This document shows positions 1 to 64,000 of a stretch of 64,000 bases of DNA, one piece after another; within the stretch, counting starts at the first letter, position 1, and the number at the start of each line of letters is the position of its first letter. Below the pieces are notes generated by a model. That model was not told the DNA's origin. It made no database searches and saw only the letters and a list, made by a program, of their open reading frames with translations. Both the position numbers and the translations under genes were made by a program. The stretch is from Anthoceros angustus (lineage: Eukaryota; Plantae; Anthocerotophyta): assembly GCA_010909165.1 (NCBI GenBank), contig MU008152.1, positions 496,001 to 560,000 on the forward strand, read 5' to 3'.

Positions 1-44
1 GGTCACAGCTTGCAAACCTGTACCAAGCGGAAGATCTTGGCACC

Positions 45-2135
45 ATGGTGGTAGCAGTGAGAAATTTGTTCTCACTAAGAATGAAGGACACAGATATGGC
101 CCAGCACCATATATCTACCTTCAGGACAGCCCATGCCAAACTTGCTAGCTCCGGCTGGCAACTCGATGAGGTGAAGGCAACAGCTGTGTTTTTATACACC
201 TTGCCATCTAGCCACCATGACTTTATTACATCACAGAACCCTAGAATTCGGGACGCTCAAAAAGCCTTCAAGAAAGGCGGACAAGCCCAGAAAGATGCCG
301 AGGGCATACTCACTGAAGTTCTCTCGGCCTTCATACAAGACAATCTTACCAGACAAACTTCCTCAAGCTCCAAACCTGGCCGCATCCTGTATGTGGGTCC
401 TGGTCGTGGCCGAGGCCGGCCCAATAGACCACAACAAAGATCAGAAAGATACGATCGCTCATCAAGTAGACCACCCCAAACAAGACAAGGCCCAAACCAA
501 AGGAAGAAAGGCAGTTGTAATTGGTGTGGAATCCCGGGACACTGGGAGAATGAATGCAGGAAGAAGGCTGCAGGAATACCTCAAAGAGCACTACTTGCAG
601 CTAATGTCACCTCGACAAACAATACGTATACACGAAGATCTCCAGTGTCATCATCACCTGGAATTATGGCAGTCTACATTACCAGAAATCCAGTTGACCA
701 TACTGGATGGTATCTTGACTCTTGTGCATCAGTGCACATCTGCCACACAAGATCATTCTTTACCACTTATTATCCAGCTCCTCCTAATAAATTCGTGTTG
801 TTAGGAGATGATTCAGGACTTCGAGTGGAAGGCAGAGGGGAAGTACCACTTACCCTCACTGACCAAACCCAACTCCACCTGGTAAATGTCCTTCACGTAC
901 CTACAATGGTGAAGAACCTGATATCAGTTTCATGGCTAATGAAGATGCGTCAATTTACTTTGACCTTTAATGACACCTGTTGTACACTAACAAAGATTAG
1001 GCATTTACAAGCCTCAAGTACAGGCTACCCTGTACAGGATATATACAAACTGGATGCCACATCCAGCAAGTACAAACAGTCACATGATGCTGCAATGGCC
1101 GTGACCCAAAACCAATCAAATAAGTCGAAGGAATCACTGAAATGGCACCTTCGCCTTGGTCACCTAAGCAACGAACGAAAACGACAGGTTACAACAGCTA
1201 GTCTATACATGGATGGAATCGAGAAGTTACCAGAACCTCCGTTTTGTGAGACATGTATCCTGGCCAACAAACGACAAGATATGTTTCCCACTCATCAGCC
1301 AGACCAGAATAACACATTACTAAAACTTGTTCATACGGATCTATGTGGCCCTATGGCCACACCCTCATTCGGGGGTGCAAGATACTTTTTGACATTTACG
1401 GACGATTTTTCCAGAATGTGCTTTACTTACCCATTGACTCTAAAAAGTCACACTTTTGAAACTTTCCAAACCTGGTTGGCACTTGTGGAGACACAGACAG
1501 AGTGTAGACTTCGTTGTCTACGTTCAGACAACGGCGGGGAATTTGTCTCCGAACAATTTGATTGCTTCTGTCAAGACAGGGGAATCGTTCGTCAACTCAT
1601 TGTAGCATATACAGCCCAGCAAAACGGGGTTGCAGAGAGGCTAAACCAAACCCTACAGAGGATGGCAAGAGCAATGATGAAACATGCGGGCTTGAGCAAA
1701 TGGGCCGAGGCCGCCCAATAGACCACATACCGCAATGTGCTTCCCTCTCGTTCCATTCACGTCTCAACACCTTATGAGTTATGGACAGGCTCTAAGCCAT
1801 CGATTCTGCATCTCCGTATATTTGGTTGCACAGCCTACAGCTTCATTCCTGAACCCGGGAAATTTGACGACAGGGCAGAAAGATTAATTTTCATAGGCTA
1901 CGGTGATGGGATCAAAGGGTATAAGCTATTCAACCCACAAACGAGAGCTGTTACCTTCGCAAGGAGCGTTACCTTCCACGAGGATCCTCTGCTTATACCA
2001 GCAGGATCACATGACAGTGTGGAACAGAACACATCTTCTCCACCGGATCTTGATCAAACCCCATCCACAGATTTTGAAGATGAGACTCCTACTTATCTTC
2101 CTCAAGAGGACTCTCTTCTGCCTCATACACCGTGA
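45..2135 (+). pseudogene. copia gag-protease-integrase, interrupted by an in-frame stop
   Basis: ORFs 45..1721 and 1737..2135 are in the same frame. The second holds the integrase C-terminal motif PYELWTGSKPSILHLRIFGCTAY. Confidence 0.9.
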
Positions 2136-4309
2136 CACTGCCCGCCTCCCGCCCCGCCCAATCTGGCTACCGCCTCCCTGCTGTTCCTCAACAACCTCCA
2201 GATCTCATTTTTGGAGATATTCCCCACGAAGCCATTCCGGATGACATACATCCTGCGGCGCCGGCACCACAATTCCTTATACCTGGACAGAATTACGACC
2301 CTCCAGACGGCCTTCAGGTAGACCCTGCTCCCATACAGGAAGCTCATGAAGAACCACAACATACCACCAGGACTCTATGGCCGCGACAGAATCTTAGGGC
2401 TCCAAGCTGCTACAGATCCGATGACTTCATGACAAGCCTACCACCTGTCCAACGTAGTGGGAGGCAAGGAAGGGAGAACAACAGAGCTCACCCCAACGCT
2501 CCAACTGCCTCTCTTGGCGATCATGAAGATCCACTTGAAGATGACAATAATAATTCTAACACAATTAGTTTTGTAGAAGATATTGGCCACTCATTACCTT
2601 CCAGCAACGTATTATTCGAACTTACTTCTGATCACGTTAACGAGGTAAACCAGGCACTGCTCTCCCGCATACGGGCTTCTGAACACATAGTTCCGGTTGA
2701 TGAGGCCCTCTCAGGCCCCGAACGCGACGAATGGCTTAAGGCCATTGACTCGGAATGGAAGTCACTCGTACAGAATGAAACATGGAAATTAGAAGACTTA
2801 CCCCCCGGAAGAACTCCTATCTCATGTAAATGGGTATTGCGCAAGAAGTACAATGCCGACGGCACTTTATCTCGTTATAAGGCTCGACTCGTCGCTAGAG
2901 GCTTCAGCCAAAAGCCTGGAGTTGATTATGATCCGGACCTATACTCACCTGTCGTAAGACCAGAATCCATACGGTTTATTTTAGCTATAGCAGCCATTGA
3001 AGATCTCATACTCTACCAAATGGATGTAAATACGGCTTTTCTCTACGGTAAGTTGGAAGAGACTATCTACATGAGCCAACCCGACATGTATGTTGATCCT
3101 AAACACCTACACCAAGTATGTAGATTACTCAAAGCACTTTACGGATTAAAACAGAGCGCAAAAATCTGGTATTTACGAGCTGACACACATCTTAAGGCTT
3201 CGGGGTTTGTCCAGAGTCATGCAGACTCCAATGTATACATACTGACCTCAGAAAATGGATACGCCTTCCTGTGCCTCTACGTCGATGACTGTATCATTGC
3301 AGCAAGCACACAATCAGCTTTATCCAAAGTCAAAGAAATACTCAGCAAGGAATTCGACATGAAAGATGTCGGAGAACTTAAGTATGTTTTAGGTGTTCAA
3401 GTTGAACGAAATCTACCTCACCATGAGATCTGGATCCACCAACAGAAATACATAAATGATATATTAAAACGAATGAAGCTGGATGATGCAAGGCCAGTTG
3501 ACACACCTATGGTGGCTAACATTTCCTTGTCAATGCTCGATTGCCCACAATCAGATCAGGAGAAAATGGAGATGACCAAAGTACCTTTCAGACAAGCCGT
3601 AGGATCCTTGATATATGTCGCTAATTGGACACGACCAGAAATACAATACGCCGTAAGCCAGGTGAGTCAATTTCTACATAATCCTGGAAGGACACATTGG
3701 GTCAGAGTAAAAAGGATCTACAGGTATCTACGAGGCACGCCTACACATGGGATCAAGTATTCCAGGGAGTGTAAGATACCCTCGGTATTCTACGATTACT
3801 CAGACGCCGACAGACGAAGGAACCCAGATGATCGACGAAGCATCGGAGCATACGTCTTCCTACTCAACGGAGGTGCCGTTTCTTGGTCATGTAAGAAAAT
3901 CTCTTCTATCTGTACATCCACAGCAGAGAGTGAATACAGCTCACTTTCCATGGCCGCTAAAGAGCTTGTGTGGGGACAGAGTCTTCTGGAGACAATCAAT
4001 CATTGTCAAAAGAACCCAACGGAGTTATACACGGATAGCCAAGCAGCAATGGCGATGGTAGCGAATCCCAGATTCCACGGGCGAACCAAGCACATAGAGT
4101 TGAAACATCACTACATAAGGGAAGTCATTCAGAGTGGCAAGGCGCGTCTTAGCTTCGTGCCGACAGATAGTAATACTGCGGACGTGCTTACAAAGTCTCT
4201 GCCAAAGCACCAACATTACCGACACTCGGAAGGAATGGGTGTATATATCTGCCCGATCATAGGATCTGGTAAAACAGTCACATTCAAGGACACACCACAC
4301 TCAAGATGA
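2132..4309 (+). CDS. pol: copia reverse transcriptase + RNase H (frameshifted from the integrase)
   Basis: CKWVLRKK...YKARLVARGFSQ, LLKALYGLKQS, LYVDD, RNase H motifs; 725 aa. Confidence 0.93.
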   Translation: MTLPASRPAQSGYRLPAVPQQPPDLIFGDIPHEAIPDDIHPAAPAPQFLIPGQNYDPPDGLQVDPAPIQEAHEEPQHTTRTLWPRQNLRAPSCYRSDDFMTSLPPVQRSGRQGRENNRAHPNAPTASLGDHEDPLEDDNNNSNTISFVEDIGHSLPSSNVLFELTSDHVNEVNQALLSRIRASEHIVPVDEALSGPERDEWLKAIDSEWKSLVQNETWKLEDLPPGRTPISCKWVLRKKYNADGTLSRYKARLVARGFSQKPGVDYDPDLYSPVVRPESIRFILAIAAIEDLILYQMDVNTAFLYGKLEETIYMSQPDMYVDPKHLHQVCRLLKALYGLKQSAKIWYLRADTHLKASGFVQSHADSNVYILTSENGYAFLCLYVDDCIIAASTQSALSKVKEILSKEFDMKDVGELKYVLGVQVERNLPHHEIWIHQQKYINDILKRMKLDDARPVDTPMVANISLSMLDCPQSDQEKMEMTKVPFRQAVGSLIYVANWTRPEIQYAVSQVSQFLHNPGRTHWVRVKRIYRYLRGTPTHGIKYSRECKIPSVFYDYSDADRRRNPDDRRSIGAYVFLLNGGAVSWSCKKISSICTSTAESEYSSLSMAAKELVWGQSLLETINHCQKNPTELYTDSQAAMAMVANPRFHGRTKHIELKHHYIREVIQSGKARLSFVPTDSNTADVLTKSLPKHQHYRHSEGMGVYICPIIGSGKTVTFKDTPHSR

Positions 4310-4472
4310 TGAAGAGGATGTGTAGTCCCAGGACTTCACGATTCAGTGGGAGCTACGCCCTTCACGTAATGGTAAATGCTGTGCACGATCGATCTTCCCA
4401 AGACGCTCGCGAAGCGCAACACGCTGGATAACTCCGATGATCACTATTTGAGGCTCTGCGTGCGAGTGGGAG

Positions 4473-4684
4473 TGTTGGGAGAAACGAGACGCACTTGAGC
4501 CTTGTTAGTTAGGGCACGTTTCGCATTTCATCGTGTAAGTCATATTGAACCGACACGTCATTTCCTCAGAGTCATGTCGTTTCATAATGTACCAGAACAA
4601 AACTCTCTCCCCCTTGTAACACAAACGCTTAATCAGAATCTTTCTCTCCTCAAAATCGCGTTAGCCCAACGCTCCGCCTTGCTA
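4473..4684 (+). repeat. probable 3' LTR of the first copia (TG...TA), PPT at 4464-4472
   Basis: GAGTGGGAG|TGTTGGGAG mirrors the PPT/LTR junctions of the other elements (AGTGGGAG|TATTGGGAA; GAGGGGGAG|TGTTGGAG). CGCTCCGCCTTGCTA resembles their CGCTCCGCTTTA end, and 212 bp matches their LTR size. The 5' LTR is outside the window, so the end is inferred. Confidence 0.55.
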
Positions 4685-5129
4685 CGCTGGACTATGCAAC
4701 AAGACTTTCGGCTTAATCAAAAACTTGAATCTTGTTTACATCGAAGCCGAACTTGAGTTCGCAGCCGCGGCCTACCTTGCTGTCAATTGCTCAGGACAGG
4801 TTGAAAGCTGCTCTCCTCCTCCAAGCTAGGCTATGTCCCTACTACTCGAATTTCGACCAGATACTAGGATAGTTAGTCATCCAATGTGAAATAAAGCTAC
4901 CTATGCACCACAAACGCCCGGTTGTAGGAGCTTCGGCCCAATGTAAAACTTGGGGGTTCTTATGCTTTTCTTATTCTTTGTGAATTTAGAGACTTTAAAA
5001 AGGTATTTTATAGTATTCATCCAAGTTTCGCGCAAGAATTTGATCGGGAGTAACCTGGTAGGGCACTAACAATTGGCAGCCCCAAGTACTGAGAAACCAG
5101 GGCATGATGTTTATAGCTGGGATGGATAA

Positions 5130-5500
5130 CACCTGTGGCCTTATTAGAAGCATTACTAGCCACCCTTGCACTCGGAGAAATATATCTCCTCCTGTCCTTA
5201 TGTCAGGAAGGCTGGATGAGGCTTTGTGGTGGCCTAGTGGGAGCATCCTTTTCCCTTTTCCTGTCATAATTAGTTGTCACTATATAAGATCCTCAGGTAA
5301 ATCATCAACGGGCTTGCACCTCCTTGGTATTATTGGAGTTGCTGGGCTTGATGAATTGTAAACATCTCCCTTTCGTTCGGATGTGAGATATTTTCTTTGT
5401 CACTTGCAAGTACTTCCTTTGTTCCAACATCTATGATCTTGTTGCCTGCAACATCCGCTACAGTGCCAGCGGCTTCCTCCTTCCCATTTGTATGCGCACA
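5130..5500 (-). pseudogene. decayed captured copy of part of the large exon of the CH-LysM gene
   Basis: Aligns by eye to ~9300-9686, e.g. GGGCTTGATGAATTGTAAACATCTCCCTT and TGATCTTGTTGCCTGCAA, with many substitutions. Confidence 0.85.
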
Positions 5501-5947
5501 TAGTTAGTCATCTCGACCAATGTGAAATAAAGCTATCTACGAACGACGGGTACCTAGTAGGAGTTTATAAAAGTTAACTCAAGCTCTTACAAGAAAGCAA
5601 ATCCGTTTGCTAGGAAAAGCTTGCACAACTGTGGGGTCCGACTCTCTTTAGGATAAGCTAGTTGTGATCAAGGAACTTGGATTTGATAAGAAAATACTAG
5701 AATTAGATACTATATACTTAGTAACCTACAAGTACTAGCTAGCTTCCTATTTCGGTATCCTATCGTTATATAGGCGTGGAGATTCTTATGAAAATTCACC
5801 AATATCCTCATTATAATCTCTGTAGACTCTAGTGATAATTCACTAATATCCTCTTTATAATCTCACTTTTTCTGCCACTCTCCCCCCTCTCCATCCTTCC
5901 TTTTTCTTCCCCTAATTAGTAGTTTATTTTTTACTTGGGTCGGGAAG

Positions 5948-6622
5948 ATGGACGAAACAAAAAAAATTATTCATAATTTGGTTGAACTTGCTCAAACCAA
6001 ATGAGCTACAAATGACCTTCAAGGAGGAAAAAAATTCTTGCTTGAAGCACAAAAACTCTATCCGGGGTTAAATGATATTACTTACATGCTTGCAATCATG
6101 GAGGTTGAATTGGCAGCACATGAAAGGAAAACATTAGCATCCGGTTCAGGTTCAGTTCCGTTATATAATTGGTATTGTCTTTTTCAAATGAATTCTAATG
6201 CAGATGAAGATATGATTAATAGAAAATATAAGAAGTTGGCTTTATTCCTATATCCAGGTAAGAACAAGCAAGATGGAGGAGCAAATGCTTTCAAATTGAT
6301 TCTAGAAGCAAAAACCATTCTATTGGCTAAAAGTAGCCGAAAGTTTTTTGATAGTAAAATTTCAAGATGTGGAGAGAATGAGGGAGCTACGTCTCACAAA
6401 AATTATAAGACTCAGCGTCGAACTTATGTTAATATTCCAGTGTATGAATATGATTCATGTGAAGACTTTTATTCCGAGTTATATGACTATGATTTGAATA
6501 AATACCTTTTTTCACATAACGTTCTAGTGTATGAATATCATGCAGATGAAAAGTTTTATTCCGAGTTCTATGACTATGATAGATATTTTCACATATATTT
6601 TCCAATTATTTTTGAGTCTTAA
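5948..6622 (+). pseudogene. plant DnaJ-domain (J-protein) pseudogene
   Basis: N-terminal AQKLYPGL and J-domain NWY...ADEDMINRKYKKLALFLYPGKNK..GA.AFKLI.EA. The catalytic HPD is changed to YPG, and there is an in-frame TGA at 6002-6004 after ATG 5948. AT-rich, with an internal ~60-bp duplication near the 3' end. Confidence 0.85.
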
Positions 6623-7212
6623 TTCTCCTGTTCCAATAATGTTTTAGTCTCAATTCTCCAGTTCCAATTATTTTTGAGTCTCAAATTTTCAGGCACATTT
6701 GAGTCTCGAATTGAGACTCTGAGATATGTTTTGGACTTCGACATATCTATGACCGCCAGACATCATGCCTTCAATCTCCGCAGCATGCAGGGTTATCGGT
6801 TGTTAGTGCCCTACGGAGTTACCCCATATCAAAATCCCAGTGTGGGACTTCCATGTGTAACTTTCAACATACTTATAAGGTCTTATAAGACGGACATCTC
6901 TCCGATTCTAGTTTAGGACCGATAGTGAGAATGGAGGTGCCTGAGATCCTTCGCGAGTGGAGGTGCGTCATATCTCTCGCTCAAATGTGCCTGGAAGTCC
7001 GATGGGGAAATCTCATACCAGAATTCTCAAGTAGAGCCGGTAGAGGAGAAACGAGAATGCAAAAACTTGGATTTCAAGACCTTGTCCCTTGTCATTTCTC
7101 GATACCTTGGGTTCCTGACTCACAAAGCAGTTGGCCAATGGAATTATATTGACCTCGGACATCCGTGGGAAGCGCTGCCCTCAATAGCAAGGATCCACGC
7201 AGCTACCGCTGA

Positions 7213-10200
7213 TTAATTCAATTTGAGACGTTCACTAGGGTAGATGAGATCTGGGTTGTTGATGTCAGGGTTGATGCGAACCAGCTCTTCCCAGTTGCTC
7301 TTGCCAGTCCTTCTAGAGATTTTGTACAGAGTGTCCCCTTGCTTGACCTCATAAACCACTGCTGTTGGTTTCCTGAACGCACAGCCATAACGCAAACAGA
7401 AGCAGCAATTAGTCACATTACGCAGGAACTGCCCGGGAGGAAGCTGAGGCACATGTTGGGCCTCGCCATCTGCAGATAGATAGCACGCTGCCTCCATCGA
7501 TGCCTTATGCACCTATATCTTTTTAGGCAAAGGGACCCTACACCTCAGCAGTTGAAGTACCTGCTTTTGAAACGCAACTTCTGCAAAATCCCAGGTAACC
7601 CTGCGAAGAAAAGCAATCTTCCCCATGCTTCCATTGTTACTCTAGTTGCTTAAGCAAACAACCTGGATCTATACCTGGTGCGCACTGCAATATAAGTTCC
7701 CACGAGAGCGACGGCACCTGCTATGACTGGAATCCAAAGTCGTCTTCTCGAGACCTGGTTCTGTGGGCATGAAGTTAGAAATATGGACTGCTGCAAAGGG
7801 TGCACATCATTTGAGAATGTGTAGCGGAAGCATCACATCTCAACAACAATAGTGAACTTTTCTTACCGTCGGTGTATCAGCTTCCTGTCCTTTATCACTG
7901 GCCTTGGGCTGGGCCTTTCCTGTGTCACTGGCCTTGGGCTTGGCTACAGTAGCAGCTCCCTTCGTAGGTGCAGTTCCCGGCCTCTTCTCGATAGGTCTAG
8001 GCTGGGAAGGAGGAGACATCTTTGCCGGGACATCTGCACTCCGTTTGTCATTGACAACTGAAGAACTTGTCTTTGCTGGAACCAGAGTCTGGCTTCCATT
8101 TGGATTTGGTTGAGACGGCACAACAGTCTTCCTTGGACCATCTCCAGCTTTCTTGTCATCAGGGTGTGACTTGCCTGTAGCAACAGGTCCCTTGGCCGGA
8201 GCAGGTCTCTTATCCCCTGGACTCACAGGTGCGGTTGAGACAACCACTTTTTCAGGTGCACCAGATTGGGGAGCTGCAGGTGCTGTTCTCAAAGGCGGAG
8301 AAGATCCACCCTTCTCAGCTGTTATCGACTGCATAGGTGCAGCAGGTGTTGCCCTGGACGTTGTACCCACCATGCTCTGTTCCTGCAACAGGCTGGACAA
8401 CGGGAGTTGTTGCTCTGCTTTTGGCATCTGTCAGCCTATTCTCTGCTGCAGGTTGCTGTGAGGGAGGAGGCACCACGCTCGGTAACAGGTCTCCACCTGT
8501 AGCCTTGTCGGAAGCATTAGGAGCTACCGTCAGAGAAACATCTGCACCTGACCTTCTGTCAGGAAGGCTGGCCTGAGGCTTTGTGGTAGATCCCCTTGTG
8601 GGAGCATCCCTTTCCCTTTTCCTGTCATTGGTTGTTACTATGTAAGATCCTCCAGGTAAATCATCCACGGGCTTCCTTCTCCTTGGAGCTGCTGGAGTTG
8701 GAGCGGCCGGAGTTGAAGGGCTTGATGAATTGTAAACATCTCCCTTGTTAATGGGACGCAAGACATCGCCTTTGTCACCTGCCAGTACTTTCTCTGCACC
8801 GACATCTCTGATCTTGTTGCCTGCTTTTGGCATCTGTCAGCCTATTCTCTGCTGCAGGTTGCTGTGAGGGAGGAGGCACCACGCTCGGTAACAGGTCTCC
8901 ACCTGTAGCCTTGTCGGAAGCATTAGGAGCTACCGTCAGAGAAACATCTGCACCTGACCTTCTGTCAGGAAGGCTGGCCTGAGGCTTTGTGGTAGATCCC
9001 CTTGTGGGAGCATCCCTTTCCCTTTTCCTGTCATTGGTTGTTACTATGTAAGATCCTCCAGGTAAATCATCCACGGGCTTCCTTCTCCTTGGAGCTGCTG
9101 GAGTTGGAGCGGCCGGAGTTGAAGGGCTTGATGAATTGTAAACATCTCCCTTGTTAATGGGACGCAAGACATCGCCTTTGTCACCTGCCAGTACTTTCTC
9201 TGCACCGACATCTCTGATCTTGTTGCCTGCTTTTGGCATCTGTCAGCCTATTCTCTGCTGCAGGTTGCTGTGAGGGAGGAGGCACCACGCTCGGTAACAG
9301 GTCTCCACCTGTAGCCTTGTCGGAAGCATTAGGAGCTACCGTCAGAGAAACATCTGCACCTGACCTTCTGTCAGGAAGGCTGGCCTGAGGCTTTGTGGTA
9401 GATCCCCTTGTGGGAGCATCCCTTTCCCTTTTCCTGTCATTGGTTGTTACTATGTAAGATCCTCCAGGTAAATCATCCACGGGCTTCCTTCTCCTTGGAG
9501 CTGCTGGAGTTGGAGCGGCCGGAGTTGAAGGGCTTGATGAATTGTAAACATCTCCCTTGTTAATGGGACGCAAGACATCGCCTTTGTCACCTGCCAGTAC
9601 TTTCTCTGCACCGACATCTCTGATCTTGTTGCCTGCAAGGTCTGCTGCTGTACCAGCAGCTTCCTCCTTCCCACTTGTATGCGCACCATCACTTTCAACC
9701 TTTTTGCCTAAAACTTCGTCAGAGGCTGGACCTAAAGCATTCCCACTTCCCATGGGTGATGGGGTTCCCAGGATTGGAGGAGACAGTGATCTTCTTTGGC
9801 TAGGAAGTTCTTTGCTTGCAGCTTGTGACTCGGGTCTTGGCACCTCTACAGGGACGGGTTGCAATGGAATGGATCCATTAGTCACCACCATTGGAGCGCC
9901 AGATGTTGCAGGATCCAATTCTTGCAATGGTATGTGCAGACTTTCAGGAGTTGTTGGAGCTCCAGGCGTTGATGCTTGAGGGGACTTTTGCGAACTCTCA
10001 GGAGTTAGAGATGAGGCAGTTTCCACCGCTGGTACCTGCATTGGCCAGTTGACTAGACTTGATAAACCTTGAAACCAGTTAAGGGAAATTCTGAACGATG
10101 CAAAGAAGCCATGCTCACCTTCGCAGGAGGAGTTTGGCTTCCTGGAGAATTAAACAAATTGTCATCAATTGGAAGTCGCCTTATAGCTCCCAAGTCAAGC

Positions 10201-11239
10201 TCTGAAGATGACCGGCTTACAACTGCTTCTGGTGCGGGAGAAGGCTGTACAAAAAAACCATGAAAAACAAAATTCACGTCAACAGAGAAAACCTAGCCAT
10301 ACATTTTGAAACCCGAAGCAAGAAACTAGGTGTACGTAGAGCATACCATGACAAGACCTGGAAACTTGTCATTCTCTTTAGTTATACTATCTGAAAGACC
10401 ACCAACTACATGCATCAGTTTCTCTGAAATGCAAACACCTGCATCCACTCAAAACACATAGGATGTCCGAAGGAAGTACCAGGAGTGCTTGTCAAACCAA
10501 AGCCTGAAACATTGTCAAAATCTGGAATCTGGACGACAACAGACAGCCGTAAGCCACTGCAGCATACCGAATCAAACCATCAAGCGCTCATCAGACCCTT
10601 ACTGGAAGATCCTTTGCTCTGCATTTTTTCGAGAGGGCTCGCAGACATGTGACTGGCATATGCAAATCCCCTGTTCGTTCTACGACATCAGATGCCACAC
10701 ATAGGTCAATGTCTTTCACTCCAACATCCTTGCAGACCTGCACAAAAAGCATGTCCTCCATGTTAACACCATCTAACGATGGTAACAGGACTAGTAATAT
10801 TCCTCGCCACCAACCTGGATAAACTCGGCCACATTGTCATACCGAGTGTAAGCACTCTTCCTCCGGTTTTTCTCTTCTGTTCCCTCAATCTTCATCAGAC
10901 TCTTAATCTTCCTTGCTGCCAACCACCTGTACAAAATGAAGAAATGGTGGGAATCATATTCCCCAATCGCAGTCCAAGCACATTCTGCCTCCAAAGAGAA
11001 AACTTACAGCAAATTGCCGTCTGCAAGCACATCTTGAAGATTGGCATCAGCAGGTATGGGCTGCCCAGTCACAACTTCGAGCCACTGCTTGGCCTTGTTC
11101 TGCCAACATCATAATAGACAGTGAGTCTCACAGAGAAGAAAAAAAAAAAAACCATAACAGCCCACAAATGCCTTTCCCCCTAGCAGTTTGAGGACATCAC
11201 CTGTCGACGAATCCAATCCCGCTCGTACCAGTCCCCCAT
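7213..11239 (-). CDS. multi-exon gene: N-terminal calponin-homology domain, long S/P/A/T-rich linker, C-terminal LysM domain
   Basis: Hand-built exons with GT-AG and consistent phases: 11239-11201, 11099-11008, 10926-10815, 10737-10603, 10528-10480, 10390-10347, 10244-10119, 10035-7867, 7512-7213. CH part reads NKAKQWLEVVTGQPIPADANLQDVLADGNLLWLAARKIK...YDNVAEFIQVCKDVGVKDIDLCVASDVVERTGDLHMPVTCLRALSKK...IPDFD. LysM reads YEVKQGDTLYKISRRTG...EELVRINPDINNPDLIYPSERLKL. As assembled, the large exon is frameshifted by the 406-bp triplication and a 1-bp indel near 8385. The start codon is uncertain. Confidence 0.85.
8415..9636. repeat. 406-bp tandem triplication inside the CH-LysM large exon
   Basis: CTGC junction anchor at 8415, 8821, 9227 and 9633 (period 406). 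Copies look identical. Confidence 0.95.
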
Positions 11240-12073
11240 CTCGTCGTTGCAATTTCTGACCCAATAAAACTGGAACCGGACCCGGCTAGCTACCTCATGC
11301 CCCAGAATCTCCCCAACCTGAAAATGCACTCTTCCACTCCAAGCACAAGCCTTCCTCAAACCTAACCCGCAATCCGGAATCCCTTCAAATCCTGCACAAT
11401 CCACATCCCAGCTCCGCCTACAGGAGCACACACACCCTTCCGAGCCCAATCCTCGCTACCTGGTCTGAGCTCTGTCCAAGCTCCACCGCCGGGCGCAACA
11501 CCCACCACCCACCGCGTGCGCTCCCCACACACAGCCTCGTCAAGAACCAGCCAATCCGGGGCAGCAAAACCAATGCCAGGACCATACAGCCCACAACCGC
11601 GTCCCAGTCACACGAAACTGGGCGGTAAAAAATTCACGACCCAGCTCGCCGCTCTTGCGTTGGGATGTGGCGGGTGGCACGCAGACGTTCGGCGACTGCG
11701 GCCAGGCGAGGAAGCGAAATTTCCTGATCCAGTATCGTGTGTAGTAGACCCGTGCAGAGCCAAGCTGGTTAGAAAAGAGGTCTATCTTGATCCTCGGAAG
11801 CAGGCGAAGGTTTGAAGGTAAAGCAAGCAGAGAGAGGCCGGCTTAAACTTCCAGGAATAGGCTGACTTGCTTCAAATCTGCCAGCAGGCTTGAACACACG
11901 AGTCTCAAGACAGGCAGTGGCGCATGACGGGATGGATACTCCGAAGGTGACGATATTCCTGGGCCATGAACTGTCCTGGATAACGACTCTCAGGACAGAA
12001 CATGCCGCTTGGAAGTGCTCCTTTGTCTCTTTCGTTTCCTCCTCTCTTCCGGCAGAGGCACGTCGTAAAATCT

Positions 12074-14431
12074 GATCAAGAACAGGCAAAGGCAAAAGTG
12101 AAAGGAAAGGCATGCATGGTATGCACATATGTATATCAACCATGTCTGGATGCATATGCGGCCAGGATTGGCGGCTTGGCAGCCTGGCAACCGGGTATCC
12201 TATCAGGCTGTGCCACAGGATGTAGAACCGCCATAGCCACATAGTTCTGAGGAGCTGATAAGATCCCATCACCGTGCACACAGCCACACACTTGTCCCTG
12301 CGAGCCGCCGGAATTCCGATCTGGAAAGTTTGGAAACATGGGTCAGCAGGGCATGTCAGCTGCGCAGCTCATGCTGGGCACCCTCACATCGAGGCAAATG
12401 TGCTCATCTGCTTGAATCTGTCTCGGGCTCTGGAGAGCTACGACCTGGCGGGGCTTGGCCAACACCTCCACTTGGTGGGCTGTCGTGCCCGATTCCTCCT
12501 CCACCATGACACCGTCTCACCTGTGGGGAGTTGTCTGTCTCAGAAGCTGCTGCAAGATGGGAATGTTAAACCTGCCCATCGAGGCTTGGCATCTGCGTTG
12601 TGCATCGAATGCCGCTGGCACAAGGAAGACTGTGAGAGCTCCAGCTCGAGCTGCTGCACTGCTTGCTCGCACCAAGGCCTTCATGCACCGATGCCGTTGC
12701 GTCTCCTCGAGTCTCATCAAAGGCAGAAGGTCGTTGGGTATGGGCGCCACATAATCGCTTTCAAACGCCCAGATATCTGATCAGATTGGCAGATCCAGCA
12801 CGGACAAGACTGCCAGGCTTTCATGCACGGCACGTTGCAAAGTCTGTTATTCACGCCACAGGCCAATAACTCCTCGGAAAAACTGGAGTCTCCGAGTTCG
12901 GCAGTGGAGCGCTTAGTCGTGCGCCAGTTCGGCTGTGCGGTGGCAGGATGACTTCCGCAGCTCGACCAGATCTCCGCGGCCCCATTTCGGTGCTCACCAG
13001 GGGAGCTCTGGTGAAGGAAGGATGTGAAACCATGGTAGATTTTGTGGGCGGTAGAGCTGGGATTGGTTCCCGAAAGAGGTGACGAAGCCGAGCTGCAGAT
13101 GCTGTGGTCGTACATTTGTTGAGTGCTTGCTGTGGGAAGCCTTGCGGGAGGCCTTGGGGATTTTGTGGCTAGGGTTGGTGGAGGAGATGGGGATGTCAGA
13201 GGCACAGGTGAAGGCGGAGTCTTCTCTGTTGGAAATGTCCGAGGAGCTGGAGATCAAGAACAGGCAAAGGCAAAAGTGAAAGGAAAGGCATGCATGGTAT
13301 GCACATATGTATATCAACCATGTCTGGATGCATATGCGGCCAGGATTGGCGGCTTGGCAGCCTGGCAACCGGGTATCCTATCAGGCTGTGCCACAGGATG
13401 TAGAACCGCCATAGCCACATAGTTCTGAGGAGCTGATAAGATCCCATCACCGTGCACACAGCCACACACTTGTCCCTGCGAGCCGCCGGAATTCCGATCT
13501 GGAAAGTTTGGAAACATGGGTCAGCAGGGCATGTCAGCTGCGCAGCTCATGCTGGGCACCCTCACATCGAGGCAAATGTGCTCATCTGCTTGAATCTGTC
13601 TCGGGCTCTGGAGAGCTACGACCTGGCGGGGCTTGGCCAACACCTCCACTTGGTGGGCTGTCGTGCCCGATTCCTCCTCCACCATGACACCGTCTCACCT
13701 GTGGGGAGTTGTCTGTCTCAGAAGCTGCTGCAAGATGGGAATGTTAAACCTGCCCATCGAGGCTTGGCATCTGCGTTGTGCATCGAATGCCGCTGGCACA
13801 AGGAAGACTGTGAGAGCTCCAGCTCGAGCTGCTGCACTGCTTGCTCGCACCAAGGCCTTCATGCACCGATGCCGTTGCGTCTCCTCGAGTCTCATCAAAG
13901 GCAGAAGGTCGTTGGGTATGGGCGCCACATAATCGCTTTCAAACGCCCAGATATCTGATCAGATTGGCAGATCCAGCACGGACAAGACTGCCAGGCTTTC
14001 ATGCACGGCACGTTGCAAAGTCTGTTATTCACGCCACAGGCCAATAACTCCTCGGAAAAAACTGGAGTCTCCGAGTTCGGCAGTGGAGCGCTTAGTCGTG
14101 CGCCAGTTCGGCTGTGCGGTGGCAGGATGACTTCCGCAGCTCGACCAGATCTCCGCGGCCCCATTTCGGTGCTCACCAGGGGGAGCTCTGGTGAAGGAAG
14201 GATGTGAAACCATGGTAGATTTTGTGGGCGGTAGAGCTGGGATTGGTTCCCGAAAGAGGTGACGAAGCCGAGCTGCAGATGCTGTGGTCGTACATTTGTT
14301 GAGTGCTTGCTGTGGGAAGCCTTGCGGGAGGCCTTGGGGGATTTGTGGCTAGGGTTGGTGGAGGAGATGGGGATGTCAGAGGCACAGGTGAAGGCGGAGT
14401 CTTCTCTGTTGGAAATGTCCGAGGAGCTGGA
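12074..14431. repeat. ~1178-bp tandem duplication
   Basis: GATCAAGAACAGG at 12074 and 13252. Identical ORF translations are offset by 1178 (12274 vs 13452). Confidence 0.95.
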
Positions 14432-16937
14432 GAGGAAGAAGAGGGACAATGAGGCAGAAATGAAGAGCATATCAGAGCAAGTGGAGTTGCTAGCACAAGC
14501 TCACCGAGTGGTGATGATGGAGAAGGACAGGCGAGCTCAAGCCCATGAGACCTTTGCGGAACAGCTGCTGCAGCGTATGCTGGAGAAGAAGCGAGAGAAC
14601 GAGGAGCTGACGAACTGTCAGCAACGCATAGCCCAGGCTCATCAGTGTGTGTCCAGCCTGCTAGCGACCTTGACCACTTCTGGTGAGTTGCATGATTCTT
14701 GATTGCCATGCTTGGATGAACCAAAGCTGTCTGGTCGAAGTGCAGGAATGATTTCACGCCCGAACGCTGACTGCAGGAACCACATCCATCACATCCTCCC
14801 AGGGGACAGGAGCCCTTCCCGAAGGCCATGGCAGATTTGATTCGGATCACAGTGCATTGTCCCGATGTGCACCTCCTGTGCTTGCAGGAAGCCTGCTAGA
14901 GCACGGGACTTGGGAGGGTTTTGGGGCCTCTGTGAAGACTGAAAACGTGGAGAATGATGAACCGTATGACATGATCTTGCCTATATCTGTCGGGAACTGG
15001 CCTTCTGGATTTCACTTCAAGTCTGAGCCTGTAAGTTTCGAAGAATGGAGGTCGTCCAGGCGGGATACTGGTCATTCTGGATCTGAAGGTGGCAAGAGGC
15101 GAAAGTTTGGCACCACCTCTGCCACCGTGGAACCAATCCCGCAGCCTATAGTCCTCAGCTCCGATGGCTCGTCGGATGAGGAGTATCCTGTTTCCGATGC
15201 TAAACCATTGTCCTGCCATAAACCCGACTTGAGAACCGCTTCTGACAGTGCCTGGAAATCCAAGCCTGAAACAATGGTTCATCTTGTGGAGTGTGGTGCG
15301 GTTGAAGAAGCAGATAGTAGCTTGACGCAAGTCTTGACACCCATGGCGAGCAGGACTATGACGACGGGACCTGACGATTCGATGTCCAACACCACCACAA
15401 TTCCCCTCGAAGAAGGCGTCTCTCCTGTTGCAGTTCCTATTACTCCAGAATCAGGGGAGGTCCGAAGGAGAGCTGATGGCCCATCACCTTCTGGTGTTCC
15501 AGTAAGAGATGCCGGTGCTTGCACAGTAGCGGATTCATTTCCTAAGGTGCGAAAGTGTTTGATTATGGTGTACATTTCCTCATCAAGTTTGTCGTCTGAG
15601 GCAATGAAATGATCGTCTATGCTGGCAGGTGGCTGCAAATGCACCTGAGAGTCTGGTTAACCAAACCGTGGCAACAGGAGTTGCTGCAAGCTCACAGGCA
15701 CCAGATCCAGCCCTGCCTGTGAAACGGGGACGAGGTCGGCCAAGGAAGTATCCATTGAAGGTTGATGCAGCAAAGGCCAGTTGTGGTGCAGTCTCGACGA
15801 CTGTCTCTCCAGTTCCTATGCCTGGGGCTCCACAATCTGTGATACCGTTGCCTGAGGTGAGAGAGTACATGCCGATGCAGTGATGTTGTGCATCCTGCTG
15901 GGTATGTCTGAAGATCACCAGATTGTGGAATATTAACTTATTTGTTGTTGGTGGTTCCTCAGAAGGTCGCTTCAGATATGGTTCAAGGAAAGGAGGCAAC
16001 AGGAAACGGAAGCGTACAACCAGCAGCCCTGCCTATCAAACGGGGACGAGGGCGTCCGAGGAAGTACCCACTACTGGTAGATGTAGCGAAGGCTAGCTAT
16101 GATGCAGCAAAGGCTAGCTATGAAGCAGCCATGAAGAAGCAGAACCAGCAAGTGCCAGGAGTTTCAGTGGACAACATTGGGCAGATGGAAGCTCTACGGC
16201 TCACGAACTACATAAGGAGAAAAACAATGTCTCTGCCTGCCCTTGCAGCGAAGGTAACAAAGGCTGTTCGAGAGAGGATGAAAAGTATCAAATTAGAAGT
16301 GGATGCCAAGGGCACCCCTCCCATCCTAATCCAGTGCACTTCACCATCGGATTTCAACCTCAGCTCTTGGCACGATGCAGACAGTCTGGAAAATGATGGG
16401 TTCCAAGAGATCTTTACCATGTACTCATCTGAGTTCAGCAAGAGGCTGGAGCAGAGGGTCAAGTTGTTCTCACAGCACCCATCATGGCAAGCACGGTATG
16501 CTAAGGTTGCCAATCCTGACTTTACTGTAGAGACCAGAAGCCTGCTATCGGCATTTGCTGAAGAAGGCTTTTCTGCCCACCAAGGCCTGAGAACGGAGCT
16601 GAAGAGCAGCATGGAGAACTACATCCGGGCATTCAAGGAAGCACTGCAGGCTTGCAAGGTGCACGTTGCCAAGGAGCTGGTTGATGCCTGGGAGCTTCGA
16701 TACTGGAGACACCAACTCCCAGCAGAGGCCTATTACAAAGACGTGGACACTGCTGCTGTGCTGGAAGCATATACAGCGCTGATGGCTGCTGGGCTGCAGT
16801 CTGAAGCAGCAGCAGTGAAGCAGCTTGTGGACGTGGTTCGAGTCAGTGCTGGAGCAGGGAGTGACAGGGCTCTGAAGGGAACAGCTCTCGTGGGCAAGTC
16901 CATCAAGTTCCTGCTAAGAGACAGCATGACTTGGTAA
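14259..16937 (+). CDS. multi-exon protein with a coiled coil, a disordered region and two AT-hooks; 5' part (12.0-14.2 kb) appears pseudogenised and duplicated
   Basis: PVKRGRGRPRKYP (15629..15883 ORF) and PIKRGRGRPRKYP (15942..16937 ORF). Phase-compatible introns at ~14683-14777, 15547-15628 and 15857-~15962. The upstream frame has several TAG/TGA/TAA stops. Confidence 0.65.
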
Positions 16938-17184
16938 CTCCACTTCCTCCTTCTCTCGCAATGCATGCACATCTCCCATGTGCATTTCTGATCTTCCTGG
17001 TCTTTCTTTTATGGGGTACTGATGCCAGTGGGCTTGCAGGTGCGAAGGGGATGTGATCCATTACAGTCATTGTGATCGCCACCATGTCGTATTGCTGAGT
17101 AATGACCAGCTTCAAAGCCTCAGTCTCTCTTCAACCGAGGTTTCTGTACAGTGAACTGACGTCGCAGAGAGCACGAAGTAGTTC

Positions 17185-17342
17185 ATTTTTGATGACTTAG
17201 AGTTCTATCCGACCTAACTGCCAGCAATGTTACGTCGGAGAACGGACGAATAGTTGATTTTTGACGAGTTAGTTCGTTAGCTCTATCGGACCTAACTGGA
17301 TTTTTTGATGAGTTAGTTCGTTAGCTCTATCGGACCTAACTG
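17185..17342. repeat. three dispersed/tandem copies of a ~40-bp motif
   Basis: TTTTGAYGAGTTAGTTCGTTAGCTCTATCGGACCTAACTG twice, plus one diverged copy. Confidence 0.8.
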
Positions 17343-17548
17343 CTATTGAGTTATGTACGGGCATTGTAATCAGATAAAAGTAGCAAGACTGTTGATCAAC
17401 ACCAGTAGAACAGTACGTCGATGCTTTGTCAAACTGAACTTATGGCCCGTTGCCCGTTTTGAGTAGGCCCCCGTGTGGCACTTTGGTTTGGTGGCTGCTT
17501 TGGCTGCTTTACCGACAAAGAAAGGTTACTCGGGACATAATGAGCCCT

Positions 17549-17668
17549 GTGCCTCGATAGGCAAAGGACCCAAGTATGGAATCCATAGTTGGTGCCTCGA
17601 TAGGCAAAGGACCCAAGTATGGAATCCATAGTTGGTGCCTCGATAGGCAAAGGACCCAAGTATGGAAC
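17549..17668. repeat. 43-bp minisatellite, ~2.8 copies
   Basis: GTGCCTCGATAGGCAAAGGACCCAAGTATGGAATCCATAGTTG starting at 17549, 17592 and 17635. Confidence 0.9.
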
Positions 17669-18837
17669 GTTAACCCAAGTATGGATTCTGAATTTTGCCA
17701 GTTTACTGGTCAACGAAGTCAACCCATGGCTTCCGATCAGATACCGGGACAGAAGACAATTCAAGAAACAAAGGCCGCGGGTGAGTGAGATAAACGTTCT
17801 GGCAGAACGTTTAAGCTCAAGGTTTTCTTGGCTCCCCACACAACACACACAACACTACACTTCAAAAGTACTCATCTTTCACAAAGATGTACAGGGTTCA
17901 GCTTTCTAAAGACTGATAACACCACAAAAAGTCTCCGAATTGCAAAGAATTGAATCACTTCTAGCAAGGGAGCTTTCCCCAAAAATCATATGCTGATTCG
18001 AGCACTGAACAGACTCTGTCGCCTCCTTCTTCAAGGGTGTCATCAGCAGGGGGACGATGATTCCAGCACTGAGCAGACTCTGTCGCCTCCTTCTTCAAGG
18101 GTGTCAACGCCCTGCTGATGTTTACTGCTGAAGGCCCTCTCCCCGCCCAGCCCCTACACACTCTCCTGGATTTCCTGTCACTCGATCCCCCTCCTGGCCG
18201 CTCTATGTCCCTCCCCCACATCCGACAGGCCGTCCCCTCCTCACCACCCCCAGTATCCTCTTGCCAGCTTCACTCCCTGCAGTCACGTTTGTTCCCTCCT
18301 CTTCTAGAGTAATCTTTCCGAGACTGCCCTTGACCACCTTTGTCCAGCACAACTTCACCTCCAACACCTTCCTGGGGATGGCAACTTGGCAAGCATGGGG
18401 AGGTCCTGATCTACATGCACGACTACGGGGCTAAGCTCTCCTGCACCTGTAGAAAAAGTCCTGACTGGCCTGCTCACCCGAGAATTCACGCTCCACATGG
18501 TCGCTTCTACTCTGAAGTCAGTGGTCGAGCTCTGTTGCAGAGCTTCAGGATTCGCTTGATAGCATAAGAGCAGCTGCAACCTCTGTATATTTCGATTGTG
18601 GAGTAAACGTAAACTCTTACTACAAAAATCAAAATGAAATATCATTTTTTTACTTCCGGCGAGCTGATCTCCCCAAGTAGAACATGATCCTTGAGAGCTC
18701 CAACAGTCTGGAGTCTCCCATGAGACCTGCATGCAACACCACAATCTGGTTTCAGTGCATGACATGCTGCGCATTGCTTGCACCTCAGGAGAAAAGTACA
18801 TGAACACTCTGAAATTTGTGAATCCTTGGAACGGAAT

Positions 18838-19774
18838 CTACTCACCGGGAGACGCAGCGTTGCACGCAGGTTCCGGACGAGACTCCGGAGGCTGTACATG
18901 TATCCTGCTTGCCAGGGGCTCAATATCCTCAAACCTGGAGTCTCTGGACTGTGGTAGGGCCAAGCAAGCGGATTCCCGGCCACAAAATACATCCACCTCC
19001 ATTTCTTCATTCAAGATTACCTGTCCAGCTTGCGTCCTCTCCTCGCACACTGGAGCCGAGCCAGGCTCATGATCTCTCTCTTCCAGATCCGGAGCAGTCT
19101 GTGAATTCACATTTGTGCCACTTCCCTCCGCCATGCCCTCTGCACACACCTTTTTGTGGAGGTTCCTCATCGTCGATCCCATGTGGATCTGGGGCTGAAA
19201 TCCAGACCCGGGCTCGTCCGCGCGCTCTTCCTCCTGGCCCGCACTGACGAGCATGCCCTGAGGCCAGATCTCATGTTCCCGGGGCTCCCCGAGCCCCGCC
19301 TGCACCTCCTCCACCTCCTCCACGCGATTTTCAGCTGCCTTCCGCTCTACATCGGGAGAATTCAGGGCTGCCTCTCCTTCTCCTTGCCTGGAAGCTTCCG
19401 TTTTCACATTGTACGTTCTTCCTCTGCCTCTGAACTGTGCCACGAAGGCGAATGTGGCCCAGTCTACTTGCAGACCTCTGGCCGTGGCGATGGCACCTCT
19501 CGCAAAGGACGCGCTCACGATACTCCAGCCTTCTCTGCCAGGATATACCTTGTTGCTCAGGCTTTTCAGGAATGTGCGCCCTATCGTGCGAGCCTTTTTG
19601 AGGTTGATACCTGCCTTGCAGGAGCCGAACTCCTCCACCAAATCCTGCCAAGGCACAATTCGCTCAGAGTAGCGGCTTCTTGGATCCAGGCCTCTGTCGT
19701 TCAGGCCGATGCTGCAGAAGTAGGCCCTGTCAAGCGCGAGCCGCTTCCTTCTGGCGTCTTCTCCAACCATGGCG

Positions 19775-19816
<42 letters not shown>

Positions 19817-19848
19817 TCCTGCGCTTGCTGCTGCATTGGTCGCTCCAT
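18838..19848 (-). CDS. unknown repeated family, copy A1 (first exon); further exons extend to ~18.0 kb
   Basis: Open frame with polyQ N-terminus and core LDRAYFC..GLDPR..DLVEEFG..INLKKARTIGRTFLKSLSNKVYP..FARGAIATARGLQVDWATF. ATG 19848 chosen by homology to copy B. Splice donor CG|GTGAGT near 18845; downstream acceptor TTTTCTACAG|GTGCAG near 18447. Confidence 0.7.
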
Positions 19849-20477
19849 GTCACGCCCCGCTCGAGTCAGGTCTTCCCAGCCCAGCCGCCTGCTTTTCGGA
19901 AGGGAAGGGAAGCGGCTGGACACGGAAGTTCACGATCCCCAATTCCCGCCCAATTGAGTTAACGGGGTTCCCGACGACGGAAACCCTGCATTTGTCCTTT
20001 GGTTTCCTGCATTGTCATTTCATGAGTTGGACGGGTTGCGGCTGAAGCGGGTCGTGAAGTTAGACGGGTCTCGACTGTCCAGCGTGTGAACAGGGCTTCA
20101 TTTGACCCCGTCCCCAGCTCCGTCGCTCGGTCTCGGTCCCGTCCCCGATTGTGTAGAAAGAACGGTTCAGCGTGGTTACGACTCGTGAACTCGCTGGACA
20201 CGCGTCAATTAATGAGAGGATAATGCGTTGTGAGCGGGGTAATCGGTTAGTAAAGCCAGCTTCTCATGGAAACGAGGTCAAGTGTTCGAATCCCGTTTCT
20301 AGGTTCTGCAAAGGATAATGCCAGGGTTTCCGTACGTCTGGAGGCTGTTAACTCAGAACTGGGCGGGGATAGCGAACTTCAGTTGTCCAACCTGCCGCCT
20401 CCCTTCCCTATTGGCGCCAACTGAACGCAGGCGGCTTGGGGTTGGAAGACCTGACCTGAGCGGGACCGGGCGTAGGC

Positions 20478-21285
20478 ATGGCGCGAGCAATGCAGCAGCA
20501 GCAGCAGCAGCAGCAGGCGATGGCGATGGCGATGGAGATGGAGATGGAGATGGAGATGGAGATGGAGATGGAGATGGCGGTGGCTGGAGGTGGCGCCAGG
20601 AGGAGGGGTCCTGTGCTCGAAAGGGCCCACTTCTGCAGCATGGGCCTCAGCGACCAGGGCCTTGATCCAAGAAACCTCCATCGCGGGGATGGAATTGTTA
20701 GCCACCAGGACTTGGCGGACGAGTTCAAGTGGGAGGGCAAGGGTCCCATCCACCTCACACGGGCTCTCACAATAGAGGTCCCATTTCTGAAAACCCTGAT
20801 ACACAAAGTATATCCTCACAGAGGAGTGAATTGGAGCCAGGGGAGCATCGCCTTTGCCAGAGGCGCCATAGCCACGCGCAGAGGTTTCCAAGTGGACTGG
20901 GCAAGCTTGCCTTCGAGGCCCAGTTCATAGGCAGATCGGCCCAGAAGAGGAGACATGTCTACTCTGTGAGGACAGCTGCTTCTGCCTCTGCTCCCAGGCC
21001 AGGAGAAGGAGAGGTCGCCCGTAATGCTCCCGATGTGGCGCGGGAGGCGACTTTGAGGAGAATCGCGCGATGGAGGTGGAGCATGAGCCGGCCTCAGGGC
21101 ATGCTTGTCTGTGCGGGCCAGGAGGAAGCGCGCGGACGAGCCTGGGTCTGGATCTTACTCCCAGATGTACATGGGACTGAGCCACATCCAAGAGAGGATG
21201 AATAGGCTCTACAGCAATGTCCTCGCAAAGTGGCCAAATCCTAACCGGATGCTTACGCAGATGAGTACAGAGGGCAAGAATTCAC
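20478..21285 (+). pseudogene. unknown repeated family, copy B1 (frameshifted, truncated by a rearrangement)
   Basis: Near-identical to 24475-25291 apart from small indels. (CAG)n and (GAGATG)n encode the N-terminus. Confidence 0.7.
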
Positions 21286-21349
21286 GCTCCACATGGTCGC
21301 TTCTACTCTGAAGTCAGTGGTCGAGCTCTGTTGCAGAGCTTCAGGATTC

Positions 21350-22201
21350 CCACGAGAGCGACGGCACCTGCTATGACTGGAATCCAAAGTCGTCTTCTCG
21401 AGACCTGGTTCTGTGGGCATGAAGTTAGAAATATGGACTGCTGCAAAGGGTGCACATCATTTGAGAATGTGTAGCGGAAGCATCACATCTCAACAACAAT
21501 AGTGAACTTTTCTTACCGTCGGTGTATCAGCTTCCTGTCCTTTATCACTGGCCTTGGGCTGGGCCTTTCCTGTGTCACTGGCCTTGGGCTTGGCTACAGT
21601 AGCAGCTCCTTCATGGGTGCAGTTCCCGGCCTCTTCTCGATAGGTCTAGGCTGGGAAGGAGGAGACATCTTTGCCGGGACATCTGCACTCCGTTTGTCAT
21701 TGACAACTGAAGAACTTGTCTTTGCTGGAACCAGAGTCTGGCTTCCATTTGGATTTGGTTGAGACGGCACAACAGTCTTCCTTGGACCATCTCCAGCTTT
21801 CTTGTCATCAGGGTGTGACTTGCCTGTAGCAACAGGTCCCTTGGCCGGAGCAGGTCTCTTATCCCCTGGACTCACAGGTGCGGTTGAGACAACCACTTTT
21901 TCAGGTGCACCAGATTGGGGAGCTGCAGGTGCTGTTCTCAAAGGCGGAGAAGATCCACCCTTCTCAGCTGTTATCGACTGCATAGGTGCAGCAGGTGTTG
22001 CCCTGGACGTTGTACCCACCATGCTCTGTTCCCGGGTAACAGGCTGGACAACGGGAGTTGTTGCTCTGCTTTTGGCATCTGTCAGCCTATTCTCTGCTGC
22101 AGGTTGCTGTGAGGGAGGAGGCACCACGCTCGGTAACAGGTCTCCACCTGTAGCCTTGTCGGAAGCATTAGGAGCTACCGTCAGAGAAACATCTGCACCT
22201 G
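21350..22201 (-). other. ectopic near-identical copy of 7700-8550 (CH-LysM exon 3' part and intron)
   Basis: Same sequence and orientation, bounded by short shared sequences TTC and CTGCACCTG. Confidence 0.93.
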
Positions 22202-23240
22202 TAGAAAAGTCCTGACTGGCCTGCTCACCTGAGAATTCACGCTCCACATGGTCGCTTCTACTCTGAAGTCAGTGGTCGAGCTCTGTTGCAGAGCTTCAGG
22301 ATTCGCTTGATAGCATAAGAGCAGCTGCAACCTCTGTATATTTCGATTGTGGAGTAAACGTAAACTACTACTACAAAATCAAAATGAAATATCATTTTTA
22401 CTTCCGGCGAGCTGATCTCCCAAGTAGAACATGATCCTTGAGAGCTCCAACAGTCTGGAGTCTCCCATGAGACCTGCATGCAACACCACAATCTGGTTTC
22501 AGTGCATGACATGCTGCGCATTGCTTGCACCTCAGGAGAAAAGTACATGAACACTCTGAAATTTGTGAATCCTTGGAACGGAATCTACTCACTGGGAGAC
22601 GCAGCGTTGCACGCAGGTTCCGGACGAGACCTGGAGGCTGTACATGTATCCTGCTTGCCAGGCTCAATATCCTCAACCTGGAGTCTCTGGACTGTGGTAG
22701 GCCAAGCAAGCGGATTCCCGGCCACAAAATACATCCACCTCCATTTCTTCATTCAAGATTACCTGTCCAGCTTGCGTCCTCTCCTCGCACACTGGAGCCG
22801 AGCCAGGCTCATGATCTCTCTCTTCCAGATCCGGAGCAGTCTGTGAATTCACAGGCTGCTCAGGATTTGGAGCCGGCCTGGTTGGATCGCGTCCACAGCT
22901 GGACTTGAATGAAGAAATGCAGTTGGATGTTTCCTGTGGCCAGGAATCCGCTTGCTTGGCCCTGCCACAGTCCACAGACCCCGGGCTTGAGGATATCAGG
23001 CCCCTGGCAAGCAGGCGTAGTCCGGGGTCTCGTCCTCAACCTACGTATCCAGCTCCTTCTCGCGGTAAGTTGATTCCGTTTTCCATAGATCCACAAATTT
23101 CAGGGCATGCTTGTCTTTGCTTATTTGTCTGATGCTTACTCAGGTGTGTACAGATGTAGAGGGCATAGCGAAGGGAAGTGGCCCGGATGTGAAATTACAG
23201 GCTGCTCAGGATCTGGAAGCGAGGGATTATGAGCCTGGCC

Positions 23241-23783
23241 TGTCCGCGCGCTCTTCCTCCTGGCCCGCACTGACGAGCATGCCCTGAGGCCAGATCTCAT
23301 GTTGGGCTCCCTGAGCCCCGCCTGCACCTCCTCCACCTCCTCCACGCGATTTTCAGCTGCCTTCCGCTCTACATCGGGAGAATTCAGGGCCTCCTTCTCC
23401 TTGCCTGGAAGCTTCCGTTTTCACATTGTACGTTCTTCCTCTGCCTCTGAACTGTGCCACGAAGGCGAATGTGGCCCAGTCTACTTGCAGACCTCTGGCC
23501 GTGGCGATGGCACCTCTCGCAAAGGACGCGCTCACGATACTCCAGCCTTCTCTGCCAGGATATACCTTGTTGCTCAGGCTTTTCAGGAATGTGCGCCCCA
23601 TCGTGCGAGCCTTTTGAGGTTGATACCTGCCTTGCAGGAGCCGAACTCCTCCACCAACCTGCCAAGGCACAATTCGCTCAGAGTAGCGGCTTCTTGGATC
23701 CAGGCCTCTGTCGTTCAGGCCGATGCAGAAGTAGGCCCTGTCAAGCGCGAGCCGCTTCCTTCTGGCGTCTTCCAACCATGGCG

Positions 23784-23819
<36 letters not shown>

Positions 23820-23856
23820 TCCTGCGCTTGCTGCTGCATTGGTCGCTCCATGTCAC
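23241..23856 (-). pseudogene. unknown repeated family, copy A2 (frameshifted duplicate of A1)
   Basis: Matches 19215-19850 with several 1-3 bp deletions. Confidence 0.75.
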
Positions 23857-24474
23857 GCCCCGCTCGAGTCAGGTCTTCCCAGCCCAGCCGCCTGCTTTTC
23901 GGAAGGAAGGAAGCGGCTGGACACGGAAGTTCACGATCCCCACCCCGCCCAATTGAGTTAACGGTTCCCGACGACGGAAACCCTGCATTTGTCCTTTGGT
24001 TTCTGCATTGTCATTTCATGAGTTGGACGGGTTGCGGCTGAAGCGGGTCGTGAAGTTAGACGGGTCTCGACCGTCCAGCGTGTGAACAGGGCTTCATTTG
24101 ACCCCGTCCCCAGCTCCGTCGCTCGGTCTCGGTCCCGTCCCCTGATTGTGTAGAAAGAACGGTTCAGCGTGGTTACGACTCGTGAACTCGCTGGACACGC
24201 GTCAATTAATGAGAGGATAATGCGTTGTGAGCGGGGTAATCGGTTAGTAAAGCCAGCTTCTCATGGAACGAGGTCAAGTGTTCGAATCCCGTTTCTAGGT
24301 TCTGCAAAGGATAATGCCAGGGTTTCCTGCACGTCTGGAGGCTGTTAACCCAGAACTGGGCGGGGATAGCGAACTTCAGTTGTCCAACCTGCCGCCTCCC
24401 TTCCCTATTGGCGCCAACTGAACGCAGGCGGCTTGGGGTTGGAAGACCTGACCTGAGCGGGACCGGGCGTAGGC

Positions 24475-25572
24475 ATGGCGCGAGCAATGCAGCAGCAGCA
24501 GCAGCAAGAGCAGCAGCAGGCGATGGCGATGGCGATGGAGATGGAGATGGAGATGGAGATGGAGATGGAGATGGAGATGGCGGTGGCTGGAGGTGGCGCC
24601 AGGAGGAGGGGTCCTGTGCTCGAAAGGGCCCACTTCTGCAGCATGGGCCTCAGCGACCAGGGCCTTGATCCAAGAAACCCATCGCGGGATGGAATTGTTA
24701 GCCACCAGGACTTGGCGGACGAGTTCAAGTGGGAGGGCAAGGGTCCCATCCACCTCACACGGGCTCTCACAATAGAGGTCCCATTTCTGAAAACCCTGAT
24801 ACACAAAGTATATCCTCACAGAGGAGTGAATTGGAGCCAGGGGAGCATCGCCTTTGCCAGAGGCGCCATAGCCACGCGCAGAGGTTTCCAAGTGGACTGG
24901 GCAAGCTTTGCCTTCGAGGCCCAGTTCATAGGCAGATCGGCCCAGAAGAGGAGACATGTCTACTCTGTGAGGACAGCTGCTTCTGCCTCTGCTCCCAGGC
25001 CAGGAGAAGGAGAGGTCGCCCGGAATGCTCCCGATGTGGCGCGGGAGGCGACTTTTGAGGAGAATCGCGCGATGGAGGTGGAGCATGAGAGCCGGCCTCA
25101 GGGCATGCTTGTCTGTGCGGGCCAGGAGGAAGCGCGCGCGGACGAGCCCGGGTCTGGATCTTACTCCCAGATGTACATGGGACTGAGCCACATCCAAGAG
25201 AGGATGAATAGGCTCTACAGCAATGTCCTCGCAAAGTGGCCAAATCCTAACCGGATGCTTACGCAGATGAGTACAGAGGGCAAGAATTCACAGGCTGCTC
25301 AGGATTTGGAGCCGGGCCCGGTTGGATCGCGTCCACAGCTGGACTTGAATGAAGAAATGCAGTTGGATGTTTCCTGTGGCCAGGAATCCGCTTGCTTGGC
25401 CCTGCCACAGTCCACAGACCCCGGGCTTGAGGATATCAGGCCCCTGGCAAGCAGGCGTAGTCCGGGGTCTCGTCCTCAACCTACGTATCCAGCTCCTTCT
25501 CGCGGTAAGTTGATTCCGTTTTCCATAGATCCACAAATTTCAGGGCATGCTTGTCTTTGCTTATTTGTCTGA
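24475..25572 (+). CDS. unknown repeated family, copy B2 (365-aa ORF); further exons to ~26.55 kb
   Basis: Core LERAHFC..GLDPR..DLADEFKW..IHLTRALTIEVPFLKTLIHKVYP..FARGAIATRRGFQVDWASF. Downstream 25.6-26.75 kb is an inverted homolog of 17.9-19.1 kb, with donor CCG|GTGAGT (~25938) and acceptor TTTTCCACAG|GTGCAG (~26350). Confidence 0.72.
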   Translation: MARAMQQQQQQEQQQAMAMAMEMEMEMEMEMEMEMAVAGGGARRRGPVLERAHFCSMGLSDQGLDPRNPSRDGIVSHQDLADEFKWEGKGPIHLTRALTIEVPFLKTLIHKVYPHRGVNWSQGSIAFARGAIATRRGFQVDWASFAFEAQFIGRSAQKRRHVYSVRTAASASAPRPGEGEVARNAPDVAREATFEENRAMEVEHESRPQGMLVCAGQEEARADEPGSGSYSQMYMGLSHIQERMNRLYSNVLAKWPNPNRMLTQMSTEGKNSQAAQDLEPGPVGSRPQLDLNEEMQLDVSCGQESACLALPQSTDPGLEDIRPLASRRSPGSRPQPTYPAPSRGKLIPFSIDPQISGHACLCLFV

Positions 25573-28008
25573 TGCTTACTCAGGTGTGTACAGATGTAGA
25601 GGGCATAGCGAAGGAAGTGGCCCGGATGTGAAATTACAGGCTGCTCAGGATCTGGAAGCGAGGGATTATGAGCCTGGCCCGGCTGGACCGAGTCCACAGG
25701 TGGACTCGAATGAAGAAATGCAGGTGGATGTCTCTTGTGGCACGGAATCCGGTTGCTTGGCCCTGGCACAGTTCAGGGACCCCGGGGTCTGAGCATATCA
25801 GGCCCCTGGCAAGCAGGCCTAGCGTACAGCCTCTAAAGCTTCGTGTGGAACTGAGCCAGGAGGGACGCAAGCTGTACATGCAGCCTCCGAAGTCTCGTCC
25901 TAAACCTGCGTGCATCGCTGCTTCTACCGGTGAGTTGGTTTTGTTCCATGGATTCACATATGTCATCTACTTCGCTCCTCAAGTGCAAGCACTGCGCAGC
26001 ATGTCATGAACTGAAACGAGATTTTTTTGGTGTTAATTGCAGGTCTGAGGGGAGACCCTAGACTGCTAGAGCTCTCAAGGATTATGTTCAACTTGGGGAA
26101 ATCATCTCGCCGGACGTAAAAAAAAGTGATACTTCACTTTCGCTTTGGTAGGGTGAGTTTACGTTTACTTCACTGGAACCAAATTCGAAATTTTAGAGGT
26201 TCGAAATATACAGAGGTTGCAGCTGCTCTAATGCTATCAAGCTAATCCGGAAGCTCTGCAACAGGGCTCGACCACTGACTCAAGAGTAGTAGCGGCCATG
26301 TGGAGTATCAATTTCTCGGGTGAGTAGGCCAGTCAAGATTTTTTCCACAGGTGCAGGAGAGCTTTGGCAAGAAGATGTTCGAGATGAAGCTGTTATAAAG
26401 GTGGTGACGGACAGTCTGGGAAAGATGACTCTGGAGGGGAACAGCGAGGGGAGCAGGAGGATACTGGGGATGGTGAGGAGGAGTCGGTCTGTCGGATGGG
26501 GAGGGAGAGATAGAATGGCAGTGACGGATGGAGTGAGAAATCCATGAAAGGAGCAGGGGCTGGGCAGGGAGAGGGTAAGGGGGCCTTCAACAATAAACAT
26601 CAGCACGCCGTTGACATCCTTTGAGGAAGGAGGCGATAGAGAGCCTGTTCATTGTTGGAAAGGCTTCCCATTTTGGGGAAAGTTCCTTGTTGGTCTTGAT
26701 TCAATTCTCTGCAGTTTACAAATTTTTATATTGTAATCAGTCTTCAGACATAGTTTAAAGCATGCAAATCTTGCAGAATTCTAAAATTGCAAAGGCGGCT
26801 CCTCTGATCCGCTCACCAGATGTCGTGCTTGGGTGGACCTGGGATAGCTGGCTTGCCTTGGATGATCCCTGGACAGCCTGCCCTGCTCTTCAAAGCCGTG
26901 GCTCCCTTTCCTTTAGTTGGAATAACCAGCAGTCCAACTTGATTGCTCGCAGACTGGATCAGGCCTATATCCCATAGAGTACAGGCTCACTCCATCATAC
27001 CTGGTACCTCCCTATCTGACCATGCTCCGATTATAATCAGTCTGGCCTGTACCGAATCCGGGGTTATCAAGCTCTGTCCAGGATACTAGGAAACCAGGGG
27101 TGGAAGAAAGGATCATGGAGATATTTCAGCAGACGAGCTCTATGTCTGAGCTATCGGGCCTTGACAAGCTTCTATGTCTGAGCTATCGGGCCTTGACAAT
27201 CTTCTGAAGGGATGAGACGTAGTTCATCCTTGAAATTCCTCTGCAAGCTTGGTGCTGATCTTGATGATGATGATGATTTCAGGAGAGTCTCGCGCAATGA
27301 CCACACATAGGAGGTCGGCGCGCCCAGGTAGACCGAGACGACTTTTACTAGACTAGGACGACTACCCAAACAGGCTCAAAGATTGTTATTTTTGCCCGAC
27401 CGGGCTGAAAGATTGTGAAAGGATGGTTCCCCATCCCAGCATTGATCCGCCCGTTCGCATGTCATCTGGTGTATGCGCACCCGATGACCCCCCCTTAAGA
27501 AACGAGGAACGGAAGAGGAGCAGGACCTGAGAAACTCCTTGGCCAACCTTCAGCGTGCTGCTGAGCTTGGCCGTCTGTGTCCTGAATCCGCCGCCTTGCT
27601 TCGAGAAGCAAGATTTAAACTGGAGTGCTTCGAAGAAGCCAGAGCGCAGGGCAAACATAAAATGGGCCCCTGAGGGAGACTTACCGAGGAAGTTCTTGTT
27701 TAACACTCGCCAGCAAAGCCGTAAACGCAACCTGATTCCTCCCTGCCGGACGAAAACGGTGTCAGGCTGGATGACCCTGTGGCGCTCAAAGATTTATTGG
27801 TAACCACTTCAAGGAGTTCTTTGCCAGTACTGTTAAGCCTGACGAGTGGGAGCGGCTTTGGGCAGAGGCTCATGATCTTTTCCTGCGAAAGTTTCGGCCT
27901 CTCAACCCTTGCTACTTGACAAGAGCTCACTCCTCGCAAGTCCATAAAGGCATTTCGGCTTTGAGCAGAGGCTTGGTTTCCTCTTCTTTCGTGGTTGCCT
28001 TCTTCTGG

Positions 28009-28101
28009 CAACGGTGTCGATCGTCCTGCATTCTTTGACAACGGGTGTCGATCGTCCTGCATTCTTTGACAACGGGTGTCGATCGTCCTGCATTCTTTGA
28101 C
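28009..28101. repeat. 31-bp tandem repeat x3
   Basis: ACGGGTGTCGATCGTCCTGCATTCTTTGACA repeated. Confidence 0.9.
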
Positions 28102-28229
28102 GGCGTCGATCGCCCTCGAGAGGGCGATCTCCCAGGCCGACATCTTCAAAACACCACTGGTAGATAGGCTGTTTCATAACGCAGGATGCCACGTCTTCAG
28201 CACCAGTAGTTGTAGGCCTTTTCATATCC

Positions 28230-28510
28230 AGACCACGACATTCTCGGAGCGTACTTAGTTTCAAAACCACGACATTCTAGGAGCGTAATTAAGTTTCAAA
28301 ACCACGACATTCAAAGAGTGGAGGCAAGTTTCAAAACCACGACATTCTAAGAGCGTAGGTAAGTTTCAAAACCACGACATTCTAACACCGTAGGTAAGTT
28401 CTCAAAACCACGACATTCTCGGAGCGTAGGTAAGTTTCAAAACCACGACATTCTCGGAGCGTAGGTAGTTTAAAAACCACGACATTCTCGGAGCGTAGGT
28501 AGTTTCAAAA
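28230..28510. repeat. ~35-bp minisatellite x8
   Basis: TTTCAAAACCACGACATTCTCGGAGCGTAGGTAAG units. The variable part stays homologous between units, so there are no unique spacers. Confidence 0.92.
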
Positions 28511-30869
28511 TAGGCGATCGCGGGGCTAGTCCTCCTTGGACGGGTATCTCGTCTTACTACATAATGTCTTCGTTTCCAGCATAAGGCCTTTCACTGGACT
28601 TCTCTCTTGGCAAGTCCCTGGACCAAAACAATTCTTTACTTGCTGTTATGCGGGCTCTTGCAGATATCTGGGACACAAGGGACTATGGGATCCACTGTCA
28701 ATGAAAGCTTGATCACCCTCCTCCCCAAACTCAACGCGGTTGAATCCTTCTCAACTGGAGGCCTATCAGCTTGCTTAACACTATCTACAAGCTCATGACG
28801 AAGTCCATGGCCAACCGCATTGCATTGTTCCTTTCCTCCATGAATGGGTTGCTCCTGAGCAGAGGCCTCATTCATCAAAAGCGCTGCATCCTAGACAACC
28901 TGCCTATGGTGCGCGAGGTGAAGTGGTGGCTTCACAAACAAAAGGTTCTAGCTATCATCATCTCTCTGGATTTCCGCAAGGCTTACGGTGCCATAGAGTG
29001 GCACTTTATGTGGCGCTGTATGCGCCAATACACATCGTGAGCATTCAGGACCCTCAGGGAAGGAGCCCAGAATCTCATGTCTGGCGGACGACACTCTGTT
29101 GTTCTCCAAAGCTGATGACAGATCCTCTCCACCATGTTGCATATTGAGCACACATTTGGGGTTCTCTCTGGATGTAAGGTCAATAGGGGCAAGACGGTTA
29201 TGCTTTGTGTTAAGCTGGGGATGATGTCCCTGCTTCCGTCAGACACATCCACAAGGTGCAGGGTAACGACTTTCACAAATATCTGGGTATCCCACTGCAA
29301 GAAGGGGATGAGAATGGAGATCGGAAGATATGTTCTCTCCAAATTCATTCGAAAGGCTCGCGCAATGTACAAGTATTACAGCTGTCCACTCCTGCGAGGG
29401 CCATCGCTATTAACCATATCCTTACCTCCTCACTTTGGTACTATGTCTTTGTCTGAGCTCCGTCTAAGGCCGACATGGCCAGACTGAAGGAATTAATCTT
29501 GCAGTTTCTGTGGGGCAGGGGCCCTTGGAAGCAGGCAGCAAGGCCCATAGAGTGGCCTGGGCTCCTAACTCAGCCTAAGGCCGTTGGGGGTCTCGGTCTT
29601 GTCGATCCGTTTGTAAAAAGCACGGCTTTGCATGGGCAATGGATTCTTCAAGCCCTGAGCCCGGTTGATTACCCATCGCCTTCTGCCTGTTTTGATGACC
29701 CATCAGGGTCCCCTCTGTGGCATGCGATTTGGAGCAGTTTCAAACGGGCTACTAACCTGTGTTCCTGGACCCCGCCCGTTAGCAGAGCACAGGCCCTGTC
29801 TCTTCCCATTCACGGATGCTGCCATGTATGAAAACCAGAACTCCGTATCCGCATGAGTGGCTCTCAACATATAAAAAATGCCAGCCTGCAGGGTCTGTAC
29901 GCCATTCGGCACTTGTGGAACTTAGCCACTGAGCGTTGGAAGCATCCTGACGACCTTATGTACGAGTTCAACATCAACAGCCGTTGTGCCAAGTTTCTCC
30001 TGTCATCTGTTCAGACGGCTTTGGCAGACGCTGTTTACTCCGCTTTGGAAATGGGGATGAGGTTACCTTTGGTGATTTTCCATGTTACTGGGCGATTCGG
30101 TCTTCTATATCACCAGACAGGTTGGGGTTCTTGGCTGACATCTACAAACCCAGCTCGAGGAAGGGATCCTCTCTTACACAGAGGGAGGCTGTTTTACAGG
30201 GTGCTTTTCTGTCTCCTGTTGTTATTCTCTTCGGTGCTGCTACCTCTCGATAACGGCTCCTGAGACATGAACTTCTGTGCAGCCCCGAATGCTGGGGGCC
30301 GGGGTGCTTTTGTTGGGCTGGCATGACTGATGAGTCCTCACTTGTTATCTCTCCTCACCACTGGAGATGCTGCTGCTACTGGCACTCCTGCCACTAGGTC
30401 CCTCCTGAATGTGAGCACCTCATTGAGCTACCGACTACTTATCAAAGAACTGCAGCCCAAGGGCAGAAAGCCGCTGACTCCCCGCCTCTTGTTGAATTCA
30501 CCCACTCAATTACACATGCTAAGAATGCTTTGGAAAAGAAAGAGGATCATCGAGAAGCACAGGTATACCATTTGGAAGATGTGGCAGGCGGCTTTGCCGA
30601 ACTCCGACAGGTGGAATGGGCTCTTTGAGGCGGCAGGTGTGCCCACCTGCATCACGTGCGATCAGGGTTCAGAACATAAAACCGAGCATATCTTTTTTAG
30701 GTGTGACTTCGCTCGCGCCGCATGGAAAGCTGTTGAAGCCTGGCTCAGACGGGTTCTCCACAACTCTTCCATTGTGCTCTCAGAAACTACTGCTCGCTTC
30801 GGATACCGGCCTTTCCTCCAGCTTCAGTGGTGGCCGGTTCTTTGGGCTGCCACCCTGCAACACCTCTGG

Positions 30870-30930
30870 GTACACTGGAATCCTCCGTGTACACTGGAAT
30901 CCTCCGGGTACACTGGAATCCTCCGGGTAC
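30870..30930. repeat. 19-bp tandem repeat x3 in the LINE 3' region
   Basis: GTACACTGGAATCCTCCGK repeated. Confidence 0.85.
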
Positions 30931-32907
30931 TGGGTACACCCTCCATCTGGGAATCCACCCTCAATGGAGCAGCACAGACCCAGGCCCCTCGCCCACAACA
31001 CAGCAAGCAAGCTTGAAGCCTGGCAAGCAGCGGGCTTTCTCACCACCGTCAGACCTCTCACATGGAACTTCCATTGTCGGCTCTGATTGCTCCCTCACAG
31101 AGCGCCAGCAGGAGGATTTTCAAGGCCTTCTCAACAAAGGCAGGGACTTGGCGAAATTTGGTGAGACTGGAGGCGCCTCCGTCAGGCACCTCATTCTGCG
31201 CAAATGCGTGCTGGGGGGGTTTTTCTTTGGTCCTAGGGCCTGAGATCATGTGAGATGCCCCTTTTCTAGAGGCTCTGTTGTCCCCCTCCTGCTTCCTGCC
31301 TGCCCTTCCCGCCCGGAGCCTTTTCTGCGCTCCTTCGCGTGTCTCCTCGTTTCTAGCACGATCTTGTTTCTTCCGATTCTACAAAGCTCGGGTTCTCTAA
31401 AAAAAGAATAGAAATCTAACAAACTATTCTGCTATGTTGATGCTTCTAAGCACGTCCTGGAACATCACACTGTCCTCCCCCTCGTAATCGCTGAACTGGA
31501 TGACTTCTCCCCTGCCTATTGTTGATACCGCGGATCTCAAACAGCCCTTTCAGCTGATCAGCACAGCCCGCAACAACCTTGCAAGTGATGTGCACAAGTT
31601 CGAGGACAAGCTTAAGACCTCAGCCATTACAGCCTAAAATCACCACTCACCAGTGCACTGGGTGCTGTGCCGAGGAGGTATTCCTGCTCTCCTACACTTG
31701 AAATGCACCTTCAGCGAGGGCCTGCAGGACAGATCTACACCCTTAGATTGCTATGCTGCACCTACAACTAGTTAGGATTGCAGCTGAGAACTTGACACAT
31801 ATCACTGGAGAGCACTGACAGACAAGAGGTGTGTTTTGGACCTGGATTTGCAGGAGGTGCAAGCTAATCTTGATACAGATGCCTCGATGACTGCCAAAAC
31901 ATCTGTCAGGTGCTCCCAAACAGATGAGCATCCCATAGAGAGAGCCAAAAGAGAATATTACGCTTCAGTCACAGCTCCCACGAACTCCATGGAAATGAAT
32001 ACCTTGCCTGGTTCGCCCAAGCTAGCCAAGCTGAAGCCCGTCCATCAGCTCAGTGTGCCTGTCCGTAACATTGGTGTGGTACAACTCCAGATCGAAAAAC
32101 ATGAGCCGTGCACTGAAACGGCCAGAGCGGACAATAAGGGAGCGGCGAAGACCACTCACATGTGCATAGCCATCTAGCCCCTCCGGCAGGGCAACATTAG
32201 GTTAGAACTCCTTGCTCCCAAGTCCCAAACCGAGAGCTTGAGCTAGAACCTGCTGCCAGGGTGTCCAGTGGATATCAGTTTTAACAGTGGACAGAGGCCT
32301 GGATCCAAGAAACCGCCACACTGAGCGAATTTTGTAAAAGCGATCAGAATCGCTGTTGATCCATGGGCGGTGGCCTGTGCCAAAGTGCGCGAGTCTGACA
32401 GCAGAACATGAGCACGTGCGTAAGGCAAGAAAAGGATAATGTATTGATAGTCTAGAGAAATACTTATAGTGTCTCCTAGAAAGCGGTTTAATAACCGTCC
32501 ATATGTGAAAATACAAAACTACCTAATAGCCGTTGGTAACAGCCCAACTAAAGTAGCATGACTTAGCTGTTAGGCTATTCCCAATACTCCCACTTAGTTG
32601 CAGGATTTCCAAAGTAGGAAGCTAGACTGAAATATCCGTCCTTCGCATGCAAGCTGGACGCGTACAAATGATGAACTGAGAAAACACATGCCAAACGAGG
32701 TTGTGTTCCAGCTCACTTCTGTTCTCTTATGCTCCAACTCTCCTTGAGATCGGCTCTCATGGCTACCTTCAGTGCCATAGAGTTGGTCCTCCACTTGATC
32801 ACATGTGAGTCTTCACTCTCTACTTCCTCCGCAGCTGGCTGTCCTCTACAGCTGGATCCCGGTGCACAAATTCTCGGAGCGCCAATCTTGTCTTCACGCC
32901 TTGCACT

Positions 32908-33500
32908 GTGCAGCATCGAACATCGTCTCCTTCTACTCTCCAAGCTCGGCTCCTCTTCCAAAGGACAGCTCTAAGGCCAAGGCTTCTCGCAGGCTCCAGA
33001 ACTTTGAAGGTGTTCGCAGCTCCATCATCAGAGTTCCACAAGATGAGCTGCAAGGACACTGAGACGAAGAGCAAGAGAGGAGTAACAAGTGTGGCTTTGC
33101 AGCCCACACCTGAAGAGATGCAAGCATACATGAAAGTGCCTCTCCCTGTGGATTCAGACGACGAAGTCTACATGGAAGAGGAATGAGGCTACAGACCTTC
33201 TACAGGTGTAAAGGGTGAGAGAAAGACAGCGCAGAGAAATGAAGGAGTGGAAGACACTAAGACTCCTAAGAAAGGAAAGGAGAAACCTGCACCTCACGTG
33301 ACAGGAAGTGGGATACAAGTGCTATATGGGTGTAAGTACTTCACTATTGGAAAGTATGCATGAAACCTGACAGAGTTGTGATGCTAACTACTGCTGTGGT
33401 TGCTGCAGCCCTGAATGAAGAATTCACGAAGTCTGACAAGGCAAGAGAAGACCTGAAGAAAACATTCATCAAACAGGGCAAGCTCCCACTGGGGAATTAG
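32908..33500 (+). pseudogene. antisense spliced accessory ORF in the copia 1 3' region
   Basis: The frame of ORF 32908..33186 continues past one TGA to donor T|GTAAGT (33331/33332). Intron has a CTAAC branch point; acceptor CTGCAG| at 33408. Last exon SLNEEFTKSDKAREDLKKTFIKQGKLPLGN stops at 33500, 12 bp from the pol stop. The 5' end is unresolved. Confidence 0.6.
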
Positions 33501-34804
33501 AAGCAGCAAACTCTAGTGGGCAGTGCCCTTCACAGCTACAGCTGGGATGTCACTAATGCCAGCAGATGCAGTATGCTTTTCATGAACAGGTTTAGAAAGA
33601 GCCTTCGTGAGAAGGTCAGAAATGTTATCTTCAGTAGGTACATAAGACACTGTTACCTCACCAGACTCGGCAGCTTGCCTGATAAAGTGGTGACTTATCT
33701 CAATATGTTTGGATCGTGCGTGAAAAACAGGATTCTTGCTCAGTGCGATAGCTGATTGGTTGTCACACCACAAAGGTGTTGCACCTGGCTGCAGTTGTCG
33801 AAGCTCCTTCATAAAACTCCGAATCCATATAACCTCCTTAGCAGCTTGTGTCATGGCTGCATATTCTGCCTCAGTAGAGGACAGACATATAGTTGAAAGC
33901 TTCTTGCTACTCCATGAAACAGCAGAGGTACCCAGAAAGGTGCAATAAGCAGCAACTGATTTCCTAGTATCAGGATCCCCAGCCCAATCGGCATCGCAAT
34001 AAGCTGTGAGATCCAGGCCTGTCTTACACTTTGTAAACCGAAGACCTTTCCTTGATGTCCCTTGCAGATATCTAAAAATCCGTTTGACAGCAGTCCAGTG
34101 TCAAGGACCAGGGTTCTCTAAGAACTGACTTACAACTCCCACTGCCCGGGTAATGTCCATTCGGGTCCAGCTGGAGAGATAAATGAGAGAACCTACTGCC
34201 TGCCTATAAGGGGTCCTGGACATAGCTAGTTTTTCCTCCTCTGTAACAGGACACTGCTCTAAGGAGAGTTTCTCACCTAAAGACATGGGTGTCCCTACAG
34301 GCTTCGCATCTTGCATGTTGAAGCGCTGTAGCAGCTGATGCACAAAGTGCTCTTGATGTATATCAATCGTGCCATCAGCTCTATTGAAGTGAAACTGAAC
34401 ACCCAGGGAAAAAGTGAGTTCTCCTAAGTCTGTCATCTCAAATTTAGAAAGGAGGATAAGCTTGATGCGGGCCATAAGGGTAGCAGAGTTACTAAACAGA
34501 AAATTGTCATCAACATAGACGGTAAGAATCAAGAAATCTGTCCCGTCCCACATGATATAGACACTGGTGTCTGCATCAAGGCAAGTAAAGCCTAATTCCA
34601 ATAGTAACTTGTGGAATACTTCATACCAAGCACGGGATGCTTGTTTCAGACCATAAAGTGTTTTAAGCAGCTTACACACCTTGTCCTCGTTGATGATGTA
34701 ACCCTCTGGCTGACACATATAGATATCTTCCTCCAGAAGGCCATTCAGAAAGGCTGTTTTAACATCCAGTTGGTGCACAAGGAGATTGTAATGGACAGCT
34801 AGGG

Positions 34805-36865
34805 CTAATAGGATCCTGACAGAGGTGGACTTAACGACCGGAGCAAAGTTTCGTTGAAGTCTAGTCCAAGAATCTGGCTGTAGCCCTTAGCAACGAGGCG
34901 AGCCTTGTATCTACCAACAGATCCATCAGTATTCAGCTTCTTCTTGAAGACCCACTTACAAGCTACTGGCTTTCTACCAGGAGGGAGATCTACAAGCTTC
35001 CAAGTTTTGTTCTGAATGAGAGAATTGTATTCGGAGTCTATAGCAGCTTGCCAAAAGGGAGCCTCAGGGCCTTCTAAGGCTTCTTTGTAAGTGGCTGGTT
35101 CTCCTAAGGAGGAAGAAACACTAAACACAGCTGCAGGAGACATACCAGAGGTTGCTAGACTTGCCCAATGATATTGAGGATCTTGCCACTCATACATATG
35201 GCGACGAATTCGGGTAGAACGGCGAGGAGGAGAATCTTCTTCGGAATCAGACTCTTCAACTTGGACATCTACAGGCTCAGCCAGGTCAGCATCACCATTG
35301 ACAGGTGTACCTGAAGTTTCATCATTATGGCCTGGAGATGGTGGAGGTGTGAGATTCTCAAAGTCACTGTTGCCAGCAGGAATTGGAGGAGTCTGTGTTG
35401 CTGGAGCTGCCCCCCCTTGATCCGAAGAAGAGTCATCCTCATCATCAAAGAAACTCGGCTCGTCAGTATCATCAGGGAGAGAATCCTCAACACCAGTGAT
35501 GGAAGCAGGCACACGAGTGGAATCCGGGTGCAAAGTAGCAGCATGTCGGCGAAGTAAGACAGCCTCATGAAAAATCACACTTCGGGACAAAGTAAGCTGC
35601 CTAGTGACAAGGTTGAAAAGTTTGTATCCCTTCACCTCTTCTGAATAGCCGACAAAAACATGACGAGATGCCTTGGGATCAAGCTTGGAGCGCAGAGCTG
35701 GTGGAACAAGGGCATAAGCTGGTGACCCAAAGATGCGCAGATGCCGAACTCGAGGCTTCCTGCCAGTCCATCGCTCATAGGGAGTAATGGAACCAAGTTC
35801 CTTGGTGGGCAGGCGATTCTGAACATAGTTGGCTGCCACCAAAGCCTCAGCCCAATACCCACGGGTGAGTCCAGCAAAGGTGAGAGAAGCTAAAGTGGCT
35901 TCTTGCAAAGTTCTGTTTTTGCGCTCTGAAAAAGCATTCTGCTCTGGAGTATATGGAACTGTGAACTGATGAAGAATACCTTCCTTCTCACAGAAGGCAG
36001 CAAATGCTTGGCTGGTGTACTCACCCCCATTATCGGTTCGAAGGATGCGCACCTTGCTTGAAGTCTGTCTTTGGGCAAACTGAACATAGGACTTGAAACA
36101 ATCAAGTGCTTCACTCTTGTGCCGAAGCAAGTACACCACACAATACCGACTCCACTCGTCGATAAATGTGAGAAAGTAATCTGCCCCTCCAAACGAGCTA
36201 GTGGACATAGGGCCGCAGATATCACTATGAACGGTGTGGAGCAACCCATCAGCACGGCTAAGAGCCTTATCCGAGAAAGGAAGTGAGTGGGCCTTACTAA
36301 GTTGGCAAGCCTCACAGAAGGCATGTTTGTCAAAGGAAAAATTCAAAGGCTCCCTGTAACTCTCACCTTTTACTAACATACCCAGACGCTGGAAGTTGAC
36401 ATGCCCTAGGCGACAATGCCACAGTTGTGTTGCAGGGATCTCTGTGGCATGTGCTGACTGGATAGAACCCAAAACTGTCTTGACATTCAAGAGGTACAGA
36501 TCATGGAAAGGAGACCCTGAAAAGAGATCTAGACCTGACCTGGTACTGGTGACGTAGCACCCTTGATGATCGAAACACACTTTGCAACTGTGTTCCTGTG
36601 AGAGTTTCAAGACAGACATAAGATTCTTAGTCATAGATGGGACATAGAGCACGTCTGTAAGAGTGAGGTTGGAAGAATCAGGCAAAGTTATGACAACTGA
36701 TCCCGAACCCTTGATAGAAAGCCCACTGTCATCCCCTAGCAGCACAAACTGCTTAGTTTCAATAGCTGGAGTAAAAGACGAAAAAGCACGTCTATGAAAG
36801 CAAATGTGGCTAGTTGCTCCAGAATCTAAAAACCAAGTATCAGGATGAACTTGTGTAGATGACAA
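34805..36865 (-). CDS. pol: copia 1 protease-integrase-RT N-terminus
   Basis: [42 protein letters not shown]; 686 aa. Confidence 0.93.
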   Translation of the reverse strand: MSSTQVHPDTWFLDSGATSHICFHRRAFSSFTPAIETKQFVLLGDDSGLSIKGSGSVVITLPDSSNLTLTDVLYVPSMTKNLMSVLKLSQEHSCKVCFDHQGCYVTSTRSGLDLFSGSPFHDLYLLNVKTVLGSIQSAHATEIPATQLWHCRLGHVNFQRLGMLVKGESYREPLNFSFDKHAFCEACQLSKAHSLPFSDKALSRADGLLHTVHSDICGPMSTSSFGGADYFLTFIDEWSRYCVVYLLRHKSEALDCFKSYVQFAQRQTSSKVRILRTDNGGEYTSQAFAAFCEKEGILHQFTVPYTPEQNAFSERKNRTLQEATLASLTFAGLTRGYWAEALVAANYVQNRLPTKELGSITPYERWTGRKPRVRHLRIFGSPAYALVPPALRSKLDPKASRHVFVGYSEEVKGYKLFNLVTRQLTLSRSVIFHEAVLLRRHAATLHPDSTRVPASITGVEDSLPDDTDEPSFFDDEDDSSSDQGGAAPATQTPPIPAGNSDFENLTPPPSPGHNDETSGTPVNGDADLAEPVDVQVEESDSEEDSPPRRSTRIRRHMYEWQDPQYHWASLATSGMSPAAVFSVSSSLGEPATYKEALEGPEAPFWQAAIDSEYNSLIQNKTWKLVDLPPGRKPVACKWVFKKKLNTDGSVGRYKARLVAKGYSQILGLDFNETLLRSLSPPLSGSY

Positions 36866-36886
36866 GCAAACTGCTAGGATAGTGGA

Positions 36887-37943
36887 CTACTTAGCCTTGC
36901 TGACGGTGACGTTGCTTTCAGGAGGATGATCTCGCTGAGGTTCTCCTCCGTTCTTCTTGCGACAGTCCCGTTCGTAGTGCCCAGGCATTTTGCACCAATT
37001 GCAAACAATCGTCTTGTTGTTGTTATTGGCAGCTGTGCGTGGTGGCTGTGTGTAGGAACCTCGTCCTCTGCCCCTTCCACGAAAACCTCCACGTCCTCTT
37101 GAGGTGAATAGCACTCTCGTATTGCTAGAAGTAGAACCCTTTTGCTTGCTAAAGCTCCGAGTGCGCTCCTCAGAGATAAGGGCTCCAATAACATCCTCAA
37201 GAGTTATCTTGGGTGTTTGACCAGAAGCTGTCGCCTTCACAGCAGAGTTGATTGTGGCATTCTGGCTGGCCACAAAGTATTGATAACTCTCTGGAAGTGA
37301 AGCTAAAAGGCTAATAGCTGCTTGAACTTCTGACAGCACAGTGCCACAAAAAGCAAGATTAGCTCGTGATGTGCGAAACTTGTTGATGTAGGCCTCAACA
37401 GGCTCATTGTCTCGCATCCTCAAGTTGAAAAAGTCTCTGTGGGCATGCACAAGAGAAGCTGAGCTCTTGTCCTGATAGATAGACTGGAAGACTTCCCACA
37501 CTGCTGTGGAAGTTTTGGCTCCTATTGTATGAGGCATCATGGTTTTATCTAAGGCAGCAATGAGAATAGAGCGAGCACGACGATCCTTACGCTCCCAATC
37601 TAGGATCCTGCGCACTTCTAGGTAAGACCTTGCTGCCGCCCCACCAGACATCACCATGCTCCTCAAACATTTGAGTTAGCCTCATGACCCGTATATTATA
37701 ACATGCATTGAACCTATCCTTGTCCTTGAATTCTATCTTCAAGGAGTTGTGGCCATTTGTGCCATGTTGACAGAGCAGCCTTAGGAGACTATTCAAGACT
37801 AACTGAAGTTGACGCTGTCTATCTATCTGACGTAAATTCTCTGGGGAGAAATCCCAAGGAGAATATGTGGAAGCATCAGCAAAGAAGAATGAAATGTCAT
37901 CAACGAACTCATCATCTGAACCTGAGCTTTCTGACATAAACAA
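36887..37943 (-). pseudogene. gag: copia 1 gag (frameshifted)
   Basis: FKDKDRFNA..Y, WERKDRRARSIL, CNWCKMPGHYERDC zinc knuckle; split across ORFs 37587..37943 and 36887..37666. Confidence 0.9.
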
Positions 37944-39024
37944 GGGATATGCTCACAGCATGGTGCGTTGCACCTGTGGACGTCTCTGAGAAGACTTGAC
38001 GAGCATAGGGGTAGGCTCCAACTTCGAAAGCTCCTCACACAACTGATTGAGGTCGTGAATGCCGTCTGTAAGCTTCTCAATGAGAATCCACGTGATCTCA
38101 CAGGGTTCTGGCTGAAAGTTCATCCTCCCACAACCGCTCAAGGCCGATGTGTGTCTTGGAGTCGTGGATGTCCGAGGAAAATAGGCACTTTGTGTCACAC
38201 GGGTGAGTGCTGGTGTGACAACCGAAAAGTGTTGACGGCGATCGCGATTCCTCCTTGTTGGTGCTACCTCCCTTCTCTCCGCAGATCTGCAATCAGGGCA
38301 AACCACCTGATGCTCTGAACAAGCAAAGGAAGAGCGCTTCACTGGTTTGCTGAGAAATCTCGGAGGAGGAACTGGATTCCCTCCGAGGGTCTTGGCATCG
38401 TGACTCCAGGGTGCCTAAATCAGGGTGAATAGGCATCCATCGTGCACGCCCAAACCACGCTCTGATACCATAAAAGCGATGTAATCAGCCATGTGATCCA
38501 TGGGCTGTGGCTCAAAAGCAGTGCGAGTCTCGACAAAGAACATGAGCGGCAAGTGGAGCAAGAAAAGGATAATGTATTGATAGTCTAGAGAAATACTTAT
38601 AGTGTCTCCTAGAAAGCGGTTTAATAACTGTCCATATGTGAAAATACATAACTACTAATAGGAAGCAGTTTCAACTAAAGTAGCATGACTTAGAGGCTAT
38701 TCCCAATATTTTGCCTTGGCAGGATTTGGTGGAGGAGTTCGGCTCCTGCAAGGCAGATATTAAAGCGGATTGGAGTGCGAAGAGAGCCACACCGCGCTAG
38801 GAGGAGAACGAGCATGAGTGCAAAAACAAGTGACTGCCAGTTACATGTAGTTTGTTATACATCAGAGGTCCCTGGTAACAAGTTAGGCTTGAGAGTAACT
38901 GCCTATGAGTCTAGCATGATAACCCTATCAGCATTGTTATTAGGGTTATGATATCTCCTTTACTCCCTCTTAGACGAGATAGGCAAAAAGGGATAAAAGG
39001 GAAAAAGGACACCACGGGTTCAAG

Positions 39025-39960
39025 GTGAACGCGCGGGCATCATTCTACGCTCAAAACTGGCCTACCGGGCTTCTGCAAGGATGCCTATGCCACAAACTTC
39101 ACCGCTGGGATTATTGGCCCATTGTCGCTTATAAGATGGCGCTCCCTCTCTCCACGTTCCAATGCATGAGAGTGGTGGCGACTGCTAAAGTCCTCATCTT
39201 CTGCCTGATCCTCCTTTTGGTGCGCCTCTGGAAATCCTGCTCCCACTGCTGCTTCCTCATGGGCACTATGTCGAAGGGCCTTGAGTGTCTCCACTGTGGA
39301 AAACGCTGGCTCCCAGCTTCATCATTCACACCAAGGCAGTGGATTCTGCACTCCATTAGCTGCGAGGCCCTACCTGTAGACATGAGCAGAAGCAAGACCA
39401 AGGAAGAAGAGGAATTTGTGCTGGAGGCGAGGACAATGGCTGATGCCATGTTGCCTAACCCTCGTGACAGGATAGAGATCTGGCACACTCCCAAATGTGT
39501 GGCCTTCCCTGTGACTGAGGCAGACAAAAGGCTGAGGATCACCAAGGAGGAGTACAAAGACCTTATGAAGAGAGCCTTCCCTCGAGAATATGGAGAACAT
39601 GACTACTACTATCACCATGTGGTCAGCAAGGAGAGCATTGTGCGGGCAGAGAAGAAATAAGCCAGCATACTGCTAAGAGCTACTATGATACCGGGAGAAA
39701 CTCCCTCTGCTGATGAGAATTCTGAACAAGGTAACAAAAAGAGGAAGGAGAACCCGACGATTACATGTAAGTTGTGCTTCATCCACTCGCTTCTCTTCCC
39801 TTCTGTCTGCACAGTACCAATCCAAAAGGTCTGAATCTAACCAACCCTATATACTTTGCTGTCTACAGCTCTGCTAGAGGAAACAAAGAAGATAGCAGAG
39901 TTGCTGGAGAAGCTTAAACGGGAACAGAGACTGTGGTTACTCAAGGATTTAGGACGATAG
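39025..39960 (+). pseudogene. antisense spliced accessory ORF in the copia 2 3' region
   Basis: The 211-aa ORF 39025..39660 continues in frame past one TAA to donor T|GTAAGT (39766/39767). Intron has CTAAC; acceptor CTACAG| at 39868. Last exon SLLEETKKIAELLEKLKREQRLWLLKDLGR stops at 39960. Confidence 0.65.
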
Positions 39961-42410
39961 TGTGCACACATCGCCAGGTTTTACCTTTAACCGAGAAATG
40001 CACTTATGTAGGCCACCAATAAGCATGTCTCGCAAAGTGCTGGCTTGACAAGGTTGGTTAGCAAATCAGCTATGTTTTCCCCTATTGGGATGTAGCTAAC
40101 CACTACTTCTCCTGTATCAGTAGCTTGCCTAATAAAGTGATGGGTAATCTCAACGTGCTTACTTCTTGCATGAAATACCGGATTTCGAGATAGAGCTATC
40201 GCAGATTGGTTGTCACACCAAAGTTGAGCTGGTCCAGGTGCTAGCTGCTGCAATCCCTTGAGAAAAGAACGGATCCAAATTACTTCCGCTTGCCCCATAT
40301 TCCCCGCCTCAATGATAGAGGCGAGTTGTAAGCTTCTTGCTACTCCAGGATATTGAGGAACCACCAAGGATGTTGCAGTATGCTGCCACACTACGACGTG
40401 TGTCTGGATCACCAGCCCAATCAACGTCACAGTATGAAACCAAGTGCAATCCATCTGGTTGTCTACTATACTGCAAACCATGCCTTGCAGTGCCTTTTAA
40501 ATAACGAAAAATTCGTTTCACTGCGGTCCAATGAACCTCTCTTGGGTTCTCAAGAAACTGGGACACATTGCTAACTGCTCGGGCAATGTCTAATCTGGTC
40601 CAAGCTGCTAAGTAGATCAAGCATCCAACTGCTTGACGATAAGGACACTTACTCATCTCATCCTTGTCTCGCTATGAATCGATCTTCTTTTGACAACTTC
40701 ACCAAGGCTATGGCGGCAACAGCCTACCCTCCATGTTGAAACGCTTCAAGAGTTGCTCCACAAAGTGCTCCTGATGTATGTATATGCTGTGGCCAGAATC
40801 ACCAAACTGGAATTGAACCCCAAGTGAGAACGTAAGCTGTCCTAAATCCGTCATTTCAAAACGTGCAAGCAGAACCTTCTTAATCCTATCCATCAAAATA
40901 GCAGATGAACAGAAAAGGAAGTTGTCGTCAACATATACAGAAATTATGATGAAATCATCTTGGTCCCATAGAATATAAACAGTAGTATCAGCTGCTAAAC
41001 ATGTGAACCCAAGCTCTATCAAGAGTGCATGAAAACTTTCATTCCAGGCTCTGGATGACTGCTTAAGTCCATACAGCGTCTTAAGTAACTTACATACTTT
41101 CCTTGTGTCCTTCACATAACCCTCAGGCTGGGCCATATAAATCTCCTCTACAAGTGAACCATGCAAAAGGTCAGTTTAACGCCTGAAATATGTAATAAGC
41201 AACTATGTCACAGCTAAGGCTGCAAAATGCATGGCTTTGACGACAGGAGCAAAAGTCTCATTGTAGTCAAGGCCCTCCACTTGGCTGTAACCCTTAGCTA
41301 CCAAACGAGCTTTGTATCTTCCAACTTCTGTCTGCTCAACTTTCTAAACACCTACTTGCGTGCAATCGGTTTCCGCCAGAGGTAAATCAACCACCAAGTC
41401 TCGATGCCATGAGAGAGTTGTACTTGATTCTATGGTCGCTTACTGCTCGGCTCGTCCTGATGCCAAATAGATAAGTGGCGTTTCCCAAAGAGGAAGGAGG
41501 TGGAAAGAAGGGTTGATGAGGTTTAGGAACATGGCGAGACAGGCCAGCAACATAAGGACCAAACCATTCACTCATAGGACGTCTAGTGCGAGTAGAGCGT
41601 CTAAGGACTGGTGAAGTGTCTATGTGTTCTGGTTCAGGCTCTGTAAGGTTTGGTGGGTCAGGAGGATCAGGTTCATGATCAGGAGCCGAGACAGAATCAG
41701 ATTCGGTGGTTTCTGAAACAACAGGCAAATCTGCTGCAGGAGAGTCAACTACTAATGGGAAAGGAAACTTATCTGGAGGCTGGACAGGAGGCCAGACAGG
41801 AGGTGCTGCAGAGACGAATGGTGGTGAACTACCCCCTGAAACCGCAGAAGATGAATCTGAGTCATCCACATCAAAGACAGTAACGTCAGCTGGATCAGGA
41901 GAATCAGTAGCATCATCAACACCATGGATGGAAGGAGCTGCCAAAGAGGAATTGGGTTGGAGAATAATCTGATGTCGACAAAAAAGGGCATCCTCATTGA
42001 ATACAACACTACGGGAAAAGGAAACTTGTCGAGTCTGAGGATCAAACAACTTGTAGCCTTTAACATCATCAGAATAACCAACAAATATGCGTCTTACAGC
42101 TTTAGGATCTAACTTAGAACGCAAAGCTGGTGGGATGAGGGCATAAGCAGGAGCTCCAAATATACGAAGATGAGAAACTCGAGGTTTCTTACCAGTCCAC
42201 CTCTCATAAGGGGTCACCAGACCTAACTCCTTGGTTGGTAGGCGATTCTGAACATAGTTAGCAGCACATAAGGCTTCCGCCTAACATCCTCTTTCAAAGA
42301 AGGATAACTAGAAAGGCTGCCTCCAGAAACTTCGTTTCTTTCTCTCAGAAACGTGATTCTCCGCTTGTGTGTAGGGAACCGAAGTCAAGGCCGGACTCCT
42401 CCTCACACAA

Positions 42411-44772
42411 AACACGATAATTTTTGAAGGGGGGATACCCCTTCGCCGAGACAAGACCCCTTGTCACGAAGAACACCTTACCTAGAACAAAGATATGTGC
42501 CCTACTTTGATAATGCACACACCTTTCCGAGGTCATATCTTTGATAAAAGATGCACTTTCAAGTCTACACCCGAGAACCGGAGCATGAGGGTGTGGGCCC
42601 GCTTATGCTTTAGTAGAATGCATAGAGGGCTGCCATTTTCATATGTTTATTACAACCGAAAACTTTTACTTTCAAGTGGTGGAACACAATGAAAACAATC
42701 TGCATTAGCGGAGTCTCATTTAAGTGGTCGTGAGAACATTGCAACAAACAATCAAGGAGGAAGTGGTCATCAAGATCGACAATAGCCATTCAAGAGTGCG
42801 GCGACTCATCCATGCCTTAAACCGAGTCAAGTACCACCGCCATATTCGGAGGCGGTCCATATCCTCCGCCTCGGTTGTCGCTCTCCTCCATTGCTTGCCT
42901 TCAATAGTATCATTCTTGGGCCCGGTCCGACGGTCGATCGCCACACAAAGATCTAGGGTCTCACGACCTCATCCAAAAGGTCGCCAATCGTGGTCTTCAA
43001 CCTTCCGCACTCAATGCAACCACTTGGGCTTTAAGGCAATGCCAACGTCCTTAAAATGAACAAAGTTAGTTGCCCATGCGCCCATGCAAGCATCCTTAAA
43101 ATCAACAAAATTGAACTATTGAGGAGGCACGAGGTTTGAACACGAAACCTATTCGTTACTACACTTATTTCCCAAACACTAGACCAACAATCCATGGTTG
43201 AGTACTCTTGAGGCGCTAAATATTTATTTTTGAAGACAGGAGGAGGGCGCTGGCGCCGGCGCCCATGGGCAAGGCATGGCGTGTTAGGGGAGGGCGCGGC
43301 CGGCGCCCAAGGACGGCAGGGCGTGGGCGCCGCCGCCGGCGCCCATGGTGGTGTGCTGGGGAGGGCGCCTGCCACCCGCCCCAAGGTGGTGTGTAGGGGA
43401 GGGCGCCGGCCGGCGCCCATGGGCGGTGTTAGGGGAGGGCGCCGGCGCCCATGGGCGGTGTTAGGGGAGGGCGCCGGCGCCCATGGGTAGGGTGTAGGGG
43501 AGGGCGCCGGCCGGCCCCATGGGCAGGGAGGCGCCGCCGGCCGGCGCCCATGAGTGGCATGTCAGGGGAGGGCGCGGCCGGCGCCTCCTTAGCACCATCC
43601 TACGGTGCATACGGTGAAGCTAGGGGGGACAAGAAGGAACGTATCCTATCACCGATGGAAGGTGTGGCCCATTTGGTGAAGGGTTAAAAGATTTGCATCC
43701 ATAGGTGACTGAAGAGTATAAGTGGTGGGAAGCCTGTTGGACCGGAAGGAGATTGCTATTGTGGAGAATAACATTGGGCTAGTGCTACGTCATTCTTGGA
43801 AGTGGTTTTCACGCGAAGTGGATCATACAGACCACTTCAAGTGCGGATGAAGCTTTGCTAGATGAGGCATTATTGAGGGACCTCCCACGCGTGATATGTA
43901 TTTGGGGGCATATCAAAATGCGGAAGGCAACGGAAATGGCACGGATGAATGGGGACATAACGGAACCGAGAGGGATGTTTCGCGCAAATACGCATAACAG
44001 GCCATTCGGATTGGGAGGTCATTGACGTGAAGCTAAACGCACCACGACCTCACTTTCTTATCCACTAGTATCGGACCGAGCACATAGATGCGTATGAAGG
44101 AGATATGCAGAACACATAGTCCGCCAGAGTGGTAACCCATCCGTCCAATGCCGAGGAAAAAGGGAATAAGATCCATTACCTAAAAACATACAGGAGGTAT
44201 TTGTGAATGAAACTATCCCAGACATGGGTTTGTGTTGAACGACGGAAACATCCGTATGTGGACAAAAAGCGATAAGGGATAAGCTCATGAGTTGCGTGGC
44301 TTCATACAACCCGCGAGTGAAAGTGTCGTCAAGATAGTGATGACAATGGAGAAGTTTGGACCAAGTGATGACGATGGATTGAACTCGGGATGAGTGAAAC
44401 CGAAATCTCGCTTTTTCCGGGTCCCAGTTAATGTTGTAAGTCCTAGATGTTTCGTGTTAGGAAATACCGTCTGTGGCTTTTGTGGTGTCATAACAAAACC
44501 ACATTTCCATCCCAAAATCGAGTTTATAATGTTTGCTCAGAACGGCCTTCCTCACCGCTCCTACTTTGCATCATTTCCCTAGGTTGGAGCCACCATTGGC
44601 CACAAACATTGCTAGATGGAAAGTAGTAATTTTTCCGGTGACACCTTTTTTCGAGCTGTTTTCCTGAATGCCTTCAAAACGCTGTTTTAGGGCCCATCAA
44701 AAACCCCCTTCAGAGATTATTTGCGGAAAACCCCCTTCGAGATTATTAACCCCCTTCAAAAATTATCGTGTT
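42411..44772. mobile_element. non-autonomous DNA transposon nested in the copia 2 integrase
   Basis: Terminal inverted repeat AACACGATAATTTTTGAAGGGGG at both ends, 4-bp direct repeat ACAA at 42407-42410 and 44773-44776, subterminal AACCCCCTTC repeats at the right end. Integrase sequence resumes on both sides. Confidence 0.85.
43240..43590. repeat. GC-rich degenerate tandem block inside the nested DNA element
   Basis: Recurrent GGGGAGGGCGCCGGCGCCCATGGG units. Confidence 0.8.
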
Positions 44773-45639
44773 ACAATGATCCTCGAAAGCATTGCTGATA
44801 TACTCACCTCCATTATCTGTCCTTAAAATACGGACCTTTGAACCTGTCTGACGCTGAGCAAATGTAACATACTGCTGGAATGTGGAAAGGGCTTCACTCT
44901 TATGATGAAGGACATAAATGCAGCAGTAACGACTCCATTCGTCGATAAAGGTAATGAAGTAAGAGGCACCACCAAAAGATGCTGTTGACATGGGTCCACA
45001 TATGTCGCTGTGGATGGTATGTAACAGGCTAGTGGCTCTAGACAGGTGCTTGTCCTTGTAAGGTTGAGAAATGGCTTTGCTAGTTTGACAGGCGTCACAA
45101 AAGGCATGTTCATCAAAGGAAAAAGAAAGGGGTTCCCTAAATACCTCATTTTTAATAAGAGCATATAACTTGTGGAAGTTCACATGACCAAGTCTGCAGT
45201 GCCAGAGTTGGGTAGGTGTCAGGTGAGGGCTAGTTGCTACATGAACTGAAACTGAAGGTATGAAACTCCTAACATCCAGCAAATACAGGTCATTATAGGG
45301 AATACCAGAGAAGATTTCTGACCAGTTGCCTAACTGTGAGATAGAGCACCCTGTGTGATCAAAACACACACGACAAGCATGCTCCTGAGACAACTTAAGC
45401 ACGGACATAAGGTTCTTAGTCATGGATGGCACAAAAAGAACGCCAGACAGAATAAGAGTGGACTTTTGTGGAAGTTGGACCATGACTGAACCAGTACCTT
45501 TGATGGCTAAGCCACTGTCATCACCAAGCAAGACAAACTGTCTATCATCAGAAGCTGCTTTGAAGGTACAAAATGCTGTTTTATCAAAACAAATGTGACT
45601 AGTTGCTCTTGAGTCTAAGAACCACATGTCTGTTTGTAT

Positions 45640-47028
45640 CTAAATAGATGAAAGGAAAACAGCAAGAATGGTAGGTGCTTTGACAGTCGAGGTAGATTTG
45701 GTGGAGGCAATGTTTGATTCAGCAGGTGCTTCCCTCTTAGGCTCGCCTGCCTTCTTCTTTCTGCAATCACGCTCATAGTGACCAGGTATTTTGCACCAAT
45801 TGCAGCTAAAAGTCTTACGCTGCAAGTTGGGCTGTCGAATAGTTGATGGAGCACCTCTGCCCCTGCCTCCACGTCCATGCCAATAACCTCTGCCTCTTGA
45901 CGAGAAAAGGACTCTGTTGCTGTTGGAGATCTGACCCTTAGATTTGTTCAGGCCTCTTGTGCACTCTTCAGCTAACAATGCTCCAAAGACGTCCTCAAGT
46001 GATATATTCGGTACTCCAGCTCCAGCAGCTTGCTGTGCTGAAGCAATGATAGCATGTTGTACACTTGTGAAATGAGAAAAGTTCTCTGGCAATGATGCCA
46101 AGAATCCTGTTGCCGCCTGAACCTCTGTGAGGACTGTCCCACAATAAGCGAGGTTAGCACGTGCAGTCCTGAATTTATTTATATAAGATTCAACAGACTC
46201 ACTCTCCTTCATTCTGAGATAAAAGAAATCTCGGAATGAGTGTATCAAGGATGCTGAACTCTTGTCCTTGTAGATCTTGGTAAAATTACTCCACACAACT
46301 GCAGAGGTCACCGCATTCAAAGTGTGAGGCATCATAGTCTTATCTAGAGAAGCAATGATAATCGAACGTGCACGCCTGTCCTTCCGCTTCCAAGCTAGGA
46401 CATTGTCAGCATTCGTCTGAGTTGGGACAGGCGATTGCTCACTCCCATCAACAACTCCCATGAGTTCATTCTCCTCCAGTATTTGGGTAAGCCTCATAGA
46501 CCAGACTGAATAGTCTGTGCCATTGAAACGGTCTCGATCCTTGAAGTCAATCTTCAGGGTATCAGGAAGTGGAGCAACAGGTTGAGCCATAGCAGCAAGA
46601 GTCACGCCTGGGTTCGGAAGAGGGTTGCCAAATCCCGATCCTGTTGTGGCTCCTTGCTGCTGTTGAACACTAGTTGTCGAAGATGAGGCTCTAGAAGAGA
46701 GTCCCCATCGCCAGGCCCGATGAAGAATCATGAGTTGTGTTGGCTCTGCGTGTGCAACGTACAACAACCCAGAAGAATCAGTAAAAAGTGTTCCAGGACC
46801 CAAAGTCCCAAAGATGCCGGTGTAGCCAAGGAAAGGAGTGACGCCTGGTTGGAAGAATCGGTCCTCAGGAAGAACCGGTCTTCGATGCCGCCGCTCCGGA
46901 GATGTAGGTTCCCTCGGCTCTTCAAGCGGTGTCTCAGCAGTGTCACGGGATGGGGTGACAAGGCCGGTAGCACTCAAATCAAGATCATCATCATCATCAT
47001 CGAAGTCGGGTTGCATCCCTACAGACAA
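45640..47028 (-). CDS. gag: copia 2 gag (462-aa ORF)
   Basis: FKDRDRFNGTDYSVWS, WKRKDRRARSII, CNWCKIPGHYERDC. Confidence 0.9.
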   Translation of the reverse strand: MSVGMQPDFDDDDDDLDLSATGLVTPSRDTAETPLEEPREPTSPERRHRRPVLPEDRFFQPGVTPFLGYTGIFGTLGPGTLFTDSSGLLYVAHAEPTQLMILHRAWRWGLSSRASSSTTSVQQQQGATTGSGFGNPLPNPGVTLAAMAQPVAPLPDTLKIDFKDRDRFNGTDYSVWSMRLTQILEENELMGVVDGSEQSPVPTQTNADNVLAWKRKDRRARSIIIASLDKTMMPHTLNAVTSAVVWSNFTKIYKDKSSASLIHSFRDFFYLRMKESESVESYINKFRTARANLAYCGTVLTEVQAATGFLASLPENFSHFTSVQHAIIASAQQAAGAGVPNISLEDVFGALLAEECTRGLNKSKGQISNSNRVLFSSRGRGYWHGRGGRGRGAPSTIRQPNLQRKTFSCNWCKIPGHYERDCRKKKAGEPKREAPAESNIASTKSTSTVKAPTILAVFLSSI

Positions 47029-48768
47029 GCTATCAGCAGTGATGGCGGGGATTCAAATCTGACGAAGTCCTCCTCCTCATCTTGCCAGCCTCAAGAGCTT
47101 TGTGTGTCAGGCAATTTAAGTGAATTTGTCGGATGGATTCACTTAAGCCGTCGAAAAGATCTTGCAGGCGCTCGACCTTGGAGTGTAGGTCCTGAATCTC
47201 CCTGCCTTCTTGTAGTCGGGGTCTGAGAGCAGAATCTGTGCGCGGTTGGTGATGTGAGAGCCTCTTCTAGAACAAGGTATGTCTGGGATGGTCTCTCGTC
47301 GGTGCGAGGTGACAGGAGATTGCAGAGAGGTAAGGTATTCCTCTTCACGACAATCCAGCAGCAACTCCTCCGACTCGGGTGTGGGAGTTCTCCTCACTGC
47401 TCCCCCACGGATCACAGATCACAACCCTACACTTCGGCATGATTCCCTCCGTGGCATCGACCTAAGATTGCCATTGCTCGCAAGTCAGATCGGGATGCAT
47501 ACAACCAGGCTCTGATACCATAAAGCGGATTGGAGTGCGGAGAGAGCCACACCGCGCTAGGAGGGGAACGAGCATGAGTGCAAAAACAAGTGACGGTTAC
47601 ATTTACAGAGTTTGTTACATACTGTAGAGGTCCCCAGGTAACGGTTAGGCTTGAGAGTAACTGCCTATGAGTCTAGCATGATAACCCTATCAGCATTGTT
47701 ATCAGGGTTATGATATCTCCTTTAGATATAAACCTCAAAAAGGCTCGCACGATAGGGCGCACATTCCTGAAAAGCCTGAGCAACAAGGTGTATCCCGCAG
47801 AAGGCCGGAGCATCGTGATGGCTGCCTTTGCGAGAGGCGCCATCGCCACGCTGAGGCCCCAAGTAGACCGGGCCACATTCGCCGGCATGGCCTGTGAGTA
47901 GAATGGAGGAGAACCAGCAGTGATTGACGCCTCCTTTGATAGCATCAACGGTGTTTGTTTGTACCGATAGTGAAGCCATGCATATGACTGGGTCTCACGG
48001 TCCTGTGCCCGTCCTCCGTCCCGCTGGTCCTCTGCGCCACCGTCCTCTAGTCCTCTGGTCCTCTGAGGCACGCAGTTGAGGACGAGACCGCTGACGAACA
48101 TGTATGCTTGAGTCCCCGGCCGCCCGGCCTCGACGAGGCTCTTGAAGCCGACGCTAGGCTCGCTTTGCGGGCCCGATATCCTCGCACTCGGTCCCCGAAT
48201 CGCCAGGCCAAGCAATCGGATTCCTTGCCTGTGGGACATCCACCGCATTTCTTCGCTCAAGTCCACCGGTGGACTCGGTCCAAATGCAGTCAGCTCATGA
48301 TTCCTCGATGGCGGCCTATGATGATAATCATGGACATCGTATGGACTCTCATGAGTTTGTCCAAGCATCCAAGCCATTCCAACACTCTTTCAGCCCCTTG
48401 ACCCTCCCCCACCGCCTCCGCTCACTATCCTCGATTATCAAAAGAAATCTCCTTTTCTTACGTCCGTGATATGACCTTCCAAGTTAAACATAATCCTTGA
48501 GAGCTCCAACAATCTTGGGTCTCCCTTAGACTCCGCTAACACTGCGATCTCGTCTCGATTCATGACATGCTGCGCATTGCATGGCGATTCACTAGCAAAG
48601 TACATGAAGACTAAAATTTGAGCATCCATGGAAAGGGATTAACTCACCGTATGCCAGTTCGTGACTAGACTGACGCTGTACATGTACAGCCTTGAGTCCC
48701 CGGCCCGGGCCTCGACGAGGCTTAAGTCAGAAGGCCACCGCTTGTGGGCCCGATATCCTCAAACCCTG

Positions 48769-49783
48769 TAGCTGAGCGCGGCGAGGAAAAGAGTAATTTA
48801 TTGGTGAACAAGATGAGGTGAAGTACACAATCGCGCGTAGTTGCAATCGTCGATGTTTTACTGCTGCCTGCTACCATCAACTACCGGGGTATGAGCCCGA
48901 TCTAATCAAACTCGAACCGTGCCCTAGCTGATCCGTGAGCGCCCAGCGCCACTCTGCTCCAACACTCCCCCTCGCTCAGGATCTACCTGTGTCTTCAGCT
49001 TGAAACCGATAGCGTCCGTGCCCAATGCGCGCAGCTGGTTGTGAGCCTATCGTCCAGTACCTGAGCTGGAGGAGAAATGCCGGAGTTGCACTCCCCCTCA
49101 ATTTGAAATTGAGGAAGCTTGACGTCTTCCTCCCAAGTAGGCCTCCTTACTTGTGAGTCCGATGCCGACAACGTGCTTCTTGTGCAGGGGCTTGGGAAGC
49201 TTGCACACCTTGCTCGGATCTTTCACGAATCCTGGTGGTTGTGACATGTCCCTTCCGTAGTGACTTAACCCCCTAGACGGTAACTAGATTACGGTGGTTA
49301 CGCGTTAACCGTCTGCTGATTGCCACCGCCCCGAGACCTTCCAAGAACGATGCTCGAGCTATGCTGTCTCTGCACTTTATGCAGATTGCTGATCTTGGAG
49401 GCGTCGCATTGCTCGCTGGCGCGAAAGCCGCCGGAGTGCGGCGCCGAGGCATCGCGCAGTCCACAAGATCGTTGAATCCCATTGCGGTTGGTTCGTTCGA
49501 GCTCCATCCCGCGAGATCGATGCAGACCACGCGCGCGGAGCCGAGGCGATGCCGAAGAACGGGGAAGGCTGTCGCTCTGATACCATAAAGCGGAGCGCGA
49601 TGCAGGAAAGAGTAATTTATTGGTGAACAAGATGAGCTTTGGCACAATCAAGTGCGTGTAGTTGCAATCGTCTCAACTGCTTTGCTACGGTTCGCTGCTA
49701 CCATCAACTACCGGGTACGAGCCCGATCTAATCAAACTCAACGGCCTTCTGCCGATCCGTGAGCGCCAGCCACTCGCTCAACA
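48769..49783 (-). mobile_element. TRIM-like non-autonomous LTR element, copy 1
   Basis: LTRs 48769-48964 and 49586-49783 (minus strand TGTTG...CCGCTTTA), PBS 49574-49585, PPT GAGGGGGAG at 48965-48973, internal RNase H remnant KLPKPLHKKHV. Flanks CCCTG/CCCGG are an imperfect TSD. Confidence 0.85.
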
Positions 49784-49789
49784 CCCGGG

Positions 49790-50600
49790 CTTGTCCAGAT
49801 CGTAAGGGGCAAGGTCGATTCTCGCCACCGGAGATATCCATGTGCTTTCGCCTTCAAGTCCACCGTGGACTCGGTCCAACTGGCCAAGCTCATGATGGCT
49901 CGATTCTGTGATCCCGAGTACTGTGATTTCTCACCGAGCCATTTTCGCGACATGCCCTCTGTACCTCCTCGCGCAATCATCCGGAAATGCTTTACCCAGT
50001 CAAGCAGGCTGCCCTATTCTTCCTCTCGTGGCTGCAGCTCACCCATTGTACAACTCGAGTCACATCCAGACCGGCGGCGGCGCTTCCTCTCGGCCCATGC
50101 ATAAGCATGCCCTCGAGGCCGGGTCTCATGTTCCACCTCCGGTGCCTCCATCCGCAGTCTCTCCTCGCATGTTGCCTCCTGCGCCAAATCGGAGCAGTCC
50201 GGGCACCTCTCCTCCTCCTTGCCTGGGAGCGTAGAAGCAGCCATGCTGTGGTCGGATCTTGTCCTGTCCTGGGCATATCCGCCGATCCGGGATTCGAAGG
50301 TTGCCCAATCCACTTGCACCTCTGCGCGTGGCGATGGCCCCTCCGCAAAGCAGAGGCTCACGTGGCTCCAATTTTGCCTTTGTGAGGATACACCTTGTTC
50401 CTTAGGGTTTTCGAAATGGGAGCCTATGGTGCTAGCATGAGGTTGATGGGACCACGATGGCCGGCCCAGAACTCGTCCATCAAGTCCTGCTAGGTCACAA
50501 TCCGGGACCGGTGTCTCGGGTCAAGGCCTTGATCACTCGGCCCATGCCGGAGAAGTGAGCCTTGTCGAACACGGGCGTCCTCCTTCCGGCGAACGCTCCA
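49790..50600 (-). pseudogene. unknown repeated family, copy D1 (degenerate)
   Basis: Fragments VQVDWATFE and GAIATR, homologous to D2. Confidence 0.7.
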
Positions 50601-51844
50601 GCCATCGCCTTCGCGCACGCTGCTGCCGCCTTGGTCGCACCATATGATGCCTCGCTCAGGTCAGGTCTAACTACCAAACCGCCGCTGCCTCGCCTCTAGT
50701 GGCGCCAGAGGAGGCAAAGAAGCGGAGGACAAAGTACATACATACTTCACACCCCACCCAATTCCAGGTTCATAACTTAACGGTTTCAGACCCATGAAAT
50801 CCTTGTCCTTTTAGTTAGGTTTTAGTTAGGGTTCATAACTACGTATTTATCATTCTTATGGCCGTTACAACTTAGAACGTGATGGTCATAGGTACTACCA
50901 CCTGACTTCTCATGGTATTTCAATGTTCACCAGATGACATGACAATTTGACTAGTGCTGTTTCTAGGCCTTACAGTCTTGTACATACTGTATGTGTGTTT
51001 GTCCTTTCAATGTTTATAGGTCCTACAACTGTGTTTTTACGGCTGTTTCTGGGCGCTGCTTCTGGTTTAACCCTGTGCAAGTCTGGCGAGAACTAGAAAC
51101 AGCAATAGGCAGCAGAGGCTACAGGGAGACGCCCAAAACACCATCACCCAGCACGTACATAAGGAATAGCCAAATTGGCTCTCCTGGACCATCATACGGA
51201 ATGGGCAGTTGCTTTCCAGGTGTGATGGATCCCAGCTGCCTGGAGGGAGTTGGCCTTGCAGGGGAGAAGGTGCAGGAGTCGCTGTGGCCGGATATAATTT
51301 GGGACCTGCAAAGATTGTCATGGGACAGCCAGTTGTCGGAGTGAGTCACACAGGACGAGGCCCGAGACTTTGATGAGCTGGCAGCTATGATGATAATCCT
51401 GTACTGTATGGACTCTTATGGGTTTGGTATGGACTCTCATGAGTTTGTCCAAGCATCCAAGCCATTCCAACACTCTTTCAGCCCCTTGACCCTCCCCGCC
51501 TCCTGCTCACTATCCTCGACAAAGAAATCTCCTTTCTTCGTCCCGTGATATGACCTTCCCAAGTTAAACATAATCCTTGAGAGCTCCAACAATCTTGGGT
51601 CTCCCTTAGACTCCGCTAACACTGCGATCTGCCTCGTCATGACATGCTGCGCATTGCATGGCGATCACTAGCAAAGTACATGAAGACTAAATTTGAGCAT
51701 CCATGGAAAGGGATTAACTCACGGCAGGCACGGCGTTCGTGGATTTAGACCCGACGCTGTACATGTACGCTTGAGTCCTAGCGGGCCTCGACGAGGCTCA
51801 AGTCGGACACACCGCTTGCTGTGGGCCCGATATCCTCAAACCTG

Positions 51845-52850
51845 TAAAGCTGAGCGATGGCAGGAAAAGAGTAATTTATTGGTGAACAAGATGAGGTGAA
51901 GTACACAATCGCGCGTAGTTGCAATCGTCGATGTTTTGTCATGTCTGCTACCATCAACTACCGGGGGTATGAGCCCGATCTAATCAAACTCGAACTGCCC
52001 TAGCCGATCCGTGAGCGCCAGCCACTCGCTCCAACACTCCCCTCGCTCGTGATCTACCCGTGTCCCCGCCTTGAAACCGCAGCGTCCTGCGCCAATGCGC
52101 TGCACTTGTTGTGAGCCTATCGTCCAAGACTGGAGGAGAAATGCCGAGTTGCACTCCCTCAATTTGAAATTGAGGAAGCTTGACGCCTCCCAAGTAGGCC
52201 TCCTTACTTGTGGAGTCCGGCGTACAACGTGCTTCTTGTGCAGGGCTTGGGAAGCTTGCACACCTTGCTCGGATCTTCACGAATCTCGGTGGTTGTGACA
52301 CGTCCTTCCAGTAGTGACTTAACCCCTAGACGGTAACTAGATTACGGGTGGTTACTGCATTATTAACCATGCTTGGTGAACAAGGCATTGCCGGGCGTCG
52401 TCTGAGACCTTCCAAGAACGATGCTCGAGCTAGCCTTGTCTCGCACTTTATGCATTGTCGATCTTGAGGCGTCAGCTCAAGCGCGAAAGCCGGAGCGCGC
52501 CGAGGCATCGCGCAGTCCACAAGATCGTTGAATCCCATTGCGGTTGGTTCGTTCGAGCTCCATCCCGCGAGATCGATGCAGACCACGTGCGCGGAGCCGA
52601 GGTGATGCCGAAGAATGGGGAAGGCTGTCGCTCTGATACCATAAAGCGGAGCGCGATGCAGAGGAAAAGAGTAATTTATTGGTGAACAAGATGAGCTTAA
52701 GTACACAATCGCGCGTAGTTGCAATCGTCTCGAACTGCTTTGCTACGGGTTTGCCTCTGCTACCATCAACTACCGGGCAATGGTGCCCGATCTAATCAAA
52801 CTCGAACTGCCCTGCCGATCCGTGAGCGCCAGCCGCCACTCGCTCCAACA
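51845..52850 (-). mobile_element. TRIM-like non-autonomous LTR element, copy 2
   Basis: LTRs 51845-52036 and 52642-52850, PBS 52630-52641, PPT at 52037 onward; same site as copy 1 within the duplicated unit. Confidence 0.85.
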
Positions 52851-53746
52851 CACAGGGCTTGTCCAGGATCGTGGTGCAAGCCGATTCTCGCCACCGGAGA
52901 TATCCATGTGCGCGCTTCGTCCTTCAAGTCCACTGTGGACTCGGTCCAACTGGCCAAGCTCATGATGGCTCGATTCGATCCCGAGTACTGTGATTTCTCA
53001 CCGAGCTACTTTCTGCGACATGCCCTCTGTACCTCCTCGCGCAATCATCCCGAAATGCTTTACTCAGCTTCGCCTGTACATTATTCTTCCTCTCGTGGCT
53101 GCAGCTCACCCATTGTACAACTCGAGTCACATCTGCATTCTGCTCAAGGGCGCTGGCCCTCCTCTCGCCCACATGCATAAGCATGCCCCGAGGCCGGGTC
53201 TCATGTTCCACCTCCGGTGCCTCCATCCCGCGGTTCTCCTCGCATGTTGCCTCCTGCGCCAAATCGGAGCAGTCCGGGCAGCCTCCTCCTCCTTGCCCGG
53301 GAGCGTATGTAAACCATGCTGTGGTCGGATCTTGTCCTGTCCTGGGCATATCCGCCTCGGATGGGATTCGAAGGCGAAGGTTGCCCAATCCACTTGCAGA
53401 CCTCTGCGCGTGGCGATGGCCCTCTCAAGCAGAGGCTCACGTGGCTCCAATTTCTGCCTTTGTGAGGATACACCTTGTTCCTTAGGGTTTTCAGAAATGG
53501 GAGCTCTATGGTGCTAGCACGTCTGAGGTTGATGGGACCACGATGGCCGGCCCAGCCGAACTCGTCCATCAAGTCCTGCTAGGTCACAATCTGGTCCAAG
53601 GGACGGGTGTCTCTTGGGTCAAGGCCTTGATCACTCTGGCCCATGCTGGAGAAGTGAGCCTTGTCGAACACGGGCGTCCTCCTCCTTCGGGCGAACGCCT
53701 AGCCATCGCCGCTGCTGCACGCTGCCGCCTTGGTCGCACCATATGA
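52851..53746 (-). pseudogene. unknown repeated family, copy D2 (frameshifted)
   Basis: DEFGWAGHRGPINLRRASTIELPFLKTLRNKVYP and GAIATRRGLQVDWATFAF lie in different frames. Confidence 0.8.
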
Positions 53747-54846
53747 TGCCTCGCTCAGGTCAGGTCTTCTAACTACCAAACCGCTGCTCTCTGCTCTCTG
53801 CTCTCTAGTGGCGCCAACAGAGGAGGCAAAGAAGCGGGAGGACAAAGTACATACATACTTCACACCCCACCCAATTCCAATTCCTAACTTAACGGGTTTC
53901 AGACCTACAGAAACCCTGAATTGTCCTTTTAGTTAGGTTTTAGTTAGGGTTCATAACTACGTATTTATCATTCTTATGGCCGTTACAACTTAGAATTGTG
54001 ATGGTCATAGGTACCTACTCACTCCGATTCTCATGGTAGAAGCCAATGTTCACCAGATGACATGACAATTTGACTAGTGCTGTTTCTAGGCCTTACAGTC
54101 TTGTACATATTGTATGTGGATTTGTCCTTTCAATGTTTATAGGTCCTACAACTGTGTTTTTTTACGGCTCCCGTTTCTGGGGCGGCCGCTTCTGCGGTTT
54201 AACCCTGTGCAAGTCTGGCGAGAACTAGAAACAGCAATAGGCAGCAGAGGCTACAGGGAGACGCCCAAAACACCATCACCCAGCACGTACATAAGGAATA
54301 GCCAAATTGGCTCTCCTGGACCATCATACGGAATGGGCAGTTGCTTTCCAGGTGTGATGGATCCCAGCTGCCTGGAGGGAGTTGGCCTTGCAGGGGAGAA
54401 GGTGCAGGAGTCGCTGTGGCCGGATATAATTTGGGACCTGCAAAGATTGTCATGGGACAGCCAGTTGTCGGAGTGAGTCACACAGGACGAGGCCCGAGAC
54501 TTTGATGAGCTCAGGCAAGCAGCTATGATGATAATCCTGTACTGTATGGACTCTTATGGGTTTGGTATGGACTCTCATGGGTTTGTCATGGAACAACTGG
54601 GTCGCACAGCGTGAAGGAGGAGACAAGGGATTCCTGCCGATCTGATCATGAAATATCCTTCGCAGTGTGGATGTCTAGCCGGCAGGAGTCCAAGAGGAAC
54701 AAACCAGCCATTCCACCCGATTCTGAAATTATTATTCTCGATGATGACTCGGACGATGACAAGCCACAAATTTCTGGCCTTGCAGACATGTACAGGGTGG
54801 ACAAACTGTGATTGAAACAGTCAGTTCAGGAAACAAAGTGTGAATG

Positions 54847-54945
54847 TGCAGGGAAACAAACTGTGACTGAAACAGTCAGTGCAGGGAAACAAACTGTGAC
54901 TGAAACTGTCAGTGCAGGGAAACAAACTGTGAATGAAACTGTCAG
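54847..54945. repeat. 33-bp tandem repeat x3
   Basis: TGCAGGGAAACAAACTGTGACTGAAACAGTCAG units. Confidence 0.85.
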
Positions 54946-56041
54946 TGGAGGGACGGAGTACAAGAGGCTACCAGCAGGCTCTTGCTTTATCGGCTGGGGT
55001 GCTGTATGCTGGACTCGGAGCATTGCCAGGCGAAGGAAGTGGGCAAGTTGGCGTCAAGGCTCATCTTCCACCGGAGGCTTTGGGAGTGCCCACAGTGACG
55101 GAAGCGCAAGGATGGATGTCGTTTGCTGGCGTGGATCAGAGGAGGGCTAAGAGGCGTCGTCCTGGGAAGAAGCAGCCAGTTGAGGACACAGAGATCATTA
55201 TCTGAGCTCCGATGAGTCCTCGGATGAGAAACCGGTTGGTCCGCTCGTCTCTGATAAGTGTTTGATCCTTAGCTCAGGTGGCGAGCCTGCTGAGAAGCAG
55301 CGGCGGGCTGTTCGTCGTTTTGATGTTTACACTGTAAACATTCACATGGTATGCAACACGTGGAATACAACCGTCAGACATTGTTCTGAACCGCCATAGT
55401 GCCCAGTATTGATGACATTGAGCGAATGTCAGACATGCCGGACGTCGTCATGCTGCGCATTGCTTGCATTGAGGAGCAACGTACGTGAAAACTCTGAAAT
55501 TTGAGAATCCATGGAAAGGAATCAACTCACCGGGAGAAGCAGCGATGCTCTCAGGTACAGGACGACACTCTGGAGGCCCCCAGAGTGCCCAATATACGTC
55601 TCCCCTAGGCCTGGAGCCTGTTCCCTGAGGTGTATGAGTTTGCTAGTTGCATGAGTGAGCAGTCCATGTATCCATGAAATTGACCTGTAGAACAAAGTGG
55701 TATCCCACTGTACCTGAACAGGTCTGTGCAGACAGATATGTGGCTTGCATATAAATCTCCTGGTCAGGTTGTCAGTTGCTGCTGTGGGCTTCTGTTGCTC
55801 CTGAGTAAGGCCTGCCAAGCCCCTGAAGGAACAGGAGTTCGACTGATGCTTTTGTCTGGTCAAAAGGCATGGACGCTTGAGTGGCAGGAGACGCCCTTTA
55901 CACTTAAGGGTTGTGGCTCCTGACGTGATTTCTGTGGGCAAGTATGTCAAATAGATTGTTGCAGACAGCCCGCAGATTGTTGCAGATCGAAAGTAGCTTG
56001 CTACAGACTTTGAGAAGACAGAGACTGGGATGGTGGCACTT

Positions 56042-58572
56042 CGGCTGGCCAGCTGACTGGGGCTGCTGGTGTTTTGGCTGTAGTTGTGAAGTCATGGAAG
56101 AGAAGCCGGCTGACTGCTGCATCTTGGAGCTTGAGGGTTCTCGGAGCTGAGACAGTCTCATGTGGAAATCATGGACAGCTGAGAGGTCTTGGAGCTGCAT
56201 CTTGGAGGTGAGACAGTCCCATCTGTTGGGCACAGATGATTGAATCATGTGCACCGGTACCATTCCTGAGCCAGCTGCATCACTTCCTTGTTGCTGCATC
56301 ACATGATCAACATGCGCCTTCTGAAGTGTGCCATGAGGTGGGACACAGGAATTTGAAGCCACAATCATGTGGAAGTTGAAGCCACCACGGTTGCAAGCTC
56401 CCTTTCTTCCACCGAATCATGTCCTCAGTACCAGCTGTAATTTTCAAGGAGTAACCTTCCAATAGAAGGATAAGCACATGAGCCTGCCCTGAGCTGCTTG
56501 GCATGTTCGAAAGACATGGAGAGCTGCCTGCTATGGCTGTCCTTGATGCCATTTGTATTTTGGCAGCATCCCATTGTCTTGGTATTCACAACTTGAGTTT
56601 CGCGAAAATGTGTGGAACTGCCTCTGGGTTGTTCACAAACATTGTTCTGAATTGCAGTATTCAGGACATCGAGCGAATGCAAAGGTGCTCTCACATGCTC
56701 ACAGAGGTTTCGCTCAGGATCAATTTTGCTCCCGTTCCAGCCATTTTCTGACCTTTATGACTTGCAAATCATGCCGAAACGGTGCGAGGGCGCTATGCTG
56801 ATGCTGTTGTTGTGAGCCCGGCCCTTGAATGTCCACGGCTTGCAGTCAACAGGTGGCCCCAGTCCGTTGAAGCTTGTTGCTGCTTGTCCATTTTACAGTG
56901 AATTGGAGCACCCCCAATATTTGCCCTGGTTGTTGCATCCCATGTGAATGTTTACACTGTAAACATCAACATGTATACACCCATCAGTGTTTACATGTTT
57001 GCAGTGACACTGGATCTGCCTGCCGTGGGTGCTTCACTGTGATGGGTGTGTTGAACATGGAAACAGCAACTCCAGGAAAGCAACAATGTGAGCGAGATAT
57101 ATGCTACATTTGCCCTATGCCTTGGGGCATAAGGTTTGGGTAGAAGCAAATGAGCATGCATTGACTCCAGCAACAAAGTGATGCAGCATCCACATCAATA
57201 GTCACAACGCCGGAGCGCCAGTCAGCCTGGCCTATCCAAATACCCCCATCTCAGTCTCTGTATTCTCACAGGATATGCATCCAGAGGTTCATCAATTCCA
57301 GCCGGCTGGCCAGCTGACTGGGGCTGCTGGTGTTTTGGCTGTAGTTGTGAAGTCATGGAAGAGAAGCCGGCTGACTGCTGCATCTTGGAGCTTGAGGGTT
57401 CTCGGAGCTGAGACAGTCTCATGTGGAAATCATGGACAGCTGAGAGGTCTTGGAGCTGCATCTTGAGGTGAGACAGTCCCATCTGTTGGGCACAGATGAT
57501 TGAATCATGTGCACCGGTACCATTCCTGAGCCAGCTGCATCACTTCCTTGTTGCTGCATCACATGATCAACATGCGCCTTCTGAAGTGTGCCATGAGGTG
57601 TGGGACACAGGAATTTGAAGCCACAATCATGTGGAAGTTGAAGCCACCACGGTTGCAAGCTCCCTTCCTTCCACCGAATCATGTCCTCAGTACCAGCTGT
57701 AATTTTCAAGGAGTAACCTTCCAATAGAAGGATAAGCACATGAGCCTGCCCTGAGCTGCTTGGCATGTTCGAAAGACATGGAGAGCTGCCTGCTATGGCT
57801 GTCCTTGATGCCATTTGTATTTTGGCAGCATCCCATTGTCTTGGTAATCACAACTTGAGTTTCGCGAAAATGTGTGGAACTGCCTCTGGGTTGTTCACAA
57901 ACATTGTTCTGAATTGCAGTATTCATGACATCGAGCGAATGCAAAGGTGCGCTCACATGCTCACAGAGGTTTCGCTCAGCATCAATTTTGCTCCCGTTCC
58001 AGCCATTTTCTGACCTTTATGACTTGCAAATCATGCCGAAACGGTGCGAGGGCGCTATGCTGATGCTGTTGTTGTGAGCCCGGCCCTTGAATGTCCACGG
58101 CTTGCAGTCAACAGGTGGCCCCAGTCCGTTGAAGCTTGTTGCTGCCTGTCCATTTTACAGTGAATTGGAGCACCCCAATATTTGCCCTGGTTGTTGCATC
58201 CCATGTGAATATTTACACTGTAAACATCAACATGTCTACACCCATCAGTGTTTACATGTTTGCAGTGACACTGGATCTGCCTGCCGTGGGTGCTTCACTG
58301 TGATGGGTGTGTTGAACATGGAAACAGCAACTCCAGGAAAGCAACAATGTGAGCGAGATATATGCTACATTTGCCCTATGCCTTGGGGCATAAGGTTTGG
58401 GTAGAAGCAAATGAGCATGCATTGACTCCAGCAACAAAGTGATGCAGCATCCACATCAATAGTCACAACGCCGGAGCGCCAGTCAGCCTGGCCTATCCAA
58501 ATACCCCCATCTCAGTCTCTGTATTCTCACAGGATATGCATCCAGAGGTTCATCAATTCCAGCCGGCTGGCC
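56042..58572. repeat. ~1261-bp tandem duplication
   Basis: CGGCTGGCCA at 56042, 57303 and ~58564. Matching ORFs are offset by 1261-1262. Confidence 0.93.
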
Positions 58573-59193
58573 ACTCACAGCTTCAACGAACATAACATTA
58601 TCCCATTCTTTGTGGTCATAATCAAGCTCATGACCAGCAGCAGATTCACCAGAGAGCCTCTGACAGCATCAACAGTGTTTGTTTGTACTGACAGTGAAGA
58701 CATGCAGATATGACTCTGGTCTGCTGGTCCTCTGCGCCAGCCGTCCTACCTAGAAAATGGCTGGAACGGAGCAAAATTGATGCTGAGCGAAACCTCTGCG
58801 GGCATGTGAGCTCACCTTTGCATTCGCTCGATGTCATCAATACTGGGCACTCTGGCGGTTCAGAACAATGTTTGTGAACAACCCATAGGCAGTTCCACAA
58901 ATATTCGCGAAATTAAGTTATGATTACCAATATAATGGGATGCCGCCAAAATACAAATGGCATCAAGGACAGCCATAGCAGACAGCCCTCCATCTCTTTC
59001 GAACATGCCTAGCAGCTCAGGGCCAGGCTCCTATCCTAATCCTTCTATTGGAAGGTAACTGCATGAACACTATAGCTGGTACTGAGAACATGATTCGGTA
59101 GGAGGAAGGGATTGCAACCGTGATGGCTTCACCTACCACATGTGGCTTCACATTCATGTGTCCCACATCTCATGGCACACTTGAGAAGACGCA
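57573..59193. repeat. inverted repeat, ~440-bp diverged arms (57573-58011 and 58752-59193)
   Basis: e.g. CCGTTCCAGCCATTTTCT vs AGAAAATGGCTGGAACGG; AAGTGTGCCATGAG vs CTCATGGCACACTT. Confidence 0.85.
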
Positions 59194-60375
59194 AACAAAG
59201 ATTTCTAATTTCTAAACTGCAAAAATTGAATCACTACCAGCCCAGGAACTTTTCTCAAAATCCTGGACAGTGTTGGAAGGGTTCCCTGATTTTGGGATAC
59301 TCACCTTGCTGGTCGTGATTCAATTCTTTGCAATCTAGAAAGTAGAAAATTTTTGTTTTGTGATCAGTCTTCGAAGCCTCTCCACGCCCAGTCACTGCTC
59401 ACTTTCCTAGGCCTAGATTTCCTGTCACTCGATCCCCTTCCTGCCCACTGTACCTAGATCTCCCTCCTCTACATCTGACAGGCCGTCTAGATCTCCTCCT
59501 CACCACCCCCAGTATCCTCCCCTGCTGTTACCCCGGACTCCTCCCTCCATCCTAGGACCGGTCTCCATCTGCATCTTCCCTCCCTGCAGAGTCCCTCCTC
59601 CAGAGTCATCTTGTCCCTCCTCCTTCAGAAGCATCTTTCCCGGACTGCCGTGTACCACCTTCTTCGAGCACAACTTCATCTTGAACGTCTTCTTAATTGC
59701 AAATGGGGATGGCAAGCTTGGGCAGACCCTCCTGCACGACCACTTACCAAGCTCTTCTGCACCTCTAGAACAAACCTGATCGCCCCACTCACCCGAGAAT
59801 TCACACTCCACATGGTCGCTCCTACTCTTACGTCAGCCCTGTTGCGGAGGTCTCATCATCAGGATCATTCGCTTGACAGCATCAGAGCAGCTTTGCAACC
59901 TCTGTAAATACTTCGGACTGTGGAGTAAACGTGAACTCTAACTACAAAAATCAAAATGAACTATCATATTTTGAGTTTCGTCGAGACCCCAAGCTGGACA
60001 TATCCTTGAAAGCTCCAACAGTCTGGGGTCTCCTCCAGACCTGCGTTTAACACCACAATCTCGTTTCCGTTCACGACGTCGTCATGCCGCGCATTGCTTG
60101 CACTTGAGGGGCAACGTACATGAAAACTCTGAAATTTGAGAATCCATGGTAAGGAATCAACTCACCGGGAGAAGCAGCGTTGCTCCCAGGTACAGGACGA
60201 CACTCTGGAGGCTGTACATGCCAGCTTGTGTCCCTCCTGGCTCAGTTCCTGACGAGGCTCCGGAGGCTGTACATATACGGTAGGCCTGCTTGCCAGGGCC
60301 TGATATCCCCAGGGACATGGTCAAGCAAGCGTATTTCTGGCCACAAGAGACATCCACCTGTATTTCTTCATACAA

Positions 60376-61221
60376 TTGCAAGTTTACCTGCGAACTCGGT
60401 CCAGCTGGCGGGCTCTTCTCGCTAGCCACTGGAGCCAGGCAGTGAATTCACATCTGGGCCGAGCTTGTTGGAGAGGCCATTCATGGTGTCGTTGCCGAAT
60501 CCATGTACATTTGGGAGTGAGATCCAGACCCCGGCTGGTCCGCGCGCGCTTCCTCCTGGCCCGCATAGAGGAGCATGCCCTGAGGCTGGATCTCATGTTC
60601 CTGCTCCTCCTCTACACGATTGTCATGAGAAGTAGCCCTCGGCAGCACATGGGGAGCATTCCGGAAGGCATCTCCTCTGAACGCCTGGGAGTGAAATCCA
60701 GAGCGCGCGCTCGTCCGCGGGCTCTTCCTCCTGGACCGTACAGACAAATATGGCCTGAGGCCGGATCTCGCGTCCACGGGGCTCCTGAGCTCCATCGCGG
60801 TTGTCATGACAAGTAACCTCCCGCGCCACATGAGCATTCCGGGCGACCTCTCCCTCTCCTTGCCTGGAAGCAGAAGCATCCGTCCTCACAAGGTAGTCAC
60901 TTTTCTTATGTAGGCTATTCCTTTGCCAATGAGCTGGGCCTCGAAGGCGAACTTTGCCCAGCCACTTGCACACCTCTGCAAGGCCAAGGCGCCTCTCGCA
61001 AAGGACACTCTCCCGCTCCAACTGTTGCCTCTGTTGGGATACACCTTGTCTTTCAGGGTTTTGAGAAACGGGAGCTGTATTGTGCGAGCCTTTCTGAGGT
61101 TGATGGCACCCTTGCCGGTCCAGCCGAACTCGTCCATCAAGTCCTGCCTACTCACCATTCCATCCCCATCCCAGGCATGCGGGATTCTTGGATCAAGGCC
61201 TTGGTCCATTGCTCGCGCCAT
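60376..61221 (-). pseudogene. unknown repeated family, copy E (frameshifted); 3' exons extend to ~59.2 kb
   Basis: MARAMDQGLDPRIP..DLMDEFGWTGKGAINLRKARTIQLPFLKTLKDKVYP..FARGALA. 59.2-60.4 kb is homologous to 17.9-19.1 kb. Confidence 0.8.
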
Positions 61222-62844
61222 GTCAAGCTGCTCTCAGGTCAGGTCTGCCAACCCCAAGCCTCCTGCTTTCAGTTGGCGTCAGAAGGGAAGGGAAGGGAAG
61301 CGGCAGGTTGAACGACTCAAGTTCACTATCCCGATTCCCGCCCAATTCCAGGTTACCGGGCGGCTTTTCCCGACCTATATACATACAAGACCATTTGAGT
61401 ACTCTTTCAAGGCCCTATCGCCTCGGACAACTTACAATAATTATGGGTCCTACAACATTTGTAAGTTTTTTAATGGGCTTGTTTGCGCCTCCAGCTTCCT
61501 TCCGAGCTCTCTTCTCTTGAGAGAATTCATGAGGATTGGCAGACGCGGTAGCGCAACTGCAATAAATACATGTTTCTTTTAATTTCTCACTAGTCAAAGA
61601 ATACCTCCAATAAATATATGGTTCTTTCAATTTTACTCTAGTCAAAGAACATTTGATGAGGAGTGGTGGGTAGCACCATATCTCTCTTAGCATGCACATA
61701 TGGTGTATATATAAATTTAGGTCCTTTCTGGGCCGGCATTTAGTTGCTACGCATGTTGTCTGTAAATTTAGGTCTTCATTTAGCATGTCATGTATGCATA
61801 TATGCGGATAGAAGATGTTGTCTCCCAAATTGTCCAAATGACGGTCTTTCCCAAGCAATGTGGATCTCTGATCCTCATGTATTTTATAGTCATGCCTACA
61901 AGTATAACTCCCCAAGTGGAGTCTAGCATGTGCCTAACGTGGGGACAACATCATTTATGCACACTATATATATCCTCAAAATGTAATAGTAAAAGTAGAA
62001 ATACTACTTAAATTACATAAATAAGTCTTAAGTTGAATGAATGAATATAAGTCTAACAAGTAGTCACATTATTAGACTCTAAAACATTCCGTATGCTAGT
62101 CCAGGAGAGCCAATTTGGGCTAAGGCATATGCTGGTCAAGGAGAGCCAATTTAGGCTAAGGCCGACATGTGCGGGTGAAGCAAACAAAAGAGAATTGTAC
62201 ATCATGCTTCTAGGTTACTGCAGTTGTTCATACAATTGTCTGTTTATGCCTAGTTGCTCCTCTGAAATTCTTGTGTGCTATCTCAACTCAAACTCAAGCC
62301 TTTGTTTGTCCCCTGAAGGAATCCGCACCCCTTCCGGGTAAACGGGTGGGGGAGCAAGATTCATGTTCTGGACCTCCTCAATTCCTTGATGTGCTGTAGT
62401 GTAATCATTTTTATATCTCTCTGCAGGGCTCATCTACCACCTCATTCAATTTGTGTTTACAGACCGACTATGCTCACTAGTGGTGCCATGGCTGGAACCA
62501 AATGGCGCTTTGGTTATCTTGTAGACTACCAACCTAAACTCCAGTTGTTCATTGTTTCTTGCCTTCAATATAGAATTGCTTGAGTCGGCTTCCCGATCCG
62601 ACAAGCATCACATCTCTTAACAAATTGGTGTGTTTCATACATGGTGGGCCACCGCATCTACCTCAAGATTTTCTTGGTGGTGACTGTCTTTGCATAATGT
62701 CCACCACCCAGGTCCTTCGTGCATCCCCTTTATTACCACCTCCGCTTCACTGCTGAGGTACTGCTCCACAGTCCGCCCCACCTTAAAGATGCAACAGAGC
62801 AGTTAAAAGGGCGAGCGAGTGCACAAAGGCTCGCTGGCTGACCT

Positions 62845-63633
62845 TTAGTCCGCTTGGTAGTTCCATCTCCCATAGGTACCGTTCCAACTCCGCATAAGAG
62901 GGCCGCCCCCCTTCTCCGCTTCTGCCGTGGGTCCACTGTTCACAAGCTTAGGGTTTGTCCGGCTGCACTCCTCCACGTCTTCCTCCACCACGGCTACCAA
63001 TTCTTCGTCCGGGAAGGTGTCCTCCTGATCCTGCAGGACCGGCTCTGTCTTTAATGTGGACAGGAAGTCAGCGTTTTGGTGTTGCCGCCCTTGCCTGGTT
63101 TCCACCTTAAAGGTGAACTCCTGTAGCAACAGAATCCACCTCGCAATTTGCCCGGACAGATCTGCTTTGTTCACCAAATGCTTGAGCGCAAAGTGATTGA
63201 CATAGAACACAAACTCATTGGGCAGAAGGTAATGCCTGAATTTCTTAACTGCGTATACCATCCCCAATGCTTCGCGCTCCGTAGTAGTGTACCTCCGTTC
63301 TGCATGCGTGAGCTGTCTTCCGGCGTAGTAGATTGGATTATCCCTCCGCTTGTCGTCCTTTTGACTGAGCACTACTCCGATGGCAAAGGCCGACACATCC
63401 ACATACACGTGGAATCGCTTTCCCCAGTCCGGACCTTTTAATACTGGGGCACTGATCAGGGTGGTTTGTAGGTCTCTGAATGCCGCCTCCCTTTCTGGTG
63501 TCCAGGTCCATTCCTCCTCCTTCCTGAGTTTCGGCATTATTGGGCCCTGCTTATCATGCAACCAGCGGAAAACTAGATTGGGGGCTATGCTTATGGACGA
63601 AGACCTGTGTGAGTTACATCGGGTTATGAACAA
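62845..63633 (-). mobile_element. Ty3/gypsy pol fragment (RT connection + RNase H)
   Basis: WTPEREAAFRDLQTTLISAPVLKGPDW..FHVYVDVSAFAIGVVLSQ..IYYAGRQLTHAERRYTTTEREALGMVYAVKKFRHYL..ARWILLLQEF. Confidence 0.92.
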
Positions 63634-64000
63634 GTTTGGTCATAGATCGCATAGTGCATCTGCAAGGTGTTGGGGAATTCTCATTTCAGGGTTATTGTGA
63701 CTTGTGTCATGTTTGGCTTGGACGAAATCTTCAGGGTTTGAAGCAAGACTTACGGGAGACCATGAATCAACTTGGCAAGACCTTGGTTCAGGGACCACCT
63801 AGATTTTGCACTATATCTGCCTTAGTTGCGGAATGGCAAAAATCTTTGAAGCAGACCCCGCTGGATTTTGAGGAGACCATGAATTCCCTGCCCCATTCCT
63901 GGCAATGGCTGCAGGAACTATATGAGCTGGGGGCTCATGTCTATGAGGGAGTCCAACATGGTTCTTTGTTGCCTCCACAAATTCACCTCTTCAAGACTCT

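Follow-up and report, generated by a model that had tools for sequence, protein, structure and literature searches.

Few tethering mechanisms are known in the Ty1/copia superfamily. In yeasts, tethered integration is known for Ty1 (Pol III), Ty5 (Sir4), and Tf1 (Sap1), while the rDNA-specific retroelements R1 and R2 are multicopy safe-harbour specialists, cutting at a single precise sequence that occurs many times over. In Arabidopsis, the integration of ATCOPIA elements is tethered via H2A.Z (PMC6668482). Moreover, plant LTR retrotransposons show non-random nesting together with a weak preference for palindromes (Jedlicka et al. 2019, PMC6911290), and a palindromic target, ANGTT-TSD-AACNT, is given for the rice copia element Tos17 in work cited there. 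Closely spaced double insertions have also been described in Drosophila, where tandem TE dimers originate mostly from insertion-site preference (McGurk and Barbash 2018, PMC5932611).

The locus considered here lies in a stretch of 64,000 nucleotides from Anthoceros angustus (hereafter the window, to which all positions refer) and consists of two copia elements, elements 1 and 2, inserted into one fragment of a repeated orphan gene. With R1 and R2 it has in common the idea of a target present in many copies in which insertions are tolerated, but seven of the eight core copies are empty here and the two sites differ. Tethering as in Ty1, Ty5, Tf1, and ATCOPIA is how real targeting would work, through repeated hits in a narrow interval beside a bound factor; unlike in those elements, no tethering motif, factor, or genome-wide bias is shown at this locus. 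The nested or clustered LTR elements of plants (PMC6911290) are similar in their non-random insertion in or near older repeats, their 5-bp duplications with AT-rich centres, and their weak association with palindromes, whereas here the second element stands beside the first, at 42 bp, and the host is a fragment of an orphan gene that is not a TE. As in the Drosophila dimers (PMC5932611), two insertions occurred at nearly the same site and in the same orientation; however, those dimers involve one family and an identical site, while elements 1 and 2 are 58-70% identical in amino acids in their main sense-frame pol matches and used different pentamers 42 bp apart. The likeness to Tos17 lies in the preference of a copia integrase for symmetric target DNA, but neither site fits the Tos17 consensus in the form cited in PMC6911290, and the symmetry is found between the two sites instead of around each duplication.

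Element 1 (32335-38708, minus strand) is a degenerate Ty1/copia LTR retrotransposon delimited by a 3' LTR at 32335-32586 and a 5' LTR at 38471-38708, whose identity of 82% is patchy. It reaches 98% in the central part and falls to about 70% on either side, and transitions and transversions are about equally frequent (ratio near 1). The element has a perfect target duplication of 5 bp, TTTTG, on its two sides (32330-32334 and 38709-38713). The primer binding site TGGTATCAGAGC (38459-38470, minus strand), a tRNA-iMet complement, adjoins the 5' LTR, and the polypurine tract AAGTGGGAG (32587-32595) adjoins the 3' LTR. Pfam domains on the minus strand comprise gag (36887-37666), Pol_BBD, pre-integrase, rve, SH3, and the start of RVT_2 (within 34805-36865), and RVT_2 (34101-34778), in a coding region broken into at least three ORFs.

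Element 2 (38761-47724, minus strand), also a degenerate Ty1/copia LTR retrotransposon, is bounded by a 3' LTR at 38761-38962 and a 5' LTR at 47521-47724, which are 88-91% identical, and by a perfect 5-bp duplication, GATAT, at 38756-38760 and 47725-47729. The same tRNA-iMet complement adjoins its 5' LTR (47509-47520, minus strand), and the polypurine tract AAGAGGGAG (38963-38971) adjoins its 3' LTR. On the minus strand, Pfam recognizes gag (45640-47028), Pol_BBD, pre-integrase, and rve (within 44746-45627), SH3 (41387-42217), and RVT_2 (40708-41166). The integrase is split by a nested, non-autonomous terminal-inverted-repeat element of 2362 bp (42411-44772) with perfect 23-bp terminal inverted repeats and ACAA at both flanks, in which a search for ORFs with a Pfam-like product found none and which is the source of the gap of ~2.4 kb in the alignment between the two elements.

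In both elements the order of Pfam domains on the minus strand is Retrotran_gag_2, Pol_BBD, gag_pre-integrs, rve, SH3_retrovirus, and RVT_2, with the integrase before RT. The canonical TG...CA termini are absent from both, the sense LTRs reading TATTGG...GCTTTTA in element 1 and TAAAGG...CGCTTTA in element 2; since such ends are common but not obligatory, membership in Ty1/copia rests on the LTR pair, the 5-bp target duplication, the primer site (0.46 chance matches expected for the motif), the polypurine tract, and the domain order, all of which are present in both elements. Neither element retains an intact polyprotein, the coding sequence being split into several ORFs in each, and the best copia protein matches to these elements are 45% identical and belong to mixed taxa. 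Elements 1 and 2 belong to Ty1/copia and inserted separately and independently of each other, both on the minus strand. All elements of the window are degenerate with broken ORFs. Divergence between LTRs ranges from 0.11 to 0.30 (K2P), and an insertion order based on it was rejected as unreliable on account of the uneven divergence in element 1. No solo LTRs or extra copies of the LTR types of elements 1 and 2 and of the TRIM described below were found in the window.

The host sequence is preserved in three pieces on the plus strand. The left piece (32290-32334) comprises 15 codons, DRGLDPRNRHTERIL, of which the final five bases (TTTTG) form the left copy of the duplication around element 1, and is 91% identical to two paralogs, A1 (19698-19654) and B1 (23712-23668). 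The spacer (38714-38755), of 42 bp or 14 codons, PWQDLVEEFGSCKA, lies between the TTTTG and GATAT duplications, and the segment 38709-38760 that includes it is 96% identical to A1 (19658-19607). The right piece (47725-47901) begins with GATAT, the right duplication of element 2, continues as DINLKKARTIGRTFL...GMACE, and ends at a stop codon; it is 86% identical to A1 (19609-19439), with 81% amino-acid identity by tblastn to A1 residues 106-162. All three pieces share one plus frame (DRGLDPRNRHTERIL / PWQDLVEEFGSCKA / DINLKK...), which matches the intact 361-aa ORF of A1 and to which both elements are antisense. This continuity was judged from the separate pieces and the natural paralog.

The paralogs A1 (19439-19698, minus strand, within the intact ORF at 18838-19923) and B1 (23456-23712, minus strand) are uninterrupted and provide two empty-site references. 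Both are colinear with the host (19698-19439 and 23712-23456) across the two insertion sites, with 85-96% identity, and the empty site is thus directly seen. In total, seven other core copies in the window (A1, A2, B1, B2, E, F, and G) have no interruption at the corresponding position. The host itself is a fragment of ~263 bp of the family core only, with family similarity extending from 32290 to about 47891. This similarity begins abruptly at 32290, 45 bp from element 1, which constitutes a third, unexplained breakpoint; this boundary revealed neither an LTR nor a terminal inverted repeat nor poly(A), and the ORFs to its left have no Pfam match. An earlier, sequence-only reading had proposed two independent copia insertions in the same orientation, 14 codons apart, in a family-core frame that continues across them; the LTRs, the duplications, and the empty paralogs bear out the former, and the single frame of the three pieces, matching the A1 ORF, the latter. 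Within the extent that it gave, 32290-47901, element 2 ends at 47724 and positions 47725-47901 are host sequence up to the stop codon. The host is core sequence, as had been claimed, but only as the short fragment and not as a full copy.

The family is represented by at least eight copies, in both orientations, within 64 kb, and accounts for 32% of the local non-element DNA of the window. It is weakly constrained, with a dN/dS of 0.5 in the core and 0.9 in the tail, and mostly pseudogenised. The family has no match in Pfam, its best match among PDB sequences has an E value of 0.19, and a Foldseek search of its AlphaFold model (pLDDT 79.9) against PDB and BFVD gave a best E above 1; a word-index search with the 361-aa ORF retrieved no homologs. 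As a by-product, the locus has yielded an orphan helical protein domain with a confidently predicted fold and without assigned relatives in Pfam, PDB, or BFVD.

With slightly better than even confidence, we attribute the double insertion to ordinary integration into a dead orphan-gene fragment in a transposon-rich region and not to recognition of the family. Two related but distinct Ty1/copia elements would have integrated independently, by means of an ordinary integrase making 5-bp staggered cuts at AT-rich pentamers, into a dead copy of a locally amplified orphan gene that had been reduced to a fragment beforehand, in a region that is rich in transposons and rearranged. The closeness of both elements would then reflect a locus tolerant of insertions, and later deletions may have pared the host flanks until about 263 bp were left. 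If local structure had any influence, it would have been no more than a weak preference, both sites being situated at the borders of an inverted repeat. This explanation is favoured by the several kinds of elements in the window, all degenerate, which also include a third copia of a different lineage (45-4309), a LINE remnant with zf-RVT (30330-31016), and a gypsy element (62845-63633), and by a host fragment that is cut at both ends. The weak constraint on the family and its widespread pseudogenisation also favour it, as do the uninterrupted core copies, the family's large share of the local DNA, and the non-random nesting already known from plants (PMC6911290). The points against it are the shared orientation, the strong intervening inverted repeat, the third breakpoint at 32290, the Drosophila precedent for site preference behind close double insertions (PMC5932611), and the spacing: for three random uniform insertions in the window, the nominal probability that two of them fall within 47 bp (with the 42-bp spacer) is about 0.006, and that one 263-bp fragment is hit twice is rarer still. 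No tRNA or other Pol III gene was found near the insertions by Rfam. We infer that family-specific targeting is absent, and the locus reads as a crowded transposon graveyard, at most with a local hot spot; as it stands, it represents a well-documented close double insertion in a transposon-rich region.

Such a hot spot, owed to whichever insertion came first or to the structure of the DNA or chromatin at the locus and not to the family, is a possible but doubtful alternative, suggested by the fact that both insertions flank the inverted repeat. The second element could have been drawn to a position just upstream of the 5' LTR of the first, or to the inverted-repeat edges, where a bound dimer or bent DNA might favour strand transfer. 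The segment 38709-38760 is an imperfect inverted repeat, GCCTTGGCAGGA...TCCTGCAAGGC, with a 12-bp stem and a DNA fold of -10.8 kcal/mol (z -3.74), a value as good as which was found in none of 200 shuffles, and both target duplications are near-symmetric around it, at 22-25 nt from its centre. Moreover, element 2 has the orientation of element 1 and lies 47 bp past the edge of that element's 5' LTR, and one copy took both insertions when seven other core copies could have been hit. Nevertheless, 1.5-2% of the 52-nt windows of this sequence fold equally strongly, the inverted repeat is also present in A1 and B1, which stay empty, the argument relies on a single pair of insertions, and the insertion order is uncertain, because the LTR divergence of element 1 is not clock-like.

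Targeting of the family itself is unlikely. According to this proposal, the copia lineage and a TRIM that it mobilises would use the repeated family as a safe harbour of many copies, recognised via its sequence or a tethering factor. The TRIM-like element concerned (48769-49783, minus strand) lies in family unit E and has LTRs of about 197 bp with 75-90% identity, an interior of about 610 bp in which no ORF of at least 150 aa was found, a primer binding site (49574-49585), a polypurine tract, GAGGGGGAG, that adjoins the 3' LTR, and a target duplication, CCCTG/CCCGG, that matches at four of five positions. A second TRIM copy (51845-52851, in unit F) derives from a later tandem duplication. All three LTR elements with the (C)GCTTT(T)A LTR end and the primer site lie in family units, elements 1 and 2 in the conserved core and only 42 bp apart. 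The unrelated copia of the window, in whose one visible flank no family sequence appears, can be counted both for a preference of this lineage and against targeting of the family in general. However, the probability that three of three insertions fall in the family by chance goes no lower than about 0.03, because the family fills so much of the local DNA. Furthermore, the TRIM sits beyond the core, some 650 bp away from the core sites, and is sense to its host ORF, in the opposite relative orientation, and no similarity of its flanks to the family core above that of shuffled controls was found. Its LTR bodies are unrelated to the LTRs of elements 1 and 2, with which it has in common about 8 bases of LTR end and the universal primer site. 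The TRIM that the sequence-only reading had called related and placed in family copy D is outside the core, and its relationship is limited to those two features. A likeness of the TRIM flank to the site of element 2, 'GATAT..CCTCAAA', noticed by eye, was dropped, as the flank homology was no better than in shuffles.

Independent insertions at the equivalent site in different family copies were not seen, both hits being in one copy while the seven others are empty. Both polyproteins contain only standard copia domains, with no chromodomain, MBD, or tethering motif detected, although short motifs in a disordered integrase tail would escape such detection. An exhaustive profile search of 1.8 billion representative proteins retrieved a sole distant homolog of the family, P0121 (E 4.7e-5), and its gene adjoins a copia, also in antisense. 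When the relatives of this protein (P0122-P0129) and 26 loci were inspected, copia was adjacent only at this one locus (L001), and four other loci with a family homolog have no adjacent copia. L001 was rejected as support for an association between copia and the family: its copia is no closer to elements 1 and 2 than the unrelated copia of the window is (27-43% identity) and falls outside their lineage, and no LTR lies at the junction with the family gene, where internal sequence meets internal sequence. In a metagenome scan, the motif formed by the LTR end and the primer site was found at 73 loci, all of them remote copia (at most 47% identity, except for one stretch of 55 residues with 55%), and the family was present in none of them. 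It is improbable that a copia lineage with non-canonical LTR ends, and a TRIM that shares its LTR terminus, prefers inverted-repeat edges inside a repeated orphan gene as a sequence- or factor-directed safe harbour. To our knowledge, such a strategy has not yet been described for Ty1/copia elements and, if true, homing of copia to a multicopy gene family would represent a new mode of target selection for the superfamily and a natural safe-harbour integrase.

Finally, it is very unlikely that the family is itself mobile or a TE-derived copia partner (an accessory gene or a non-autonomous element): its copy number in both orientations and the homolog abutting copia on L001 would fit, but even at E values as high as 10 it matches no part of any of the three copia elements, which leaves the 'TE-derived partner' of the earlier reading without support, it belongs to no Pfam family, no terminal structures were found in its units, its homologs in the metagenome organism are located at a handful of distinct loci beside LysM and SET genes, and it is absent from all 73 copia-type primer-site loci.

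The idea that a repeat of 855 bp with 99% identity (7697-8550 and 21347-22201) forms the LTRs of a larger element with copy A inside was discarded, the ends of the repeat not being LTR-like. The window is also rich in tandem and segmental repeats.

To check the insertions independently, the three host pieces flanking and separating two Ty1/copia elements were aligned to the remainder of the window. The piece at 32290-32334 aligns to 19698-19654 of A1, a unit of a locally repeated gene family, that at 38709-38760 to 19658-19607, and that at 47727-47891 to 19609-19439. Together they make up one uninterrupted stretch of this paralog, and the overlaps between the alignments are exactly the two 5-bp duplications; thus, the empty site is directly observed. 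A second paralog, B1 (23712-23456), is likewise uninterrupted across both insertion sites. Read on the plus strand, the host pieces give DRGLDPRNRHTERIL, PWQDLVEEFGSCKA and DINLKKARTIGRTFL..., and the intact A1 ORF (18838-19923, minus strand, 361 aa) reads ...DRGLDPRSRYSERIVPWQDLVEEFGSCKAGINLKKARTIGRTFL... at the corresponding stretch, in agreement with the sequence-only reading that removing both elements leaves a continuous frame. The two independent, same-orientation copia insertions 42 bp apart that it had described are borne out by the distinct TTTTG and GATAT duplications and the empty paralog sites. The extent it had assigned (32290-47901) does have host sequence on both sides, but element 2 stops at 47724 and 47725-47901 is host up to the stop codon; the host is indeed conserved core, but only ~263 bp of it. 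Both elements are antisense relative to the host frame. Family similarity starts abruptly at 32290 and ends near 47891. The host fragment is truncated on both sides, its left break lying 45 bp from element 1, and a search at 32290 for a recognisable transposon end (LTR, terminal inverted repeat or poly(A)) found none.

Element 1 (32335-38708, minus strand) and element 2 (38761-47724, minus strand) are each defined by an LTR pair, a primer site, a polypurine run, a target duplication and Pfam domains, the LTRs being placed by window self-comparison and junction sequences. In element 1, the LTRs occupy 32335-32586 and 38471-38708, a 12-nt tRNA-iMet primer binding site (TGGTATCAGAGC; 38459-38470, minus strand) directly abuts the right-hand LTR, the polypurine run AAGTGGGAG (element sense) adjoins the left-hand LTR, and TTTTG stands on each flank. 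Element 2 has LTRs at 38761-38962 and 47521-47724, a primer site at 47509-47520 (minus strand), the polypurine run AAGAGGGAG and GATAT on each flank. The window contains four matches to the tRNA-iMet primer site where 0.46 would be expected. Gag, Pol_BBD, pre-integrase, integrase core, SH3-like and RVT_2 domains follow in copia order on the minus strand in both, which therefore are Ty1/copia elements in the same orientation, with a 42-bp spacer between them (38714-38755). The anatomy of both is thus borne out, more cleanly than in most calls of this kind; their coding regions are each split into several ORFs. In the main sense-frame pol matches they are 58-70% identical to each other and roughly 35-55% identical to a third copia in the window, and they are related but distinct lineages, not two copies of one element. 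In a protein search, the element 1 polyprotein found its best match at 45% identity, the named matches being a mixture of animals and plants.

In element sense, the LTR ends are not TG...CA: they are TATTGG...GCTTTTA in element 1 and TAAAGG...CGCTTTA in element 2. The element 1 LTRs (32335-32586 and 38471-38708) are 98% identical over the central ~100 bp and only ~70% to either side of it; indels occur, and the transition/transversion ratio is close to 1. Such divergence is not clock-like, and LTR-based dating is therefore unreliable. Nested inside the integrase of element 2 is a non-autonomous DNA transposon of 2362 bp (42411-44772). Its terminal inverted repeats (AACACGATAATTTTTGAAGGGGG) are 23 bp long and perfect, ACAA stands on either side of it, and inside it lie three subterminal 19-bp repeats (44702-44766) and, at ~43232-43588, a GC-rich array built of 32-36-bp units.

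The family is represented in the window by at least eight copies of a ~2-kb unit, in both orientations. A1 and A2 (19177-20001 and 20309-21176; 66% identical) form a head-to-head inverted pair with arms of ~850 bp and a spacer of ~300 bp, and B1/B2 (23231-23998 and 24305-25182) is a tandem duplicate of that whole pair at 97-98% identity. E and F are a tandem pair (89% identical), G lies at 60316-61347, and the host fragment is the eighth copy. Only A1 and B2 (24475-25572, plus strand, 365 aa) keep intact ORFs, the remaining copies carrying stops or frameshifts. Comparison of these two gives a dN/dS of 0.50 for the core and 0.91 for the tail (0.68 and 1.59 in shifted-frame controls), which indicates that any selective constraint would be weak at best. 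The family gave no match in Pfam or in a PDB sequence search, and a word-index protein search with its ORF found nothing. Only one protein, P0121 (E 4.7e-5), from a metagenome, came out of an exhaustive profile search across 1.84 billion representatives; it has in common with the family the motifs ...AYF..GLSD.GL.P... and FA.G....QV.WA.FA. The AlphaFold model of the A1 core (~110 residues; 12-sequence alignment) is confident and has six helices (mean pLDDT 79.9, pTM 0.75), and Foldseek searches of PDB and BFVD with it returned no match (best E above 1). The family is an orphan domain, predicted to be helical, with no assigned function.

On the metagenome contig that encodes P0121 (L001, 4.8 kb), a copia on the opposite strand adjoins the P0121 gene. 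There, at positions 242-1006, the homolog (plus strand) is joined to a minus-strand copia that ends abruptly where its reverse transcriptase begins, the junction running from the interior of the family gene (~residue 200 of longer relatives) to the interior of the reverse transcriptase with no LTR between. It is either a genomic rearrangement or a chimera of the metagenome assembly (~5.5x coverage), not an insertion junction. This copia shows 27-43% identity with elements 1 and 2, which does not exceed its similarity to the unrelated copia of the window. The other homologs (P0122-P0129), at about four other loci, have as neighbours a gypsy element at 3.3 kb, a LysM gene or SET-domain genes, and in no case an adjacent copia. 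As an echo of the double insertion, the copia neighbour is thus undone by the LTR-less junction, the remote copia and the copia-free other loci. Relatives of the family were found only in eukaryote-like metagenome contigs, where SET-domain ORFs are located 3 kb downstream of two paralogs (L022, L026).

The other two of the four primer sites (49574-49585 and 52630-52641) are part of a small LTR element resembling a terminal-repeat retrotransposon in miniature (TRIM), present in unit E (48769-49783; LTRs 48769-48965 and 49586-49783) and in unit F (51845-52851). Since F is a tandem duplicate of E, the two copies represent a single event. The TRIM has LTRs of ~197 bp with the ends TGTTGG...CGCTTTA (element sense), an interior of ~610 bp, a polypurine run and the target duplication CCCTG/CCCGG. 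The sequence-only reading had placed a related TRIM in a family copy; it does lie within a family unit, but its relatedness is limited to the LTR end and primer site, and it is outside the core. A 3' LTR end (C)GCTTT(T)A right before the primer binding site is common to the TRIM and both copia elements; with element 2 it has in common only the last ~8 LTR bases (CCGCTTTA) and the universal primer site, and the LTR bodies of the three show no detectable similarity. It sits between family segments equivalent to ~position 18966 of A, ~650 bp from both copia sites, and its flanks match the family core no better than shuffled sequences do. Relative to the family ORF of E it has the sense orientation, the opposite of elements 1 and 2 relative to their host frame.

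Once the four element copies are removed, 46,620 bases remain, of which 32% are family sequence. On this window baseline, three of three insertions would fall in the family with P ~0.033, and some pair among three uniform insertions would lie within 47 bp with P ~0.006, both values being post hoc and specific to this window. The third copia, which belongs to a different lineage (45-4309, plus strand, running off the window start), a LINE remnant with only a zf-RVT domain (30330-31016, plus strand) and a gypsy-type RNase H ORF (62845-63633, minus strand) together show a mixed transposon-rich region, which is also rich in tandem and segmental repeats. Given this crowding, retention bias in dead DNA and later flank deletion are plausible contributors. 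Independent insertions into a permissive, decaying locus are, by a modest preference, the explanation we favour.

A local hot spot, tied to the first element or to the inverted repeat between the insertions, is clearly less probable, though it merits consideration. The 52 nt between the target duplications (38709-38760; the same in the paralog, 19607-19658) form an imperfect inverted repeat with a 12-bp stem (GCCTTGGCAGGA / TCCTGCAAGGC) and a DNA folding energy of -10.8 kcal/mol (z -3.74), equalled in 0 of 200 shuffles and matched by only 1.5-2% of 52-nt windows of this sequence. The duplications lie at its two outer ends in near symmetry, 22-25 nt from the centre. The inverted repeat, the nearly symmetric insertions and the third breakpoint nearby, at 32290, argue for some local non-randomness.

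True targeting of the family by copia elements, the multicopy safe harbour of the sequence-only reading, is improbable: all three insertions do fall in family units, but that both copia insertions are in one copy and seven other family cores in the window are empty, two of them with 85-96% identity at the site, speaks against sequence targeting across the family. Scanning metagenomes for the LTR-end and primer-site motif yielded 73 loci (502 kb), all with only remote copia (at most 47% identity, except one 55-residue stretch at 55%) and with 0 family matches, a result that is uninformative on this lineage within its source genome. In published work, LTR elements nest non-randomly and weakly prefer palindromes (PMC6911290), two insertions come to lie close together where elements prefer certain sites (PMC5932611), and copia elements are able to follow chromatin marks (PMC6668482). 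Family targeting, even if true, would extend known behaviour and not found a new category. That the family is itself a mobile partner is the least probable reading and very doubtful, since the family resembles no part of the three copia elements of the window, which leaves the proposed TE-derived partner without sequence support.

Among the repeats of the window are an 855-bp repeat at 99% identity whose copies are 13.6 kb apart (7697-8550 and 21347-22201), a 1.19-kb and a 1.27-kb head-to-tail duplication, both at 99% (12074-14444 and 56042-58573), a 407-bp tandem array (8407-9636) that lies downstream of the third copia and is related to 5184-5499, and a 35-bp satellite at 28226-28510.

Follow-up and report, generated by a model that had tools for sequence, protein, structure and literature searches.

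[quoted passage not shown]

The extra genes of LTR retrotransposons are the nearest equivalent of the accessory genes of retroviruses; none has a demonstrated function, and the known antisense cases nearly all belong to one plant gypsy group. The locus described here raises the question of whether a Ty1/copia lineage has carried such a gene as well. It lies in a 64,000-nucleotide stretch of DNA (the window) that is eukaryotic and rich in transposable elements, and in which an earlier reading of the letters had picked out an intron-bearing open frame, on the strand opposite to pol, in two elements that we call copia 1 and copia 2. From comparison of the two, we think it probable that in this lineage the 0.9-1.0 kb separating pol from the 3' LTR holds an ancestral, spliced, protein-coding antisense accessory gene. 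If this is true, the presence of an intron-bearing antisense gene in two copia families would mean that the strategy arose or was acquired outside the gypsy group. It would also provide a compact case (about 240 residues and one intron) in which splicing reports expression from the DNA copy and not from the genomic RNA.

Two copia insertions side by side

Copia 2 and copia 1 are complete Ty1/copia insertions on the minus strand, and their boundaries and pol stop codons are as follows.

Copia 2
47521-47724, minus strand: 5' LTR, from the LTR alignment
38761-38962, minus strand: 3' LTR (202 bp), aligned to the 5' LTR at 47521-47724 with about 91% identity
38756-38760 and 47725-47729: target-site duplication ATATC
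47509-47520, minus strand: primer-binding site TGGTATCAGAGC, directly after the 5' LTR
38963-38971, minus strand: polypurine tract, reading AAGAGGGAG on that strand and abutting the 3' LTR
39987-39989, minus strand: pol stop codon, which ends the RNase H region; the antisense gene converges on it

Copia 1
38471-38708, minus strand: 5' LTR
32335-32586, minus strand: 3' LTR (LTR identity about 82%)
32330-32334 and 38709-38713: target-site duplication CAAAA
38459-38470: primer-binding site TGGTATCAGAGC, directly after the 5' LTR
33513-33515: pol stop codon

As in copia 2, a purine run abuts the 3' LTR of copia 1, and the primer-binding motif TGGTATCAGAGC matches the plant-type initiator tRNA-Met. 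Together with the zf-RVT domain and the DnaJ-domain ORF described below, this motif suggests a plant-like host, and we do not regard the window as human DNA. Pfam places the domains Retrotran_gag_2, Pol_BBD, gag_pre-integrs, rve, SH3_retrovirus and RVT_2 in that order on the minus strand, with integrase before reverse transcriptase, which is the gag-PR-IN-RT-RH order of Ty1/copia. Between copia 1 and copia 2 the gag and pol proteins are 56-70% identical, the C-terminus of pol (ORF 39987-40481 on the minus strand in copia 2) reaching 70%, and in both elements gag-pol is disrupted by frameshifts and stops. The best protein match to pol is 45% identical. A scan of metagenomes with pol returned 80 loci at 30-37% identity, a different lineage that we used solely as a source of unrelated copia controls, and a scan of viral contigs returned no match. 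Compared with copia 1, copia 2 is interrupted in its integrase region by about 2.4 kb of additional DNA (42382-44770), within which there is a GC-rich tandem array of 32-36-bp units (43277-43585). The window also contains a third copia element, of a different lineage, at 45-4900 on the plus strand; it is cut by the window start, and its short post-pol region is without a notable antisense frame.

The two insertions have the same orientation and lie 42 bp apart, each with its own 5-bp duplication (window 38709-38760). When the 42-bp stretch that separates the elements is joined to the flanks on either side, with all element sequence left out, the reconstructed empty site is 90% and 88% identical to 19447-19698 and 23464-23712, respectively, two paralogues that run unbroken across both element junctions. 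Because the joined site aligns uninterrupted, the two elements must have inserted independently into a single copy of a repeat family. Two insertions so close together in one repeat copy may reflect a target preference.

Anatomy and shared ancestry of the candidate antisense gene

For copia 2, the sequence-only reading had described a long antisense frame, a 102-bp phase-1 intron with a GTAAGT donor preceded by T and a CTAAC branch, and a last exon that begins SLLEE (SLNEE in copia 1) and ends close to the pol stop. All of these features are present, and the coordinates given for them are correct to the base. The long frame is a plus-strand ORF of 211 codons (39025-39660) with its first ATG at 39136, and it is free of stops from 38983 onwards (225 codons). 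The coding frame as a whole, 39136-39960 on the plus strand, falls inside the interval from the LTR edge (38962) to the pol stop (39987) and runs opposite to gag-pol, the arrangement that has been named aORF-3R. Its parts are these.

39081-39134, plus strand: upstream ORF of 17 codons, starting Met-Pro and ending 1 nt before the main ATG
39136-39657, plus strand: first exon as far as the nonsense codon, 174 codons from the first ATG (from the ORF list)
39658-39660, plus strand: in-frame TAA, 106 nt upstream of the donor, at which the long frame ends
39661-39766, plus strand: frame continued to the donor, 35 codons and the first base of a split Ser codon
39736-39756, plus strand: basic patch KKRKENP
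39767-39868, plus strand: predicted phase-1 intron of 102 nt, with GTAAGT donor, CTAAC and CAG acceptor
39869-39960, plus strand: last exon, which completes the Ser codon and adds 29 codons and TAG, ending 26 nt from the pol stop

At the donor, the T at 39766 is followed by GTAAGT at 39767-39772; CTAAC occupies 39837-39841, with its branch A 28 nt from the acceptor, and the CAG of the acceptor ends at 39868. Splicing would join T to CT in a Ser codon, after which the frame reads LLEE. Copia 1 has the same layout in strand, position, intron phase, split Ser, last-exon length and an end near pol, which bears out the earlier claim that two diverged elements share one antisense architecture.

32688-32747, plus strand: upstream ORF of 19 codons, starting Met-Pro and overlapping the main ATG (the copia 2 counterpart is 39081-39134)
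32729-33183, plus strand: decayed upstream part, with the ATG at 32729, the core at 32853-32981 and the stretch on the TGA side in three different frames
33184-33186, plus strand: in-frame TGA, 145 nt before the donor, with the frame open afterwards
33187-33331, plus strand: frame from the TGA to the donor, 48 open codons
33268-33288, plus strand: basic patch KKGKEKP
33332-33408, plus strand: predicted phase-1 intron of 77 nt, with GTAAGT following the T at 33331 and CTAAC at 33384-33388
33409-33500, plus strand: last exon, comprising Ser, 29 codons and TAG, 12 nt from the pol stop

Here the branch A is 21 nt from the acceptor, and the split Ser codon is followed by LNEE. Both introns therefore combine GTAAGT, CTAAC and CAG, a branch within 18-40 nt, and a shared phase and position, as is expected of spliceosomal introns. 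If the intron were retained, translation would meet a stop after 9-22 of its codons in both elements, and the conserved tail would thus be translatable only from a spliced message. The copia 2 frame (39136-39657) also has three-base periodicity, with GC contents of 0.50, 0.41 and 0.66 at the first, second and third codon positions (chi-square p=2e-4). Its third-position value of 0.66 compares with about 0.42 in gag and pol and is not the mere complement of their T-rich third positions; it fits either a foreign source for the frame or codon use under different selection.

The antisense anatomy of these copia elements is more than chance. In the copia 2 spacer (1011 nt), a stop-free run of 225 codons was reached by one of 2000 dinucleotide-preserving shuffles; the longest run in copia 1, at 125 codons, was matched by 276 of 2000 and is not significant alone. 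On both strands of the window (128 kb of strand), the strict pattern GTAAGT..CTAAC..YAG occurs three times, with 2.3 occurrences expected, and two of the three are the antisense introns. Calculated from this rate, the expectation of meeting the pattern less than 300 nt from the pol stop, on the antisense strand and in both elements, is about 3e-5. Among the unrelated copia loci from metagenomes, the strict intron pattern was found within 400 nt after pol in 0 of 53, and an antisense run of at least 200 codons in the 1.2 kb after pol in 0 of 39.

Outside short islands, alignment of the spacer DNA of copia 1 with that of copia 2 is essentially random, and BLASTP of the long frames against each other and of the last exons against each other gave nothing significant. 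Homology emerged only with shuffle-tested local alignment over all copia 1 frames. Four colinear protein patches match on the plus strand.

Patch 1, the protein start: M-(A)-L-[PQ]-L-S at 32729 and 39136
Patch 2, a core of 43 residues: 32853-32981 in copia 1 and 39307-39396 in copia 2
Patch 3, the basic stretch before the donor: KKGKEKP and KKRKENP, with identity at 6/7/2 of 7 by codon position
Patch 4, the last exon: 9 of 29 residues identical in an ungapped alignment (permutation P=0.0016), with identity at 11/11/7 by codon position

The local alignment of the core scores 60, compared with 26±4.6 in shuffles, and is the highest among 18 frame pairs from both strands; the runner-up scores 40, and no sense-strand pair exceeds 39. 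In tblastn, too, the core is the reciprocal best non-self match in the window (E=0.002). The score of the last exon is reached by 0.07% of the stop-free 29-residue windows in the whole stretch. Over the four patches combined, identity by codon position is 34/35/20 of 66, in which the first- and second-position values are inflated because three of the four patches were chosen by protein similarity, the last exon alone having been defined independently. The intron signals keep the same place and phase, while the introns differ in length (77 vs 102 nt) and in sequence.

Judged on these alignments, the antisense genes of copia 1 and copia 2 are detectably homologous and descend from a common ancestor. 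What the sequence-only reading took for independent retention in two elements is thus replaced by common ancestry followed by retention, as the four colinear homologous patches indicate. Since gag and pol are only 56-70% identical between the elements, the antisense gene would have been carried through a long period of transposition, and the comparison points to a gene that evolves much faster than gag and pol. The accompanying argument for selection holds in part: the patches carry marks of protein-level constraint, but selection can have acted only while the lineage was transposing, both copies having decayed since, and the conservation rests on two comparable copies, each of them defective. 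The point that splicing of the genomic RNA would leave an antisense intron in place is well taken, as that RNA carries the reverse complement of the splice signals.

Predicted product, decay and competing readings

We infer that such a gene would be transcribed, spliced, translated and functional, and we envisage its operation in the following way. The antisense gene would be transcribed from the integrated DNA, from a promoter in or beside the 3' LTR, and would read towards pol; its pre-mRNA would lose the one short phase-1 intron, and its transcript would terminate inside antisense pol. Being antisense to the genomic RNA, the intron would not be removed from it and would therefore be copied at every retrotransposition. 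The product, of about 240 residues, would consist of a hydrophobic N-terminal helix, a Cys/His cluster, a core of the form W-P..F..RQ..LH...C.A ... LP.D.S..K, a basic KK-KE-P patch, and a charged tail of 30 residues rich in Leu, Lys and Glu. By analogy with Grande gene23 and the Retand proteins, for which such a role has been proposed, and with HTLV-1 HBZ, the protein most likely acts in trans on the cycle of its own element, in regulation or in nuclear steps.

In the copia 2 protein, a CxxC-x12-CxxC cluster, an acidic run, the basic patch and the Leu/Lys/Glu-rich tail can be made out by eye. Structure prediction, a check that the sequence-only reading had proposed, was informative for one segment: the AlphaFold2 single-sequence model is confident in the hydrophobic N-terminal helix (about residues 10-30) and poor elsewhere, with a mean pLDDT of 45. 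Database searches were run exon by exon, with the frame pieces on either side of the stops searched apart. Pfam detected no family at E<=1 in any of the copia 2 exons, searched separately in a way that would miss a domain spanning a junction, and in the copia 1 pieces the sole match was RAG1, far below threshold (E=0.15, 10.6 bits vs a cut-off of 25). Searched exon by exon with Pfam, neither antisense gene contains Transposase_28 (PF04195). A bZIP domain was likewise found neither by Pfam nor, below E=0.37, in the PDB, again with the exons taken separately, so that one spanning the junction would be missed. The PDB sequence search as a whole gave no match below E=0.37, a word search with the 211-residue frame gave no match, an HMMER search of 1.84 billion representatives gave 0 matches at E<=0.001, and scans of metagenomes and viral contigs with the antisense protein gave nothing. 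Given this orphan status against 1.84 billion representatives, any function found for the protein would be new.

Neither copy encodes the full product as it stands, and both are old, decayed insertions (LTR identity 91% and 82%). In copia 2 the antisense gene is interrupted by a single nonsense codon, with no frameshift; in copia 1 a nonsense codon is joined by at least two frameshifts. From the LTR divergence (9% and 18%) some 1-3 nonsense changes would be expected per 0.7 kb, together with a few indels, and neutral decay since insertion, like that of gag-pol, would give the state of both genes. With both copies dead, the value of the finding hinges on younger copies in the source genome.

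What does not fit easily with decay is the near-equal position of the two stops: they precede the shared basic patch by 25 and 27 codons, and the chance that independent stops would fall this close together is about 0.025. An ancestral stop, read-through or an intron in the 3' UTR would account for it, and we hold this family of explanations to be unlikely though worth keeping in mind. According to the fullest version, the stop is ancestral and the protein ends at 39657 (33183 in copia 1), the intron and last exon then belonging to a 3' UTR through which the mRNA is coupled to nonsense-mediated decay, or forming an extension gained by read-through. The frame is open beyond the stop in both elements, for 35 and 48 codons, as such an extension would have it. 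Nevertheless, one stop per copy is what decay alone would produce at these LTR divergences, and the last exon has a protein-level signature for which a UTR has no need. Moreover, the stop is followed by G in each element, a poor context for read-through. An additional intron that would remove the in-frame stop was rejected as first choice, as inspection by eye revealed no plausible donor-acceptor pair of workable length in either element.

Alternatively, the functional product may be the spliced antisense RNA itself, acting as double-stranded RNA or by transcriptional interference through its overlap with the 3' end of pol and the genomic RNA, with the open frame incidental. Because the antisense stop is 12-26 nt from the pol stop, the polyadenylation site must fall inside antisense pol, so that the transcript overlaps the genomic RNA, and comparable antisense RNAs have been described in other elements (PMC7264820, PMC7175516). 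However, similarity between the elements peaks in one plus-strand frame pair, the third codon positions are the least conserved, and an RNA would require neither a frame of 225 codons nor its periodicity; we therefore consider it quite unlikely that the RNA is the product that matters.

It is also conceivable that the ancestor once picked up part of a host gene together with its intron, and that this fragment has since travelled as a passive passenger of no use to the element. Capture from the host is among the origins discussed for antisense extra ORFs (PMC7264820), and the difference in GC3 between the antisense frame and gag-pol (0.66 vs about 0.42), which is not simply a matter of complementarity, would agree with it. 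Yet no host or other homologue appears among the 1.84 billion representatives, and donor, branch, acceptor, phase, exon length and protein patches have all survived although the spacer DNA can no longer be aligned. Capture could yet be how the gene arose, but it leaves the retention unexplained, and as a complete account we find passive carriage improbable.

A more elaborate proposal would combine an orphan protein, an mRNA whose conserved stop, 106-145 nt upstream of the exon junction, gates output through nonsense-mediated decay or read-through, and a role for the protein in guiding integration to a specific repeat. Guided integration would explain the two same-orientation insertions 42 bp apart; we regard the combination as highly improbable. 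Of the two roles suggested by the sequence-only reading, targeting and anti-silencing, neither draws support from the present results, the sole hint of targeting being these independent insertions. Finally, that a non-coding spacer has acquired an open frame and splice-like motifs by chance is scarcely credible, for although the copia 1 frames are not significant alone and about 2.3 intron-like patterns are expected per window, chance would have to produce the joint place, strand and phase in two elements (expectation about 3e-5), a copia 2 frame that one shuffle in 2000 reaches, and the protein-level matches of last exon, core and tblastn, with the pattern found in none of the 53 control loci.

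Known systems compared and other features of the window

[quoted passage not shown] The antisense ORFs termed aORF-3R include Grande gene23 in maize, RIRE2 in rice, Retand in Silene, PvRetro13 in Phaseolus and the fungal Boty, and a regulatory role is suspected for them, their function not being established (PMC7264820); those of Retand mostly carry a TRP28 domain (PMC11963269). The copia gene resembles them in its position between pol and the 3' LTR, its antisense orientation, its presence in the two diverged elements of the window, its lack of informative homologues, a presumed promoter of its own, and a suspected regulatory or nuclear role. It differs in its host, as aORF-3R elements are Ty3/gypsy (Boty being fungal) and ours are Ty1/copia, and in its spacer, which measures about 1 kb as opposed to 3-6.5 kb. 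Unlike Retand, the copia gene has no TRP28 (PF04195) or other Pfam match. Its predicted, conserved spliceosomal intron is a further difference, none being mentioned for aORF-3R ORFs in PMC7264820 or PMC11963269. An incomplete search of the literature found no antisense extra gene in copia.

By analogy, the closest working parallel is HTLV-1 HBZ, which has been shown to act in trans on the cycle of its own element and which we treat as an analogue, not a relative, of the copia gene. HBZ is a spliced antisense gene of a retrovirus (PMC11963269). The two are alike in being antisense genes at the 3' end of a reverse-transcribing element, in having an intron that is invisible to the sense genomic RNA, and in the predicted order of a basic patch followed by a helical tail. 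They differ in that no bZIP or other domain was detected in the exons of the copia gene, its host is plant-like, the sequences are unrelated, and a first exon or promoter located in the LTR is unsupported for it. The env-like third ORFs of SIRE-type copia and of the gypsy elements Athila and Bagy2 (PMC7264820) also place an extra gene in the interval between pol and the 3' LTR. Those ORFs, however, run in the sense direction and depend on splicing of the genomic RNA for their expression, whereas the copia gene is antisense. In the copia spacers the sense strand lacks any comparable frame, and on that strand the similarity of the two elements does not rise above background.

Several other features of the window were recorded. 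Rfam and tRNA scans of the window were empty. A DnaJ-domain ORF (E=1e-10) lies at 6038-6622 on the plus strand in an AT-rich stretch; its HPD motif reads YPG, and a word search with it found no relatives. Recent tandem duplications, 97-99.9% identical, occur within 7697-25679 and 56042-58573, and the long ORFs in these two regions have no Pfam match. The duplicated units are the following.

8407-9636: three copies of 406 bp
12074-13264 and 13252-14444: tandem pair
18441-22200 and 22193-25679: tandem pair
56042-57312 and 57303-58573: tandem pair

Between 48339 and 54587 there are two tandem units of about 3.1 kb that are 89% identical, with TGGTATCAGAGC at 49574-49585 and 52630-52641 on the minus strand, which suggests that the array is derived from an LTR element. 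Other retroelement remains are a plant LINE-type zf-RVT domain at 30330-31016 on the plus strand and a gypsy-type RT-RNase H at 62845-63633 on the minus strand.
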